Assembly (NCBI GenBank): GCA_041687695.1
Contig: JAWLBL010000003.1
Span: forward strand, 23,660-87,659
DNA: 64,000 nucleotides
Origin: Myxococcota bacterium
GTDB lineage: Bacteria > Myxococcota_A > UBA9042 > PHBI01 > JAWLBL01
Direction of reading: 5' to 3'
The notes under the pieces were generated by a model that saw nothing but the letters and a program-made list of their open reading frames with translations, ran no database searches and was not told the DNA's origin. The position numbers and the translations under genes were made by a program. Positions 1 through 64,000 of this stretch are shown here, one piece after another. Each line of letters starts with the position of its first letter. Within the stretch, counting starts at the first letter, position 1.

Positions 1-378
1 TTGCCGCCGGGGCTTTGCCGCCGTCCTGGCGCAGCAAGCTGCGCCGGTTCGGGGCTCCGGCAAGCCGGAGCACTCCAAGGCCATCGTCGCCGGCACCCAA
101 ACGCGCTCCACAGCCGCCTGCGGCGGCGGGACGACAGCGCAGGCCGCGCGATGACGACGCTCCGGCCGTTCGCGCCGGCCTTGGCGGTGTCGCGACCTGC
201 CAACCGGAGTGCGCGAGCTTGCTCGCGCCCTGATGCCGGCGGCTTGCCGCCGGGGCTTTGCCGCCGTCCTGGCGCAGCAAGCTGCGCCGGTTCGGGGCTC
301 CGGCAAGCCGGAGCACTCCAAGGCCATCGTCGCCGGCACCCATACGCGCTCCAAACCCGCCTGCGGCGGCGGAACGAC
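1..378. repeat. 243-bp-period direct duplication carrying a REP-like multi-hairpin element
   Basis: Positions 1-99 are identical to 244-342 and similarity continues to about 135/378. The left copy is cut by the window edge. Confidence 0.9.
206..320 (+). repeat. REP-like palindromic element (four 8-bp hairpins inside a GGAGTGC/GCACTCC bracket)
   Basis: Stems at 211-228 (GCGCGAGC-TT-GCTCGCGC), 236-253, 271-288 and 297-314. Outer inverted repeat at 206-212/313-319. Confidence 0.8.
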
Positions 379-392
379 GGGGAGGTTCGCCA

Positions 393-1538
393 ATGAGCCT
401 CGCCTGGCCCGGGCCCGAGCCCACCGACGGAGGCGACGGCGAGCTGCTCTTGCTGGCCCTGCGCGCTCGGCGTGACGCCGCGCAGCAATCCCGGCTGCGC
501 GAGTTGCTCGACCGCCGCGGCCTGGACCCTGCGCTCACGCTGGCCCGCCGCAACAAGGTCGACGCCGCCGCCTCGGTCGGGTTCGCCGCCGCCCTGGGCG
601 ACGACACGCCGGCGTCCCTCCGCGGCGCCCTCGCCGCCAACGAGCGCCGGGTGCAGGCGCTCGTCGACGCCCTCTCCGAAGCCGCGCCCGACCTCGAAGC
701 GGCCGAGTGCCGCCCCACCGTCGTCGAGGCCGGGGGCGTCCTGCTGGCCACCGACCTGCCGCTGGCCGCCTTCGGCTCGGGCGATCTGGACGTGCTGGTC
801 GCCCGCGACCGCTTCGACGCCGCCCTCGCCGCCCTGGCCCGCCACGGCTTCCACCCCCGCAAGCCGCCGCCTCCCGGCGAGGCGCGCGCCGAGCTGATCC
901 GCGAGACCCTGCGCCTCGAGGTGCGCGCCGAGCCCTTCGAGCGCCGCTGGGCCGCCCCGCCCTGCAACGACCGCTCGGCCGTCTGGCTCGCGCGCCGCGT
1001 CCCCACCCCCCGCGCCCCGCGTCTCCACGTCCTGCGCCCCGAGGACGCGCTGGCCCTGGTCGCCATGCACACCGCCCTGCACACCTGGCTGCGTCCGCCC
1101 GGCCTGCGCCTGCACCTCGACGTCGACCGCCTGGCCCGCGACCTGCCGATCGACTGGCCCGCCGCCCAGGCCGAGATCCAGGCCCTGGGCGCCGCCACCC
1201 GCTGCTGGGCCTCGCTGGTCCTCGCCCGCGATCTGTTGGGCGCCCCCGTCCCCGCCCCGGTCCTCGACGCCCTCAGCCCGCCGCCCGCCCGCGCCCGCGC
1301 CCTGATGCGCGCCCTGGCCCGCGCCGGCCTGCTCGCGGACGGCCGCCCCAAGCTGCCCGGCTGGCGCGCCCTGGCCCTCGACGCCCTGGCCGACGACCGC
1401 TCGCCCCTGTCCTGGGCCGCCGCCCTCGCCCTGCCCGACGAGGCCTGGCTGCGGCTGCGCTTCGACCGCCCCGACGCCCCCGCGCCCCGCTGGCGCCTGC
1501 ACCTGCGCCGCCTCGGCGCCCTCCGGAGGCCCCAGTGA
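393..1538 (+). CDS. Nucleotidyltransferase family protein (NTP_transf_5-like)
   Basis: GGAGG RBS at 381-385 and ATG at 393. GSGDLDVLV (DxD) motif and PEDALALVAMH segment typical of this family. Located in a glycan locus. Confidence 0.7.
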   Translation: MSLAWPGPEPTDGGDGELLLLALRARRDAAQQSRLRELLDRRGLDPALTLARRNKVDAAASVGFAAALGDDTPASLRGALAANERRVQALVDALSEAAPDLEAAECRPTVVEAGGVLLATDLPLAAFGSGDLDVLVARDRFDAALAALARHGFHPRKPPPPGEARAELIRETLRLEVRAEPFERRWAAPPCNDRSAVWLARRVPTPRAPRLHVLRPEDALALVAMHTALHTWLRPPGLRLHLDVDRLARDLPIDWPAAQAEIQALGAATRCWASLVLARDLLGAPVPAPVLDALSPPPARARALMRALARAGLLADGRPKLPGWRALALDALADDRSPLSWAAALALPDEAWLRLRFDRPDAPAPRWRLHLRRLGALRRPQ

Positions 1539-3340
1539 TCCGCCGCCCCTGGCCCGCCCTCGAGATCCTGTCCTCGGTCGGCGGCGGCCCCATGGAGCGG
1601 CTCGCCGCCGCCCTGACCGCCCGCGGCCATGACGCCCGCGTCCGCTCGGCCATGCCCCCCGAGCGCTGGCGCCAGCTGATGAGCCAGGGCCGCAAGGCCC
1701 GCCTGCGCGCCCGCGCCGAGACCTTCCTCGCCTGGCCGCTGTCCGCCGCGCGCGCCGCCTGCCAGACCCAGGCCAACGTCCTGGTCCCCACCACCAACCC
1801 CTTCGTCCTGCCCTGGGCCCTGCTGGCCACCCGCCCGCTGCACGGCCGCCTGGTCGTCCCGCTGCTGTACGACATGTACCCCGACGCCCTCGAGGCCAGC
1901 GGCCTGGGGCGCGGCGCCGGCCTGGGCGGCCTCGCCTCGCGCCTGGCCGTCGCCGCCAACCGCTGGATGTTCCGCCGGGCCGACGGCGTGGTCTTCATCG
2001 GCAAGCGCATGGCCGAGGACGCCCGCGACCGCTACGGCGAGCCCGCCGCCTGGACCGTGCTCGAGACCGGCGCCGACCCGGCCGAGTTCGCCTCGGCCGC
2101 CCTGGGCGACCCCGCCCCGCGCAGCGATCTCGAGCGCTGGTGCGACGGCAAGCTGGTCGTCAGCTACGTCGGCAACCTGGGCCTGATGCACGACGTCGAC
2201 ACCCTGCGCGACGCCGTCCGCGCCCTGGTCGCCGACCCGGCGGTCCCCCAGCGCCTGGCCTTCGTGATCGCCGCCTCGGGCCCCGGGCTCGACGTCCTGA
2301 AGCAGGCCTGGGCCGATCTGCCCCCCGACCGCGTCCGCTTCGAGGCCCCGCTCGACGACCTCAGCTGGGCCCGTCTCCTGGCCCGCTCGGCCGTGACCGT
2401 CGCCACCCTGCGCGAGTCGGCCAAGCGCACCTGCGTCCCCTCCAAGGCCTTCAGCGGCCTGGCCGCCAGCGCCGCCCTGGCCGTCGTCGCCCCGCGCGAC
2501 TCCGACGTCGCCGAGCTGGCCCGCAAGGCCGGCGGCTTCGCGGTCGAGCCCGGGGACGCCGACGGCTTCGCCCAGCGCCTGGCCGACTGGGCCCGCGACC
2601 CGGGCGCCCTGGACCAGGCGCGCATCGAGGCCCGCGCGGCCGCCGACCGCTTCGCCATGGACGCCCTGGCCGGCCGCTGGGTCGACTTCCTGCGCGAGGT
2701 GCGCGCCCGCCGCTCCGCCACCCGCCGCCCCGGCCGGGCCAAGCGCGCCCTGGATCTGCTCGCCGCCTCGGCCGGCCTGGCCCTGACCGCGCCGCTGCTG
2801 GCCGGCGCCGCCCTCGGCGTCCGCCTGACCATGGGCGCGCCGGTGCTCTTCGGCCAGGACCGCCCGGGCCTGCGCGGCCAGGTCTTCAAGCTGAAGAAGT
2901 TCCGCACCATGCGCCACCCGCGCCCCGGGGAAGAGGGCCCCGAGCACGACGCTGCCCGCCTGACCCGCTTCGGGCGCCTCTTGCGCGCGACCAGCGTCGA
3001 CGAGCTGCCGACGCTGCTCAACGTCCTGCGCGGCGACATGAGCCTGGTCGGCCCGCGCCCGCTGCTGGTCCGCTACCTGCCGCGCTACTCGCCCGGGCAG
3101 GCCCGCCGCCACGACGTGCAGCCCGGCGTGACCGGCTGGGCCCAGGTCACCGGCCGCAACGCGACCACCTGGGACGCGCGCTTCGAGCAGGACCTGTGGT
3201 ACGTCGACCACCAGACCTTCCTGCTGGATCTGAAGATCCTGGTCCTCACCGTCCTCAAGGTGGTCCGCCGCGAGGGCATCAGCCAGGAGGGCCACGCGAC
3301 GATGCCAGAGTTCACCGGCCAGGAGGCCGACAATGTCTGA
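1535..3340 (+). CDS. Fusion: GT4 glycosyltransferase + PglC-like monotopic phosphoglycosyl (sugar) transferase
   Basis: GTG overlaps the upstream TGA (GTGA). N-terminal part has TNPF, YDMYPD, YVGNLGLMHD and PSKAF (GT4). C-terminal part has KRALD, KFRTM, DELPTLLNVLRGDMSLVGPRP and PGVTGWAQV (Bac_transf). Confidence 0.85.
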   Translation: MIRRPWPALEILSSVGGGPMERLAAALTARGHDARVRSAMPPERWRQLMSQGRKARLRARAETFLAWPLSAARAACQTQANVLVPTTNPFVLPWALLATRPLHGRLVVPLLYDMYPDALEASGLGRGAGLGGLASRLAVAANRWMFRRADGVVFIGKRMAEDARDRYGEPAAWTVLETGADPAEFASAALGDPAPRSDLERWCDGKLVVSYVGNLGLMHDVDTLRDAVRALVADPAVPQRLAFVIAASGPGLDVLKQAWADLPPDRVRFEAPLDDLSWARLLARSAVTVATLRESAKRTCVPSKAFSGLAASAALAVVAPRDSDVAELARKAGGFAVEPGDADGFAQRLADWARDPGALDQARIEARAAADRFAMDALAGRWVDFLREVRARRSATRRPGRAKRALDLLAASAGLALTAPLLAGAALGVRLTMGAPVLFGQDRPGLRGQVFKLKKFRTMRHPRPGEEGPEHDAARLTRFGRLLRATSVDELPTLLNVLRGDMSLVGPRPLLVRYLPRYSPGQARRHDVQPGVTGWAQVTGRNATTWDARFEQDLWYVDHQTFLLDLKILVLTVLKVVRREGISQEGHATMPEFTGQEADNV

Positions 3341-4370
3341 GCCGGCGACTGACCGGGCTGATCCCGACCTCAACGTCCTCATCTCTTCGGCCGGCCGCCG
3401 GGTCGCGCTGATGGACGCCTTCCGCGGCGCCCTGGGCCGCCTGGACCTGCCGGGCGCCGTCCTGGCCGCCGACGCCTCGCGCCTGTCGGCCGGCTTCCAC
3501 CACGCCGACCGCGCCTACCAGGTCCCGCGCTGCCTCGCCCCCGAGTTCGTGCCCTTCATGCTCGACCTCTGCCGCCGCGAGCGCGTGCGCCTGCTCGTCC
3601 CCACCCTGGACACCGAGCTGCCCGTCTACGCCGCCCACCGCGCCGAGTTCGAGGCCCTGGGCACCACCGTCGCCATCTCGTCGCCCGACACCATCCGCAT
3701 CGGCGCCGACAAGGTCGCGACCCACCAGTGGCTGGTCGCCGCCGGCCTGCCCACCGTCCGCCAGACCACCCCCGACCAGGTGCTGGCCCACCCCGACGCC
3801 TGGCCGATGCCGCTCATCGCCAAGCCCATCGGCGGCAGCTCGTCCATCGGCGTCGCCGTCGTCCGCTCGCTCGAGCAGCTCGAGGTCGCCACCGCCGCCG
3901 GCGGCTACATCGTCCAGACCCTGGCCCCTGGCCGCGAGGTCACCGTCGACACCTTCGTCGATCGCCAGGGCCGCGCCCTGTGCGCCGTCCCGCGCCGCCG
4001 GCTCGAGGTGCGCCACGGCGAGATCAGCAAGGGCGTCACCGTGCGCCACGCCGGCCTCGAGGACCTGGCCAAGCGCACCTGCGAGGCGCTGCCCGGCGCC
4101 TACGGCGTGCTGAACGTCCAGATCTTCTGGGACCCGGCCACCGACGCCATGAACATCATAGAGGTGAACCCCCGCTTCGGCGGCGGCTACCCGCTGGCCC
4201 ACGAGGCGGGCGCCCGCTACGCCGACTGGCTGGTCGCCCAGGTCGCCGGCCTGCCGCTGCCCGACGACCCGGCGGTCTGGCGCGACGGGCTGGTGATGCT
4301 GCGCTACGACGCCGCGGTCTTCGTCGACCGCCAGGGCGCCGCGCTGGCCCCCGGGGACGAGTGGCGATGA
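3333..4370 (+). CDS. ATP-grasp domain protein (CarB-like, polysaccharide-locus type)
   Basis: SSAGRR, PTLDTEL, DK, KPIGGSSSIG, EVTVD and IEVNPRFGGGYP motifs. Confidence 0.85.
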   Translation: MSEPATDRADPDLNVLISSAGRRVALMDAFRGALGRLDLPGAVLAADASRLSAGFHHADRAYQVPRCLAPEFVPFMLDLCRRERVRLLVPTLDTELPVYAAHRAEFEALGTTVAISSPDTIRIGADKVATHQWLVAAGLPTVRQTTPDQVLAHPDAWPMPLIAKPIGGSSSIGVAVVRSLEQLEVATAAGGYIVQTLAPGREVTVDTFVDRQGRALCAVPRRRLEVRHGEISKGVTVRHAGLEDLAKRTCEALPGAYGVLNVQIFWDPATDAMNIIEVNPRFGGGYPLAHEAGARYADWLVAQVAGLPLPDDPAVWRDGLVMLRYDAAVFVDRQGAALAPGDEWR

Positions 4371-5506
4371 GCGAGCGCCTCTGGCTCAGCCCGCCGCACA
4401 TGGGCCCGGACGAGCGACAGCTGCTGATCGAGGCCTTCGACTCGAACTGGATCGCCCCGCTGGGTCCCCACGTCGACGCCTTCGAGCGCGAGATCGCCCA
4501 GCGCTGCGGCGTCGCCCACGCGGCGGCCACCTCCAGCGGCACCGCGGCCCTGCACCTGGCGCTGGTGATGCTGGGCGTCGGCCCCGGCGACGAGGTCGTC
4601 GCGCCCACGCTGACCTTCTCGGCGACCGTGAACCCCATCGTCTACCAGGGCGCGACGCCGGTGCTGCTCGACAGCGAGCGGGCGACCTGGAACCTGGACC
4701 CCAACCTGCTCGAGGACGAGCTGCGCGCCGCCGACGCCCGGGGCAAGCGGCCCAAGGCCGTCATCAGCGTCGATCTGTACGGCCAGTGCGCCGACTACGA
4801 CGCCATCGTCCCGCTGTGCCAGCGCTACGGCGTTCCGCTGGTCGAGGACGCCGCCGAGGCCCTGGGCGCCAGCTGGGCCGGCCGACCCGCCGGCTCTTTT
4901 GGACGGATGGCCGCGCTGTCCTTCAACGGCAACAAGATCATCACCACCAGCGGCGGCGGGATGCTGCTGTCCGACGAGGCCGATCTCACCGAACGGGCGC
5001 GCTTTCTGGCCACCCAGGCCCGCGACCCGGCGCCGCACTACCAGCACAGCGCCATCGGCTACAACTACCGCCTGTCGAACCTGCTGGCCGCCGTCGGACG
5101 CGGGCAGCTGCGGGTGCTGGACGACCGCGTGGCCGCCCGCCGCGCCCACTTCCGGGCCTACACCCAGGCGTTGGGCGCTCTGCCCGGCGTCGCGATGATG
5201 CCCCACGACCCGCGCGGCGAGCCGAACGCCTGGCTCAGCTGCCTCACCATCGACCCGGCGGCGCTGGGCACCGACCGCGAGGCCATCCGTCTGCACCTCA
5301 TGGCCGCCGACATCGAGTCGCGCCCGGTCTGGAAGCCCATGCACCTGCAGCCGGTCTTCGCGGGCTGCCGGATCCGCGGCGGCGCCGTCAGCGAGCAGCT
5401 CTTCCGCGACGGCCTGTGCCTGCCCAGCGGCTCCAGCATGACGGCCGCGCAGCGCGAGCGGGTGGTCCGAACCTTCCTCGAGGCGGTCCCGGACGCGCCG
5501 GGCTGA
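4367..5506 (+). CDS. DegT/DnrJ/EryC1/StrS PLP-dependent sugar aminotransferase (PglE-like)
   Basis: ATGA overlap. LSPPHM, SNWIAPLGP, SSGTAALHL, EDAAEALG, SFNGNKIITTSGGG (PLP lysine) and CLPSGS motifs. Confidence 0.92.
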   Translation: MSERLWLSPPHMGPDERQLLIEAFDSNWIAPLGPHVDAFEREIAQRCGVAHAAATSSGTAALHLALVMLGVGPGDEVVAPTLTFSATVNPIVYQGATPVLLDSERATWNLDPNLLEDELRAADARGKRPKAVISVDLYGQCADYDAIVPLCQRYGVPLVEDAAEALGASWAGRPAGSFGRMAALSFNGNKIITTSGGGMLLSDEADLTERARFLATQARDPAPHYQHSAIGYNYRLSNLLAAVGRGQLRVLDDRVAARRAHFRAYTQALGALPGVAMMPHDPRGEPNAWLSCLTIDPAALGTDREAIRLHLMAADIESRPVWKPMHLQPVFAGCRIRGGAVSEQLFRDGLCLPSGSSMTAAQRERVVRTFLEAVPDAPG

Positions 5507-5562
5507 CCCGAAACCCGGGCGATCCGACTTCCTGGAAGCTCCCTCGGGGTTTCCAGGCCCCG

Positions 5563-5698
5563 GAAAGTCGGGGGAAGTCTCGGGAAAGTCCGAGGGAGCA
5601 TCGGGAAAGTCGACGAAAGTCATCCCGAAAGTCCGAGGGAGCATCGGGAAAGTCGACGAAAGTCATCCCGAAAGTCCGAGGGAGCATCGGGAAAGTCG
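5563..5698. repeat. Intergenic tandem repeat: 43-bp unit x ~2.7 with phased GAAAGTC motifs
   Basis: Unit GAAAGTCCGAGGGAGCATCGGGAAAGTCGACGAAAGTCATCCC starts at 5584, 5627 and 5670 (partial). Extra motif copies at 5563 and 5573. Confidence 0.9.
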
Positions 5699-5928
5699 GT
5701 CCGGGGGACTTTCGGCCCTCGCGGCGTGCCCCGGGGGACATCGACGCGAACAGGTCGCACAACTCCATGCGATCGCAGGAATTTTTCTGAAGATGCCATG
5801 CCCTGACATGGACAGGGCGCCCGGCGAGCCGTAGAAATCGTGCCCGGAGCTTGGCAGCGCGGGGCTGCCGATCCTCGGCGGACCCGTCCGTCCGATCACT
5901 TTCGCTCGCCCGGACAACGAAGCCTTCC

Positions 5929-7890
5929 GTGAGCCGCCTCGCCGCCAGAACCGCGCAGCACCTCATCGACCTGGGGATCCTGGCCTTCGCCTTCGCGCTG
6001 GCCTTCGCCTTCCGCTTCGACGGCCTGCCCTCGGGGCAGATGCTCAAGCGCCTGCTGTTTCTGTGGCCCTACGCGGTGCTGCTGCAGGTCGTGGTGCTGC
6101 ACCTGTTCGGCGTACCGCGCTTCGCCTGGCGCTACGTCGGCCTGCGAGAGGTCCAGCGCATCGCCACGGCGGTCGCGGCCTCGTCGGCCGTGTTCCTGGT
6201 GGCGCGCTACGTCTCGGGGGCGGTCCTGCCGACCTGGCCGGGCGCGCAGTACGCGCTGATCCCGACCAGCGTCATCCTGATCGACGGCGGCCTCGCCTTC
6301 ATGGGCATCGCTGGCGTGCGGGTGCTGCGGCGCCTGTGGGCCGAGCGCACCGGGACGCGCCCGAGCGACGCCGAGCCGGCGGCCGAGGTCCGCACCCTGC
6401 TGGTCGGCGCCGGCAGCGCGGGGGTGCAGGTCGCGCGCGAGATCGCCAAGAGCCGCCTGGGCATGAAGGCGGTCGGCTTCGTCGACGACGACCCCTTCAA
6501 GCTGGGCACGGTCATCCACGGCCTGCCGGTCCTGGGCACCACGGCCGATCTGGTCCCGCTGGCGGCGCGCCACGAGGCCCAGCAGGTCCTCATCACCATC
6601 GCCAGCGCCTCCGGCCGCGACATCCGCCGCATCGTGCAGCTGTGCGACGCCGCGGGCCTGACGGCCAAGATCATCCCGGGCATCAGCGAGATCCTGGACG
6701 GCCGCGTCAACCTGTCGCGCATCCGAGAGGTCTCCATCGAGGATCTGCTGGGCCGCGACACGGTGCACCTCGAAGAGGAGGTCGTGCAGCGGTTCCTGCA
6801 CGGCCGGCGGGTCATGGTGACCGGCGCCGGCGGCTCCATCGGCAGCGAGCTGTGCCGGCAGGTCGCGCGCCTCGGCCCGGCGACGCTGCTGCTGGTCGAG
6901 CGCTCCGAGCCGTCGCTGTTCGAGATCGACAGCGAGCTGCGCCGCGACTACCCGGGCCTCGACGTCCGGCCGCTGCTGTGCGACGTCGCCGACGCCGAGC
7001 GGGTCGACGCGGTGTTCGCCGACGAGCGCCCGCACGTGGTCTTCCACGCCGCCGCCCACAAGCACGTCCCCATGATGGAGCGCAACCCGGGCGAGGCGGT
7101 GAAGAACAACGTCTTCGGCACCCGCACCCTGGCCGACGCCGCCGACCGCCACGGGGCCGAGGCCTTCGTCATGGTCTCGACCGACAAGGCGGTCAACCCG
7201 ACCTCGGTGATGGGCGCGACCAAGCGCTGCGCCGAGATCTACACCCAGGCGCTGGGGCAGCGGTCGAAGACCAAGTTCGTCGCGGTGCGCTTCGGCAACG
7301 TGCTGGGCTCGGCCGGGTCGGTCATCCCCATCTTCAAGCGGCAGATCGCCGCCGGCGGCCCGGTGATGGTCACCCACCCCGAGATGCGCCGCTACTTCAT
7401 GACCATCCCCGAGGCCAGCCAGCTGGTGCTGCAGGCCGGCGCGATGGGGCACGGCGGCGAGATCTTCGTGCTCGACATGGGCGAGCCGGTCCGCATCGTC
7501 GATCTGGCCCGCGACCTCATCAAGCTCAGCGGCTTCGAGCCCGACGTCGACATCCGCATCGCCTTCTCCGGCGCCCGCCCCGGCGAGAAGCTCTTCGAGG
7601 AGCTGGGCTTCGACGCCGAGAAGATGGACAAGACCCGCCACCCGATGATCTACACGGGCCGCCTGACCCCCTACGCCTGGCCCGAGGTCGAGCGCGGCGT
7701 CGCCGCCCTGCAGGCCGCCCTGGTCCTGCCCACCCGCGACAACGTCCGCGTCGCCCTGCGCGCCATGGTCCCCGAGATGCAGGACGACGTCCTGATGGCG
7801 CAGGTCAAACCCGGCGTCCCACCCGTCGTCACCGCCCCGGCCCTGGACCCCGTCTCCCCCGACCTCGCCCTGGCCGTCCCGCGCTCCTGA
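5929..7890 (+). CDS. Membrane-anchored nucleoside-diphosphate sugar 4,6-dehydratase (PglF/CapD/WbpM-like)
   Basis: N-terminal TM helices, GAGSAG, IEDLLGR, VTGAGGSIGSEL, HAAAHKHVP, STDKAVNPTSVMGATKR, VRFGNVLGS and RPGEKL. Start uncertain (GTG 5929; ORF open from 5851). Confidence 0.92.
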   Translation: MSRLAARTAQHLIDLGILAFAFALAFAFRFDGLPSGQMLKRLLFLWPYAVLLQVVVLHLFGVPRFAWRYVGLREVQRIATAVAASSAVFLVARYVSGAVLPTWPGAQYALIPTSVILIDGGLAFMGIAGVRVLRRLWAERTGTRPSDAEPAAEVRTLLVGAGSAGVQVAREIAKSRLGMKAVGFVDDDPFKLGTVIHGLPVLGTTADLVPLAARHEAQQVLITIASASGRDIRRIVQLCDAAGLTAKIIPGISEILDGRVNLSRIREVSIEDLLGRDTVHLEEEVVQRFLHGRRVMVTGAGGSIGSELCRQVARLGPATLLLVERSEPSLFEIDSELRRDYPGLDVRPLLCDVADAERVDAVFADERPHVVFHAAAHKHVPMMERNPGEAVKNNVFGTRTLADAADRHGAEAFVMVSTDKAVNPTSVMGATKRCAEIYTQALGQRSKTKFVAVRFGNVLGSAGSVIPIFKRQIAAGGPVMVTHPEMRRYFMTIPEASQLVLQAGAMGHGGEIFVLDMGEPVRIVDLARDLIKLSGFEPDVDIRIAFSGARPGEKLFEELGFDAEKMDKTRHPMIYTGRLTPYAWPEVERGVAALQAALVLPTRDNVRVALRAMVPEMQDDVLMAQVKPGVPPVVTAPALDPVSPDLALAVPRS

Positions 7891-7935
7891 CCATCCCCAG
7901 CAGGCCGAAGGCGACGAGCGGCCATCGACTGGCGG

Positions 7936-8473
7936 TCAGTCCTCCGCGAAAGCGGCGCGAATCACGTCAATCGGCAGGAACATCCGTCTGGGCCACGATT
8001 CGGCGTTCACGGTCACGACGTCGTATCTTGCGTAGAACGTCTCAGCCGCGTCGTCCTTGGCGTCCACGACGACGCCCAGGCACGCGATGAGCTTCGAGGC
8101 CTCGAGGCAGCGCCCGAGGGCGGCGAGAAGGAGCGTTTCACCCAGGCGACGCCCGCGCGCGCTCGTCCACTGCCAGTCGCCCGATGAGCGCGACGGGCAG
8201 CGGATAACGTGGCAGCCGTCTGGAGAGGGCCGAGGCCGCAGCTCGGGAGGAGACCGCTGCCATGTTCAGCGTGTAGAAGCCCAGGACGGCTGGGAGCCCC
8301 GCATCAGTGTCTGCAGGCGACGCCGCGAGGACGTAGGCACGCCCGATGTCGCCGCGATCGTTGGCGAGCGCGTGACGTTCGAAGTAGTCGTCGAGAGGCC
8401 GCGTCCCACTTCGGAATCCGCACGAGGGATCAGCAGGCTGAATGGGGCGGATCCGTGGCGGCGCGTCGCTCAT
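7936..8473 (-). pseudogene. GNAT-family toxin (TacT/AtaT-like), frameshifted near 8155
   Basis: FRSGTRPLDDYF, GFYTL and PRYPLPVALIGRLAVDERAR, then a shifted frame continues RRLGETLL...VVVDAKDDAAETFY...RMFLPI to a stop at 7936. ATGA-coupled to the antitoxin. Confidence 0.85.
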
Positions 8474-8814
8474 CGGCCATGGCGCTTCGCTGCGGCGCGC
8501 AGACGCGCGCCGGGCTTGGCGGACGCGTCGAGCAACGCTCGCATCTTCTCTAGCGCCGTATCTGGCAGCGCGAGCTTCTGAGACGACAGCGCCCATTCGA
8601 GCGTCGTCAGCGTCGGCGTCGTCAGCTCACACACGTTCTGAGCGCCGCTCGCGTCCTGCGTGACGAGCCGGCGTCCCTGTCGGATCTCGAGCACGGCCTT
8701 GAGGAACAGGGACAAGGCCTCGTCGATGATCTGGCTGCGGCTCAACCCGAGCTGGTCCGCGAGCTCCTGAACCGCGGCGCCTCGACTGTCCGGAACGGTG
8801 GCTTCCAATCGCAT
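8470..8814 (-). CDS. Ribbon-helix-helix / DUF1778-like antitoxin
   Basis: AGGAGG RBS. LADQLGLSRSQIIDEAL (RHH) and a C-terminal LLDASAKPGARLRAA resembling the TacA/AtaR tail. Directly upstream of the GNAT toxin. Confidence 0.75.
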   Translation of the reverse strand: MRLEATVPDSRGAAVQELADQLGLSRSQIIDEALSLFLKAVLEIRQGRRLVTQDASGAQNVCELTTPTLTTLEWALSSQKLALPDTALEKMRALLDASAKPGARLRAAAKRHGR

Positions 8815-8955
8815 GGCTCACCTCCTTCCCTCAAAACTGAGGGTTCATGGAGTGAGTGTTAGCGACTGAGGGGCTCCCTGGCAAGCCCCGGGCGCACGGA
8901 CTGGACCCCGTCCCCGGCGACCTGGCGCTGGCCGTCCCGCGCTCCTGAGTGAAGC

Positions 8956-9324
8956 TCAGGTGGGTGGCTTGCTCTTGCCGACCAGGTAGCCGACGAAGCC
9001 GGCGCCGATCATCTTGAGCATCTCCCAGGCGATGGTGACGCGGCTGGGGTCGTCGCCCCAGACGACGAAGCCCAGGCAGACGAAGAGGACCAGGACCGTG
9101 CCGCCGGCCGCGATGAGGTAGGTCTGGCGGTCCTTCCAGCGGCGGAGGTCCCCGTCTTTGCGAGCCTCGTCCCGGCGGTGCGCGTCGTCGGCGGGGTCGG
9201 CGATGTCGATGCGACCGCGCGAGCGCGCCGCCAGGTCGCCGAGGTCCAGCAGGCCAGGCGATGGTGGCGGGTTGGGGACGTGCGCAGCCGGCGGCGGGCG
9301 CACCTTCTGATCAGACTCCGACAA
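8956..9324 (-). CDS. Small hypothetical membrane protein (two C-terminal TM helices)
   Basis: 122 aa with a TTG start overlapping the upstream gene. Hydrophobic segments YLIAAGGTVLVLFVCLGFVVW and IAWEMLKMIGAGFVGYLVG. Confidence 0.6.
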   Translation of the reverse strand: MSESDQKVRPPPAAHVPNPPPSPGLLDLGDLAARSRGRIDIADPADDAHRRDEARKDGDLRRWKDRQTYLIAAGGTVLVLFVCLGFVVWGDDPSRVTIAWEMLKMIGAGFVGYLVGKSKPPT

Positions 9325-9520
9325 TGCGCGTCACCAGCCGACCTTCCTGGTCGACCAGCCCGAAGACCTGTCCGAAGGCCTTGCCCTCGGCGGCGACCTC
9401 CATCAGGGCGATGGCTCGGCGCAGGAGCTCGCTCTTGGTGACGGAGTTCTTCTTGGCGAGCTCCTCGAGGGTAGCGTTCAGATCCTGGCTCAGCTCCAGG
9501 CTCAAGCGGACCTTTTCCAT
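9311..9520 (-). CDS. CopG/ribbon-helix-helix DNA-binding protein
   Basis: MEKVRLSLELSQDLNATLEELAKKNSVTKSELLRRAIAL (beta-alpha-alpha pattern). AAGGAG RBS upstream. Confidence 0.75.
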   Translation of the reverse strand: MEKVRLSLELSQDLNATLEELAKKNSVTKSELLRRAIALMEVAAEGKAFGQVFGLVDQEGRLVTRIVGV

Positions 9521-9625
9521 GCGGGGGCTCCTTTGGGGACTGGGGCGCGCGGCCGCTTCGAGCGACCATGCGCATAAACTACGCAGAACCGGCGCATATG
9601 TCACGCATCCCGGCTGCGCGCGGGG

Positions 9626-10621
9626 TCAGACGCCGTAGTAGGCGCGGTACCAGGCGACGAACTTCGGCAGGCCCTGCTCGAGGGGGACCTGGGGGGTGAA
9701 GCCGAAGGCGTGGTGGAGGCTGGTGATGTCGGCCTCGGTGTCGACGACGTCGCCGGGCTGCAGGGGCTGGAGATCGCGCAGGGCGGGGCGGCCGAGGGCC
9801 GTTTCCAGCAGATCGATGAGGTCGGTCAGGGCGACCGGGCGGCCGCCGCCGACGTTGTACAGGCGGAAGGGGGCGGCGCTCTGGTCGGGTGAGGTGGGGG
9901 CGCCGCCGGGGGCGGGCGGGGCGTCGAGGGCGAGCAGGACCGCGCGGGCGGCGTCGTCCACGAAGGTGAAGTCGCGGCGCATGCGGCCCTGGTTGAACAC
10001 CTTGATGGGCTGGCCGGCCAGGATGGCGCGGGTGAACAGGTGCAGCGCCATGTCGGGGCGGTACCAGGGGCCGTAGACGGTGAAGAAGCGCAGGCCGGTG
10101 ACCGGCAGGGCGAAGAGGTGGGCGTAGGAGTGGGCCATCAGCTCGCCGGCGCGCTTGGTGGCGGCGTACAGGCTGATGGGGTGGTCGACGGGGTCGCGCT
10201 CGGAGGAGGGGAGCTGGGCGCTCGCGCCGTAGACCGAGCTGGACGAGGCGAAGACCAGGTGGCGGGCGGCGACGGCGCGGCAGCCCTCGAGGACGTTGAG
10301 GGTGGCGGAGACGTTGGCGTCGACGTAGGCGTGGGGGGCGTCGAGGGAGTGGCGGACGCCGGCCTGGGCGGCCAGGTGGACGACGGCGTCGGGGCGGGCG
10401 TCGGCGAAGAGCGCGGCCGTGGCGGTGCGGTCGGCGAGATCCAGGCGGGTGAAGGCGAAGGCGGGGGAGGCGGCCAGGCGGTCCAGACGGGCCTGCTTCA
10501 GGCCCGGGTCGTAGTAGGGGTTCAGGTCGTCGGCGCCGAGCACGTCGTCGCCGCGGTCGAGCAAGGCCTGGGCCACGTGGTAGCCGATGAAGCCGGCGGC
10601 GCCGGTGACCAGGACGCGCAC
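9626..10621 (-). CDS. UDP-glucuronate 4-epimerase-like NAD-dependent epimerase
   Basis: VTGAAGFIG, HLAAQAGVR, ASSSSVYG, YAATK, RFFTVYGPWYRPDMA and QPGDV motifs. Confidence 0.9.
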   Translation of the reverse strand: MRVLVTGAAGFIGYHVAQALLDRGDDVLGADDLNPYYDPGLKQARLDRLAASPAFAFTRLDLADRTATAALFADARPDAVVHLAAQAGVRHSLDAPHAYVDANVSATLNVLEGCRAVAARHLVFASSSSVYGASAQLPSSERDPVDHPISLYAATKRAGELMAHSYAHLFALPVTGLRFFTVYGPWYRPDMALHLFTRAILAGQPIKVFNQGRMRRDFTFVDDAARAVLLALDAPPAPGGAPTSPDQSAAPFRLYNVGGGRPVALTDLIDLLETALGRPALRDLQPLQPGDVVDTEADITSLHHAFGFTPQVPLEQGLPKFVAWYRAYYGV

Positions 10622-10625
10622 GGGG

Positions 10626-11906
<1,281 letters not shown>

Positions 11907-11965
11907 CGCCGCCCCCGGTCCATCTGCGCGGCATTGAAGCACATCCCGGCCGGCGCGACGACCGT

Positions 11966-14900
11966 CTATCTACGCCGGCGAGTGACCAGGACCAGCGCCA
12001 CCAGCGCCCACCACCAGGCCCCGCCCAGATCGGTCGCCCCGCCGCGGCAGGCGCAGCCCTGGGCCGGCGCCGGACCGGACAAGCGCTGCGGCGTCTCGTG
12101 CGACAGCGCCAGCGGCGGCGTCGACCCCGCGTCGGGCGCCTCGTCCACGGGCGCGGGCGGCGGCTCGACCACCTCGAGCGTCAGCTCGGCCGTCGCCTGA
12201 TGGCCGGCGTAGTCGCTCACCAGCAGCACCACATGGTAGGTCCCCGGCGCCACCGGCGCCCCGAAGGCGTCCGTGCCCGCCCAGCCGACCTCGCCCTGCC
12301 GCTGGGCCGCGTCGACCGCCGCCTCGTCCCGCAGCACCGTCACGGACGCGAAGCCCGCGTCGAACACCTCGAGCCGCAGCGCCTTCAGCTTGGTCTTGTC
12401 CTGGGCGGCGAAGATCAGCCGCGCCGGGTCGCCGCCCAGCGCGACGCCCTCGCGGTCGGCGCTGAGCGTCGCGGTCGGCGGCGTGCGGTCCACCACCGTC
12501 ACCCCGTCCGACCAGCGCACCGCCGACTTGCCCAGCGGCCCGACCGCGCGCACGCCGACCAGGTAGCGCACGCCCGTGTGCAGCGGGAGCCCGCCGATGG
12601 CCACGTCCGTGTGCTGGTCGGTCCAGATCATGTCGTCGCTGACCTGCAGCCCGTCCACCGTCGCGACCCCGACCTCGTAGCCGATGGCGCCGGGCACCGC
12701 GTCCCAGCGCGCGTACAGCGAGGCGAAGGACTCGATGTCGTCCACGTCCGCGTCGGTCACGCCCGACGGCGGGTCCAGGTCCAGCACCTCGTCGGGTGCG
12801 GCGATGGTCCCCTGGTCGACCCCGTACAGCGACCCGTCGGTGGCCGACACGACCAGCTCGCCGTCCCCGTCGGCCGCCCAGTCGGCGACGATGACCTCGC
12901 GCAGCGGCGCGCCCACCTCGAGCGCCCAGGCCAGCGCGCCCGAGCAGGCGTCGACCGCGTACAGCCACCCGTCGGTCGACCCGACGAAGGCCACCTGGTT
13001 CCCCTCGGCGTCCTCGGCCGCGGCGACGTTGCCCAAAAAGCCCGTCGCGGCGCCGGCCTCGGCGGCGGCCTGCGCGTCGGGATAGGCCGCGCCGCCCGCC
13101 AGCGCCACGGTCCACAGCGGCCCCCCGTCGTCGAGATCCAGCGCCCCCAGCGTGGGCCCGTGCTGGAACGAGGTCACGTAGCCGCAGGGGGTCAGCGCGC
13201 CCAGCTGGGAGGCCAGGGTCGCGGGCGCCGGCACGCCCCACACCTTGGTGCCGTCGGCCTCGTGCAGGCTGAGGTTGGCCGTGCCCAGCGACAGCACCTC
13301 GTCGCGTCCGTCGCCGGTCACGTCCGCGATGAGGTGGTGCACCCCGCTGGCCACGGTGGCCAGCATCTCGAAGGCGCCGGTCGCCGCGTCCAGCACCCAC
13401 AGCTTGGTCAGCGGGCCGCCGACCAGGATGGGCGGCGCGTCGCCGAGCCCCAGCTGGCCCGCCGCCAGCCGGCGCATGCCCCCGTTGTTCACGTCGATCA
13501 CGGTGTCGACGTAGGTGTCGCCGGCCGCGGCCCCGTAGGCCACCAGCCCCTGCTCGCCCTTGCCGTTGCGCGTCTGGAACAGGGCCTCGTCCCAGCCGTC
13601 GCCGTCGAGATCGAAGGCCAGCAGATCGCCGTACAGGCCGCGGACGCCGACCGCGAAGGCCGAGCGCTCCCAGCTCAGGCCGCCCCACGGATCCCACGCC
13701 CGCACCGACTGCCGCCCCGCGGCCAGCACCTGCGGCCCCAGCGGCCCGCGGCCGATGGCGACGGTCGTCGCGCCGGGCGCCGTCCAGCGGACGTGAACGG
13801 TGCCGTTCTGCGCGGCCTGGGTCGCGTCGAACACGACGACCCGCTCGCCGCTGGTCACGGCGACGATCTCGTCGCCCGGCACGCCGTCGAGGTCGGCCGC
13901 CACCGGGAAGCGGGCGAACCCGCCGTAGCCGGGGTCGAACGCGCGGACGCGCATGCCCAGGACGGGCTGGGGGGCGGTGGGGAGGAAGTTCTGCGGGGCC
14001 AGATCGCGGTCGAGCACGAGCAGGCGCCCGTTCGAGGTGACCAGCGCCGCCGCCTGACCGCCGGGGACCAGGCCGTCCAGCAGGTTCCAGGCGACCAGGC
14101 GCGTGCCCTTGAGCGGCTCGAAGGCGGCGACGACCTGGGGCGCGCCGAAGCCGCCCTGGGGCTCGGTGTCGAAGCGCAGGGCGCGCAGATCCTGCAGGCC
14201 GGACTCGGCGCCGGTCCGGCCGACCAGCAGCGCGGGGCCGGCGGTGGTCTCGAGGGTGCAGGCGCGCCGGACGGCCGCGGTCGGGCGGGTGGGGCTGCGG
14301 ACGAGGCAGCGCGGGACGGCGTCGTCGTACCAGTCGGGGGCTTCGCCCAGCAGGGCGGGGCCTTGGGCGGTGACGTGGTAGATGCGCGCGCCGCCCTCGG
14401 CCGTGCGCGTGACCAGCTCGACGGTCCCGTCGCCGTCGAGGTCGTGGGCCAGCTCGAGCTTGTCGCCGGGCACGGTGTGCTCGAGGGCGCCGGTGGCGGC
14501 GTCGAGGATCTCGGTCGACCAGGTCTGGTCCTCGCCGGTCGTGAAGGAGACGACGACCTCGAGCGCGCCGTCGCCGTCGAGGTCGACGACGGACGAGGGA
14601 TCGAAGGCGATCTGGTCGCGCATGACGTCGTCGGCGGCGCGCTGCCAGACCTGGACCAGGGCGCCGTCGTCGGGCGACCAGGAAAAGCGCGAGACCTGCA
14701 CGGCGTTGAAGGCGGCGGACCAGCCGCCCGGCGCGAAGACGATGGCGTCGTCGGCGCCGTCGCCGTCGACGTCGGTGACGGTGACCACGCCGCGGGCGGC
14801 GGCGGTGGGGCCGACCTCGGCGGGGGCGCCCTTCATCGCGCCGGTCGCGCCGTCGTAGAGGTAGAGGTGGTCGCGGCCCTGGGCGAACAGATCGGGGGCG

Positions 14901-15661
14901 CCGTCGCCGTCGAAGTCGCCCCAGGCCTCGTGCAGGGCGACCCAGTAGTCGCGGTTGGGCTCGGTGGCCAGGGTCCAGAGCTTGGCCGCGGCGGGGAAGC
15001 CGTCGGCGAAGGTGTAGGCGTGGGCGGCCTTGGCGACGGTGCCTGCGGCGGTGGCGTTGGCGTCGGCGAAGTAGAGGTCCGGCAGGCCGTCGCCGTCGAG
15101 GTCGAGGACGCGCGTGGTGTCGGTCAGGTTGCCGACGGCGCCGGGCGGCGAGGCCCACAGGACGGCGCCGGTGGCGGGGTCGATGACGAGGGCGGCGCCG
15201 GAGCCGTCGGGGTGGCGGCCCTCGGCGACCAGCTCGGGGGCGCCGTCGCCGTCGAGGTCGAAGGCGCCGACCAGGGAGGACAGCGACGGGCCGGCGGTCT
15301 GCCACACGAGGGCGTCGTCGGCGCGGCGCTGCTCGAGGCGGCCCGAGGCGACCAGGAAGAGGGTGCTGGCGGGGCCGAAGGCGGGGGCGCCGGCGAGGAA
15401 GGCGGCCTCGGAGATGGTGCCGCCGAGGAAGGCGCTCCAGGCGACCTGGGGGGTGGTGAGGGTGACGGGGAGGTCGGCGCGGCCGGTGCGGCCGAGATCG
15501 CCGCGGGCGACGGGCCAGTCGGCGCGGGCGGGGGCGGCGGCGATGATCAAGGCGGCGGCGGCGGGCCACAGACGCCCTCCGAGGCGCGGGCGCGTCTTCG
15601 GGGGCTCTCGGCGGGCCCCATTCTGTGGTACGTCAGGGGCGCAACCGAGGGAGGCGTTCAT
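11966..15661 (-). CDS. Large secreted/surface FG-GAP and PQQ-like beta-propeller protein with C-terminal Ig/FlgD-like domain and MYXO-CTERM-like anchor
   Basis: Signal peptide ending [10 protein letters not shown]. Many DxDGDGxxE/D repeats, [26 protein letters not shown]-terminus GCACRGG...[16 protein letters not shown]. Start uncertain. Confidence 0.8.
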
Positions 15662-16646
15662 GCGGATTCTGGTCACCGGCGGCGCCGGGTTCATCGGCTC
15701 GCACCTGTGCGAGCGGCTCGTCGCCGAGGGGCACGACGTCCTGTGCCTGGACAACTTCTTCACCGGCCGCAAGCGTAACATCGCGCACCTGATGGGCTCG
15801 CCCAGCTTCGAGCTCATCCGCCACGACGTGGTCGAGCCGATTCTCCTCGAGGTGGACGCCATCTACAACCTCGCGTGTCCCGCCTCACCGGTGCACTACC
15901 AGACCAACCCGGTCAAGACCGTGAAGACGTCGGTCATGGGCATGATCCACATGCTCGGCCTCGCCAAGCGGGTCAAGGCGCCCATTGTGCAGGCGTCGAC
16001 CAGTGAGGTCTACGGCGACCCCGAGATCCACCCGCAGACCGAAGACTACTGGGGCAACGTCAACCCCATCGGTCCGCGCTCCTGCTACGACGAGGGCAAG
16101 CGGGTCGCCGAGACGCTCTGCTTCGACTACCACCGCCAGAACGGCGTCGATGCGCGCGTCGTCCGCATCTTCAACACCTACGGCCCGCGCATGATGGTCG
16201 ACGACGGGCGCGTGGTCTCGAACTTCATCGTGCAGGCGCTGCGCGGTCAGGACCTCACCGTGTACGGCGACGGCGCCCAGACGCGCTCGTTCTGCTTCGT
16301 CGACGACCTGGTCGAGGGCCTCGTCCGCATGATGGCCCAGAAGGGCTTCCAGGGGCCCGTCAACCTGGGCAACCCCGAGGAGTTCACCGTCCGCGAGCTG
16401 GCCGAGCTGGTCATCGAGCTGACCGGGTCGTCGTCCAAGGTCGTCACCGAGCCCCTGCCCCAGGACGACCCCAAGCGCCGCAAGCCCGACATCACCCTGG
16501 CCCGCCGCGAGCTGGGCTGGCACCCCACCGTCCCCCTGCGCCGCGGCCTCGAGCGCACCATCGCCTTCTTCGAGGAGATCCTGCAGGCCCCCGACGGCGA
16601 CGTCGCGACCGCCGCCCGCTTGCGCGCTGGCGCCGACGAGCCCTGA
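15660..16646 (+). CDS. UDP-glucuronate decarboxylase (UDP-xylose synthase)
   Basis: [59 protein letters not shown] and [10 protein letters not shown] motifs. Confidence 0.93.
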
Positions 16647-16749
16647 GCCGCCGGCCCGGCACGACCTTCATCCGACGTACTGGCGACGAGGAGATCCTTC
16701 AGGCCGCCTGCGGCTCGGGCCTGGGGCAGGCCGGTGAAGGTCGAGGGCG

Positions 16750-18327
16750 TCAGGCGCGCAGGACGGTGACGCGGCAGCCCGAGGGGGTGGTGGCGGACTC
16801 GAAGGTGGTGCGGTGCTCGGGGGGACCGGACCCGGGGCGGCGGTCGAAGAGGACGAGGACGCCCTCGTCCAGGCCGAGCGAGGCGAGGTAGGCATCCAGC
16901 TGCTCGAGGCCTTTGTCGAGCGGGTCGGGCCGGCCAGGGGCCCAGACCTTGAGCTCCAGGGCCTCGCGCTGGAGGGCGCGCTGGCCGATCGGGTCGGTGA
17001 AGGGCCAGCGGATGAGGAGGTCGATGCGGCCGCGGCCGACGCCGTATTCGCGATCGATGGTGCCGCCGCCGTTCACGACGCGTTGGAGGTAGGCCATGAG
17101 GACCAGCTGCGGGGCGACCTCGTGGTAGGGCATGGTCCCCGCCAGGACCTCGCCGTGCTCGCGCCAGAAGGCGGCGAACTCGGTGAGGATCTTCGGAAGA
17201 TCGAGGCGACCGTCCGGGAGGACGAAGGAGCGGGGCTCGGCGGTGGTCTGCTCTTCGGCGGGGGCCGCGAGGACGCGGACGATGACCTCGCGGTAGATGG
17301 GGTTCGCGATGCGCAGGGGCTTGTCGACCGCGACGAGGCCGAGGTCCCGGACGTAGGCCACGTCATCGTTGTAGGTGGCGTCGGCGCCGCCGAAGCCGCC
17401 GGCGAGGAGCGGCTCCAAGACGCGCCGGACCCGCGGCTCCATGAGCCGGGCGACCAGCGAGTCGAGATGGGTGGCTCGGGCCAGGATGAGGCGCTCCTTC
17501 GCGGTCTCGACATGGGCCGGGGTGATGGGCTCGGGAGCGGGGATGGCCAGCTCGTGCACCACCTCGGCGCAGAGCGCATTGACGAGCCACGGCTGGCCGC
17601 CGGTGAGCGCAAAGAGGCGCTCGAGCGCTGCGTCCGTGAAGGGTTGACCGGTCTGGGTGGTGTGCTGGGAGGTGAGCTCGCGGACGTCGTCGGTGTCGAA
17701 GTGCGTCAGGCGCAGCGACTTCACCTTGATGTTGAAGGGGCTGGACGTACCGAGCCGCTCTGGGTCGCCGCCGCTCGCCGTCTTGTAGTCGCGGACATCC
17801 CGGAGGCCGCAGAGGACGACCGAGGCCGGAAAGCGCGCGGGTCGGTTGGGGAATCCGGTGCGGAGTTGGCGGAGCACCGTCTTGAGCCCGTCGCCGCGGA
17901 GGGCGTCGATCTCGTCGAAGAACAGCACGAGCGGGCGCGGGCAGACCTCGGCCCAGGCGGTGAGGGACGTGAAGAGCTGGTTGCCGTCGGGCGCCAGCGG
18001 CCAGTCCGGCGGTCGCAGCTCCGGCGGAAGCTGTTGGCCGGCCGAGACCCTCAAGACGTCGAGGAGGATTCGCTCGACCGCGCCATGTTCGTCCCCGGCG
18101 ACCTCGCCGGCCTCGCACGAGAAGTGGACGGCGGCGTAGCGGCCCTCGGCGGTCAGGGCCTCGGCGAGCGCGCGCAGGGTCGTGGTCTTTCCCGTCTGGC
18201 GTGGCGCGTGGACGACGAAGTAGCCGAGCTGGTCGACGAGGCCGCGGGCCTCGGGGAGCCGGGCGATGGGGTCGACCATGTAGTGGTAGGCCGGCAGGCA
18301 GGGACCGGCGGTGTTGAAGCGGCGCAT
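16750..18327 (-). CDS. AAA-family ATPase with C-terminal PD-(D/E)XK nuclease-like domain
   Basis: MRRFNTAGPC start, Walker A APRQTGKTT, Walker B LFFDEID, SPFNI, and a C-terminal EYGVGRGRIDL...ALELK. Confidence 0.85.
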   Translation of the reverse strand: MRRFNTAGPCLPAYHYMVDPIARLPEARGLVDQLGYFVVHAPRQTGKTTTLRALAEALTAEGRYAAVHFSCEAGEVAGDEHGAVERILLDVLRVSAGQQLPPELRPPDWPLAPDGNQLFTSLTAWAEVCPRPLVLFFDEIDALRGDGLKTVLRQLRTGFPNRPARFPASVVLCGLRDVRDYKTASGGDPERLGTSSPFNIKVKSLRLTHFDTDDVRELTSQHTTQTGQPFTDAALERLFALTGGQPWLVNALCAEVVHELAIPAPEPITPAHVETAKERLILARATHLDSLVARLMEPRVRRVLEPLLAGGFGGADATYNDDVAYVRDLGLVAVDKPLRIANPIYREVIVRVLAAPAEEQTTAEPRSFVLPDGRLDLPKILTEFAAFWREHGEVLAGTMPYHEVAPQLVLMAYLQRVVNGGGTIDREYGVGRGRIDLLIRWPFTDPIGQRALQREALELKVWAPGRPDPLDKGLEQLDAYLASLGLDEGVLVLFDRRPGSGPPEHRTTFESATTPSGCRVTVLRA

Positions 18328-18439
18328 GGTGGGCCGGAGCGTAGGTCCGGGGGGGGGCGGTGGCAAGGCCGGGCCGATGGGGGGCGAGGCGGCGGAGCTC
18401 GGACCGATCGCGGGAGCGCCTCCTACAAGTCCTCGCTCA

Positions 18440-18492
18440 ACCCCGCGCAGCGAGCTGCGCGAAGCCGGAGCACGAGCGAGCTCGTGCAGTCC
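18440..18492 (-). repeat. REP-like double hairpin, near-identical inverted copy of 60596-60650
   Basis: Reverse complement reads GGACTGCACGAGCTCGCTCGTGCTCCGGCTTCGCGCAGCTCGCTGCGCGGGGT. Confidence 0.85.
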
Positions 18493-18513
18493 GGTTCCCG
18501 TAGGCGCTGTCCC

Positions 18514-19482
18514 CTACTCCCCCTTGCGACACGCCTCCGCCGCCTTGGTGATGCGCGCCTTCACGTCGTCACGCGCGCCGAAGCTCTCGTTGAGGGCGTG
18601 GAAGGCCTCGGCGCCGGTCAGGCCCTCCTTTCTATAGGTGGCCAGGACGGCCTCGATCTGCGCGCCGGTCCAGGGTCCCGCGCCGTGGGCGCAGGTCAGC
18701 TTGGCCGAGGCGCCGATGAAGAAGGCGGCCCCGAAGAGGTCCTTGGCCGGCTGCGGGTCGGCCAGCAGGCGGGCGGCGATGTCGGCGCGGTCCATGGCCA
18801 CCTCGGTCTTGCCCTGCTCGTAGGCGATGAGGCCCATCAGCAGCTGGGCCTCGCCGTGGTCGGGGCGGCGCTCGAGCACCCAGCGCAGGGCGGCCTCGGC
18901 CTCGGCGGCCTTGTCCTGACGCAGCAGGTTGCGGCCGCGGACCAGGCCTACCTCGGGGTCGTCGGGGCGTAGCTTCGTAAGCTGCTCGATGACCTCGGCC
19001 TGCGGCGCCCAGTCCTGCTTGGCCTCGTACAGCGCGACCAGGTTGGCCAGCGCGGCCTCGTGCCCCGGGCTGAGGGCGAGGACCTTCTCGGTGGCGGCGA
19101 TGGCCTCGTCCGTGCGGCCGAGCGCCTGCAGCGACGCGCCGCGGGTCAGCTGCGCGCCCGCGCTGGCGGGGTCGAGGGCCGCGGCCCGGTCCGCCTCGGC
19201 CAGGGCCTCGGCGTGGCGGCCGGCGAGCTGGTAGGCGGCGGCCAGGGCCAGGCGGGCGTCGAAGTGGTCGGGGTGGTCCTGGACCAGCGCCCAGCCGCGG
19301 GCGACCGCGTCGTGCACCCGGCCCGTGGCGATGGCCTCGCGGATGGCCGGCAGCTCGGTCTCGGGGCTCAGCAGGATCGGCGCGGCGTCGGCCCGTGGCG
19401 TGATGGGCGGGGCCTCGTCACGGCAGGCGGGGGCGGTGAGGGCGAGGGCGAGGGCGAGGGCGGCGGTCGTCGTTCGGCGCAT
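18514..19482 (-). CDS. TPR-repeat putative lipoprotein
   Basis: [20 protein letters not shown] signal/lipobox-like start, followed by repeated TPR helices ([20 protein letters not shown]). Confidence 0.8.
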
Positions 19483-19586
19483 GGCCCCGAGTAACACGGA
19501 CCGTGCGGCGGGAACATCCCGCGGCGGAGGTTGTTGAGGGCCGGACCCCGGGAGAGCAGCTGGACCGCAGGTGTCCAGCATATTCG

Positions 19587-19614
19587 TTGACCGTGCAGGG
19601 CCGGTGCTGATAGT
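19587..19614 (+). promoter_or_regulatory. Possible sigma70-type promoter for typA
   Basis: TTGACC at 19587 and GATAGT at 19609 (16-bp spacer). Imperfect match. Confidence 0.35.
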
Positions 19615-19668
19615 TGGGCGCTCCGCGCGCCCCCGACGCCGGTTTTTTCGTTCGGGGACAGAGGATTC

Positions 19669-21474
<1,806 letters not shown>

Positions 21475-21503
21475 CGCGCTCCCACCGACCCGCTCGAACC
21501 GTC

Positions 21504-21546
21504 GCCGGGCGCCGGCACCGCGATTGACACGGTGCCGGCGCCCGGC
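21504..21546. terminator. Perfect 17-bp hairpin after typA, with TTGACA in its loop
   Basis: GCCGGGCGCCGGCACCG-CGATTGACA-CGGTGCCGGCGCCCGGC. No U-tract follows. Confidence 0.5.
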
Positions 21547-21596
21547 TACGTCTCGGGCTCCCGTTCCACCCGCTCGCCTCGCAGGGACCTCCCGCC

Positions 21597-23210
<1,614 letters not shown>

Positions 23211-23316
23211 GCCGCCTCGGCGGCCTGCGGCGGACGGGGTGGAGACCGCATTCGGCTTCGATCCCGGCCGGCGATTCTGCTAGGGTGACGCGCCCTCTGG
23301 ACGCGGAGCCCTGCCG

Positions 23317-25026
23317 ATGCGCGCGACTTCGAAGCTTGCTGTGGTGATGATCGCGTCGGCCGCGTGGGGCGTCTCCGGCTGCGAGACGGCGCAGGTCGAT
23401 CCGCCGGTGGTGCTGCCCGACGTCTCGGTGCTCGAGGACGCCGCCGCCGAGTCCGACGCCGCCGCCGACGCGACCGAGCCCGCCGACGCCGACCCGCCCG
23501 ACGAGGGCGCGGCCGACCTGCCGCCGCCGCCCGCGGACGTGAACACGACGCCGCCGGACGCCAGCCTGGGCCAGCAGCCGGTCGGCGGCGTGTGCGCCTT
23601 CGACAAGGACTGCGAGGACGGCTACTGCAACACGGCCTACCCGGGCGGCTACTGCTCGGCCAAGTGCAGCAAGGACGCCGACTGCCCGGAGGCCAGCAAG
23701 TGCTTCGCCGACCCCAAGGGCGGCGGGAAGATGTGCTGGAAGGCGTGCCAGGGTGGGTGGGAGTGTCGGCTGGACCAGTTCTGCCCGGCGGGCGCGAACA
23801 TCTGCACGCCCAAGTGCCAGGAGGGCGACTGCAACCCGGGTTACGTGTGCGACGACCAGAGCGGGGTCTGCATCTTCGCCAACACGGCGCCCACCTGCGA
23901 GCCGACGCCCGAGGTGTGCAACGGCGTGGACGACGACTGCGACAAGGCGGTCGACGAGGGCTGCGGGGTGGTCATCCCGACCAACGAGACCACGCTGACC
24001 GAGGACCTCGGCCTGTGGCAGGTGGGCGGCGGCGGCCTGTCCAAGCCCATCTCGTTCAACGTCTCGGCCTCGGCCAGCGCGTTCACGGTGGTGGTGCTGG
24101 CGGCCGACGCCGAGCCGGACATCATGGTGGTCTGGGAGCTCAAGGGGCCGGGCGGCAAGGTGCTGGTCACCGGGACCGACCCGCTGGGCTCGGCCATCCG
24201 CTCCTTCCCGGGCGTGGGCGTGCTGACCGTGCAGGTGCCCAACACGCCCCTGGTGCAGGTCGAGGGCGGCAAGTACACGATGACGCTGTACCGCGAGGGG
24301 GACGTCAGCGAGGCCTGGGTGACGGTCATCCAGACGCTGCGCCAGGGGGCGACGCAGTCGAAGCTGGACGTGAACTTCTGGTTCGTCGGGGTGCCGGGCC
24401 TGAGCGCGGCGACGGCGCCGACCAACAGCAAGTTCCAGGGGCTGGTGGACACGTTCGAGGGCGTGCTGGCGCCCTTCGGCCTGACCCTGGGCAAGGTCGG
24501 CTACTACGACATCACCGGACAGGACGCGCAGAAGTACACGTACCTCGACACCGAGCAGGGCTACGTCATCGACGAGCACGGCGAGCTGCTGGCGCTGTCG
24601 AAGACGCTGCCGGCGGACAACCGGGGCGTGAACTTCTTCTTCGTCCAGGGCTTCAACGGCTGGGGGCTGCTGGGGCGCGCCGGCGGCATCCCGGGGCCGT
24701 CGCTGGTGCACGGGACGACCGGCTCGGGGGTGGCGGTCAGCATGCAGGACTACCTGTGGGGCGACATCGACACGACGGCGCACGCGATGGCGCACGAGCT
24801 GGGGCACCAGCTGGGGCTGTTCCACGTCAGCGAGCAGGATGGCTCGATGCACGACCCCATCCCGGACACGCCCGAGTGCAAGGACATGGACGGCAACGGG
24901 CAGCTGTGGCCCAACGAGTGCATCGGCAAGGGCGCCGACAACCTGATGTTCTGGAGCGCCCACAGCTCCGGGAAGTTGACCCCGGGGCAGCTGTACGTGA
25001 TCCACAAGAACGCCTGCCTGTACTGA
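23317..25026 (+). CDS. Cys-rich lipoprotein with C-terminal metzincin metalloprotease domain
   Basis: Lipobox VSGC, disulfide-rich region including EVCNGVDDDCD, HELGHQLGLFH zinc motif, DPIPDTP and NLM Met-turn. Confidence 0.8.
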   Translation: MRATSKLAVVMIASAAWGVSGCETAQVDPPVVLPDVSVLEDAAAESDAAADATEPADADPPDEGAADLPPPPADVNTTPPDASLGQQPVGGVCAFDKDCEDGYCNTAYPGGYCSAKCSKDADCPEASKCFADPKGGGKMCWKACQGGWECRLDQFCPAGANICTPKCQEGDCNPGYVCDDQSGVCIFANTAPTCEPTPEVCNGVDDDCDKAVDEGCGVVIPTNETTLTEDLGLWQVGGGGLSKPISFNVSASASAFTVVVLAADAEPDIMVVWELKGPGGKVLVTGTDPLGSAIRSFPGVGVLTVQVPNTPLVQVEGGKYTMTLYREGDVSEAWVTVIQTLRQGATQSKLDVNFWFVGVPGLSAATAPTNSKFQGLVDTFEGVLAPFGLTLGKVGYYDITGQDAQKYTYLDTEQGYVIDEHGELLALSKTLPADNRGVNFFFVQGFNGWGLLGRAGGIPGPSLVHGTTGSGVAVSMQDYLWGDIDTTAHAMAHELGHQLGLFHVSEQDGSMHDPIPDTPECKDMDGNGQLWPNECIGKGADNLMFWSAHSSGKLTPGQLYVIHKNACLY

Positions 25027-25134
25027 GAGCACGTCCGCCGGGGCCGCGGCGGAATCGGCGCCGGCGCCGGCCCGTTGCCCGGGCGGCGCGCATCACACGC
25101 CACCACGAGATCGACCGGCCCCATGGGGAATCCG

Positions 25135-25776
25135 ATGAAGCACCCAAGCACCTTCCCGCACCTGCGCGCCGCCCTGACCGCGGCGCTCGCCTTTGCCGCA
25201 GTGCTCGTCCTCGGCGGTGTGGCGAGCGCCAGCGAGAGCTTCGAGAAGCAGGAGCGGCGCCTGATGACCCTGCTGTCGGCTTACGAGTACGTGCCGAACA
25301 AGAAGGTCCTCGACCGGGTGGGGCCCGACGTCGACCTGCTGCTGGTCCGCATCGCCGGGCACCCCAAGCTGCGCCCGACGGTGCGCGTGCGCGCGATGAG
25401 CTCCATGGCGCTGTACCCGAACCCGCGGGTGCAGGGCTTTTTGCGCAGCCTGCTCCACGAGCGGCGGCTGAAGGGCACGCCCCTCGGGGTGCTGCTGCGG
25501 CGGCAGGCGATGCGCTCGCTGGCCTGGGCCTTCGGCGATGCCGCCGTGGACGATCTGGCGCCGCTGCGGCAAGATGCCGACCCGCAGATCCGAGAGGCCT
25601 GCGCCCGTGCCTACGGTGACAGCCAGAGCCGCCGGGCCATCGCCCTGCTCGAGGCCTGGCTTCCCCACGAGCCCGAGCTGTTCGTCCGCTCCGCGGTGGA
25701 CGACGCGCTGCAGCGGCTCAAGCGGACGACGCGGGACGAGGTCAACCATCCCCTGCCCGAGGAGATCGAGCGATGA
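25135..25776 (+). CDS. Secreted HEAT-repeat protein
   Basis: N-terminal signal/TM segment and HEAT-like repeats (DADPQIREACARAYG, EPELFVRSAV). ATGA-coupled to dapA. Confidence 0.7.
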   Translation: MKHPSTFPHLRAALTAALAFAAVLVLGGVASASESFEKQERRLMTLLSAYEYVPNKKVLDRVGPDVDLLLVRIAGHPKLRPTVRVRAMSSMALYPNPRVQGFLRSLLHERRLKGTPLGVLLRRQAMRSLAWAFGDAAVDDLAPLRQDADPQIREACARAYGDSQSRRAIALLEAWLPHEPELFVRSAVDDALQRLKRTTRDEVNHPLPEEIER

Positions 25777-26672
25777 GCCAGGCGCCGGACATGACGGGTA
25801 CCCACGCCGCCCTGTACACCCCCTTCGCCGCCGACGGGGCGGTCGATGTGCCGGCCCTGCGCGCCCTGTGCGAGCGCCTGGCCAGCGCGGGCGTCGGCCT
25901 GGTCCCCTGCGGCACGACCGGCGAGACGCCGACCCTGTCGGGGCAGGAGTACGCCCTGGTGGTCCGCACCGCGGTCGAGGTCGCCGCCGGGCGCGTCCCC
26001 GTCATCGCCGGCACGGGCTCGAACGACACGGCCAAGACCGTGAAGCTGACGCGCCACGCGCGCGAGCTGGGCGCGCAGGCGGCCCTGGTCGTCACGCCGT
26101 ACTACAACAAGCCCCCGCAGCGGTCGCTGCTGGCGCACTACCAGGCCGTGGCCGACGACGGCGGGCTGCCGGTCATCCTGTACAACGTCCCGGCGCGCAC
26201 CGGCTGCAACATGACGGCCGAGACGACCCTGCGCCTGGCCGAGCACCCGAACGTCATCGCGACCAAGGAGGCCGCCGGCAACCTGGACCAGCTGCAGGCC
26301 ATCATCGCCGACGCGCCGGCCGGCTTCCGCGTCCTCTCGGGCGACGACGCCTGGACGCTGCCGCTGGTGCTGCTGGGCGGCCACGGCGTCATCAGCGTGG
26401 CCGCCAACGTGGCCCCCAAGGCGATGGTCCAGCTGACCCGGGCGGCCCTGGACGGGGACCTCCCCGCCGCGCGCGCCGCGCAAAAGCGCCTGCTTCCGCT
26501 GTTCAAGGCCCTGTTCCTGACGACCAACCCCATCCCGGTCAAGCGGGCCGCGGCGCTGCTGGGGCACGCGGGGGCCGAGCTGCGCCTGCCGCTGACGTCC
26601 GACGCCTGCGACGAGGCCATCGTGCAGGCGCTGCGCGAGGCGCTGACCCAGGCCGGCGAGGCCCTGGCGTGA
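25773..26672 (+). CDS. dapA: 4-hydroxy-tetrahydrodipicolinate synthase
   Basis: CGTTGE, AGTGSN, VTPYYNKP, LYNVPARTG, KEA, SGDD and NPIPVK motifs. Confidence 0.97.
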   Translation: MSQAPDMTGTHAALYTPFAADGAVDVPALRALCERLASAGVGLVPCGTTGETPTLSGQEYALVVRTAVEVAAGRVPVIAGTGSNDTAKTVKLTRHARELGAQAALVVTPYYNKPPQRSLLAHYQAVADDGGLPVILYNVPARTGCNMTAETTLRLAEHPNVIATKEAAGNLDQLQAIIADAPAGFRVLSGDDAWTLPLVLLGGHGVISVAANVAPKAMVQLTRAALDGDLPAARAAQKRLLPLFKALFLTTNPIPVKRAAALLGHAGAELRLPLTSDACDEAIVQALREALTQAGEALA

Positions 26673-27409
26673 GCCGGCTGGCCATCGTCGGCGCTGGCGG
26701 CCGCATGGGCCAGCGGCTGGTGGCGCTCGCGCCCGAGGTCGGGCTGACGGCGGCGGCCCAGGTCGACCAGGGCGGCCCCGCGCTGAGCGAGGTCGACCCC
26801 GGCGGCGTGGACGCGGTCATCGACTTCTCGGTGCACGCCCAGGCGCCCGGGACGGCCGCCTGGTGCGCCGAGCACGGGGTCCCGCTGGTCCTCGGGACGA
26901 CGGGGCTGGACCCGGCCCAGCGCGAGGCGGTGGCCGGCGCGGCGCAGCGGGTCGCGGTCGTGCACGCGCCCAACTTCTCGGTCGGTGTCAACGCCCTGTT
27001 CGCCCTGGTGGGGCAGATGGCCAAGCTGCTCGGCCCCGGGTGGGACCTCGAGGTGGTCGAGGCGCACCACAGGCACAAGGTCGACGCGCCCAGCGGCACC
27101 GCCCGGCAGCTGGGCGTGCACCTGGCCGAGGCGCGCGGGTGGGACTACGACGACGTGGTGCGCGGCGGGCGCGACGGGCTGGTCGGCGCGCGGCCGGATC
27201 GCGAGATCGGCATGGCGGTGGTGCGCGGCGGCGACGTGGTCGGCGAGCACACCGTCTTGTACCTGAGCACGGGAGAGCAGGTGTCCATCGGCCACCGGGC
27301 GACCGACCGCGACATCTTCGCGCGCGGCGCCCTGCGCGCGGCCGGGTGGCTGCTGGCGGCCCCTCGGTCGCCCGGGCTGTACTCGATGCAGGACGTGCTG
27401 CGCGGGTGA
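26669..27409 (+). CDS. dapB: 4-hydroxy-tetrahydrodipicolinate reductase
   Basis: GTGA overlap. GAGGRMG, IDFS, GTTG, APNFSVG, EAHHRHKVDAPSGTA and RGGDVVGEH motifs. Confidence 0.97.
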   Translation: MSRLAIVGAGGRMGQRLVALAPEVGLTAAAQVDQGGPALSEVDPGGVDAVIDFSVHAQAPGTAAWCAEHGVPLVLGTTGLDPAQREAVAGAAQRVAVVHAPNFSVGVNALFALVGQMAKLLGPGWDLEVVEAHHRHKVDAPSGTARQLGVHLAEARGWDYDDVVRGGRDGLVGARPDREIGMAVVRGGDVVGEHTVLYLSTGEQVSIGHRATDRDIFARGALRAAGWLLAAPRSPGLYSMQDVLRG

Positions 27410-27413
27410 CCGC

Positions 27414-28024
27414 TTGAGCGTCCCGCGCGAGCACCACGAGGCCCTGTACGCGGCCTACGTCGCCGAGCTCGAGGCGCGCTGGCCGGGCTTTCGCGTCATG
27501 GACAAGCGCGACAGCCCCTTCTGCCGGCTGATCGACCGGCTGCTGCGGGCCATCACCTTCGGCGGGCAGCGTGGTTTTCTGACGCAGTACATCACCACCT
27601 TCGGGCGGCGCATCTACGTCCCCGAGAGCTGGGAGCGCCTGCCGGCGGGCGAGCGCTACTGCATCCTGCGCCATGAGGCCGTCCACGTCGCGCAGTTCCG
27701 CGCCCTGACCTGGCCGGGCATCACCCTGGTCTACCTGCTCTTGCCTGTGCCGGTCGGCTTCGCCGCGGGCCGCGCCTTCCTCGAGTGGCAGGGCTACCGC
27801 GAGACGCTCACCGCGACCTGGCAGGTCGAGGGGCCCGAGGCGGCCCGCAACCCCGCGCTCCATCAGCGGATCGTGGCCCGCTTCACCGGGCCCGATTACG
27901 TCTGGATGTGGGTTCGTGCTAAAACGGTGCGAGCGGCGATCGCCCGGCACCTCGCGCGCCTCGAGCAAGCGCCGCCCCCGCCGCTCGTCGTCCTCGCCTC
28001 CCCGGAGGGATCCCGGCCCCGCCC

Positions 28025-28028
<4 letters not shown>
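27414..28028 (+). CDS. Hypothetical protein with HExxH motif (possible metallopeptidase)
   Basis: TTG start, YITTFGRRIYVP, ILRHEAVHVAQF and a downstream EWQGY. Lies within the operon. Confidence 0.65.
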
Positions 28029-31299
<3,271 letters not shown>

Positions 31300-31388
31300 A
31301 AATTGGACGCGTGGGGGGCCCGCCCGTAGGCTGCCTTCGTCGACGGGGAGGCATCCGAGCCCTGCATGGAGGATCCCGCGTGAGCAGC

Positions 31389-31697
31389 ATGCGTAAGACG
31401 ACCACCCGGACGGCGACGACCACGCGTCGCGACGTCCACAAAGCGCTCCGCAAGGCGGAGCTGACCCGCGAGGAGGAGCTCGTGCTCCGCCTCCGCCACG
31501 GCCTGAGCGAGCCTGGCGCGACCCACCTCGAGTTTCGAGGCACCACCCACCCCGAGCTGGCCGCCAAGCTGGCGCTCATCGAGGCCGACGCGCTGGCCCA
31601 CATGCGCCCGCACGTCGCCGTGCAGGTCGAGGCGGCGGCGGAGACGGGCAACGGCGAGCTGAAGCAGTCGATCATCGACAAGCTGAAGAAGCTGTAG
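31389..31697 (+). CDS. Small protein resembling sigma70 region 4
   Basis: LTREEELVLRLRHGL...IEADALAHMR. GGAGG upstream; alternative GTG start at 31380. Confidence 0.65.
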   Translation: MRKTTTRTATTTRRDVHKALRKAELTREEELVLRLRHGLSEPGATHLEFRGTTHPELAAKLALIEADALAHMRPHVAVQVEAAAETGNGELKQSIIDKLKKL

Positions 31698-31714
31698 CAG
31701 CCTGACCGACATTG

Positions 31715-31802
31715 GGGCTCCGCTTCGGCGGAAGCCCGTTGCAGCCCGCTCCGCGGTGACTGCGCTCGGGGCTCCTTCGGGAGCCCCGCTTCGTTTCGAA
31801 GC
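31715..31802. terminator. Three-hairpin structure between convergent genes
   Basis: GGGCT-CCGC-TTCG-GCGG-AAGCCC, GGGGCTCC-TTCG-GGAGCCCC and GCTTCG-TTT-CGAAGC. Confidence 0.5.
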
Positions 31803-31815
31803 CTCTGGCCCTGGG

Positions 31816-33621
31816 CTAACGGGCCAGGCGCCGCGCGTCCTCGGCGGGCAGACGGTAGACGCCCAGCGTGATGACGGGCGTGTGCTTGAAGTGGGCGCTG
31901 TAGGGGCGGCTGGCGAAGGTGCGGGTCTCGACGGGCTCGAGGCCGTCGAGCCAGCTGCAGGGTGGGGCCCCCTCGATGGCGCAGTCGAGGCCACGGTAGG
32001 CCAACAGGCACGTGCCGCGCTCGATGAGCTCGTCGAGGGGCGGCCTGTGGTCGTCGGGCGAGGTGACCCGCACCTGGCCGAGGGGGCCGCCGAAGAGGGC
32101 CGTCGTGAGCGTCGTGGGGTCGCCGGGGCGCTGCATGAACAGGCGCTCGCTCTCGAGCGGACGGGCCATGAAGGCGCAGTCGGGGTAGCGGGCCATCACC
32201 TCGAGGAGGTAGCGGCCCTCGATCTGCAGGTTCTGGGCGAGCGGCGAGGGGGCGCCGGGCCTCGCGTCGGCGACGCTGTCGCCGGGGAGCAAGGACTTGC
32301 GGGGCGTGACGAACGCCAGCGGGACGAGGGCGAGGACGGCGAGGCGGCGCCAGGCGGGGGGCCAGGCGCGTCGCAGGGCGAGGGCCTCGAGCTCGCGCCA
32401 GCCGAAGACGGCCAGGAGCAGGGCGAAGGGGAGCAGGTTCATCAGGTAGCGCGCCATCTCGAAGGCGGCCGTGCCCTGGTGGGCGCCGTCGTGATAGGCG
32501 CGGTAGACGACGACGAGGGCGAAGGGGGCGAGGCCGAAGGGGAGGAGCTTGCGCAGGGCGTGGGCGAGGCCGAGCAGGACGAGGGCGACGCCGGGCAGCG
32601 GGAGGAACGTGGCGAGGTCGCTCGGGAGGCGGAGGAAGCTCGGGTTGAGGGGGCTGAGGGCGGCGCCCCCGTAGCCGAAGGCGTCGAGGTGGAGGAGCAG
32701 ACTGACGGCCGCGAGGGCGAGGCCGACGGCGACGAGGCGGGGCGCGGGGCCCAGGGCGAGGGCCTTCAGGCGCATCCAGAGGGCGTCGGCGGCGGCCTGG
32801 ACGCGGGCGTCGCCCCAGCGGAGGCAGGCGAGCTGGGTGAGCGTGAGGCCGAGGCCGAAGGCGGCGAGCTCCAGGCGCGTCGTGGCCAGCAGGGTCGTGA
32901 GCAGCAGGAGCGTGGCGGTCGCGAGGGGGCGGGCCCGGTGGTCGGAGGGGTGCTCGAACAGGGCCACGGCGGGGAGGGTGAGCAGGGCGAGGAGGGCGAC
33001 GAGGGGCGACGGGGCGGTCGAGAGGGCGCCGAACAGGGTGGCGTCGTTGAGGCCGAGGCCGAGCGTGAAGAGGGCGGCGAGCCACCAGCGGCCCAGAACG
33101 TGCCAGGACACGCCGAAGAGGCCGATGAGCCAGAGGCCCGTCAGCAGGAGCTGGCCCTGGATGAGCTCGACGACGGCTGGATCGGCGGCGGCGCTGAGGG
33201 CTTCGGTCACCCAGCGCGGCGTCGGGCCGCTGTGGAAGTTGCGGCCGTGGACGAGGTTCAGGGTCTGGAGGGTCGTGCCTTCCTGAAGGAGCGTGACGTG
33301 CTCGGGGCCGAGGGCGAGGCCGGGGATGAAGGCCCAGGCGGCGGCCCAGGCCGCGGCGAGGCCCAGGGTCAGCGCGACGCGGCGGCGGCGCGTCCGGTCG
33401 CCGCGGGCCCACCGGTCGAGGCAGAGGCCGGCGCCGAGGAGGGCCGGGGCGACGCAGGCGGTCAGGGCGAGGTCGACCCACGTGGGGTCGGCGTCGCGAC
33501 CTGTCGTGAGGAAGGTCACGACGCCGCCAAGGGCCGCGACGAGCGGGAGCGCGAGCGGCGCGGGCGGAGGGCCAGGCGGCGAGCCGGATTGGGCGCGTGA
33601 GTGGTCGGCGGCGAGGGTCAC
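31816..33621 (-). CDS. Polytopic membrane protein, possible GT-C (ArnT/PMT-like) glycosyltransferase
   Basis: About 12 hydrophobic segments, TRLE and ARYL motifs, soluble C-terminal domain. Divergent from the Arn-like genes. Start uncertain (GTG 33621). Confidence 0.55.
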   Translation of the reverse strand: MTLAADHSRAQSGSPPGPPPAPLALPLVAALGGVVTFLTTGRDADPTWVDLALTACVAPALLGAGLCLDRWARGDRTRRRRVALTLGLAAAWAAAWAFIPGLALGPEHVTLLQEGTTLQTLNLVHGRNFHSGPTPRWVTEALSAAADPAVVELIQGQLLLTGLWLIGLFGVSWHVLGRWWLAALFTLGLGLNDATLFGALSTAPSPLVALLALLTLPAVALFEHPSDHRARPLATATLLLLTTLLATTRLELAAFGLGLTLTQLACLRWGDARVQAAADALWMRLKALALGPAPRLVAVGLALAAVSLLLHLDAFGYGGAALSPLNPSFLRLPSDLATFLPLPGVALVLLGLAHALRKLLPFGLAPFALVVVYRAYHDGAHQGTAAFEMARYLMNLLPFALLLAVFGWRELEALALRRAWPPAWRRLAVLALVPLAFVTPRKSLLPGDSVADARPGAPSPLAQNLQIEGRYLLEVMARYPDCAFMARPLESERLFMQRPGDPTTLTTALFGGPLGQVRVTSPDDHRPPLDELIERGTCLLAYRGLDCAIEGAPPCSWLDGLEPVETRTFASRPYSAHFKHTPVITLGVYRLPAEDARRLAR

Positions 33622-33742
33622 GGGGCGAGCATATGCAAGGGGTGCGACGGGGCCAAGGGCAGCCCGGGGGGGCGACGGGGGGCGTGCCGAGGCGGCGGGG
33701 GGCCGTTGCGGGGAGCCTCGAGGGTCCCTAAGCTGGCGGGTC

Positions 33743-35860
33743 ATGGGGGGAAACAACGGGGGGGAGCGGGTCCTCGTCACGGGGGGCGCCGGGTTCATCG
33801 GGGCGGCGCTGACGCGGCGGCTGCTCACCGAAGGGTGCCGGGTCGTGGTGGCCGACGTGGGCGGGTTCGAGCGGCTGGCGGAGGTCGGCGGCGAGGTCGA
33901 GCGGGTCACGGCCGATGTGGGCGACGCGGCGGCGATGGACGCGCTGGTGGCGCAGGTGGATCGGGTGGCGCACCTGGCGGCGGTGGTCGGGGTGGCCGAG
34001 TACGTGACGCGGCCCGACGAGGTGCTGGAGACCAACGTCCTGGGGACGCGCAACGTGCTGCGGGCGTGCGCGCGGCGCGGGCGGCCCGTGCTGGTGGCCA
34101 GCACCAGCGAGGTCTACGGCAAGAGCGGGGTGCTGCTGGAGGAGGCGGGGTCCAGCGTCCTGGGGCCGGCGACCACGCCGCGCTGGAGCTATGCGGTGTC
34201 CAAGGCGGCGGGCGAGGCCTGGGCGGCCGCGCTGGGGCGGCGCGGGCTGGACTTCACGCTGGTGCGCTACTTCAACGTGTACGGGCCGCGCATGGACGCG
34301 CCGGGCGAGGGGCGGGTCATCAGCCGCTTTCTGGGGGCGCTGCAGGCGGGCGAGCCGTTGCCGCTGGTGGACGGCGGACGCGCGGTGCGGGCCTTCTGCT
34401 ACGTCGACGACGCGGTCGAGGCCACGGCGCGGCTGCTGCTCGGCCTGGCGCCGGGGGCGGCGCACCATCGGGCCATCGTCAACGTCGGCCGCGACGAGCC
34501 GGTCACCATCCGTGACCTGGCCGAGCGCATGGTCGCGCTGTCGGGCCACCGCGCGGGCGTGATCGAGCGCTCGGGCGAGGCGGTCTTCGGGGCCGGGTTC
34601 GAGGAGATCCCGCGGCGCTTGCCCGACCTGCGGCGGCTCGAGGCGGCCACCGGCTTCGTCGCGCGCGTGTCGCTGGACGAGGGGCTGCGTCGCGTGCTGG
34701 ACCACTGGGGGCTGCTGGCCGAGGCGGCGTCGGCCCCGCCGCGCCCGACGCTGCCCGCGATCCGGCCCGCGCTGGCGCCGAGCGAGCGGCTGGTCCAGCG
34801 CCTGACCGACGCCCTGGCCAGCGGCCGCGTCAGCAACGACGGCCCGCTGGCGACGACGCTCGAGGCGTCGCTGACCCTGGCGCTGGGCGCGCCCGACGGC
34901 GCCCTGGTCGGGTCGGGCAGCGCGGCCCTTCTCCTGGCGATGCTGGCCTTGCGCCTCGGTCCGGGCGCGGCCCTGGTGCCCTCGTTCACCTTCGCCGCCA
35001 GCGCCTCGGCGGTCGTCCACGCCGGCCTGCGGCCCGTCTTCTGCGACGTCGACCCCCGCACCTGGACGCTGTGCCCCGACGCCGTGGCCGCGGCCCTGGC
35101 GCGCACCCCCGACGTCCGCGCCATCGTGGCCGTCAACGCCTACGGCGTCCCGCCCGACCTCGCGCGCCTGGCCGCCCTGGCGCGCAGCGTGGGCGCTGCG
35201 CTGGTCTACGACGCGGCCCACGGCCTGGGCACCGAGGTCGGCGGCCGGCGCTTCGATCCGGCGCCGGACTTCACCTGCTACAGCCTGCACGCGACCAAGG
35301 TGCTGGCGGCCGTGGAGGGGGGCCTCGTGGTCGGCGCGGACCCGACGCGGATGGCCGAGGTGCGGCGCCTGCGAGGCCACGGGAAGGCCGCCGACCCGCT
35401 CGCCTCGGGGCCGGGCCTCAACGCCCGCATGTCCGAGCTGCACGCCGCGGTCGGCCTCGAGTCGCTCGACCGCCTGCCCGAGCACCTGGCGAGCCGGGGC
35501 GTGGCCGCTGGGCGCCTGCGCGCGGCCGCCTCGGCGACCGGGCGGTTCACGCTGCAGCGCCTGCCCGACGACGTGCGCACCAACCACCAGAACCTGGCCG
35601 TGCTGTGGGCCGCGCCGGACCGCGCGCCGACCGAGGCCGTCGTGGCCGCCTTCGCGCGCCGAGGCGTCGAGGCGCGGCGCTATTTCTGGCCGCCCCTGCA
35701 CCGGATGCCGGCCTGGCGCGCGCCGACCGGGGATCTGAGCGTGACCGACGACATCGCCGAGCGCGTCCTCTGCCTGCCGCTGTACAGCCGCATGCGGCAG
35801 GACGAGGTCGCCGCCGTCGAGGCGGCCATCGCCGAAGTGGCCCGCGAGCTGGCGCCGTGA
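33743..35860 (+). CDS. Fusion: ArnA-decarboxylase-like SDR domain + DegT/ArnB-like PLP aminotransferase
   Basis: N-terminal [42 protein letters not shown]-terminal PSFTFAAS, YDAAHG, SLHATK, EGG, CLPLY. Confidence 0.85.
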   Translation: MGGNNGGERVLVTGGAGFIGAALTRRLLTEGCRVVVADVGGFERLAEVGGEVERVTADVGDAAAMDALVAQVDRVAHLAAVVGVAEYVTRPDEVLETNVLGTRNVLRACARRGRPVLVASTSEVYGKSGVLLEEAGSSVLGPATTPRWSYAVSKAAGEAWAAALGRRGLDFTLVRYFNVYGPRMDAPGEGRVISRFLGALQAGEPLPLVDGGRAVRAFCYVDDAVEATARLLLGLAPGAAHHRAIVNVGRDEPVTIRDLAERMVALSGHRAGVIERSGEAVFGAGFEEIPRRLPDLRRLEAATGFVARVSLDEGLRRVLDHWGLLAEAASAPPRPTLPAIRPALAPSERLVQRLTDALASGRVSNDGPLATTLEASLTLALGAPDGALVGSGSAALLLAMLALRLGPGAALVPSFTFAASASAVVHAGLRPVFCDVDPRTWTLCPDAVAAALARTPDVRAIVAVNAYGVPPDLARLAALARSVGAALVYDAAHGLGTEVGGRRFDPAPDFTCYSLHATKVLAAVEGGLVVGADPTRMAEVRRLRGHGKAADPLASGPGLNARMSELHAAVGLESLDRLPEHLASRGVAAGRLRAAASATGRFTLQRLPDDVRTNHQNLAVLWAAPDRAPTEAVVAAFARRGVEARRYFWPPLHRMPAWRAPTGDLSVTDDIAERVLCLPLYSRMRQDEVAAVEAAIAEVARELAP

Positions 35861-36720
35861 GCGAGGTCGCGCTGTCGGTGGTGGTCCCGGTCTTCAACGA
35901 GGGGCCCATCCTGCAGGCCCTCGTGAGCCGGCTCGAGGCCGCGCTGCGCGACCCGGCCCTCGGGGCCGAGGGCCCGACCGAGCTGATCCTGGTCGACGAC
36001 GCCTCGACCGACGGCAGCGGCGACGCTCTGGCCGCCCTGCAGGCCGAAGGGCGCCTCGCGCACCTGCGGCTGCCTCGCAACCGCGGCCAGTGGGGGGCCA
36101 CCCGCGCCGGGCTGCAGGCGGCCCGCGGCCGGTGTGTGGCCGTGCTGGACGGCGACCTGCAGGACCCGCCCGAGCTCCTGCCCCAGGTCTTCGCCGCCCT
36201 GCGCGGCCGGCCCGACCTCGAGGTCGCCTTCGCGGTGAAGGCCTCGCGCGACGACCCGGCCTGGTTCCTGCTGGGCCACCGGGTCTTCTCGCTGGCGCAG
36301 GCCGCGCTCGGCGCCGCCGCCCCGCCCCGCGGGGCCGGCAGCTACTGCGTGATGCGCCGTCCGCTGGCCCAGGCGGTCGCCCGGGTCCCGCTGCGCCAGG
36401 CCAACCTGGCGGCGCTGGTCGCCGCGGCCCGCGCGCGCGGGGCGACCGTCCCCTACGACAAGGCGGCCCGCTACGACGAGCGCTCGCGCGTCGGCCCCTG
36501 GGGCCTGGCCCGCGAGGCCGTCGGCTCGATGCTGGTCACCGGCGCCTTGGAGCGCCTGGCCCTCGCCGCCGGCGTCACCGCCCTGCTGACCGGCGCCGCC
36601 ACCACGCCCGTCGCCCCGCCGCTGGGGCTCGGCCTGGCGCTGGGAGGCCTGGCGCTGACCGGGACCGGCCTCGCCCTCCGCCACCGCCGCAGCGCGCTCC
36701 GCGCCGCGCTGGTCCGCTAG
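35857..36720 (+). CDS. GT2 polyprenyl-phosphate glycosyltransferase (ArnC/GtrB-like)
   Basis: GTGA overlap. VVVPVFNE, VDDASTD, RNRGQ, DGDLQDPPE and two C-terminal TM helices. Confidence 0.88.
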   Translation: MSEVALSVVVPVFNEGPILQALVSRLEAALRDPALGAEGPTELILVDDASTDGSGDALAALQAEGRLAHLRLPRNRGQWGATRAGLQAARGRCVAVLDGDLQDPPELLPQVFAALRGRPDLEVAFAVKASRDDPAWFLLGHRVFSLAQAALGAAAPPRGAGSYCVMRRPLAQAVARVPLRQANLAALVAAARARGATVPYDKAARYDERSRVGPWGLAREAVGSMLVTGALERLALAAGVTALLTGAATTPVAPPLGLGLALGGLALTGTGLALRHRRSALRAALVR

Positions 36721-38270
36721 AGGATCGGCGTCTTCGGGAAGTCCTCGCGGCCGCGCACGGCGTCCTCGAGGGCGACCATGGCGGCCAGGACCAGGTCCTC
36801 GCGGAAGGGCCTGGCGACGACCTGCACGCCCACCGGCAGCCCGGCCGAGCCGGCCTCGACCAGGGCGGCCTTCTTCTCGAGCCGGTCGCGCGCGTCGGGG
36901 CGCGCGGTCTCGTCGGGGCGCACCCGGGTGACGCCGACCACGCCGGCCGGGAAGTTCAGCAGGTTGTAGCGCATCGAGTACGAGCCGGCCGGGCTGAACT
37001 CGTCGAAGTGGCCGTGGCCCAGGGCCGGCGTGACGTGCGCCGGGCAGAGCACCACGTCCACCCCGGCCTGGTTCCAGGCGGCCAGCACGCGCTGGCGCAG
37101 GCTGGAGCGCTGGCCCGACAGCTGCCAGTAGCGCGTGACGGGCTTTTCGCCCAGGTTCGACAGGATGCCCTGCACGCGCCACTCGCCCTTCATGCCCATC
37201 ACCGTGGCGGCGGCCTGGCGGATCAGCGTCGGCAGGCTGTTGGTGCGCACCAGGCCCTTGAGCTGCTCGATGGGCGGCTCGCCCTGAAGGCGCGCCCGCA
37301 CGGTGGCGCCGCCGTCGCTCGACAGCGCCGCGAAGTAGACCTCCATCAGCTCGCGCTGCGCCGGCGGTGTGAACTCGACCACCGTCGCGCCGGCCGCCTC
37401 GAGCGCCCGGGCCGCCTCGCGCACGCCGCGCGCCTGCGACGCCGCGGCCGCCAGGTAGCCGTCGTCCACGTAGAAGCCGACCCTCAGCCCTCGCACGTCG
37501 ACGCCCGCCGGGTCGGCCGTCGGCAGCGGCGCCGTGTGGGGGTCGTGCTCGGCGTGCAGCGGCGAGTCGATGGCCCGGAACAGCAGCGCCACGTCGCGCG
37601 CCGTCCGCGCCATCGGCCCGCACTGCCCGCGCACGATCTCCTGGCCCATCATCGCCGTGTGCGAGCCGATGTTCGACCAGCGGTCCAGCGTCGGCTTGAG
37701 CCCCGCGATGCCGCAGAAGGCCGCCGGCACGCGGATGGAGCCGCCGATGTCGGTGCCGACCCCCCAGGGGCTCATCCCGGCCGCGATGGCCGCCGACTCG
37801 CCGCCGCTGGACCCGCCGGGGACGCGGTCCAGGTTCCACGGGTTCTTCGTGCAGCCCCAGATGGGGTTGTCGGTCTCGTGGCAGAGCAGCAGCTGGGGCA
37901 CGTTGGTCTTGCCCAGCACGATGGCGCCGGCCTCGCGCAGCAGGCGCACGGTCACCGCGTCCGTCTGCTCGATCTGCTTCAGCCGGTTCTTGATGCCCAG
38001 CGTCACCGGGTGCCCGGCGGTGGCCATCGACTCCTTGATGCTGATCGGCACCCCGTGCAGCGCCGGCAGCGCCTCGCCCCGCGCCCGCCGCGCGTCGGCC
38101 TCCCGCGCCTGGGCCAGCGCCTGCTCGTCGAAGCGGTGCACATAGGCCCCGACCCGCCCGTCCACCGCGTCGATGCGGTCCAGGTAGGCGCGCACCGCCT
38201 CCTCGGACGACACCTCGCCCGACCGGATGTGCCCCGCCAGCTCGCTCGCCGTCAGCTCGTGAATCTTCAT
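36717..38270 (-). CDS. Amidase-signature family enzyme (FAAH-like)
   Basis: LHGVPISIKE, GKTNVP, PGGSSGGE, GTDIGGSIRVPA (Ser-cisSer-Lys triad) and GLPVGVQ. Confidence 0.9.
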   Translation of the reverse strand: MKIHELTASELAGHIRSGEVSSEEAVRAYLDRIDAVDGRVGAYVHRFDEQALAQAREADARRARGEALPALHGVPISIKESMATAGHPVTLGIKNRLKQIEQTDAVTVRLLREAGAIVLGKTNVPQLLLCHETDNPIWGCTKNPWNLDRVPGGSSGGESAAIAAGMSPWGVGTDIGGSIRVPAAFCGIAGLKPTLDRWSNIGSHTAMMGQEIVRGQCGPMARTARDVALLFRAIDSPLHAEHDPHTAPLPTADPAGVDVRGLRVGFYVDDGYLAAAASQARGVREAARALEAAGATVVEFTPPAQRELMEVYFAALSSDGGATVRARLQGEPPIEQLKGLVRTNSLPTLIRQAAATVMGMKGEWRVQGILSNLGEKPVTRYWQLSGQRSSLRQRVLAAWNQAGVDVVLCPAHVTPALGHGHFDEFSPAGSYSMRYNLLNFPAGVVGVTRVRPDETARPDARDRLEKKAALVEAGSAGLPVGVQVVARPFREDLVLAAMVALEDAVRGREDFPKTPIL

Positions 38271-38370
38271 GGCCGCAGCATTCCACGCCGCGCGCCCGCT
38301 GTCAGCTGGATCGGGCCGGATGGAGGTTGGGACGCGATGTGTTAGGTTCGGTGCGCCCTGGAGGTTGTCC

Positions 38371-38940
38371 ATGTACCAGCCCATGACTGTCCCCGCCGCA
38401 TACCGGGTTGGCTGGCGCGAGTGGCTGGCTTTGCCCGAGACCCATCTCTTCTGTGAGATCCTGGATGGCGAGGTTCACATGTCACCGGCTCCCAGCGTTC
38501 TGCATCAGACGGTGGCCGGCGAGTTGTTTGCACGCCTGCGGGAGCACGTCCGTTCCGGCGACCTCGGGCGCGTCTTCATCGCACCGCTCGGGGTGAGGTT
38601 GAGTGAAGAGGACGTGGTCGAGCCCGACGTGGTCGTCGTGCTTCGGCCTCATCTATCCAGGATCGCAGAGGCTGGCTTGCTCGGAGCACCCGATCTGGTC
38701 GTCGAAGTCCTGTCACCGGGAACCGCCGGTCGGGACCTCGGGATCAAGCGTCGCCTCTACGAGCGTTACGGAGTCCCCGAGTACTGGATCGCCGATCCCC
38801 ATGCGCGCGTGGTCGAGGTCTTGTCCCTCACCGGCACGGGGTACAAGCAGGCTGGCCTGTTCCGGCGCGAGGACGCTCTGACCTCGCCGCTGCTGCCCGG
38901 CCTCGAGATCCCGCTGGGCGAGGTCTTCCCCGCCGAGTGA
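38371..38940 (+). CDS. Uma2 family PD-(D/E)XK endonuclease-like protein
   Basis: GGAGG RBS. EILDG, SPAP..HQ, EPD, APDLVVEVLSP, KRRLY..GVPEYWI motifs. Confidence 0.92.
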   Translation: MYQPMTVPAAYRVGWREWLALPETHLFCEILDGEVHMSPAPSVLHQTVAGELFARLREHVRSGDLGRVFIAPLGVRLSEEDVVEPDVVVVLRPHLSRIAEAGLLGAPDLVVEVLSPGTAGRDLGIKRRLYERYGVPEYWIADPHARVVEVLSLTGTGYKQAGLFRREDALTSPLLPGLEIPLGEVFPAE

Positions 38941-39002
38941 GCTTGGAGGCGAGCCGCCCCGAGTGCTAGCTTGGCCGCCTCTCTCTCCCAAAGAGGCGGC
39001 GC

Positions 39003-40655
39003 ATGCGCGTGGTGGCGAAGGGTTGTCGTGTGCTCGGGGTGGTCGCCGGCCTGGGGCTGGCCGCGTGTTCGGGCGATGCCCAGGTCCAGAGCGTCGCGGA
39101 CGTCGACGCCGCCGAGACGCCGGACGAGGGCGACGCGGCCGACGACGCTTCGGATGACGCGCCGGACGCCAAGGAGCCGCTGGCCGAGTACCAGTTCCCG
39201 CCGGGGTTCCTGTTCGGCACCGCCGTGGCCGGCTTCCAGGTCGACATGGGCTGCCCGACCCTGCCCGCCAGCGAGTGCGAGGACCCCAACAGCGACTGGT
39301 ACCAGTTCGTCACCTCGCCGGTGACGCTCGAGTCGGCCCAGACCTACCTGGCCGGCCACCCGCCCAGCGACGGCCCCGGCTTCTGGGAGCTGTTCGAGGC
39401 CGACCTGGACCGCGCCGCGGACGAGCTGAACACCAACGCCTTCCGCTTCAGCCTCGAGTGGAGCCGCATCTTCCCGAACGCGACCGACGCCCTCGACGGC
39501 TACGACGCCCTGAAGGCCGCCGCCGACCCGGACGCCCTGGCCAGGTACCACGCCATCCTGGACGCCGCCCGCGCCCGCGGCCTGGACCCGCTCGTCACCA
39601 TCAACCACTACACGCTGCCCACCTGGATCCACGACGGCCCCGGCTGCCACGCCGATCTGGCCGGCTGCTCGCCCCGCGGCTGGCTCGACAAGGACCGCAC
39701 CGTCACCGAGATCGCCAAGTTCGCCGGCTTCGCCGCCCGCGAGTTCGGCGCCAAGGTCGACCGCTGGGCCACCCTGAACGAGCCCTTCGCGGTCCTCTTG
39801 CCCGGCTACATCTTCCCCAGCGCCGAGCGCACCAACCCGCCGGCCCGCCTGATGGCGTTCGACGAGGCCAAGGTCGTCTTCGCCGCCCTGGTCGAGGCCC
39901 ACGCCCGCATGTACGACGCGGTCAAGGCCGCCGACACCGTCGACGCCGACGCCGACGGGGCCGCCTCGCTGGTCGGCGTCGTCTACGGCGCCGCCGCCAC
40001 CGGCCCCAAGGACCCCACCAGCGCCCTCGACAAGGTCGCCGCCGAGAACGTCTTCTACCTGTGGAACATGGCCTACATGAACGCGGTCGTCCTGGGCCAG
40101 TACGACGGCGAGCTGGACGGCACCGCGGTCCCCCGCGCCGATCTGCAGGGCCGCATGGACTACCTGGGCATCAACTACTACACGCGCACCATGGTCGAGG
40201 GCACCGAGGGCGCGACCCTGCCGGATCTGTCGCCGCTGACGACCTTCAACCCGCTGGGCATCTCGGCCTTCAACGACGACCCGCAGGGCCTGCACGAGCT
40301 GATGATGCGCCTGACCGACGCCTTCCCGGGCGTGCCCATCGTCATCACCGAGAACGGCTCGTTCGCCCCCGAGGACAACGGCCCCGAGTACGTCGTGCAG
40401 CACCTGGCCTGGCTGTGGCGCGCCATCCGCGACGGCGCCGACGTGCGCGGCTACTTCTACTGGACCCTGCTCGACAACTACGAGTGGAACCACGGGATGG
40501 ACATCCGCATGGGGCTGTACGCCGTCGGCGACGCGCAGGACAAGCCCCGCACCGCCCGGGCCCACGCCGCCGTCTACGCCCGCATCGCCGACGAGGGCGC
40601 CATCCCTGCGGATCTGGCCGCGCAGCACGGCCCGCCCGAGGAGCCCGCCGAATGA
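39003..40655 (+). CDS. Glycoside hydrolase family 1 lipoprotein
   Basis: Lipobox LGLAAC, FLFGTAVAGFQ, RFSLEWSRI, TLNEP (acid/base), ITENG (nucleophile) and DNYEW. Confidence 0.92.
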   Translation: MRVVAKGCRVLGVVAGLGLAACSGDAQVQSVADVDAAETPDEGDAADDASDDAPDAKEPLAEYQFPPGFLFGTAVAGFQVDMGCPTLPASECEDPNSDWYQFVTSPVTLESAQTYLAGHPPSDGPGFWELFEADLDRAADELNTNAFRFSLEWSRIFPNATDALDGYDALKAAADPDALARYHAILDAARARGLDPLVTINHYTLPTWIHDGPGCHADLAGCSPRGWLDKDRTVTEIAKFAGFAAREFGAKVDRWATLNEPFAVLLPGYIFPSAERTNPPARLMAFDEAKVVFAALVEAHARMYDAVKAADTVDADADGAASLVGVVYGAAATGPKDPTSALDKVAAENVFYLWNMAYMNAVVLGQYDGELDGTAVPRADLQGRMDYLGINYYTRTMVEGTEGATLPDLSPLTTFNPLGISAFNDDPQGLHELMMRLTDAFPGVPIVITENGSFAPEDNGPEYVVQHLAWLWRAIRDGADVRGYFYWTLLDNYEWNHGMDIRMGLYAVGDAQDKPRTARAHAAVYARIADEGAIPADLAAQHGPPEEPAE

Positions 40656-41126
40656 ACCCCACCTACAAACCCGAGCAGCGCAAGGTCCCCGGCCACATCT
40701 ACACCCCGGCCGGCTGGATGCTGGGCACCTTCCACGTCCCCAAGCGCGGCCAGTTCGTCGAGTACCTTCGGAACACGACCGGCTTCTTCCCGCTGACCGA
40801 GGTCACCCTGACCGGCAGCACCCAGAAGGTCCCCTTCTTCGCGCTGCAGCGAAGCGCGGTGCTGCTCATCGTGCCCCATCCGTCCGAGTCGCTCGGTCAG
40901 GCCGACGGCAACGGTGGCCCCGCGCTGGTGCAGCGCCCCGTCTCGTGCCTGCTCGACGCCGGCGTGGTCCACGGCACGCTCGAGCTGGGCCGCCAGATGC
41001 GCACCTCGGACTACCTGGTCAGCCACACCGGCTTTCTGGTCCTGCGCCAGGTGACCCTGCTGCTGGCCGGGCCGCAGGGCACGCTGGATCAGCGCTTCCC
41101 GACCTTGCTGGTCAACAGCGCGCGCG

Positions 41127-41155
<29 letters not shown>
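40652..41155 (+). CDS. Hypothetical protein with two internally similar halves (DUF6812-like)
   Basis: ATGA overlap. GTFHV..EYL..GFFPLTEVT resembles GTLEL..DYL..GFLVLRQVT. Confidence 0.6.
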
Positions 41156-42509
<1,354 letters not shown>

Positions 42510-42693
42510 GGGCGAGGCTCCTCTCCTTCGGCCGCGAGGGGCGGGACCGTCACCCCAGCTGCTGGGGGGGACCTCCTCGGCGGCGGCTGCGAAGGGAGTA
42601 GGGAGAGCGAGCCCATCGAAACAGGTGGCGGGCGGTCGGTCAAACCAGGGGAGGGCCAGGGGTGTAAGCACCCGGAATACGGACGCTACGGCG

Positions 42694-43827
42694 CTAGGAC
42701 AGGGCCATCTCGAAGCCCGGGTGGGGGGTGCCGAGGTCGGGCGCGCCCAGCGGCGCGTCGGGCAGGGTGACGGACAGCAGGGTCATCGGGGTCCGCTGCA
42801 CGAACAAGCCGCGGAAGGCGGGCGCGAGCGCCGAGCCGCGCGGGATCATGGCGCTCATGAAGTGCAGGCGCCGCTCGCGGAGCGTGGCGTACAGGCCCAG
42901 CAGCAGGTCGCGCAGCAGGGCCGGGTCGTCGCCCTCGATCTCGAGGTGGGTCAAGAAGGCGAAGCGGAAGCAGTCGCCCGGGCGGGGCAGGGGCTGGAAG
43001 CCGGCGACCCGGGCGCCCAGATCCCAGGCCAGGCGCTGCCAGCGCACGCCGCCGTGGTAACCCAGGACGCGGGTGCGCTTGAAGGCGCCGGTGTCCCAGG
43101 GCGCGGCGCAGGCGACGATGCGGCCGGCGCGATCGCGGACGAGGTGGAAGTCCGAGAGCCGAAAGCCGGGCCAGGTCGCCAGGCGCCGGGCCAGCAGGTC
43201 GCCCGAGAAGTCGTAGCCGAAGACGCGCTGGCGGTGGCGGCGGTCGAGGAAGGCGACCAGGGCGTCGAGATCGGCCTCGGTGGCGCGGGTGACCGGGCGG
43301 TCGGGGCGGGGCTTGGGCCGCGTGAACTGGACCGAGGTCATGTCGAAGGGGCAGTGGACGCGGGCGACGGGCTGGCCGGCGCGGGCGCCGTCGCGGCCGA
43401 GCAGGGCCGCCATGGCGCGGCGGTTGGAGTCGATGACCACCGTGTAGAACAGCTCGGCGCCGTGGCGGTCGCGGGCGGCCTCGAGCACGGCGCGGTAGCA
43501 CTCGGGGAACACGCGGGCGCCGCGCAGGGCCGCGGAGAAGCGCAGGTCGCAGAGGTAGCCGGCGGGGCGCAGGGCGCCCAGGACGTGGGCCGGGCGCACC
43601 AGCGCGCTGCCGCAGCCGACGACCTGGTCGTCCTGGACCACCGAGAAGGCCTCGGCGGCGGCCTCGACGTGCATGCGGTGGAGCGCGAAGAAGTCGGGGT
43701 CGCGCTCCTGGGTCATGTCGAGCGCGGCCTTCATGTGGATGTCGCGGAAGAGGGCGCACAGGGCCGCGTCGTCCGCGGGCCGGGCGTCGCGGAGGGACCA
43801 GCCGGGGCCCTGGGCGAGGACGGCCAA
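42694..43827 (-). CDS. GNAT-like (tandem acyltransferase fold) protein
   Basis: LRDARPADDAAL, ERDPDFF, VVGCG, GYLCDLRF and a second RATEADLDAL segment. TTG start 6 bp after the upstream stop. Confidence 0.65.
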   Translation of the reverse strand: MAVLAQGPGWSLRDARPADDAALCALFRDIHMKAALDMTQERDPDFFALHRMHVEAAAEAFSVVQDDQVVGCGSALVRPAHVLGALRPAGYLCDLRFSAALRGARVFPECYRAVLEAARDRHGAELFYTVVIDSNRRAMAALLGRDGARAGQPVARVHCPFDMTSVQFTRPKPRPDRPVTRATEADLDALVAFLDRRHRQRVFGYDFSGDLLARRLATWPGFRLSDFHLVRDRAGRIVACAAPWDTGAFKRTRVLGYHGGVRWQRLAWDLGARVAGFQPLPRPGDCFRFAFLTHLEIEGDDPALLRDLLLGLYATLRERRLHFMSAMIPRGSALAPAFRGLFVQRTPMTLLSVTLPDAPLGAPDLGTPHPGFEMALS

Positions 43828-43833
43828 CCCGGC

Positions 43834-45135
43834 TCAGGCCCGGTCGAGCAGGGCGCGGGCGCGGCGGACGGCTCGCGCGCGGGTGGCGCCGAAGGCGTCG
43901 GCGACCTGGGCGGCCGGCGCCTGGCCGTGGGCGGCGGTGGCGGCGGTCTCGAGGCGAGCGGCGGTGGCGGCCGCCTCGGGGGCCTGGGCGACGGCCTCGG
44001 CCAGCGCGTCGCGGACCGGTTGGCCGCCCTCGGCGAGGCAGAAGGCGATGACGCGCCAGGCGAGGTCGGCGTGGCCCTGCTCGTCGCGGGCGATGGCGCC
44101 CAGGGTGGCGGCGACCGCGGGGTCGGCCGCGCGCGCGTGGGAGGCCTGGGCGCGGGCGGCGGCGGCCCCTTCGCCGAGGGCGCCGTCGGTGAAGGACTCG
44201 GCGGCCAGCCGCGCCAGGCGCGCGATGCGGTCGCCGGTCATCGCGGGGGGCAGGGCGGTGGGCCGCGGGGTGACGCGCAGGCCGCCGTAGGCGCCGGCGA
44301 GATCGAAGGAGAGGGCGGCGTGGCGGACCTCGTCGCGGGCCGAGGCGTGGGCGGCGGCGACCAGATCGCGCGGGGCGCCGGCGGCGGCGAGATCGCGGGC
44401 GAGGCCCAGGAAGGAGGCGACGGACTCGTGCTCGTGGCAGCCGGCGTCGAACCAGCGGTCGGCGAGGGCGGCGCGCTCGACCGGGTCGAGGCGCGTCAGG
44501 TCGACCAGGGCCGGGCCGTCGCGGCGGGCGACCAGGTAGTGGGCCTGGGCGGCGGGGTCGTCCATGCGGAGCGGGCGGCCCTCGATGACGGTGGCGCGGA
44601 ACATGCGCTCGAAGCCCAGGGGGCGGACGACCAGGGCCAGGGTCAGCTCGGCGCCGCGGTCGTCGCCGGCGAAGGGCAGGGTGCCGCCGAGGCGCAGCCC
44701 GAAGGCCATGGCGCTGGCCTCGACGGCGCCGTGGACGCCGTGGGAGAGGCCGACCGGGTCGGGCGTGCGGCCGCCGAAGTCGGCCGAGCGGAAGGCGTAG
44801 CCGACCTCGGTGATGACCGGGACCTGGGGCGAGCCCTGCTCGGGCAGGAAGGTGCCGGCGGGGCCGACGGCGAGGCGGAGGTGCTCGAAGCCGACGAGCT
44901 GGGCGGAGGCGCTGCCGCCGAAGGCCGCCGCGTCGGTGGTGAGCGGGGTGGCGACGAGGTCGAGGCCGAAGACGAAGAAGGTGCGCTGGCCGAAGGACAG
45001 GCCCAGGGACAGGCCGTAGTTCCACGGGATGTGGGTGTCCGGGTCGAAGGCGGCGTGGGCGGGCGCGGCGGTGGCGGTCAGGGCGGCGGCGGCCGTGGCG
45101 GCGGCGAGGTGGCGGCGAGGGCGCGAGCGGGTCAT
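43834..45135 (-). CDS. Secreted myxobacterial-type ferritin-like (di-metal) domain protein
   Basis: Signal peptide ending APAHA, beta-rich N-domain, IEGRPL, HEHESVASF, DEVRHA, GALGE and DEQGHA (two ExxH motifs). Confidence 0.8.
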   Translation of the reverse strand: MTRSRPRRHLAAATAAAALTATAAPAHAAFDPDTHIPWNYGLSLGLSFGQRTFFVFGLDLVATPLTTDAAAFGGSASAQLVGFEHLRLAVGPAGTFLPEQGSPQVPVITEVGYAFRSADFGGRTPDPVGLSHGVHGAVEASAMAFGLRLGGTLPFAGDDRGAELTLALVVRPLGFERMFRATVIEGRPLRMDDPAAQAHYLVARRDGPALVDLTRLDPVERAALADRWFDAGCHEHESVASFLGLARDLAAAGAPRDLVAAAHASARDEVRHAALSFDLAGAYGGLRVTPRPTALPPAMTGDRIARLARLAAESFTDGALGEGAAAARAQASHARAADPAVAATLGAIARDEQGHADLAWRVIAFCLAEGGQPVRDALAEAVAQAPEAAATAARLETAATAAHGQAPAAQVADAFGATRARAVRRARALLDRA

Positions 45136-45174
45136 GCGGGGACTCCCGGGGCGTGGGGTGGCCCGCCGCCAGGT

Positions 45175-45190
45175 TGCATCGGGCGTGCCA
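45175..45190 (-). promoter_or_regulatory. sigma54 (-24/-12) promoter upstream of the ferritin-like gene
   Basis: Minus strand TGGCAC-GCCCG-ATGCA versus consensus TGGCAC-N5-TTGCW, about 40 bp before the ATG. Confidence 0.7.
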
Positions 45191-45277
45191 GGCGCCGCAA
45201 GGCGCGCCAGGCGGGAGATCCCGGCGCGGAAGGTGTCAAGTAGGTATACGCTTTGGGCGGCCGGGCCGGCGGAGGTG

Positions 45278-46339
45278 TCAGATCCAGAAGGTCATCTCGT
45301 CGACCCGGGGCTCGGGGGGCGGGGTGGCGCCGCCGGCGGCCGCCCAGTCGCGCAGGGCCTCGATGTGCAGGTGCAGGGTGTCGGCGGGGGTCGAGCTGAA
45401 GTCGGGCGCGCCGTGGTGGCGCAGGGCCTCGCCCTGGATGGCCATGATGTCGACGTCCTGCTGGATGACCTTGCGCGTGTACCAGGGCAATAGACGCGAG
45501 GCGAGCGGGGTCAGGGCGCCGAGCTTGTAGGAGATGAGGGTGAAGACGCGGGTCTCGAAGGGGCGGACCGGGGTGCAGGTCGAGGTGATGACGAAGGCGC
45601 GTCCGCCGCGGTCGGGGTCGCCGAAGACGTAGTCGACCCGGGTGTTGTTGGGCATGTAGAACTTGTCGGTGTGCACCATCGGCAGGCGCCCCGGGTTCAG
45701 GATGCGCTCGGTGAAGCCGATGGAGTCGCGCGGCTGGTCGTAGGTGACGAGCACGCTGTCGGCCGTGCGCTCGACGGTGGTGCGGACGCGCTTTTGGCCG
45801 CGGGTGCGGAACCAGCCCTTGTGGACGAAGACGGTGTGCGGGACGTCCATGAAGTTCTCGACGAGGTGGGTGACCTCGTTGGCGAACATCGTCTCCATGT
45901 AGTAGGCGCCCCAGCCCGGCTCGTCGTGATGGGGCATGGGGAACGGGTCCTTGTCGGGCGGAGCGTCGGGGCCGCCCATCCAGACCCAGACCAGGCCGTC
46001 CTGCTCGCGGGTGGGGAAGGCCTCGAGGCGGCGGTCCGTCGGCGGGCAGGCGTCGGGGCCCTCGGAGGGGACGCCGACGCAGCGGCCCTGGGCGTCGTAG
46101 GTCCAGCCGTGGTAGGGGCAGCCGATCTTGCCGTCGAAGAGGTCGCCGCGGCTGAGCAGGGCGTTGCGGTGCAGGCAGCGGTCGCTCAGGGCGACGGCGC
46201 GGCCGGCGGCGTCGCGCCACAGGACCAGCATCTCGTCCATGACGACGCGGCCCAGCGGCCGACGGGCGGTGACCTGGTGGGACTGGGCGGCGGCGTACCA
46301 GTAGTCCTTGAGCAGCCCGCAGCTGCGGCGCATCGTCAC
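45278..46339 (-). CDS. Rieske non-heme iron oxygenase alpha subunit (VanA/KshA-like)
   Basis: DRCLHR...CPYHGW (Rieske ligands), ENFMDVPHTVFVH and QQD (mononuclear Fe triad). Confidence 0.92.
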   Translation of the reverse strand: MTMRRSCGLLKDYWYAAAQSHQVTARRPLGRVVMDEMLVLWRDAAGRAVALSDRCLHRNALLSRGDLFDGKIGCPYHGWTYDAQGRCVGVPSEGPDACPPTDRRLEAFPTREQDGLVWVWMGGPDAPPDKDPFPMPHHDEPGWGAYYMETMFANEVTHLVENFMDVPHTVFVHKGWFRTRGQKRVRTTVERTADSVLVTYDQPRDSIGFTERILNPGRLPMVHTDKFYMPNNTRVDYVFGDPDRGGRAFVITSTCTPVRPFETRVFTLISYKLGALTPLASRLLPWYTRKVIQQDVDIMAIQGEALRHHGAPDFSSTPADTLHLHIEALRDWAAAGGATPPPEPRVDEMTFWI

Positions 46340-48009
46340 GAGGGCCTCCGGGCGTCGAGCTGGGTCGACAGGGACGCGACGCCCAGCGGCTGGGCGCCCG
46401 GGAAGACGGCGTCCCAGTCGAGGCCGGCGTCGAGGGGGGTCGGCTTGACGTCGCCGGCGCGGACGCCGCGCTGGACCTGGCGCGCGACGTAGCGGGCCCA
46501 GCCGTCGGTGACGCGCACGGCGTCGGGGACCCCCAGCTGCCCCAGGCGCCGGCAGTAGTCGTAGTGGGGGTTGTCGCGCAGGCCGGCCTCGAGGCGACCC
46601 AGGGCGTCGCGCACGGCGGCGGCCGGCGCGTCGGTGTCGACGTACAGGCGGTAGCGGGGCGGGGTGGACGCCAGCGGGGCCAGCAGGGCGAAGCGGTGGG
46701 CGAGGCCGGCCTGGTCGGCGGCGCGGGTCAGGGCCTGGCCGACGTGGTGGGCGTTGAGCTTCTCGCCGGCGCGGTCGCTGCCCTTGTCGAGGCGGCCCTC
46801 GAAGCGGACGCGCGGGGTGCGGCCGACCAGGCCGACGCAGCGGACGACGTCTTTGAGGTGATAGCGGTACAGGCCGCCGCCGGTGGTGATGAGCGGGGAG
46901 TAGGCGCCGCCGGGGCGCAGCTCGTGGGCGAGGAGCGGCCGGGCGGCGGGGCGGTCGAGGTCGATGAACTCGAGGAAGTGGCTGGTGACCGCCAGGACGG
47001 CGCCGGAGGCCTGCGGGGACTCGTCGTCTCCATCCCCTGGGGTGGCGTCGGAGCCGGCGCCCCAGGGGATGGAGACGACGCCCTCGGTGGCCAGCAGGCC
47101 CTTGGGCTGCAGCGGGGTGGCGGGGAACCAGCGGCGCAGGTCGGCCAGCTGATCGCGGGCGGGGCCGTCGGCCCAGCAGGAGACGAGGGCGAGGCGCGGC
47201 CAGAGCAGCTCGCCCGTGGGGGGCGCGCCGTCGGGGACGGCGCGGCGCAGGGCGCGGCGGCGGGCGGGGGGCAGGTCGGCCAGCAGGGCGTCCCAGTCGT
47301 CGGCGATGGCCTGCATCAGCAGGGTCAGGAAGCTGGGGCTCCAGACCGAGATGAGGCCCAGGTCGTCGGCGGCCAGCAGCTCGCGGCAGGTGCGGCGGCG
47401 CCAGGCGGTGACGTCGGGCAGGCGGGCGACCTCGGGGGGGACGGCCAGCAGGCGGCGCAGGGCCAGGCGCTCGAGGGGGCCGAAGTACTCGGTGTCGTCG
47501 TCGAAGCCGATGGGCAGGCCGCCGGCGGTGCGCTGGGCGGCGCGGGTGGCGGGCGAGACGGACCAGTAGCTGCGGGTGCCGCGCAGGGCGGGGCGGCGGG
47601 CGTGGAGGTCGTGCAGCCAGGCGCCGGTGGCGGCCGAGAACTCGGCGCGCAGGGCGGCGGTGTAGGGGACGAGCTTGGCGGCGGCGCTCGAGCCGCTCGA
47701 GCGCTCGAACATCAGGGCGGGGGCGCGGGTCAGGACGCGCTGCTCGCCGGCGGCGACGCGGGAGATCCAGGGAGCCAGCGCGTCGTGGTCGGTGACGGGG
47801 ACGCGGTCCTGGAAGGCGGTGACCGAGTCGATGGCGGAGAAATCGTGGCGGCGGCCGTAGTCGGTGTCGGCGTTGGCGGCGACGGTCTGGCGCAGGCGGG
47901 CGGCCTGGGCGGCGGCGGGGGCGCCGAGGGCCTGGCGGAAGCGGCGGGCGGCGGGGGCGAGCGTGGCCTGCCAGACGGACTGGAGGGCGTGCAGGGCGAG
48001 GTCAGCCAA
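46336..48009 (-). CDS. GH3 family acyl-acid amido synthetase-like protein
   Basis: NADTDYGR, FQDRVP, FERSSGS..KLVPYT, LATEG, FLEF, TTGGGLYRYHLKD, FEGR..GEK and NPHY motifs. Confidence 0.9.
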   Translation of the reverse strand: MADLALHALQSVWQATLAPAARRFRQALGAPAAAQAARLRQTVAANADTDYGRRHDFSAIDSVTAFQDRVPVTDHDALAPWISRVAAGEQRVLTRAPALMFERSSGSSAAAKLVPYTAALRAEFSAATGAWLHDLHARRPALRGTRSYWSVSPATRAAQRTAGGLPIGFDDDTEYFGPLERLALRRLLAVPPEVARLPDVTAWRRRTCRELLAADDLGLISVWSPSFLTLLMQAIADDWDALLADLPPARRRALRRAVPDGAPPTGELLWPRLALVSCWADGPARDQLADLRRWFPATPLQPKGLLATEGVVSIPWGAGSDATPGDGDDESPQASGAVLAVTSHFLEFIDLDRPAARPLLAHELRPGGAYSPLITTGGGLYRYHLKDVVRCVGLVGRTPRVRFEGRLDKGSDRAGEKLNAHHVGQALTRAADQAGLAHRFALLAPLASTPPRYRLYVDTDAPAAAVRDALGRLEAGLRDNPHYDYCRRLGQLGVPDAVRVTDGWARYVARQVQRGVRAGDVKPTPLDAGLDWDAVFPGAQPLGVASLSTQLDARRPS

Positions 48010-48772
48010 CGGCGAGGGCCTTTCGGGGGCGGGTGAGGCGGCGGCGGGCGAGCTTGGCGAGGTAGCTGGAGGCCAGATCGAGGCCGATGTGGCCGAGGCA
48101 GACCAGCTCGTCGCCGTGGGCGTGGCCTGGGTTGCGCTGGGCGAAGTAGGCGACGTCGGGGGCGGCGAGCAGGGCCGGGTCGATGGGGGCGACGTCGTCG
48201 CGCAGGCGGCCGGCGGGGCTGGAGAAGCGGAGCAGGCCGAGGTCGGGGCGCCAGGCGTCGCCGAAGCGCTCGCGGGCGAGGGCGTCCATGACGGCGGCCT
48301 GCCAGGCGGGCGTGGGGCGGTCGTGGCGGGGCCAGTGCTCGGGGAAGTTGCGGGTGAGCAGGAGGTAGGTCTTGTAGCCCTTGGTGATGAGGAACCAGTA
48401 GACGGGCGTCAGCGGGTGGGCGGCCTTGACGCGCATCGTGTAGGCGAGGAAGGCGCGCTGCAGGGCGGTCTGGCCCCAGTAGGCGCGGTCGATGACGGTG
48501 TCGCCCGAGAAGACGCAGACGACGCGGCGGCCGTGGACGGCGCGGTCGTAGACCTGCAGGGTCGAAAAGCCGGCGAGGCCGGCGGCCGGGTCCTCGAGCA
48601 GGATGACGTGGTCCTTGGCGGCGAGATCGCGCTGGAAGGTGGGGCGGTCGACGTCGGCGTAGTAGCGGGCGAACAGGGCCCAAAGGGCGTCCTGGACGTG
48701 GGGCGTCAGGGCGCGGACGGGGACGGTGCGGGCGCGCAGGCGGCCGAGGGTGGGGCGGGGGTCGGTGGTCAT
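48002..48772 (-). CDS. Uncharacterised GNAT-like protein coupled to GH3
   Basis: LFARYY, FQRDL..KD, GFST, FSGDTVID..YWG, YWFLITKGYKTY, NPG..GDELVC. Overlaps both neighbours. Confidence 0.75.
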   Translation of the reverse strand: MTTDPRPTLGRLRARTVPVRALTPHVQDALWALFARYYADVDRPTFQRDLAAKDHVILLEDPAAGLAGFSTLQVYDRAVHGRRVVCVFSGDTVIDRAYWGQTALQRAFLAYTMRVKAAHPLTPVYWFLITKGYKTYLLLTRNFPEHWPRHDRPTPAWQAAVMDALARERFGDAWRPDLGLLRFSSPAGRLRDDVAPIDPALLAAPDVAYFAQRNPGHAHGDELVCLGHIGLDLASSYLAKLARRRLTRPRKALAVG

Positions 48773-50430
48773 GCGAGGGCCAGGGCGCGGGCGGCGTCGC
48801 GGTCGAGGCGGCGCTGGGTGAAGCGGCGGAGGGCGCCGAAGGTGGCCTTGACCAGCGGGGTCGAGGCGGCGACGTCGCGCTGGAACGCGAGCAGGGCGGG
48901 GCGGTCGGCCATGTCGTAGGTGAGGATGCCGGGGTAGAAGAGGCCGCCCTGCAGCGCGTGGCCGCCGTGCATCATCTGGTCGTCGATGTGGCGCATCCAG
49001 CGGCCGACCTCGGTCGAGGCCATGGTGGCGTGGCGCCAGTAGGGGGCCGAGGAGCGGCCGCCGGTGGTGGTGACGAGGTCGAAGCGGGCGCGGCTGTCGG
49101 GTGAGAGGATGGGGACGTACTCGACGCGGGTGTTGAAGGGGGCGGCGTAGTAGAAGTCGGGCGGGGCGTCGCGGAGGAAGGCGACGGTCTCGCGGACGGT
49201 GGTCGGGGTCTCGCCCGGGAAGCCGACGATGACGGTGACCAGGGTCGTCAGGCCGGCCTCGCGGCAGTGCAGGAGGCCGCGGCGCATGGCCTGGACGGTG
49301 GCGCGCTTGTTCATGTGGTCGAGCATGCGCTGGCTGCCCGACTCGACGCCGATCTGGACCTGGTGGCAGCCGGCGGCCTTCATCAGGCGGACGGTGTCGA
49401 GGTCGTCGAGGTCGTCGGCGCGGGCGTAGCAGATCCAGCGCAGGCGGGTGCCGTCGGCGAGCAGGCGCTCGCAGAGCTCGACGAGGCGCCGCTTGGGCAT
49501 GGTGAAGAGGCTGTCCAAGCAGGTGACGTACTCGGCGCCGTCGTCGGCGAGGGCGCGCCAGTCGGCGGCGATGCGGGCGGCGCTCTTGGTGCGGAACTTG
49601 GTGTCGTCGAACAGGTACGGGTAGTTGCAGAACGAGCAGCGGTAGGGGCAGCCGCGGACCGACTCGTAGTGGACCATGCGGAAGCGGCGGCCGTGGACGG
49701 CGCCGGCGAGGCGCCAGTCGGGCTCGGGCAGGTCGTCGAGGCTGAGCGAGCGCGGGACGCCGCTGTGGAGGACGTCGGTGGCGCCGGCGCGCTCGAGGCG
49801 GCCGCCGTCGGGCGGGGTCAGGCGCTGGTAGCCGCTGCGGATCCAGGCGGCGAGGGCGGGGACGAGGCGCTCGCCGTAGCCGACGGCGAGGACGTCGAGG
49901 CCGGGGCAGCCGGGCCATTCGCGGTGCAGGATGCCGGCCAGGGCGCCGCCCGCGACCACGCGGTTCCAGGGCCGGTCGAGCATGCGCACCATCGGCTCGA
50001 GCTCGCTCAGATCCCGCAGCAGCGTGGTCGAGGCGAAGACGCAGTCGGTCGCGCCCAGCAGGCGCTCGCGGCGCGCCGGGTCGGCGTACAGCTCGGCGTA
50101 GGTGGCGACCTCGAAGCCCAGCCCCTCGTCGCGCAGCAGGGTGCACAGCGAGACCTCGGTCAGCTCGGGCGCGTCCAGGGTCGGGTCCTCGGTGAAGAAG
50201 CGCTCGACCGCCGCCCGATAGGGCGCGCGCCGGAACGCAGCCGACCGCCTCAGGCGTTGGCTCGCCACCAGGTGCTCGGCCGCCAGCACCTTGTACTGCA
50301 CGTCCAGCCACGCCCCGCTCGACGCCCGGAACGCCTCGACCTGCTTCCTCACCGCCTGGACGAGCGAGCGCTCCTTGACGCTGAGCAGTCCCCCGGTCAC
50401 CACCAGGACCCTGGGTTGTCGCTGAATCAA
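48769..50430 (-). CDS. Cobalamin-binding-type radical SAM enzyme
   Basis: RGCPYRCSFC (CX3CX2C), GVESGS, IVGFPGET, and an N-terminal VVAGG...VGYGE B12-binding-like domain. TTG start after GGAG. Confidence 0.88.
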   Translation of the reverse strand: MIQRQPRVLVVTGGLLSVKERSLVQAVRKQVEAFRASSGAWLDVQYKVLAAEHLVASQRLRRSAAFRRAPYRAAVERFFTEDPTLDAPELTEVSLCTLLRDEGLGFEVATYAELYADPARRERLLGATDCVFASTTLLRDLSELEPMVRMLDRPWNRVVAGGALAGILHREWPGCPGLDVLAVGYGERLVPALAAWIRSGYQRLTPPDGGRLERAGATDVLHSGVPRSLSLDDLPEPDWRLAGAVHGRRFRMVHYESVRGCPYRCSFCNYPYLFDDTKFRTKSAARIAADWRALADDGAEYVTCLDSLFTMPKRRLVELCERLLADGTRLRWICYARADDLDDLDTVRLMKAAGCHQVQIGVESGSQRMLDHMNKRATVQAMRRGLLHCREAGLTTLVTVIVGFPGETPTTVRETVAFLRDAPPDFYYAAPFNTRVEYVPILSPDSRARFDLVTTTGGRSSAPYWRHATMASTEVGRWMRHIDDQMMHGGHALQGGLFYPGILTYDMADRPALLAFQRDVAASTPLVKATFGALRRFTQRRLDRDAARALALA

Positions 50431-50504
50431 ATCACGCTCCGCGCACGCTCGCTTTCGAGAGCCGCCATGATAGAGATTGGTCGCGTCCCTAGGAAGCCCC
50501 ACCC

Positions 50505-51533
50505 GTGAACGCCGCTCCCGCCCCGATCCCTCCGCCCGCCGACGCCCTCGAGGCCGCCCTCGACGCCGCCCAGGACGCCGACGTCGCCGCCGGCCCTCGC
50601 CTGAGCCGCGCCTCCGTCCCCCGCGACCTCCTCGGCAAGGCCAGCGTCCCCGCCCTGCTGCGCTGGGCCGCCCTCGACTGGCTCCTCATCGCCGTCTGCT
50701 GGCTCAGCCTCGCCCTCACGCCGCCCTGGCTCTACCCCGCCTGGGTCTTCCTCGTCGCCGGCCGCCTCCACGCCCTCGGCGTCCTCCTCCACGACGCCTG
50801 CCACCTGCGCCTGCCCCGCAAGACCCCCGCCGCCCGCCTCCTCGAGCTCCTCGCCGGCTACCCCATCGCGTCCACCCTCGACGCCATGCGCTACCACCAC
50901 CTGCGCCACCACCGCGACAGCGGCATGCCCACCGACCCCTACTTCAAGGCCTCCGTCCGCGACAGCCGCCCCATGTTCCTCCTCATGTGGCTCCGCAGCC
51001 TCCTCCTCGTCCCCTGGTGGACCCTCCGCGCCCCCTTCGGCCTGCTCGCCCTCGCCGCGCCCCCCCTCCGCAACTTCTACGGCCGCGCCTTCCTCCAGGA
51101 CCGCTCCGGCGACGACCTCACCCACCACCCCGAGCTCCTCGCCTGCGCCCGCGCCGAGCTCGGCCAATTCGCCTTCCAGGCCGCCGTCCTCGCCGCCGCC
51201 CTCGCCTGGCCCGGCCCCGTCACCTTCGGCTACCTCGTCCCCGCCGTCGTCACCGGCCTCCTCGCCGGCTACCGCATCCTGCTCGAGCACGACTACACCC
51301 CCGCCGCCGACCGCAAGATGACCACCATCCTGGCCACCACCCAGGACCACCACCTCGCCCCCTGGGGCCGCCTCTTCTTCGCCCCCCACCACGTCGGCCA
51401 CCACGTCGTCCACCACCTCCACCCCCAGGTCGCCTTCTGGCACCTCCCCCGCCTGCGCGCCTGGTACCGCCAGCACCACCCCTCCCTGTACCCGCCCGAG
51501 TACCCCAAGAACCTCCGCCGCGAGGCCGCGTGA
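50505..51533 (+). CDS. Membrane fatty acid desaturase family protein
   Basis: His boxes HDACH, HHLRHH, EH and HHVVHH, with TM helices. Confidence 0.9.
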   Translation: MNAAPAPIPPPADALEAALDAAQDADVAAGPRLSRASVPRDLLGKASVPALLRWAALDWLLIAVCWLSLALTPPWLYPAWVFLVAGRLHALGVLLHDACHLRLPRKTPAARLLELLAGYPIASTLDAMRYHHLRHHRDSGMPTDPYFKASVRDSRPMFLLMWLRSLLLVPWWTLRAPFGLLALAAPPLRNFYGRAFLQDRSGDDLTHHPELLACARAELGQFAFQAAVLAAALAWPGPVTFGYLVPAVVTGLLAGYRILLEHDYTPAADRKMTTILATTQDHHLAPWGRLFFAPHHVGHHVVHHLHPQVAFWHLPRLRAWYRQHHPSLYPPEYPKNLRREAA

Positions 51534-52879
51534 TCCGCAGGATCCTCGCCACCCTGCTCCGCCGCGCCCACCGCCGCCTCGAGGCCGCCGACGCCGCCCC
51601 CCGCGCCGCCCAGGCCGCCGTCCACCGCCGCCTCGCCCGCGCCCTGGCCGGCACCCAGGCCGCCGCCCTCCACCCCGCCGCCGCCTGGGCCGACCTCGAC
51701 GCCTGGCGCGACCATGTCCGCCTCACCACCCACGCCGACTACGCCCCCCTCATCGCCCAGGCCCTCGCCGCCCCCCTCCCCGGCGCCTTCGAGCGCCGCC
51801 CCACCGCCGCCTTCGCCACGTCTACCAGCGGCGCCAAGCACACCCCCTACACCCGCGCCCACTTCGCCAGCCTCCGCGCCTTCCAATCCGCCGTCCTGGG
51901 CCAGGCCCTGGTCGGCCGCGATCTGACCGCCCTCCTCGACGGCCGCGCCCTGGTCGTCCAAGGCAGCCTCGAGCTCGCCCGCACCCCCGGCGGCGCCCTG
52001 ACCGGCTACTCGACCGCCCTCATGGTCGCCACCGCCCCCTGGATGTTGCGCCGCAGCATGAGCCCTCCGCTCGAGGTCCTGCGCGCCCCCGACCCGGCCA
52101 CCCGCCTGTCCGGCGTCCGCGACGCTCTCGTCACCGCCCGCCCCACCGCCCTGTCCGGCATCCCCGAGTACGTCGTCGGCGCCCTGCGCCACCTGCTCGC
52201 CGGCCCCGACGCCGAAGCCGTCCGCGACGCGCTGGCCGCCGTGCGCCTGTACGCCTGGTCCGGCACCCCGCTGGGCCCGCTGCGCGCCTTCCTGCAGGCC
52301 CACCTCGCCCCCGGCGCCGCCCTCTTCGACGCCGTCAGCGCCACCGAGGGCCCGCTGGGCGTGCAGGCCGAGGCCCCCGGCGTCTACCGCCTGGCCCTGC
52401 CGCACGTCCTGCTGCTGTTCGTCGCAACCGACGACCCCGACCACCGCGCCCTCGCCCACCAGCTGACGCCCGGCCGCGACTACGCCGTGCACCTGGGCAG
52501 CTTCTCGGGCCTTTCGGGCTACGCCACCGGCGACCGCGTCCACGTCCTGTCGACCGACCCGGTGCGCTTTGCCCTCCTGCCCCGCCAGCTCGACGTAGAG
52601 GCCGCCTGGCGTGCCCTCGGCCCCGAGACGACCGACTTCCGGCTCTTCCGCGACGCCACGGCCGGCCTCACGGCCCTGATCGAGCGCCCCAGCGCCCCCG
52701 ACGCCGCCGCGCTGGCCACCCTGGCCGCGCTGGCCGGCGCCTCGACGGCCACCGCGCACCTGCTGCCCCCCGGCCACCTCACCCGCGCCGCCTTCACCTT
52801 CAACCCCCTGGGCCTGGTCAAGCTCCCCTGGCTCTCCTCGCGTCCCGACCTCGCGGCGCGTATCCTGGCCCTGCCATGA
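51530..52879 (+). CDS. Divergent GH3 family protein
   Basis: GTGA overlap. FATSTSGAKHTPYT, SGIP, SATEG and SGLSGYATGD motifs; shortened C-terminus. Confidence 0.75.
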   Translation: MIRRILATLLRRAHRRLEAADAAPRAAQAAVHRRLARALAGTQAAALHPAAAWADLDAWRDHVRLTTHADYAPLIAQALAAPLPGAFERRPTAAFATSTSGAKHTPYTRAHFASLRAFQSAVLGQALVGRDLTALLDGRALVVQGSLELARTPGGALTGYSTALMVATAPWMLRRSMSPPLEVLRAPDPATRLSGVRDALVTARPTALSGIPEYVVGALRHLLAGPDAEAVRDALAAVRLYAWSGTPLGPLRAFLQAHLAPGAALFDAVSATEGPLGVQAEAPGVYRLALPHVLLLFVATDDPDHRALAHQLTPGRDYAVHLGSFSGLSGYATGDRVHVLSTDPVRFALLPRQLDVEAAWRALGPETTDFRLFRDATAGLTALIERPSAPDAAALATLAALAGASTATAHLLPPGHLTRAAFTFNPLGLVKLPWLSSRPDLAARILALP

Positions 52880-53871
52880 CGACCGCCTCCCCCACCGCCC
52901 TGCGCGCCCAGGCCCGCGAGGGCGCCTACCCCGTCCCCGGGCGCCTCAACCTGGCCCTCACCCTGGCGCAGGTCGGCGGCTCGGTGGCCCTGCTCTGGCT
53001 GGCCTCGCACGCGACCAGCGCCCTCGTCCTCGCCCTGGCGGTGGCCGCCTTCGCCTTCCTGATGCAGATGGGCTTCTCGCTCATCCACGAGGCCGAGCAC
53101 GACAAGCTCCACCCCAGCCGCCTCGTCAACGACGCCCAGGGCGTCCTGCTGGCGGCCCTGTTCCCCGGCAGCTACCAGTTCATGAAGGTGGCCCACCTGG
53201 CCCACCACCGAAAGAACCGCGCCGACGCCGAGCTGGTCGACTACTGGCGCCCCGGTGAGCGGCCCTGGCTCAAGGGGCTGCAGTACTACCTGCTCATCTG
53301 CGGCCTGGTCTGGGTGGGCGTCCCGCTGCTCACCGTCGTCATCGCCCTGACGCCCGAGGCGTTGCTGCGCCGCAACAATCGGCCGGCCGGGGCCGCGCCC
53401 GCGGACGAGACCAAGGCCTCGTCGGCCCAGCTCTACCTGGCTTTTTTGCGCGAGGCCCGTCCCTGGCGCGTCCGCGCCGAGCTGGCCTTCACCCTGGCCC
53501 TGTGGTGGGCCCTGTTCGCCGGGCTGGGGCTGACCTGGTCGGCGGTCGGCTGGTGTTACGCCGCCTTCGCCTTCAGCTGGGCCAGCCAGCAGTACATCTA
53601 CCACATCCGCACCCCGCGCCATCTCGTCGAGGGGGCGCTGAACCTGCGCCTGCACGCGCCGCTGCGCCTGCTGTACCTGAACTTCAACTACCACCTGACC
53701 CATCACCGCGCCCCCAAGGTGCCGTGGCTGCACCTGCCCGCCGCGACCGGCGAGCCGCCGTCCCAGCCGTACTGGCGCACCTACCTGAGGCTGTGGGCCC
53801 CGCCGCAGCCCGTGGCGATGGCCCACCCGGTCGAGCACCAGACCAAGGGGCCGCTGCCGCCGCGCGCGTGA
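52876..53871 (+). CDS. Membrane fatty acid desaturase family protein
   Basis: ATGA overlap. HEAEH, HLAHH, QYIYH and NYHLTHH His boxes. Confidence 0.9.
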   Translation: MTTASPTALRAQAREGAYPVPGRLNLALTLAQVGGSVALLWLASHATSALVLALAVAAFAFLMQMGFSLIHEAEHDKLHPSRLVNDAQGVLLAALFPGSYQFMKVAHLAHHRKNRADAELVDYWRPGERPWLKGLQYYLLICGLVWVGVPLLTVVIALTPEALLRRNNRPAGAAPADETKASSAQLYLAFLREARPWRVRAELAFTLALWWALFAGLGLTWSAVGWCYAAFAFSWASQQYIYHIRTPRHLVEGALNLRLHAPLRLLYLNFNYHLTHHRAPKVPWLHLPAATGEPPSQPYWRTYLRLWAPPQPVAMAHPVEHQTKGPLPPRA

Positions 53872-53888
53872 GCCGCAGGCGGGGCGTC

Positions 53889-54058
53889 CGAGGCCGAGAG
53901 CGTGGCCGTGGCGGACCGGAGGCCGTGGCCGTGGCCGTGAGCCGTGGCCGAGGCCGTGAGCCGTGGCCGAGGCGGTGGCCGTGGCCGCGAGCCGAGGCCG
54001 TGAGCCGTGGCGGAGGCGGTGGCCGTGGGCGTGCCGTGAGCCGTGGCCGAGCCTGGCC
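53889..54058. repeat. Degenerate GCCGTG/GCCGAG hexamer array with GAGCCGTG units
   Basis: Fills the gap between the convergent desaturase and hydrolase genes. Confidence 0.8.
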
Positions 54059-54059
54059 G

Positions 54060-54968
54060 TCAGGTCGCTGCGCTGGCCTGGGCGCGTAGCCAGGCGGCGA
54101 CGGCGCGCCACAGGGGTTGGCTGGCGGTCGAGGTGACGAGGCCCATGTGGTCGGGCGGGCGCTGGGCCAGCTCGGGGAGGTCGCCGCCGGGGCCGAGGCG
54201 CCAGCCGTGGCGGTGGGGCAGGCGGGCGCCGAAGGCCAGGGCCGCGGCGGGGCGGGCGAGCAGGCGGTCGCCGTCGCTGGAGACGTGCAGGACCGGGCAG
54301 CGCACGGCCTCGAGGCCGGCGTGGTAGTCGAAGCCGTCGCGGGCGTGCCAGCGGCCGGTGAAGGCGAAGCCGCACAGGTCGCGCCAGTACTCGGGGGCCT
54401 CGTCGGCCGGGCCGATGCGCAGCCGGCGCGCCGGCAGGTGCCCCGCGGCGCGGACCAGGCCGGTCGACAGGCGCAGGACGGAGGCCTTGGCCGCCCACAG
54501 GAGCGGCGAGGGCTCGAAGCGGCGCGCCCAGAGGCCGACGCCCACCGCCGCGAAGGCCGCCACCGGCGCGTCGGGGTGCCGCCCCAGCCAGGCCAGCGCG
54601 GTGTGGCCGAACAGGCTGTGGCCCAGCAGCGTCACCGGGCCGGCGTCCAGGCCTCGCGCCAGCTCCAGGTAGATCGCCGTGTCCGCCACGAGGTCGTCGT
54701 AGCCCCAGCGTCCGCCCTCGCGCGGGGTCGGCCCGCTGGCGCCGTGGCCGCGCAGATCGGGCACCAGCACCCGCAGCCCGGCGTCCACCAGCGCGCCCGC
54801 CAGGCTGGGCCGGTCGGGGTGCGCCAGGGTCCGCCGGTCGGCCATCATCGCGTGCCCGGCCACCACCACGCCCGCCGGGGTCCCTGCGGGCGCGTAGTCC
54901 AGCACGCTCAGCCGCCAGCCGTCGGCGGCGCGCAGCGTGTGAGTGGCCGGCTTCGGCAGCGTCGTCAC
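54060..54968 (-). CDS. Alpha/beta hydrolase
   Basis: RAADGWRL, DLRGHG, GHSLFG nucleophile elbow, SDGDRL and DHMGL. GTGA-coupled to the upstream gene. Confidence 0.85.
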   Translation of the reverse strand: MTTLPKPATHTLRAADGWRLSVLDYAPAGTPAGVVVAGHAMMADRRTLAHPDRPSLAGALVDAGLRVLVPDLRGHGASGPTPREGGRWGYDDLVADTAIYLELARGLDAGPVTLLGHSLFGHTALAWLGRHPDAPVAAFAAVGVGLWARRFEPSPLLWAAKASVLRLSTGLVRAAGHLPARRLRIGPADEAPEYWRDLCGFAFTGRWHARDGFDYHAGLEAVRCPVLHVSSDGDRLLARPAAALAFGARLPHRHGWRLGPGGDLPELAQRPPDHMGLVTSTASQPLWRAVAAWLRAQASAAT

Positions 54969-55885
54969 GCCGCGCCGCCCGCCGCGAAGCGCACTCGGCA
55001 CACCCGTGGGCCTCCGCGGTCCAGCCGCAGCTCGCGCAGCGCCACCCGCGCCAGCGCCGGCGCGCCGTCGACCTCGGTCAGCGACAGCTCGAGCAGCGCG
55101 CCCTCGCCCATGTCGCGCAGCTTCACCTCGGTCGCGAAGTTCCCCAGCGACCAGGCCACCACCCGCCCGTCGTCCAGCCGCTCGAGCGGCTGCGGCAGGT
55201 GGCTGTGGTGCCCCGCGATCAGCGCGTAGCCCGACGGCACCCGCGCGCGCTGCCCCGCCCGGGCCCGCCGCTCGAGCTCGTGCCCCCAGTGCGGGAACGC
55301 CAGGTGCACCCCCGGCTCGGCCGGAGCGCCGGGGTCGCGCCGCGCCACCATGGGCGCCGGGCCGTTGGCCCACTCGGTCCACGCGGTGACCGTCACGCCA
55401 GGCCGGAGCGTCACCCGAGGCCGCGCGGTGGCCCCGACGTGCGCGAAGCCGCCGGCCTCGAGCCGCCGCAGCGTCGCCTCGAAGGCCTGGGGCCCGTAGT
55501 CCGGCGCGTGGTTGTTGGCGACGCCCAGCACCCAGCGCGAAGGCGGCGCCAGGGCGGCCAGCCGGTCGAGCACGCTGGGCAGGTGCTTTTGCAGGAACGG
55601 GAACCACGGCGCGTCGGTGAAGACGCCCTCGAGGTTGGCGACCACGTGGTCGGCCCGGCCGATGGCCGCCGCCACGTCGGGCGCGACCTCGAGCCGCCGC
55701 CACATCAGCGGCATCACGTCGCCCAGCACCACCACCCGCGCGGTCACCGGCGCCTCGGCGGCCAGCACCACCTCGGCGTCCAGCGCGCCCGCCTTCAGCT
55801 CGGGCGTCGGCGCGCCGGCCCACATCCGCCACGCGAAGCCCGCCAGCTCACGCGCCGGGTACGGGCTCCGGGGCAGGCGGATCAC
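54965..55885 (-). CDS. CapA/PGA_cap family metallophosphoesterase
   Basis: LGDVM, ANLEG, ANNHAPDYG, HWGHE, GHHSH and SLGNF motifs. Confidence 0.85.
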   Translation of the reverse strand: MIRLPRSPYPARELAGFAWRMWAGAPTPELKAGALDAEVVLAAEAPVTARVVVLGDVMPLMWRRLEVAPDVAAAIGRADHVVANLEGVFTDAPWFPFLQKHLPSVLDRLAALAPPSRWVLGVANNHAPDYGPQAFEATLRRLEAGGFAHVGATARPRVTLRPGVTVTAWTEWANGPAPMVARRDPGAPAEPGVHLAFPHWGHELERRARAGQRARVPSGYALIAGHHSHLPQPLERLDDGRVVAWSLGNFATEVKLRDMGEGALLELSLTEVDGAPALARVALRELRLDRGGPRVCRVRFAAGGAA

Positions 55886-57435
55886 TTGCCGGCGTTGGAG
55901 GCCGCGTCGCCCGCCTGCGCCGTCGGGGCGGCGTCGGGCGCGGAGGGCGCCTTGGGCTTGAACTTGTCGGGGTTGGCCTTGTACTCGGCCCGCCACTCGC
56001 CGAAGTACTTCTCGACGTTCGCGGCGTACTCGTCGCCCGACTCCTCGAGCAGCACCACGATCTGCTGCACCTTGGCGTCCAGCTCGATGGCGTCCAGCTG
56101 ACCGGCGGCGTGCTCGGCCTGCGCCTTGGCGACAAGATCCAGGCCCTGCGACGCGTTGGCGGCGAGGCGGCCCAGCGTCAGCTCCTCGCCCAGGAAGTCG
56201 TTCACCGAGACGTCTTCGGGCTTGCCGACCAGCTTGGCCAGCTCGTCGAGCTGCGGCTTGGCCTCGGCGCCCGCGGTGGCCTTGAGGCAGATGATGCTGA
56301 TGGCCCGCACGATGCGGTTGGGGTCGGCGACGCGCTTGGCGAAGGTGGGCGCCGCGGCCTTGGCGTGCCCGTGCTTGCGGAGATCCAGGCACAGGTCGAG
56401 CGCCGACTTGGCGGGGTCCTCCTCGGCCTGGTCGTAGATCTTGTCGTCGGCGAACGCGGTCAGCACCTCGTCCAGCTTGGCCGGCCCCTCGATCTGCACC
56501 AGGCTGACCGCCGCCAGCCAGCGGTCCTGCGGGTTGCTGCCCTTCATGACGTCGAGCAGCTCGGCCGACAGCGCGGCCGGCTTGGCCTTGACCGCCGGGT
56601 CCTCGCCCATCTCGATGGCCGCGTTGAAGGCCGCGGCGCGGATCTCGCCGTCGAGCTGGTCGTTGCGGTACAGCCGCATCAGGTAGGCGGCGGCCGCCGG
56701 GGTCTTCATGTTGCGCACCAGCTCGACGTGGTGCAGCTGCACGCCGATGCGCTCGTGGGTGAGCTCGAGGCCGCGCAGCAGCAGCTCGAGGGCCTGCGGG
56801 TCGCCGCCCTTGGCCAGGTACTCGGCCATGCGGTCGACGATGAAGCCGTGGCTGACCAGGATGGCCGCGCCCTGCCAGCCGTACTTGCCGAGGTCCGCGA
56901 TCTGGCCCGAGGTGATGCGCTGGCCGATCTTGTCCTGCACCTCGGCCTGCGGCGTCTCCCAGGTGATGTCGCCGAAGGTCCACGCCGCCACGCGCTGCTG
57001 GACCTGGTCCTTCTGCTCGGCCGTCAGGTAACGGTCGAGCATCATCATCAGCGCGTCCTTGGCGTCGTACTGGGCCTCGCTGCGCTTGTCGACGTGGTCG
57101 ACCAGCTCACGGAGCAGGCCCGCGACCACCGCGTCACGCTGGTCGCTCATGTCGTCGAGCATGTTGCGCACGCGCATCGGCTGCCCGCGCTCGACGACGA
57201 CCTCGAGCCCGCGGATGCGCGTCTCGAGCGGCTGCTTCGGGTCGGTGACCACCTCGGTCATCCGCTCGAGGCCGATCTCGTTGTGCGTCCACAGCTGCAG
57301 GTCTTCTTCCGTGACCGGCCCGTTGCACGCGGGCGACAGCGCCGCAGCGGACAGCATCGAGAGGCCCACGACCGCCCGGCCCACGCGGGCCGCGCGAGCG
57401 GGCAGGCGGGTCAGCGGGTTCCAGCGCAGCGACAT
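55882..57435 (-). CDS. HEAT-repeat putative lipoprotein
   Basis: Signal with LSPAC. All-helical repeats (LETRIRGLE, GEIRAAAF, NRIVRAISI). Confidence 0.75.
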   Translation of the reverse strand: MSLRWNPLTRLPARAARVGRAVVGLSMLSAAALSPACNGPVTEEDLQLWTHNEIGLERMTEVVTDPKQPLETRIRGLEVVVERGQPMRVRNMLDDMSDQRDAVVAGLLRELVDHVDKRSEAQYDAKDALMMMLDRYLTAEQKDQVQQRVAAWTFGDITWETPQAEVQDKIGQRITSGQIADLGKYGWQGAAILVSHGFIVDRMAEYLAKGGDPQALELLLRGLELTHERIGVQLHHVELVRNMKTPAAAAYLMRLYRNDQLDGEIRAAAFNAAIEMGEDPAVKAKPAALSAELLDVMKGSNPQDRWLAAVSLVQIEGPAKLDEVLTAFADDKIYDQAEEDPAKSALDLCLDLRKHGHAKAAAPTFAKRVADPNRIVRAISIICLKATAGAEAKPQLDELAKLVGKPEDVSVNDFLGEELTLGRLAANASQGLDLVAKAQAEHAAGQLDAIELDAKVQQIVVLLEESGDEYAANVEKYFGEWRAEYKANPDKFKPKAPSAPDAAPTAQAGDAASNAGK

Positions 57436-57663
57436 CGTCTCTCCTCTTCGGACACCCGCGTCGACGCCTGCGGACGGGGGCCACGGAGGCGGATGATCCG
57501 GCGCGCACTTCGGGGTGTCAAGCGAGCGACGAGGCCCCGGCTACACTTTCGAGCCGTCCAAGTCGTTCCCTTCTCACCACTTTTCAAGCGGGGCCCGCTG
57601 CTCGTATGGTGGGGCCGGCTCGTCGGGACGCCCCCACAACCCCTGCCGAGCCGGGAGCGCAGG

Positions 57664-58266
57664 ATGGCCGTGAGGGAAGGCGACAGCGCGTCGAGCCGCC
57701 AACAGGCGCAGGAGCGCGAGCTGGCCGCGCTCGCCGCGGGCATCGAGGAGCTGAGGACCGCGTTCGAGCGCTACTTCATGGGCCTCGACCGCCTGCCGCC
57801 CCACAAGCAGCGCGAGCAGCTCGAGCGCGCCCTGCGCAACTCGGGCCTGGTGCGCGCCAAGAAGACCGCCCTGCGCTTCCAGTTCCAGAACCTGCAGCAG
57901 CGCATGACCAGCTACTGCGGCTACTGGGATCGCGTGCTGCGCATGATCGAGGAGGGCACCTTCCGCCGCGAGCGCGGCCAGGCGCCGCCCGCGCCGCCCG
58001 CGTCCGCCGCCGGCTCCAAGGCCCCGGCCGCCGAGCCCGCCCCGAGCGGCAAGGGGATGGACACGCTGTTCCAGGAGTGGACCCAGGCCCGCCGCGAGGC
58101 CGGCGTCGACCCGCACGGGTCGGTCACCTACGACCAGTTCCTGGCGCGCATGCAGGTCATGCGGGACCGCCACGTCCAGCAGTTCGGCTGCGCCGACGTC
58201 GAGTACGGCGTGCGCGTCAAGGAGGGCAAGGTCTCGCTCGTGGCGCGGCCCATCGGCAAGCGCTGA
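57664..58266 (+). CDS. Conserved myxobacterial protein (MXAN_5187 C-terminal domain-like)
   Basis: FERYFMG..PP, TALRFQF, YWDRVLR.IEEG and a C-terminal VEYGVRVKEGKVSLVA. Confidence 0.7.
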   Translation: MAVREGDSASSRQQAQERELAALAAGIEELRTAFERYFMGLDRLPPHKQREQLERALRNSGLVRAKKTALRFQFQNLQQRMTSYCGYWDRVLRMIEEGTFRRERGQAPPAPPASAAGSKAPAAEPAPSGKGMDTLFQEWTQARREAGVDPHGSVTYDQFLARMQVMRDRHVQQFGCADVEYGVRVKEGKVSLVARPIGKR

Positions 58267-58275
58267 GGGGCCGGC

Positions 58276-58752
58276 TCAGGGCGAGGCGGCCGCCGTCGGC
58301 GCGGTCGCGAACTCGGGCCAGGTCGCCGGGGCCTCGTCCTCGTCGGGGACGGGCAGCGCGACCTCCTCCTCGCCGGTCAGCCGCCACGCGCCCTCGACGT
58401 AGGTCCAGCTCTGCCGGCGCCGCATGCGCTCGACCACCATGGCGGCGGCGCGGGTGTAGGCGATGTCGACCTCGACGATGGCCCGCTCGTCGCCGACCTC
58501 GATGGGGACCAGCTCGAAGTCCAGGATGTGCACCGACCGGGCGAGGCGCTCCATGGCCTGCACCCAGGCCTGGCGGCGCTCGGGCGGCAGGGCGCGGGCG
58601 GCGATCTCGTAGCGCTGCCAGCGGACGCCGTTGTGGTAGGCGAGCGTCGCGTCCTGCAGCTTCTCGCGCGGCGAGGTGTAGGCGTTGCAGGCGGCGGCCC
58701 CGGCGCCGAGGAGGGCGGCGAGGGCGAGCGGGACGAGCGGCAGGCGGATCAT
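58276..58752 (-). CDS. Hypothetical lipoprotein
   Basis: MIRLPLVPLALAALLGAGAAAC lipobox and YHNGVRW. ATGA-coupled to the flippase. Confidence 0.75.
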   Translation of the reverse strand: MIRLPLVPLALAALLGAGAAACNAYTSPREKLQDATLAYHNGVRWQRYEIAARALPPERRQAWVQAMERLARSVHILDFELVPIEVGDERAIVEVDIAYTRAAAMVVERMRRRQSWTYVEGAWRLTGEEEVALPVPDEDEAPATWPEFATAPTAAASP

Positions 58753-60374
58753 CGGGGGCCTCGGCGACGCAGCACGGTCTGGACGTCCGCGCGGGTGATC
58801 TCGCCGGACAGGGCGAGGACGCCCAGCAGGATGAGGCCGGCGGCGAAGGCGCGCACGAAAATCGCCGGGACGGGGGGCAGGCCGAGGGCCAGCGCGTCGG
58901 GGGCGAGGCGGGCGGCGGCCAGGGCGACCGCGACGGCGGCGGCGACGCGCAGGAGCGAGGCGAGGGGCAGGGTGGCGCCGAAGCGGCGCAGGAGGATGAC
59001 CGCGGCGATGACGAGGCCGGTGGCGACGGCGGTCAGGGTGGAGAGGCCGGCGCCGGCCAGCACCGGGGCGCCGGGGGCGAGCAGGCGGGCGGCGGCGAGC
59101 AGCAGGGCGAGCTGCAGGACCAGGGTGAGGGCGCTGACGGCGAGCGCGTCGCGCGGGTGGCCGCCGGCGGTGAGCAGGGCGGTCGAGACCGACAGGAGGG
59201 CGAAGCAGCCCATGGCGGCGAGCAGCGGGTCGATGGCGACGCTGGCCAGCTGGTAGGCCGGGCCGAACAGGAGCAGGGCGAAGGGGGCGCCGGCGGCGGC
59301 GATGCCGGTCGAGACCAGGGCGACCAGCAGCAGGGCGGTGCGGAAGGCCTGGCGGATGGTGCGGGCGGTGGCGGCGCGGTCGGCGGCCGCGGTGGCGCGC
59401 GAGAGCATGGGGAAGACGACGAAGGTGAGGGCGACGACGCCCTGGTAGGAGACGAGGGCGAGGTTCTTGGTGGCGCGGAACAGGCCGGCCAGGCCCGAGG
59501 TGGTCTCGGTGACGAGCGAGAGCTCGAGGGCCGAGGGGGGCAGGCCGGTGGCGGTCGAGAGCCAGGCGAGGCCGGCCTGGGCGGGCGGGGTGCCGAGCAG
59601 GGCCAGGGTCGGGCCGTGGGTGGCGCCCTTGAGGGCGAGGACGTCGGCCTGCAGCAGGAGGTTGACCAGCAGGCTGGTGCCCATGACGTGGGCGACGAAG
59701 GCGCCGAGGGCGACCGGGGGGCCCGCGCGGGCGGCGCGGCGGGCGGGGCGGGTGAGCAGGCCGGCGGCGACGGCGACGGCGGCGGCGGCGAGGACGAAGC
59801 CGGTGAAGGCGCCGAGGATGTCGAAGCCGGCGAGGACCAGGCCGACGATGAGCGCGACCTTGAGGGTCGAGAACATCATGTCGAGCAGGGCCTGGGCGGC
59901 GAAGCGGCGCGAGCCGTTCAGGAAGCCGACGTGGGCGCCGTACAGGGCGTAGAGGAAGGGGACGCCGGCGGCGACGCGCAGGTAGGGGGCCAGGGTGGGG
60001 TCGTTGAAGGCGAGGGAGGCGATGGGCTCGGCCAGGGCGATGAGCGCGGCCGTGGCGATGGCGCCCATGAGGCCCAGGCGCCACAACCCCTGGCGCAGGG
60101 CCCAGCCGGCGTGGTCCGGGGCCTCGCTGACGCGCTTGGAGACGGCCTGCAGGGCGGCGGTGACCATCATCATGTTGACGACGGTGACGAAGCTGTTGAC
60201 GACGCCGTAGTCGCCGAAGCGGGCGGGGTCGCCGAGCAGGCGCGGCAGGCCGATGTTCAGGAAGGTCCCGCAGACCAGGAACCAGACCTTGGCGCCCGTG
60301 ATGAGCAGGAACCCGCGGCGCGCGAGGGAGGCCTCGGTGGGCGGCGCGGCGGCGGGCGCGGGGGCGGACGTCAT
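58749..60374 (-). CDS. MOP-superfamily polysaccharide flippase (Wzx-like)
   Basis: About 14 TM helices, RLLGDPARFGDYG, GFLNG.RRF, QADVLAL and VVFP motifs. Confidence 0.8.
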   Translation of the reverse strand: MTSAPAPAAAPPTEASLARRGFLLITGAKVWFLVCGTFLNIGLPRLLGDPARFGDYGVVNSFVTVVNMMMVTAALQAVSKRVSEAPDHAGWALRQGLWRLGLMGAIATAALIALAEPIASLAFNDPTLAPYLRVAAGVPFLYALYGAHVGFLNGSRRFAAQALLDMMFSTLKVALIVGLVLAGFDILGAFTGFVLAAAAVAVAAGLLTRPARRAARAGPPVALGAFVAHVMGTSLLVNLLLQADVLALKGATHGPTLALLGTPPAQAGLAWLSTATGLPPSALELSLVTETTSGLAGLFRATKNLALVSYQGVVALTFVVFPMLSRATAAADRAATARTIRQAFRTALLLVALVSTGIAAAGAPFALLLFGPAYQLASVAIDPLLAAMGCFALLSVSTALLTAGGHPRDALAVSALTLVLQLALLLAAARLLAPGAPVLAGAGLSTLTAVATGLVIAAVILLRRFGATLPLASLLRVAAAVAVALAAARLAPDALALGLPPVPAIFVRAFAAGLILLGVLALSGEITRADVQTVLRRRGPR

Positions 60375-60428
60375 CGCGCGTGTGATACCCGGGATCGGGG
60401 CGGGGAGCCAGAAGAGGGTGGGGCATAC

Positions 60429-60592
60429 GCCGTGGCCGAGGCGGTGACTGAGGCCGTGGCTGAGGCGGTGACTGAGGCCGTGGCTGAGGCGGTGGCGGTG
60501 GCCGTGGCGGTGGCCGTGGCCGTGGCCGTGACCGTGGCCGTGACCGTGGCTGAGGCCGAGGCCGAGGCGGTGGCCGTTACCGTGGCGGTGCC
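60429..60592. repeat. Degenerate hexamer tandem array (GCCGTG/GCGGTG/GCTGAG/ACCGTG)
   Basis: About 27 in-register hexamers in the divergent intergenic region. Confidence 0.85.
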
Positions 60593-60595
60593 ACT

Positions 60596-60650
60596 GGACT
60601 GCACGAGCTCGCTCGTGCTCCGGCGTCGCGCAGCTCGCTGCGCGCGGGGT
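60596..60650 (+). repeat. REP-like double hairpin
   Basis: GCACGAGC-TC-GCTCGTGC and CGCGCAGC-TC-GCTGCGCG; inverted match to 18440-18492. Confidence 0.85.
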
Positions 60651-60747
60651 GGGGCGTCCGCTTGGGCCGGGCGAGGTGGGGTGGTATGCTGCCGCGTTCA
60701 CGAGGGCCCGGGCCGCGGATGGCGAACGACGAGGCGGAGCCGAGAGG

Positions 60748-61836
60748 ATGAGCGCGCAGACCGAAGACGATTGGTTCGGCGGCGAAGGCGGCTGGGAGGC
60801 CGAGGCCGGTGAGGCGGCCGCCTCCCAGGCGCCGGCGGGCTCGCCCCGTGGCCTGAAGATCGCGGCCGCGGTGCTGGCCGTGACCTCGATCGCGACGATC
60901 GCCCTGGGGTGGCGGCTGGGCGCGATCGACGCGCTGCTGGGCGGCGGCCAGGTGCAGGCGGCCCCGCGGCTGGCCCCGGCGGCGCCGCGGCCGGTGACGG
61001 TCTCCGAGATCCTGGCGCGGCGCGGGCACGCCCCGGTCGAGCAGCGGCTCGAGGAGCAGCTGGCCGGCCTGTGGACCCTGGAGCCCGTCGCCGCCGACGT
61101 GATCGTGCTGCCCGAGGTCGACGTCGCCGAAGCCGACACGCCGACCGCCGTCATCGCGGCCGAGGCCGACGCGCCGACCGCCGTCATCGCGGCCGAGCCC
61201 GCCGTCGTGGCGCCTGCGGCCCCGGCGCCGCGGCCCGCCCCGCAGGTCGCGGCGGCCCAGGCCCCCGCCGCGCCCGCGACCCGCGCCGTCGCCAAGCCGG
61301 CGCCCGCGGTGACGCCCGCTCCCGCGCGGGCGGCCGTCGCCGATCGGCCCGCCACGCCCGAGCCCAAGCGGGGCCCGGTCATCGCCCCGGGCGCGCCCGC
61401 GCCGGCGGCGCCCCCCAAGCCCGAGGCCGCCGCCAAGGCCGTCGCGCCAGCGCCCGAGGCGCCCGCCAAGCCGGCCGACCCGGGCGCGACCAGCGCCAAG
61501 CTGAAGCAGGCCCAGGCGCGCCTGGGCAGCGGCGACGCCAAGCGCGCGATCAAGGACTTCGAGGAGGTCCTGCGCGCCGAGCCGGGCAACCTGACGGCCC
61601 GCAAGGGGCTGGCGCAGGCGATGAGCCGGATCGGGCGGACCGGCGAGGCGGCGCGGCACCTCGAGGCCTACCTGGCGCGGCGGCCGGGCGACGCCGAGGG
61701 GCTGCTGATGGGCGCGGGGCTGGCCGAGGATCTGGGCAACCGCGGGCAGGCGCGGCGCTACTACGAGCAGTACCTGCAGCGGCACCCGACCGGGCGCTTC
61801 GCGGCGCAGGTGCAGCGCAAGCTCCAGCAGCTCTGA
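60748..61836 (+). CDS. Membrane-anchored Pro/Ala-rich protein with C-terminal TPR domain
   Basis: GAGAGG RBS, TM segment IAAAVLAVTSIATIALG, PA-rich linker and TPR helices ending YLQRHPTGRFA. Confidence 0.75.
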   Translation: MSAQTEDDWFGGEGGWEAEAGEAAASQAPAGSPRGLKIAAAVLAVTSIATIALGWRLGAIDALLGGGQVQAAPRLAPAAPRPVTVSEILARRGHAPVEQRLEEQLAGLWTLEPVAADVIVLPEVDVAEADTPTAVIAAEADAPTAVIAAEPAVVAPAAPAPRPAPQVAAAQAPAAPATRAVAKPAPAVTPAPARAAVADRPATPEPKRGPVIAPGAPAPAAPPKPEAAAKAVAPAPEAPAKPADPGATSAKLKQAQARLGSGDAKRAIKDFEEVLRAEPGNLTARKGLAQAMSRIGRTGEAARHLEAYLARRPGDAEGLLMGAGLAEDLGNRGQARRYYEQYLQRHPTGRFAAQVQRKLQQL

Positions 61837-61848
61837 GGCCCTGAAGGA

Positions 61849-62172
61849 TCAGCGCGCCCCGTCGCGTTCGGCGCGGGTCATGACGACGAACCCGCCGGCT
61901 CGGGGCAGGACGACGGCGTCGTGGCGCCAGGCGACCGCGCGCAGGGCGGCTTCGGCGGTGATGCGCTGGAGGTAGAGGGTCACCTGGCCGCGCACGCCGG
62001 GGGTGACGACGACGCTGGTGCCGGCCTGCTCGGCCAAAAAGAGCAGGACGGTGCGCACGTCGGCGTCGCGGATGGCGAGATCGACCAGCGGGGCGCGGCG
62101 GGCGGCCAGGGCCGTCGAAGCGGTGGCGGCGAGCAGGGCCAGGGCGAGCCCGATGCTGAGAGCGCGGCGCAT
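61849..62172 (-). CDS. Small secreted protein consisting of a stand-alone secretin N0/STN-like domain
   Basis: Signal peptide, then VDLAIRDADVRTVLLFLAEQAGTSVVVTPGVRGQVTLYL (PilQ/GspD N-domain pattern). Confidence 0.7.
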   Translation of the reverse strand: MRRALSIGLALALLAATASTALAARRAPLVDLAIRDADVRTVLLFLAEQAGTSVVVTPGVRGQVTLYLQRITAEAALRAVAWRHDAVVLPRAGGFVVMTRAERDGAR

Positions 62173-62204
62173 GGGGCCACGGTAGCCAGCGCTCGGCTGC
62201 GCGA

Positions 62205-63533
62205 TCAAGCGGCGAAGAAGCGCAGGTACAGGTAGCCCAGGGCGAAGACGGTCAGGAAGACGATGCCGACGCGGCTGAGGGCGAGCAGGCCGCGGCTGGG
62301 GCGCAGGGGGGCGGCGACCTCGGGGCCGGTGACGGCGCGGTGGTTGAGGATGGCCAGGACCGGGGCGGTCAAAAAGGACAGGGTGGTGGCGAGATCGACG
62401 AAGGCCTTCAGCTCGGTCAGCAGCAGGCCCAGGATGGCCAGGGCGCCGGCGCTGACGACGACCAGGGAGATCCAGTAGACCGGGCGCCTGGCGGCGTCGT
62501 CGGGGGCGCCCGGGGACTCCGGGCCGCTCAGGCGCTCGACGAGGGCGGTCAGGGCGCGGGGCCAGCCGTCGAGGACGGTGAGGGTGGTCGAGAGCATGAC
62601 GACCAGGGCGGAGGCGGCGATGAGCGGGCCGCTCCAGGCGCCGAGGGTCTGGGTGTAGAGGCTGACGACCTGGTTGGCGAAGGCGGGGGCGCTGTCGGCC
62701 AGGGTGACGCCGGGGCCGTGCATGACGGCGGCGCCGAGCAGGACGAAGCAGACGGCGAGGAGGGCGGCGCCGAAGTAGCCGATGTCGAAGTCGAGGCGGG
62801 CCTGGCGGACCGTCGGGGCGTGGCCCGAGTCGCGGCGGCGGGCCAGGGTCCACAGGGAGTGCCAGACCGAGATGTCGATGGCCGAGGGCATCCAGCCGAC
62901 CAGGGCGGCGATGAAGAAGACGGTGGCCGGGTTCCAGGCGTCGGGCGGGGGCCACAGGGGCAGGGCGCTCCAGTCGAGGCGCGGCAGGGCCAGGGCGGTG
63001 GCGGCCAGGGTCGAGACGGTCAGGACGACGACGACGACCTTCATGACGCGGTCGAGCCAGCGGTAGTGGCCGATGGCGAGCAGGGCCGCGCAGGCGGCGG
63101 TGATGGCGGCCGAGACGGGGACGAGCAGGTCGGCGCCGAGGCCCAGCAGGTTCAAGGTCAGGGCGGCGGTCACGACGGTGACGGCGGCCTGGACCGAGAG
63201 CATGGTGCCGACGGTGACCAGGGCGTACAGGGCGAGCGCCCAGCGGCCCTGGCGGCGGTAGCCCTCGACCAGGCTGGTGCCGGTGGCGGCGGCGTAGTGC
63301 GGGCCGAAGGCGAAGGCCGGGTACTTGAGGACGTTGGCGACGACGACGAAGGCCAGCAGCCCCAGGCCGTAGGAGGCGCCGGCGCGGGTGGACTGCACGA
63401 GGTGCGAGACGCCGACCGCGGCCCCGGCGAAGAGCAGGCCCGGTCCGAGGGCCTTCCAGAAGGCGTCACGGTCGGCGGGGCGCGAAGAGGCGGGGCGCGA
63501 TGGGGCGGGGCGCGGGTCGATTCTGGGGGGCAT
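62205..63533 (-). CDS. NRAMP-like (APC superfamily) transporter
   Basis: LGPGLLFAGAAVGVSHLVQSTRAGA, TGTSLVEGY and ALVGWMP motifs; about 11 TM helices. Confidence 0.85.
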   Translation of the reverse strand: MPPRIDPRPAPSRPASSRPADRDAFWKALGPGLLFAGAAVGVSHLVQSTRAGASYGLGLLAFVVVANVLKYPAFAFGPHYAAATGTSLVEGYRRQGRWALALYALVTVGTMLSVQAAVTVVTAALTLNLLGLGADLLVPVSAAITAACAALLAIGHYRWLDRVMKVVVVVLTVSTLAATALALPRLDWSALPLWPPPDAWNPATVFFIAALVGWMPSAIDISVWHSLWTLARRRDSGHAPTVRQARLDFDIGYFGAALLAVCFVLLGAAVMHGPGVTLADSAPAFANQVVSLYTQTLGAWSGPLIAASALVVMLSTTLTVLDGWPRALTALVERLSGPESPGAPDDAARRPVYWISLVVVSAGALAILGLLLTELKAFVDLATTLSFLTAPVLAILNHRAVTGPEVAAPLRPSRGLLALSRVGIVFLTVFALGYLYLRFFAA

Positions 63534-63689
63534 GGCGGCCATCGTACGCCGGTCCGCGGGGGCCGCAAGGGCACGCCTGCGGGGCGGCCTAGAGGGGCGG
63601 TCGGCGAGGCGGCGGAACCGCGAAGTGGCGGCGCCGGCGCGCTCGTGCGAGCTTGGGCCGGCCCGACCCTGGCCCGAGAGAGAGACGCG

Positions 63690-64000
63690 ATGTCCAAGCC
63701 CTTCCCCGGCCCCGCGCTCGAAGACGCGCCGCTCGCCGACCGCACCACGCTGGGGGTCGGCGGTCCCGCGCGGTGGCTGGCCGCGGCGCACGGGCCGGCC
63801 GAGCTGACCGCCTGGCTGGCGTGGGCCCGAGCCCAGGGCGTCCCGACCCTGGTGCTGGGCGGCGGCAGCAACCTGCTGGTCTCGGACGCCGGCTTCGACG
63901 GGCTGGTGCTGTCGGTCGAGGACGACGCGCTCGACCTCGAGCGCGTGGGCGACGTAGTGGTCGCGCGCGTCGGCGCCGGGGTGGGCTGGGACGACCTGGT
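63690..64000 (+). CDS. murB: UDP-N-acetylmuramate dehydrogenase, 5' part (runs off the window; absent from the ORF track)
   Basis: My translation: MSKPFPGPALEDAPLADRTTLGVGGPARWL...LGGGSNLLVSDAGFDGLVL...VGAGVGWDDLV. Confidence 0.92.
   Translation, partial: MSKPFPGPALEDAPLADRTTLGVGGPARWLAAAHGPAELTAWLAWARAQGVPTLVLGGGSNLLVSDAGFDGLVLSVEDDALDLERVGDVVVARVGAGVGWDDL

Follow-up and report, generated by a model that had tools for sequence, protein, structure and literature searches.

A GH3 and tandem-GNAT gene cluster of a Myxococcota bacterium, a candidate pathway for an amide-linked lipid

OlsH is a bacterial GH3 protein that uses ATP to convert free fatty acid into N-acyl-ornithine and requires neither CoA nor ACP (PMC12493201). 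The serine residue of its P-loop is essential, because the S115A protein is inactive, and OlsH and OlsI constitute the ornithine-lipid pathway of Singulisphaera acidiphila (PMC12493201). Amino-lipid synthesis by a bacterial GH3 protein is thus already known, and the statement in a preliminary description of the locus analysed here that bacterial GH3 proteins are poorly characterised needs correction with respect to this synthase (PMC12493201). The OlsH pathway is the only bacterial GH3 pathway found in the literature searched, despite thousands of homologues. The locus encodes two GH3 proteins, GH3-A and GH3-B. The OlsH family (NF052613) is the best NCBIfam match for both, at 45 and 55 bits respectively against a cut-off of 620, so that neither qualifies as OlsH.

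Gene organization and distribution of the cluster

The window, which is the whole stretch of DNA analysed, is 64,000 nt long and comes from a Myxococcota bacterium (GCA_041687695.1, JAWLBL010000003.1:23,660-87,659). All coordinates are window positions. Nine intact open reading frames with GC3 of 0.96-0.99 lie across 42694-53871 (Table 1).

Table 1. Genes of the cluster and its surroundings
Gene	Position	Strand	Assignment
GNAT2	42694-43827	-	Tandem GNAT, core; Pfam GNAT, predicted NMT-like fold
Ferritin-like di-iron protein	43834-45135	-	Weak Rubrerythrin match, ExxH motifs; probable passenger
Rieske non-haem iron oxygenase	45278-46339	-	VanA_C type; Pfam Rieske and VanA_C
GH3-A	46336-48009	-	GH3 adenylating amide ligase subfamily, core; three GH3 Pfam domains
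GNAT1	48002-48772	-	256 aa, single-domain GNAT fold, unnamed family, core
rSAM	48769-50430	-	Class B-type radical SAM, probably cobalamin-dependent; Pfam Radical_SAM
des1	50505-51533	+	His-box membrane di-iron oxidase; Pfam FA_desaturase
GH3-B	51530-52879	+	Degenerate GH3; weak N-terminal-only GH3 Pfam match
des2	52876-53871	+	His-box membrane di-iron oxidase/desaturase; Pfam FA_desaturase
CapA/PGA_cap-type metallophosphoesterase	54965-55885	-	Outside the first-noted span; probable member of the GH3-B/rSAM sub-module

The layout given in the preliminary description, in which two operons with overlapping start and stop codons diverge from a gap of about 75 bp, is confirmed. The gap is 74 bp (50431-50504) when TTG at 50430 is taken as the rSAM start, which agrees with the rSAM orthologues. 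On the minus strand, rSAM and GNAT1 overlap by 4 bp, GNAT1 and GH3-A by 8 bp, and GH3-A and the Rieske gene by 4 bp; on the plus strand, GH3-B overlaps both des1 and des2 by 4 bp. The ferritin-like gene is separated from the Rieske gene by 142 bp and from GNAT2 by 6 bp. The promoter scan yields no site in the divergent gap and a single sigma70-like site at 57521 on the minus strand. None of the ACP, AMP-binding, KS and condensation families is matched among the window genes scanned with Pfam, in agreement with the earlier claim that ACP, FAAL, KS and NRPS domains are missing. Such domains are characteristic of clusters of the NRPS, PKS and FAAL-ACP type, for example the polyyne clusters.

Homologues of these genes are found clustered together in unrelated genomes, the co-occurrence that the preliminary description proposed as a check, indicating that their grouping is beyond chance. 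The locus is a genuine gene cluster, shuffled versions of which are distributed patchily in several bacterial phyla, and its core consists of GH3-A, GNAT1 and GNAT2. The GNAT1 family is present in 52 of the 401 sampled genomes of the phylum, about 30 of which are of the cluster type. GH3-A is present in 16 of the 18 GNAT1 loci of the GTDB scan, and in 22/32 GNAT1 loci of the phylum scoring at least 170 bits versus 0/16 below this threshold, which was chosen after the data were seen. Forty-six non-redundant loci with GNAT1 and GH3-A were taken as the core set; these and the other locus and genome counts include related genomes and are not independent samples. GNAT1 lies directly upstream of GH3-A in 30/46 core loci. 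GNAT2 is also present in 30/46 and is absent from the locus in some variants. All 46 core loci contain tailoring enzymes, which are oxygen-dependent only in 30, radical SAM only in 12, and both in 4. The preliminary description regarded the cluster as undescribed, and no paper on it is found in the literature searched, which took in few subscription journals. The system is widespread and occurs in cultured bacteria, for example Burkholderia arboris with the aerobic set (locus L126), and is therefore directly testable.

GH3 and GNAT proteins

GH3-A matches the N-terminal, middle and C-terminal GH3 domains of Pfam, and contains the P-loop SSGSS, the glutamate of motif II, motif III (GLYRY..D), the GR/GEK hinge and the C-terminal lysine. 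Motif II conforms to KGxx[AS]TE in 41/41 cluster GH3 proteins and in 0/65 other bacterial GH3 proteins. The tyrosine of this motif is present in 57/65 of the latter and is replaced throughout the GH3-A subfamily (0/41). The P-loop pattern is found in 36/41 cluster proteins and 52/65 others. Judged by these motifs, GH3-A represents a distinct, cluster-specific GH3 subfamily. Its chemistry may differ, because its score is far below the OlsH cut-off and the motif II tyrosine is missing. Prediction of a complex between GH3-A and GNAT1 gives a score of 0.05 against a mark of 0.32, a result with no bearing either way.

The homologues of GH3-B fall into 15 clusters at E<=1e-30. Its members form one clade in a quick tree (100 SH-aLRT), of a lineage different from that of GH3-A. 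Neither the Ser-Gly pattern of the P-loop nor the GR..EK hinge is present in this clade (0/13 each, one of the 13 being a fragment without the P-loop region). The glutamate of motif II, the aspartate of motif III and the C-terminal lysine are retained, so that residual activity is possible. The two missing elements mark GH3-B as a probable pseudo-adenylase, conserved but not a ligase, and its role is likely that of a non-enzymatic binding partner. The earlier proposal that both GH3 proteins serve as stand-alone ligases therefore fits the motifs of GH3-A only, because GH3-B and its clade are devoid of the P-loop Ser-Gly and the hinge. The only genomic context obtained for another GH3-B member is locus L099, which was found through the GNAT2 scan. 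On this unrelated contig of 45% GC, the GH3-B gene forms an operon with GNAT2, a member of the rSAM subfamily and a CapA-type phosphoesterase. No GH3-B orthologue is present in 400 genomes of the phylum, where the remaining matches score at most 98 bits, and a metagenome scan with a four-row GH3-B alignment yields no confirmed relative. The contigs of another GH3-B member (P0247) and of a GNAT2 protein (P0197) have the same length, 28246, an observation that is suggestive only.

GNAT1 has 927 homologues and matches no family in the Pfam and NCBIfam searches and no entry in the PDB profile search. Its model (pLDDT 94.9) has a GNAT fold, as the preliminary description had expected of this 256-aa protein. 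The best Z of the fold search is 12.7; no row stands out, and LasI and FeeM are among the tied rows. The second protein called GNAT-like in that description, GNAT2, does match Pfam GNAT, and the Atlas search with homologues of GNAT1 and GNAT2 returns solely hypothetical or GNAT clusters. The top Foldseek rows for the GNAT2 model (pLDDT 94.0) are all N-myristoyltransferases (NMTs), with TM of about 0.6. GNAT2 aligns with yeast NMT with a VIA Z of 22.4 and an rmsd of 3.9 over 315 residues, a score tied with that for MAB_4324 (Z 21.8), and the alignment reaches residue 377 opposite residue 455 of yeast NMT, the C-terminus included. The C-terminus of GNAT2 (FEMALS) is fixed, because 116 of 125 homologues end 0-2 residues from an EMAL-type motif. 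The NMT and NMT_C profiles are absent among the 12 families matched by these 125 homologues at E<=0.1. The C-terminal carboxylate of NMT is the catalytic base (PMC7048800). As in NMT, GNAT2 has two GNAT domains and a C-terminus predicted to reach the active site. The predicted fold of GNAT2 and its fixed C-terminus match those of long-chain N-acyltransferases. Both GNAT proteins are core enzymes and are probably amide-forming.

Tailoring enzymes and cluster borders

The rSAM protein contains CxxxCxxC at residue 261. Its B12-binding Pfam score is 21 bits, below the cut-off of 32, and the L099 orthologue has no B12-binding match; among the top matches of rSAM in the family and PDB searches are B12 enzymes. 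Its best NCBIfam match is the PhpK family (TIGR04479), at 166 bits against a cut-off of 600. Orthologues are present in 5/400 genomes, all five of which have a cluster-type GNAT1. These results place rSAM in a subfamily that is rare and linked to this system, and the enzyme is probably cobalamin-dependent. The ligands of the Rieske protein are complete (CxH-CxxH at 55-78 and DxxHxxxxH at 165), and no FAD_binding_6 reductase is found in this genome. Its homologues occur in 28/46 core loci with identity up to 72%, and GNAT2 directly follows the Rieske gene in many loci. The best named family is the sterol demethylase SdmA (85 bits, cut-off 600).

In des1 and des2, three His boxes and an extra histidine are all intact, consistent with either a desaturase or a hydroxylase. 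The best named match of des1 is the arginine hydroxylase GntB (60 bits, cut-off 380). Among the 10 loci having upstream DNA, 8 have the des1 gene immediately before GNAT2, and its orthologues, present in 9/400 genomes, adjoin GNAT2 in 5/9. Its usual partner is the closest GNAT2 clade, and one genome contains des1 and GNAT2 without a GNAT1 match. The des2 gene is found in 12/46 core loci.

The ferritin-like protein has a signal-peptide-like N-terminus and ExxH motifs at 269 and 352. The position of its gene in the leftward operon is as first described. The gene is not co-inherited with the system, being found in 0/46 core loci; homologues are present in 29/106 other genomes of the class, and the three copies in genome G006 are each 0.7-3 Mb away from the cluster of that genome. 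It was rejected as a member for these reasons and is probably a passenger inserted between the Rieske gene and GNAT2. The hydrolase gene at 54060-54968, considered as a possible counterpart of the OlsI gene that shares an operon with the OlsH gene, is convergent and was also rejected: it is in 0/46 core loci, and its homologues occur in 16/106 genomes of the class, only one of the GNAT1-positive genomes (G393) being among them. The CapA-type phosphoesterase, in which all five metal motifs are present, has no match in 106 other genomes of the class at 1e-15. Its L099 orthologue (35% over 299 aa) lies directly after GH3-B and rSAM, suggesting, from one independent locus, that the enzyme probably belongs to a GH3-B/rSAM sub-module.

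Product and comparison with known systems

The product is most likely an amide-linked lipid assembled without a carrier protein, a reading to which we give roughly an even chance. A lipid is favoured because lipid-related genes recur as neighbours: PAP2 (6/46 core loci), FA_hydroxylase (6/46), a lipase-like hydrolase (4/46), MMPL fused to GNAT1 in L060 and to radical SAM in L065, and a FadL-like porin in the neighbourhood of L007 and L061. We infer the following substrates and order of steps. GH3-A would consume ATP to couple a free fatty acid with a head group that carries an amine, and GNAT1 and GNAT2 would attach additional acyl chains, with acyl-CoA or acyl-ACP as donor. The product would subsequently be desaturated or hydroxylated by des1, des2 and the Rieske enzyme, and methylated or otherwise altered by C-H chemistry by rSAM. 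GH3-B likely binds and presents a lipid intermediate or regulates a partner in place of adenylation, and the CapA-type enzyme would strip phosphate off a phosphorylated head group. The core contains no substrate-supplying gene that would point to the acid or the amine, which counts against this reading. The acyl-amide lipid pathway of the preliminary description is thus retained as a co-inherited, carrier-free, amide-forming set with oxidative and radical tailoring, and is revised with respect to the second GH3, the two GNATs, the ferritin-like gene and, probably, the phosphoesterase.

The core may instead produce a small secreted acyl- or aryl-amide, such as a signal or an antibiotic, with the oxygenases and rSAM acting on a short acyl or aromatic moiety; this has perhaps one chance in a few. 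In A. baumannii, GH3-A, GNAT1 and GNAT2 occur alone, and the genes of a tripartite HlyD-MFS-OEP efflux pump lie between them, which suits such a product; MFS and UnbU/UnbV-like fusions lie downstream of GNAT2 in many loci, and the distribution is patchy and includes a plasmid-borne copy. Some variant loci have an AurF-like gene, which is a neighbour in 10/32 loci, together with several Rieske genes, and these enzymes could act on aromatic acids; plant GH3.12 is reported to use benzoates. The best named match of des1, an arginine hydroxylase, and the genome with des1 and GNAT2 but no GNAT1 match count against the lipid reading. However, the membrane His-box oxidases, PAP2, MMPL fusions and FadL-like porins indicate lipids, and neither a precursor-supply gene nor an evident self-resistance gene is present within the cluster of this window. 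It is unlikely that GNAT2 acylates an N-terminus or a lysine of a protein or peptide, with the other enzymes supplying and tailoring an unusual acyl chain. The fold and fixed C-terminus of GNAT2 resemble those of NMT and Eis, and LolCDE-like ABC genes adjoin some loci, but its homologues lack an NMT Pfam match, its Z-score is tied with those of non-NMT tandem GNATs, and some variants lack it. In addition, the four intergenic gaps hold three ATG-started ORFs of 13-15 codons and no evident precursor.

PAP2_3, FA_hydroxylase, Mpo1-like and CMAS-like proteins also belong to sphingolipid pathways. The presence of such neighbours, and of an ACP adjoining an Spt/BioF-like gene in this genome, would fit a ceramide-like lipid, in which the enzymes acylate and decorate a sphingoid base produced elsewhere. 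This is a slighter prospect still, because the Spt/BioF-like gene is below all SPT cut-offs (326 versus 640 bits) and its matches reach just 32-38% in five other system-bearing genomes or records. Least probable is P-methylation by rSAM, with a phosphinate or phosphonate amide as the outcome: the match to PhpK, the nearby phosphoesterase and a true PEP mutase of this genome (389 versus 320 bits) speak for it, but the PhpK score is far below its cut-off, the PEP mutase is on a different contig, and 0/5 other rSAM-carrying genomes, four of them at least 90% complete, have a PEP mutase match.

The amide-linked lipid may, more tentatively, represent a new multiply acylated class. A GH3 would build it together with two GNATs, of which GNAT2 would be the bacterial equivalent of NMT; oxygenase or B12-radical decoration would be swapped by host, and in this variant a dead GH3 would present the lipid to a new rSAM subfamily. 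If so, it would be a new class of membrane or secreted lipid. The system would then provide a bacterial NMT-like acyltransferase bearing on NMT origins, a conserved pseudo-GH3, and pairs of enzymes, oxygen-dependent and oxygen-independent, that may carry out identical C-H chemistry.

PhpK/BcpD, GntB and SdmA, the best-scoring named families for rSAM, des1 and the Rieske protein, are all matched far below their cut-offs, and their pathway partners have no match among the cluster genes. By sequence, the nearest solved structures to GH3-A are the plant GH3 proteins JAR1 and GH3.12 (E of about 1e-10 to 1e-8). Motifs I and III are common to them, whereas motif II differs, the similarity is weak, and GH3-A is encoded in a bacterial operon. 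The GNAT2 model aligns in full length with NMT and Eis-type tandem GNATs and shares a C-terminus of fixed length in the family, but its identity to NMT is about 10% and it is encoded within a biosynthetic cluster. With OlsH, the system shares a bacterial GH3, the three nucleotide-binding motifs and, as proposed here, ATP-driven amide formation with a free fatty acid, independent of ACP and CoA. It differs in motif II of GH3-A, which is KGxxATE without tyrosine, in its partners, which are two GNATs and apparently not the alpha/beta-hydrolase O-acyltransferase OlsI, and in its extensive oxidative and radical tailoring and degenerate second GH3.

Gene arrangement in the window

The GC content of the window is ~75%, and Myxococcota-type records constitute the majority of its best protein matches. 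Codon-position GC and translation bear out the nine intact genes, arranged in two divergent arms with overlapping ends, that were proposed in the preliminary description. The sole gaps within the arms are those between the Rieske and ferritin-like genes (142 bp) and between the ferritin-like and GNAT2 genes (6 bp). As judged from its sequence, the former gap may provide the ferritin-like gene and GNAT2 with a promoter of their own. The gene assignments are backed by Pfam and NCBIfam, and none of the nine genes scores above the threshold set for a named enzyme family in these collections. The proposed lack of a carrier system is also upheld, because carrier protein, AMP-binding, KS and condensation families give no match among the window genes scanned. 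The hexamer arrays are possibly a lineage-specific intergenic repeat.

Features of the window and of two loci on contig C8 of the source genome (G000)
Feature	Position	Strand	Remark
Surface-polysaccharide genes	393-16646, 33743-36720		Ordinary; glycosyltransferases, UDP-sugar dehydrogenase, epimerases, DegT aminotransferases, an epimerase-DegT fusion
Purine-rich 43-bp unit	5562-5698		Three copies, 93% alike, upstream of polysaccharide biosynthesis gene
GNAT2	42694-43827	-	Tandem GNAT
Ferritin-like gene	43834-45135	-	
Gap before ferritin-like gene	45136-45277		Exact TTGACA hexamer, AT-richer patch; no scored -10 site
Rieske	45278-46339	-	
GH3-A	46336-48009	-	
GNAT1	48002-48772	-	256 aa
rSAM	48769-50430	-	Radical SAM enzyme, probably B12-type
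des1	50505-51533	+	Desaturase-like oxidase
GH3-B	51530-52879	+	
des2	52876-53871	+	Desaturase-like oxidase
Intergenic hexamer arrays	53901-54060, 60429-60590		Each ~27 copies of degenerate hexamer (GCCGTG type)
HEAT-repeat lipoprotein-like > CapA phosphoesterase > alpha/beta hydrolase	54060-57521		4-bp overlaps each
Hydrolase	54060-54968		
CapA-type phosphoesterase	54965-55885	-	
Sigma70-like site	57521	-	Only one found; precedes HEAT-repeat/CapA/hydrolase run
ACP gene, then directly Spt/BioF-like PLP enzyme	L123:1014-2622 (G000:C8)		Below all family cut-offs
PEP mutase-nucleotidyltransferase fusion	G000:C8:182909-184519 (L129)		Above TIGR02320 cut-off

Distribution of the system

A scan of GTDB with GNAT1 as a query gives 18 loci, from Myxococcota, Bdellovibrionota, Gemmatimonadota, Chloroflexota, Elusimicrobia, Pseudomonadota and one Thermoanaerobaculia record, which contain GH3-A (16), Rieske (9), GNAT2 (8) and des2 (6). 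Within the phylum, the GNAT1 profile matches 52 of 401 genomes. The 48 phylum loci examined cover 49 of the 63 other GNAT1 places, the 14 left out all scoring below 160 bits. GH3-A is located within ~10 kb of GNAT1 at 22 of the 32 loci scoring at least 170 bits and at none of the 16 below, a split that was picked after the data were seen; several misses are loci cut short by the end of the contig, or come from genomes in which GH3-A lies at another site. A divergent GNAT1-family branch (L068-L080, L038-L040) stands alone, with GH3 and tailoring genes absent nearby in 16/16 low-scoring loci.

When 26 metagenome loci obtained with a GNAT2 query are added and six duplicates are removed, GNAT1 and GH3-A occur together in 46 loci from several phyla. 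The counts for these loci are descriptions, not tests, because related genomes are not independent. GNAT2 is present in 30, Rieske in 28, des2 in 12, des1 in 5, other B12 radical SAMs in 15 and the rSAM subfamily of the window in 2. Tailoring is oxygen-dependent only in 30 loci, by radical SAM only in 12, by both in 4 and by neither in 0. The ferritin-like gene, previously counted as a cluster member, is found in none of the 46 and is common elsewhere (29/106 genomes), with one weak match near a non-cluster GNAT1 (L038). The hydrolase gene at the end of the HEAT-repeat/CapA run was rejected as a member, because its distribution does not follow the system.

The rSAM subfamily is present in 5 of 400 genomes (three from one genus), all with a cluster-type GNAT1. 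GH3-B is not found in these five, indicating that rSAM does not require it. A locus on a 45%-GC contig (L099) has the order Rieske > GNAT2 > GH3-B > rSAM > CapA-type phosphoesterase > HAD hydrolase; its rSAM is 52% identical to that of the window, and its phosphoesterase matches the window gene with 35% identity across 299 aa. A search of 106 other class genomes gives no match to this window gene. des1 goes with the closest GNAT2 clade, immediately preceding GNAT2 in 8 of the 10 metagenome loci where upstream DNA is available (one being a near-duplicate) and adjoining it in 5 of the 9 genomes that have an orthologue of des1.

The system is also present in cultured bacteria. The Burkholderia arboris locus contains GNAT1, GNAT2, GH3-A, Rieske, des1, des2, a PAP2-desaturase fusion and a lipase-like gene, and a Citrobacter plasmid carries a copy of the system that includes five radical SAMs. 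Acinetobacter baumannii, outside the 46 loci, has the three core genes only, with no match to any tailoring query used. Three entries of the plasmid collection, 3.5-4.1 Mb long (L126, L128), look like chromosomes labelled 'plasmid' by mistake. In one variant (L015, L041, L042, L048-L051, L053-L056), GNAT2 is absent from the locus, which consists of GNAT1, AurF-like, ferritin-like, ferredoxin, up to three Rieske, FA_hydroxylase, hexapeptide acyltransferase, GH3 and methyltransferase genes. At L006, L010, L018 and L109-L116, an RnfD-like + FG-GAP + ASPIC/UnbV fusion, which resembles the UnbU/UnbV proteins of enediyne clusters, lies 3' of GNAT2, and no PKS is seen there.

GH3 and GNAT enzymes

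Both GH3 proteins had been regarded as ligases. This view fits GH3-A, in which P-loop, motif III, hinge and C-terminal Lys are all retained, and probably does not hold for GH3-B. A word-indexed search gives one close homologue of GH3-B (49% identity), and an exhaustive search gives 15 clusters at E<=1e-30. In the alignment of 12 of these clusters with the window protein (13 rows; three short fragments left out), P-loop S-G-[ST] is present in 0/13, versus 36/41 and 52/65 in two other GH3 sets, and the GR..EK hinge is likewise in 0/13. The motif II Glu, motif III Asp and last Lys are retained in most members. The bacterial GH3 OlsH requires the Ser found at the corresponding point of its P-loop, its S115A mutant being inactive (PMC12493201). 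That GH3-B is conserved over its full length, at 29-52% identity, speaks against mere decay. In a quick tree of 56 of 119 rows, the GH3-B sequences form a single clade (100 SH-aLRT) whose neighbours are generic GH3s rather than GH3-A, a clustering partly built in because the rows were chosen by the GH3-B profile. Even so, GH3-B did not arise by a recent duplication of GH3-A. Motif II of the GH3-A subfamily is KGxx[AS]TE in 41/41 members versus 0/65 other bacterial GH3s, 57 of which have a motif II Tyr that the subfamily lacks.

GNAT1 is confidently modelled as a GNAT fold, and none of its structural neighbours stands out. All rows listed by Foldseek for the GNAT2 model are N-myristoyltransferases (NMTs; TM ~0.6). 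In a wide fold search, yeast NMT (Z 22.4, rmsd 3.9, 315 aligned, reaching the C-terminus) ties with bacterial MAB_4324 (Z 21.8). The GNAT2 chain ends within 2 residues of an EMAL-type motif in 116/125 homologues. This fixed end fits a C-terminal carboxylate base, the role of this group in NMT in the available text of PMC7048800. None of the 125 homologues has a sequence-level NMT match, and the likeness therefore suggests how GNAT2 may work, not that it is an NMT.

Proposed pathway and comparison with known systems

The likeliest mechanism, with about an even chance of being correct, is amide-lipid synthesis started by GH3-A on a free fatty acid. GH3-A would adenylate this acid and form an amide independently of CoA and ACP, as OlsH does according to the available text (PMC12493201). 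Further acylation would be the task of GNAT1 and GNAT2, and oxidation of the product that of des1, des2 and the Rieske enzyme. rSAM would methylate this product or functionalize other C-H bonds, the phosphoesterase would remove a phosphate that caps the head group, and GH3-B may bind an intermediate. Every substrate and the step order are inferred. Lipid-type neighbours at related loci (PAP2, FA_hydroxylase, MMPL fusions, a FadL-like porin and a lipase-like hydrolase) favour a lipid product over a secreted small molecule, to which the efflux genes within the A. baumannii copy, the AurF-like genes of another variant and the best named match of des1, GntB, point; such a product is possible, and clearly less probable.

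Protein lipidation is unlikely as the function of the system, and ceramide tailoring slightly more so. The Spt/BioF-like PLP enzyme elsewhere in the source genome is a candidate divergent serine palmitoyltransferase by its sequence. P-methylation by rSAM is very improbable. The PEP mutase fusion of the same genome lies alone amid housekeeping genes, with no adjoining phosphonate pathway evident.

No paper on this gene set was found in the literature covered, which takes in few subscription journals, and the available text of an amino-lipid review (2026) mentions GH3 for OlsH only (PMC12971839). The pathway is judged real and undescribed, this copy having a rare degenerate GH3 and a rare radical-SAM subfamily. 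OlsH/OlsI is the closest characterised system, and neither window GH3 is OlsH; the pathway works like GH3-started amino-lipid synthesis, yet is a distinct variant of it.
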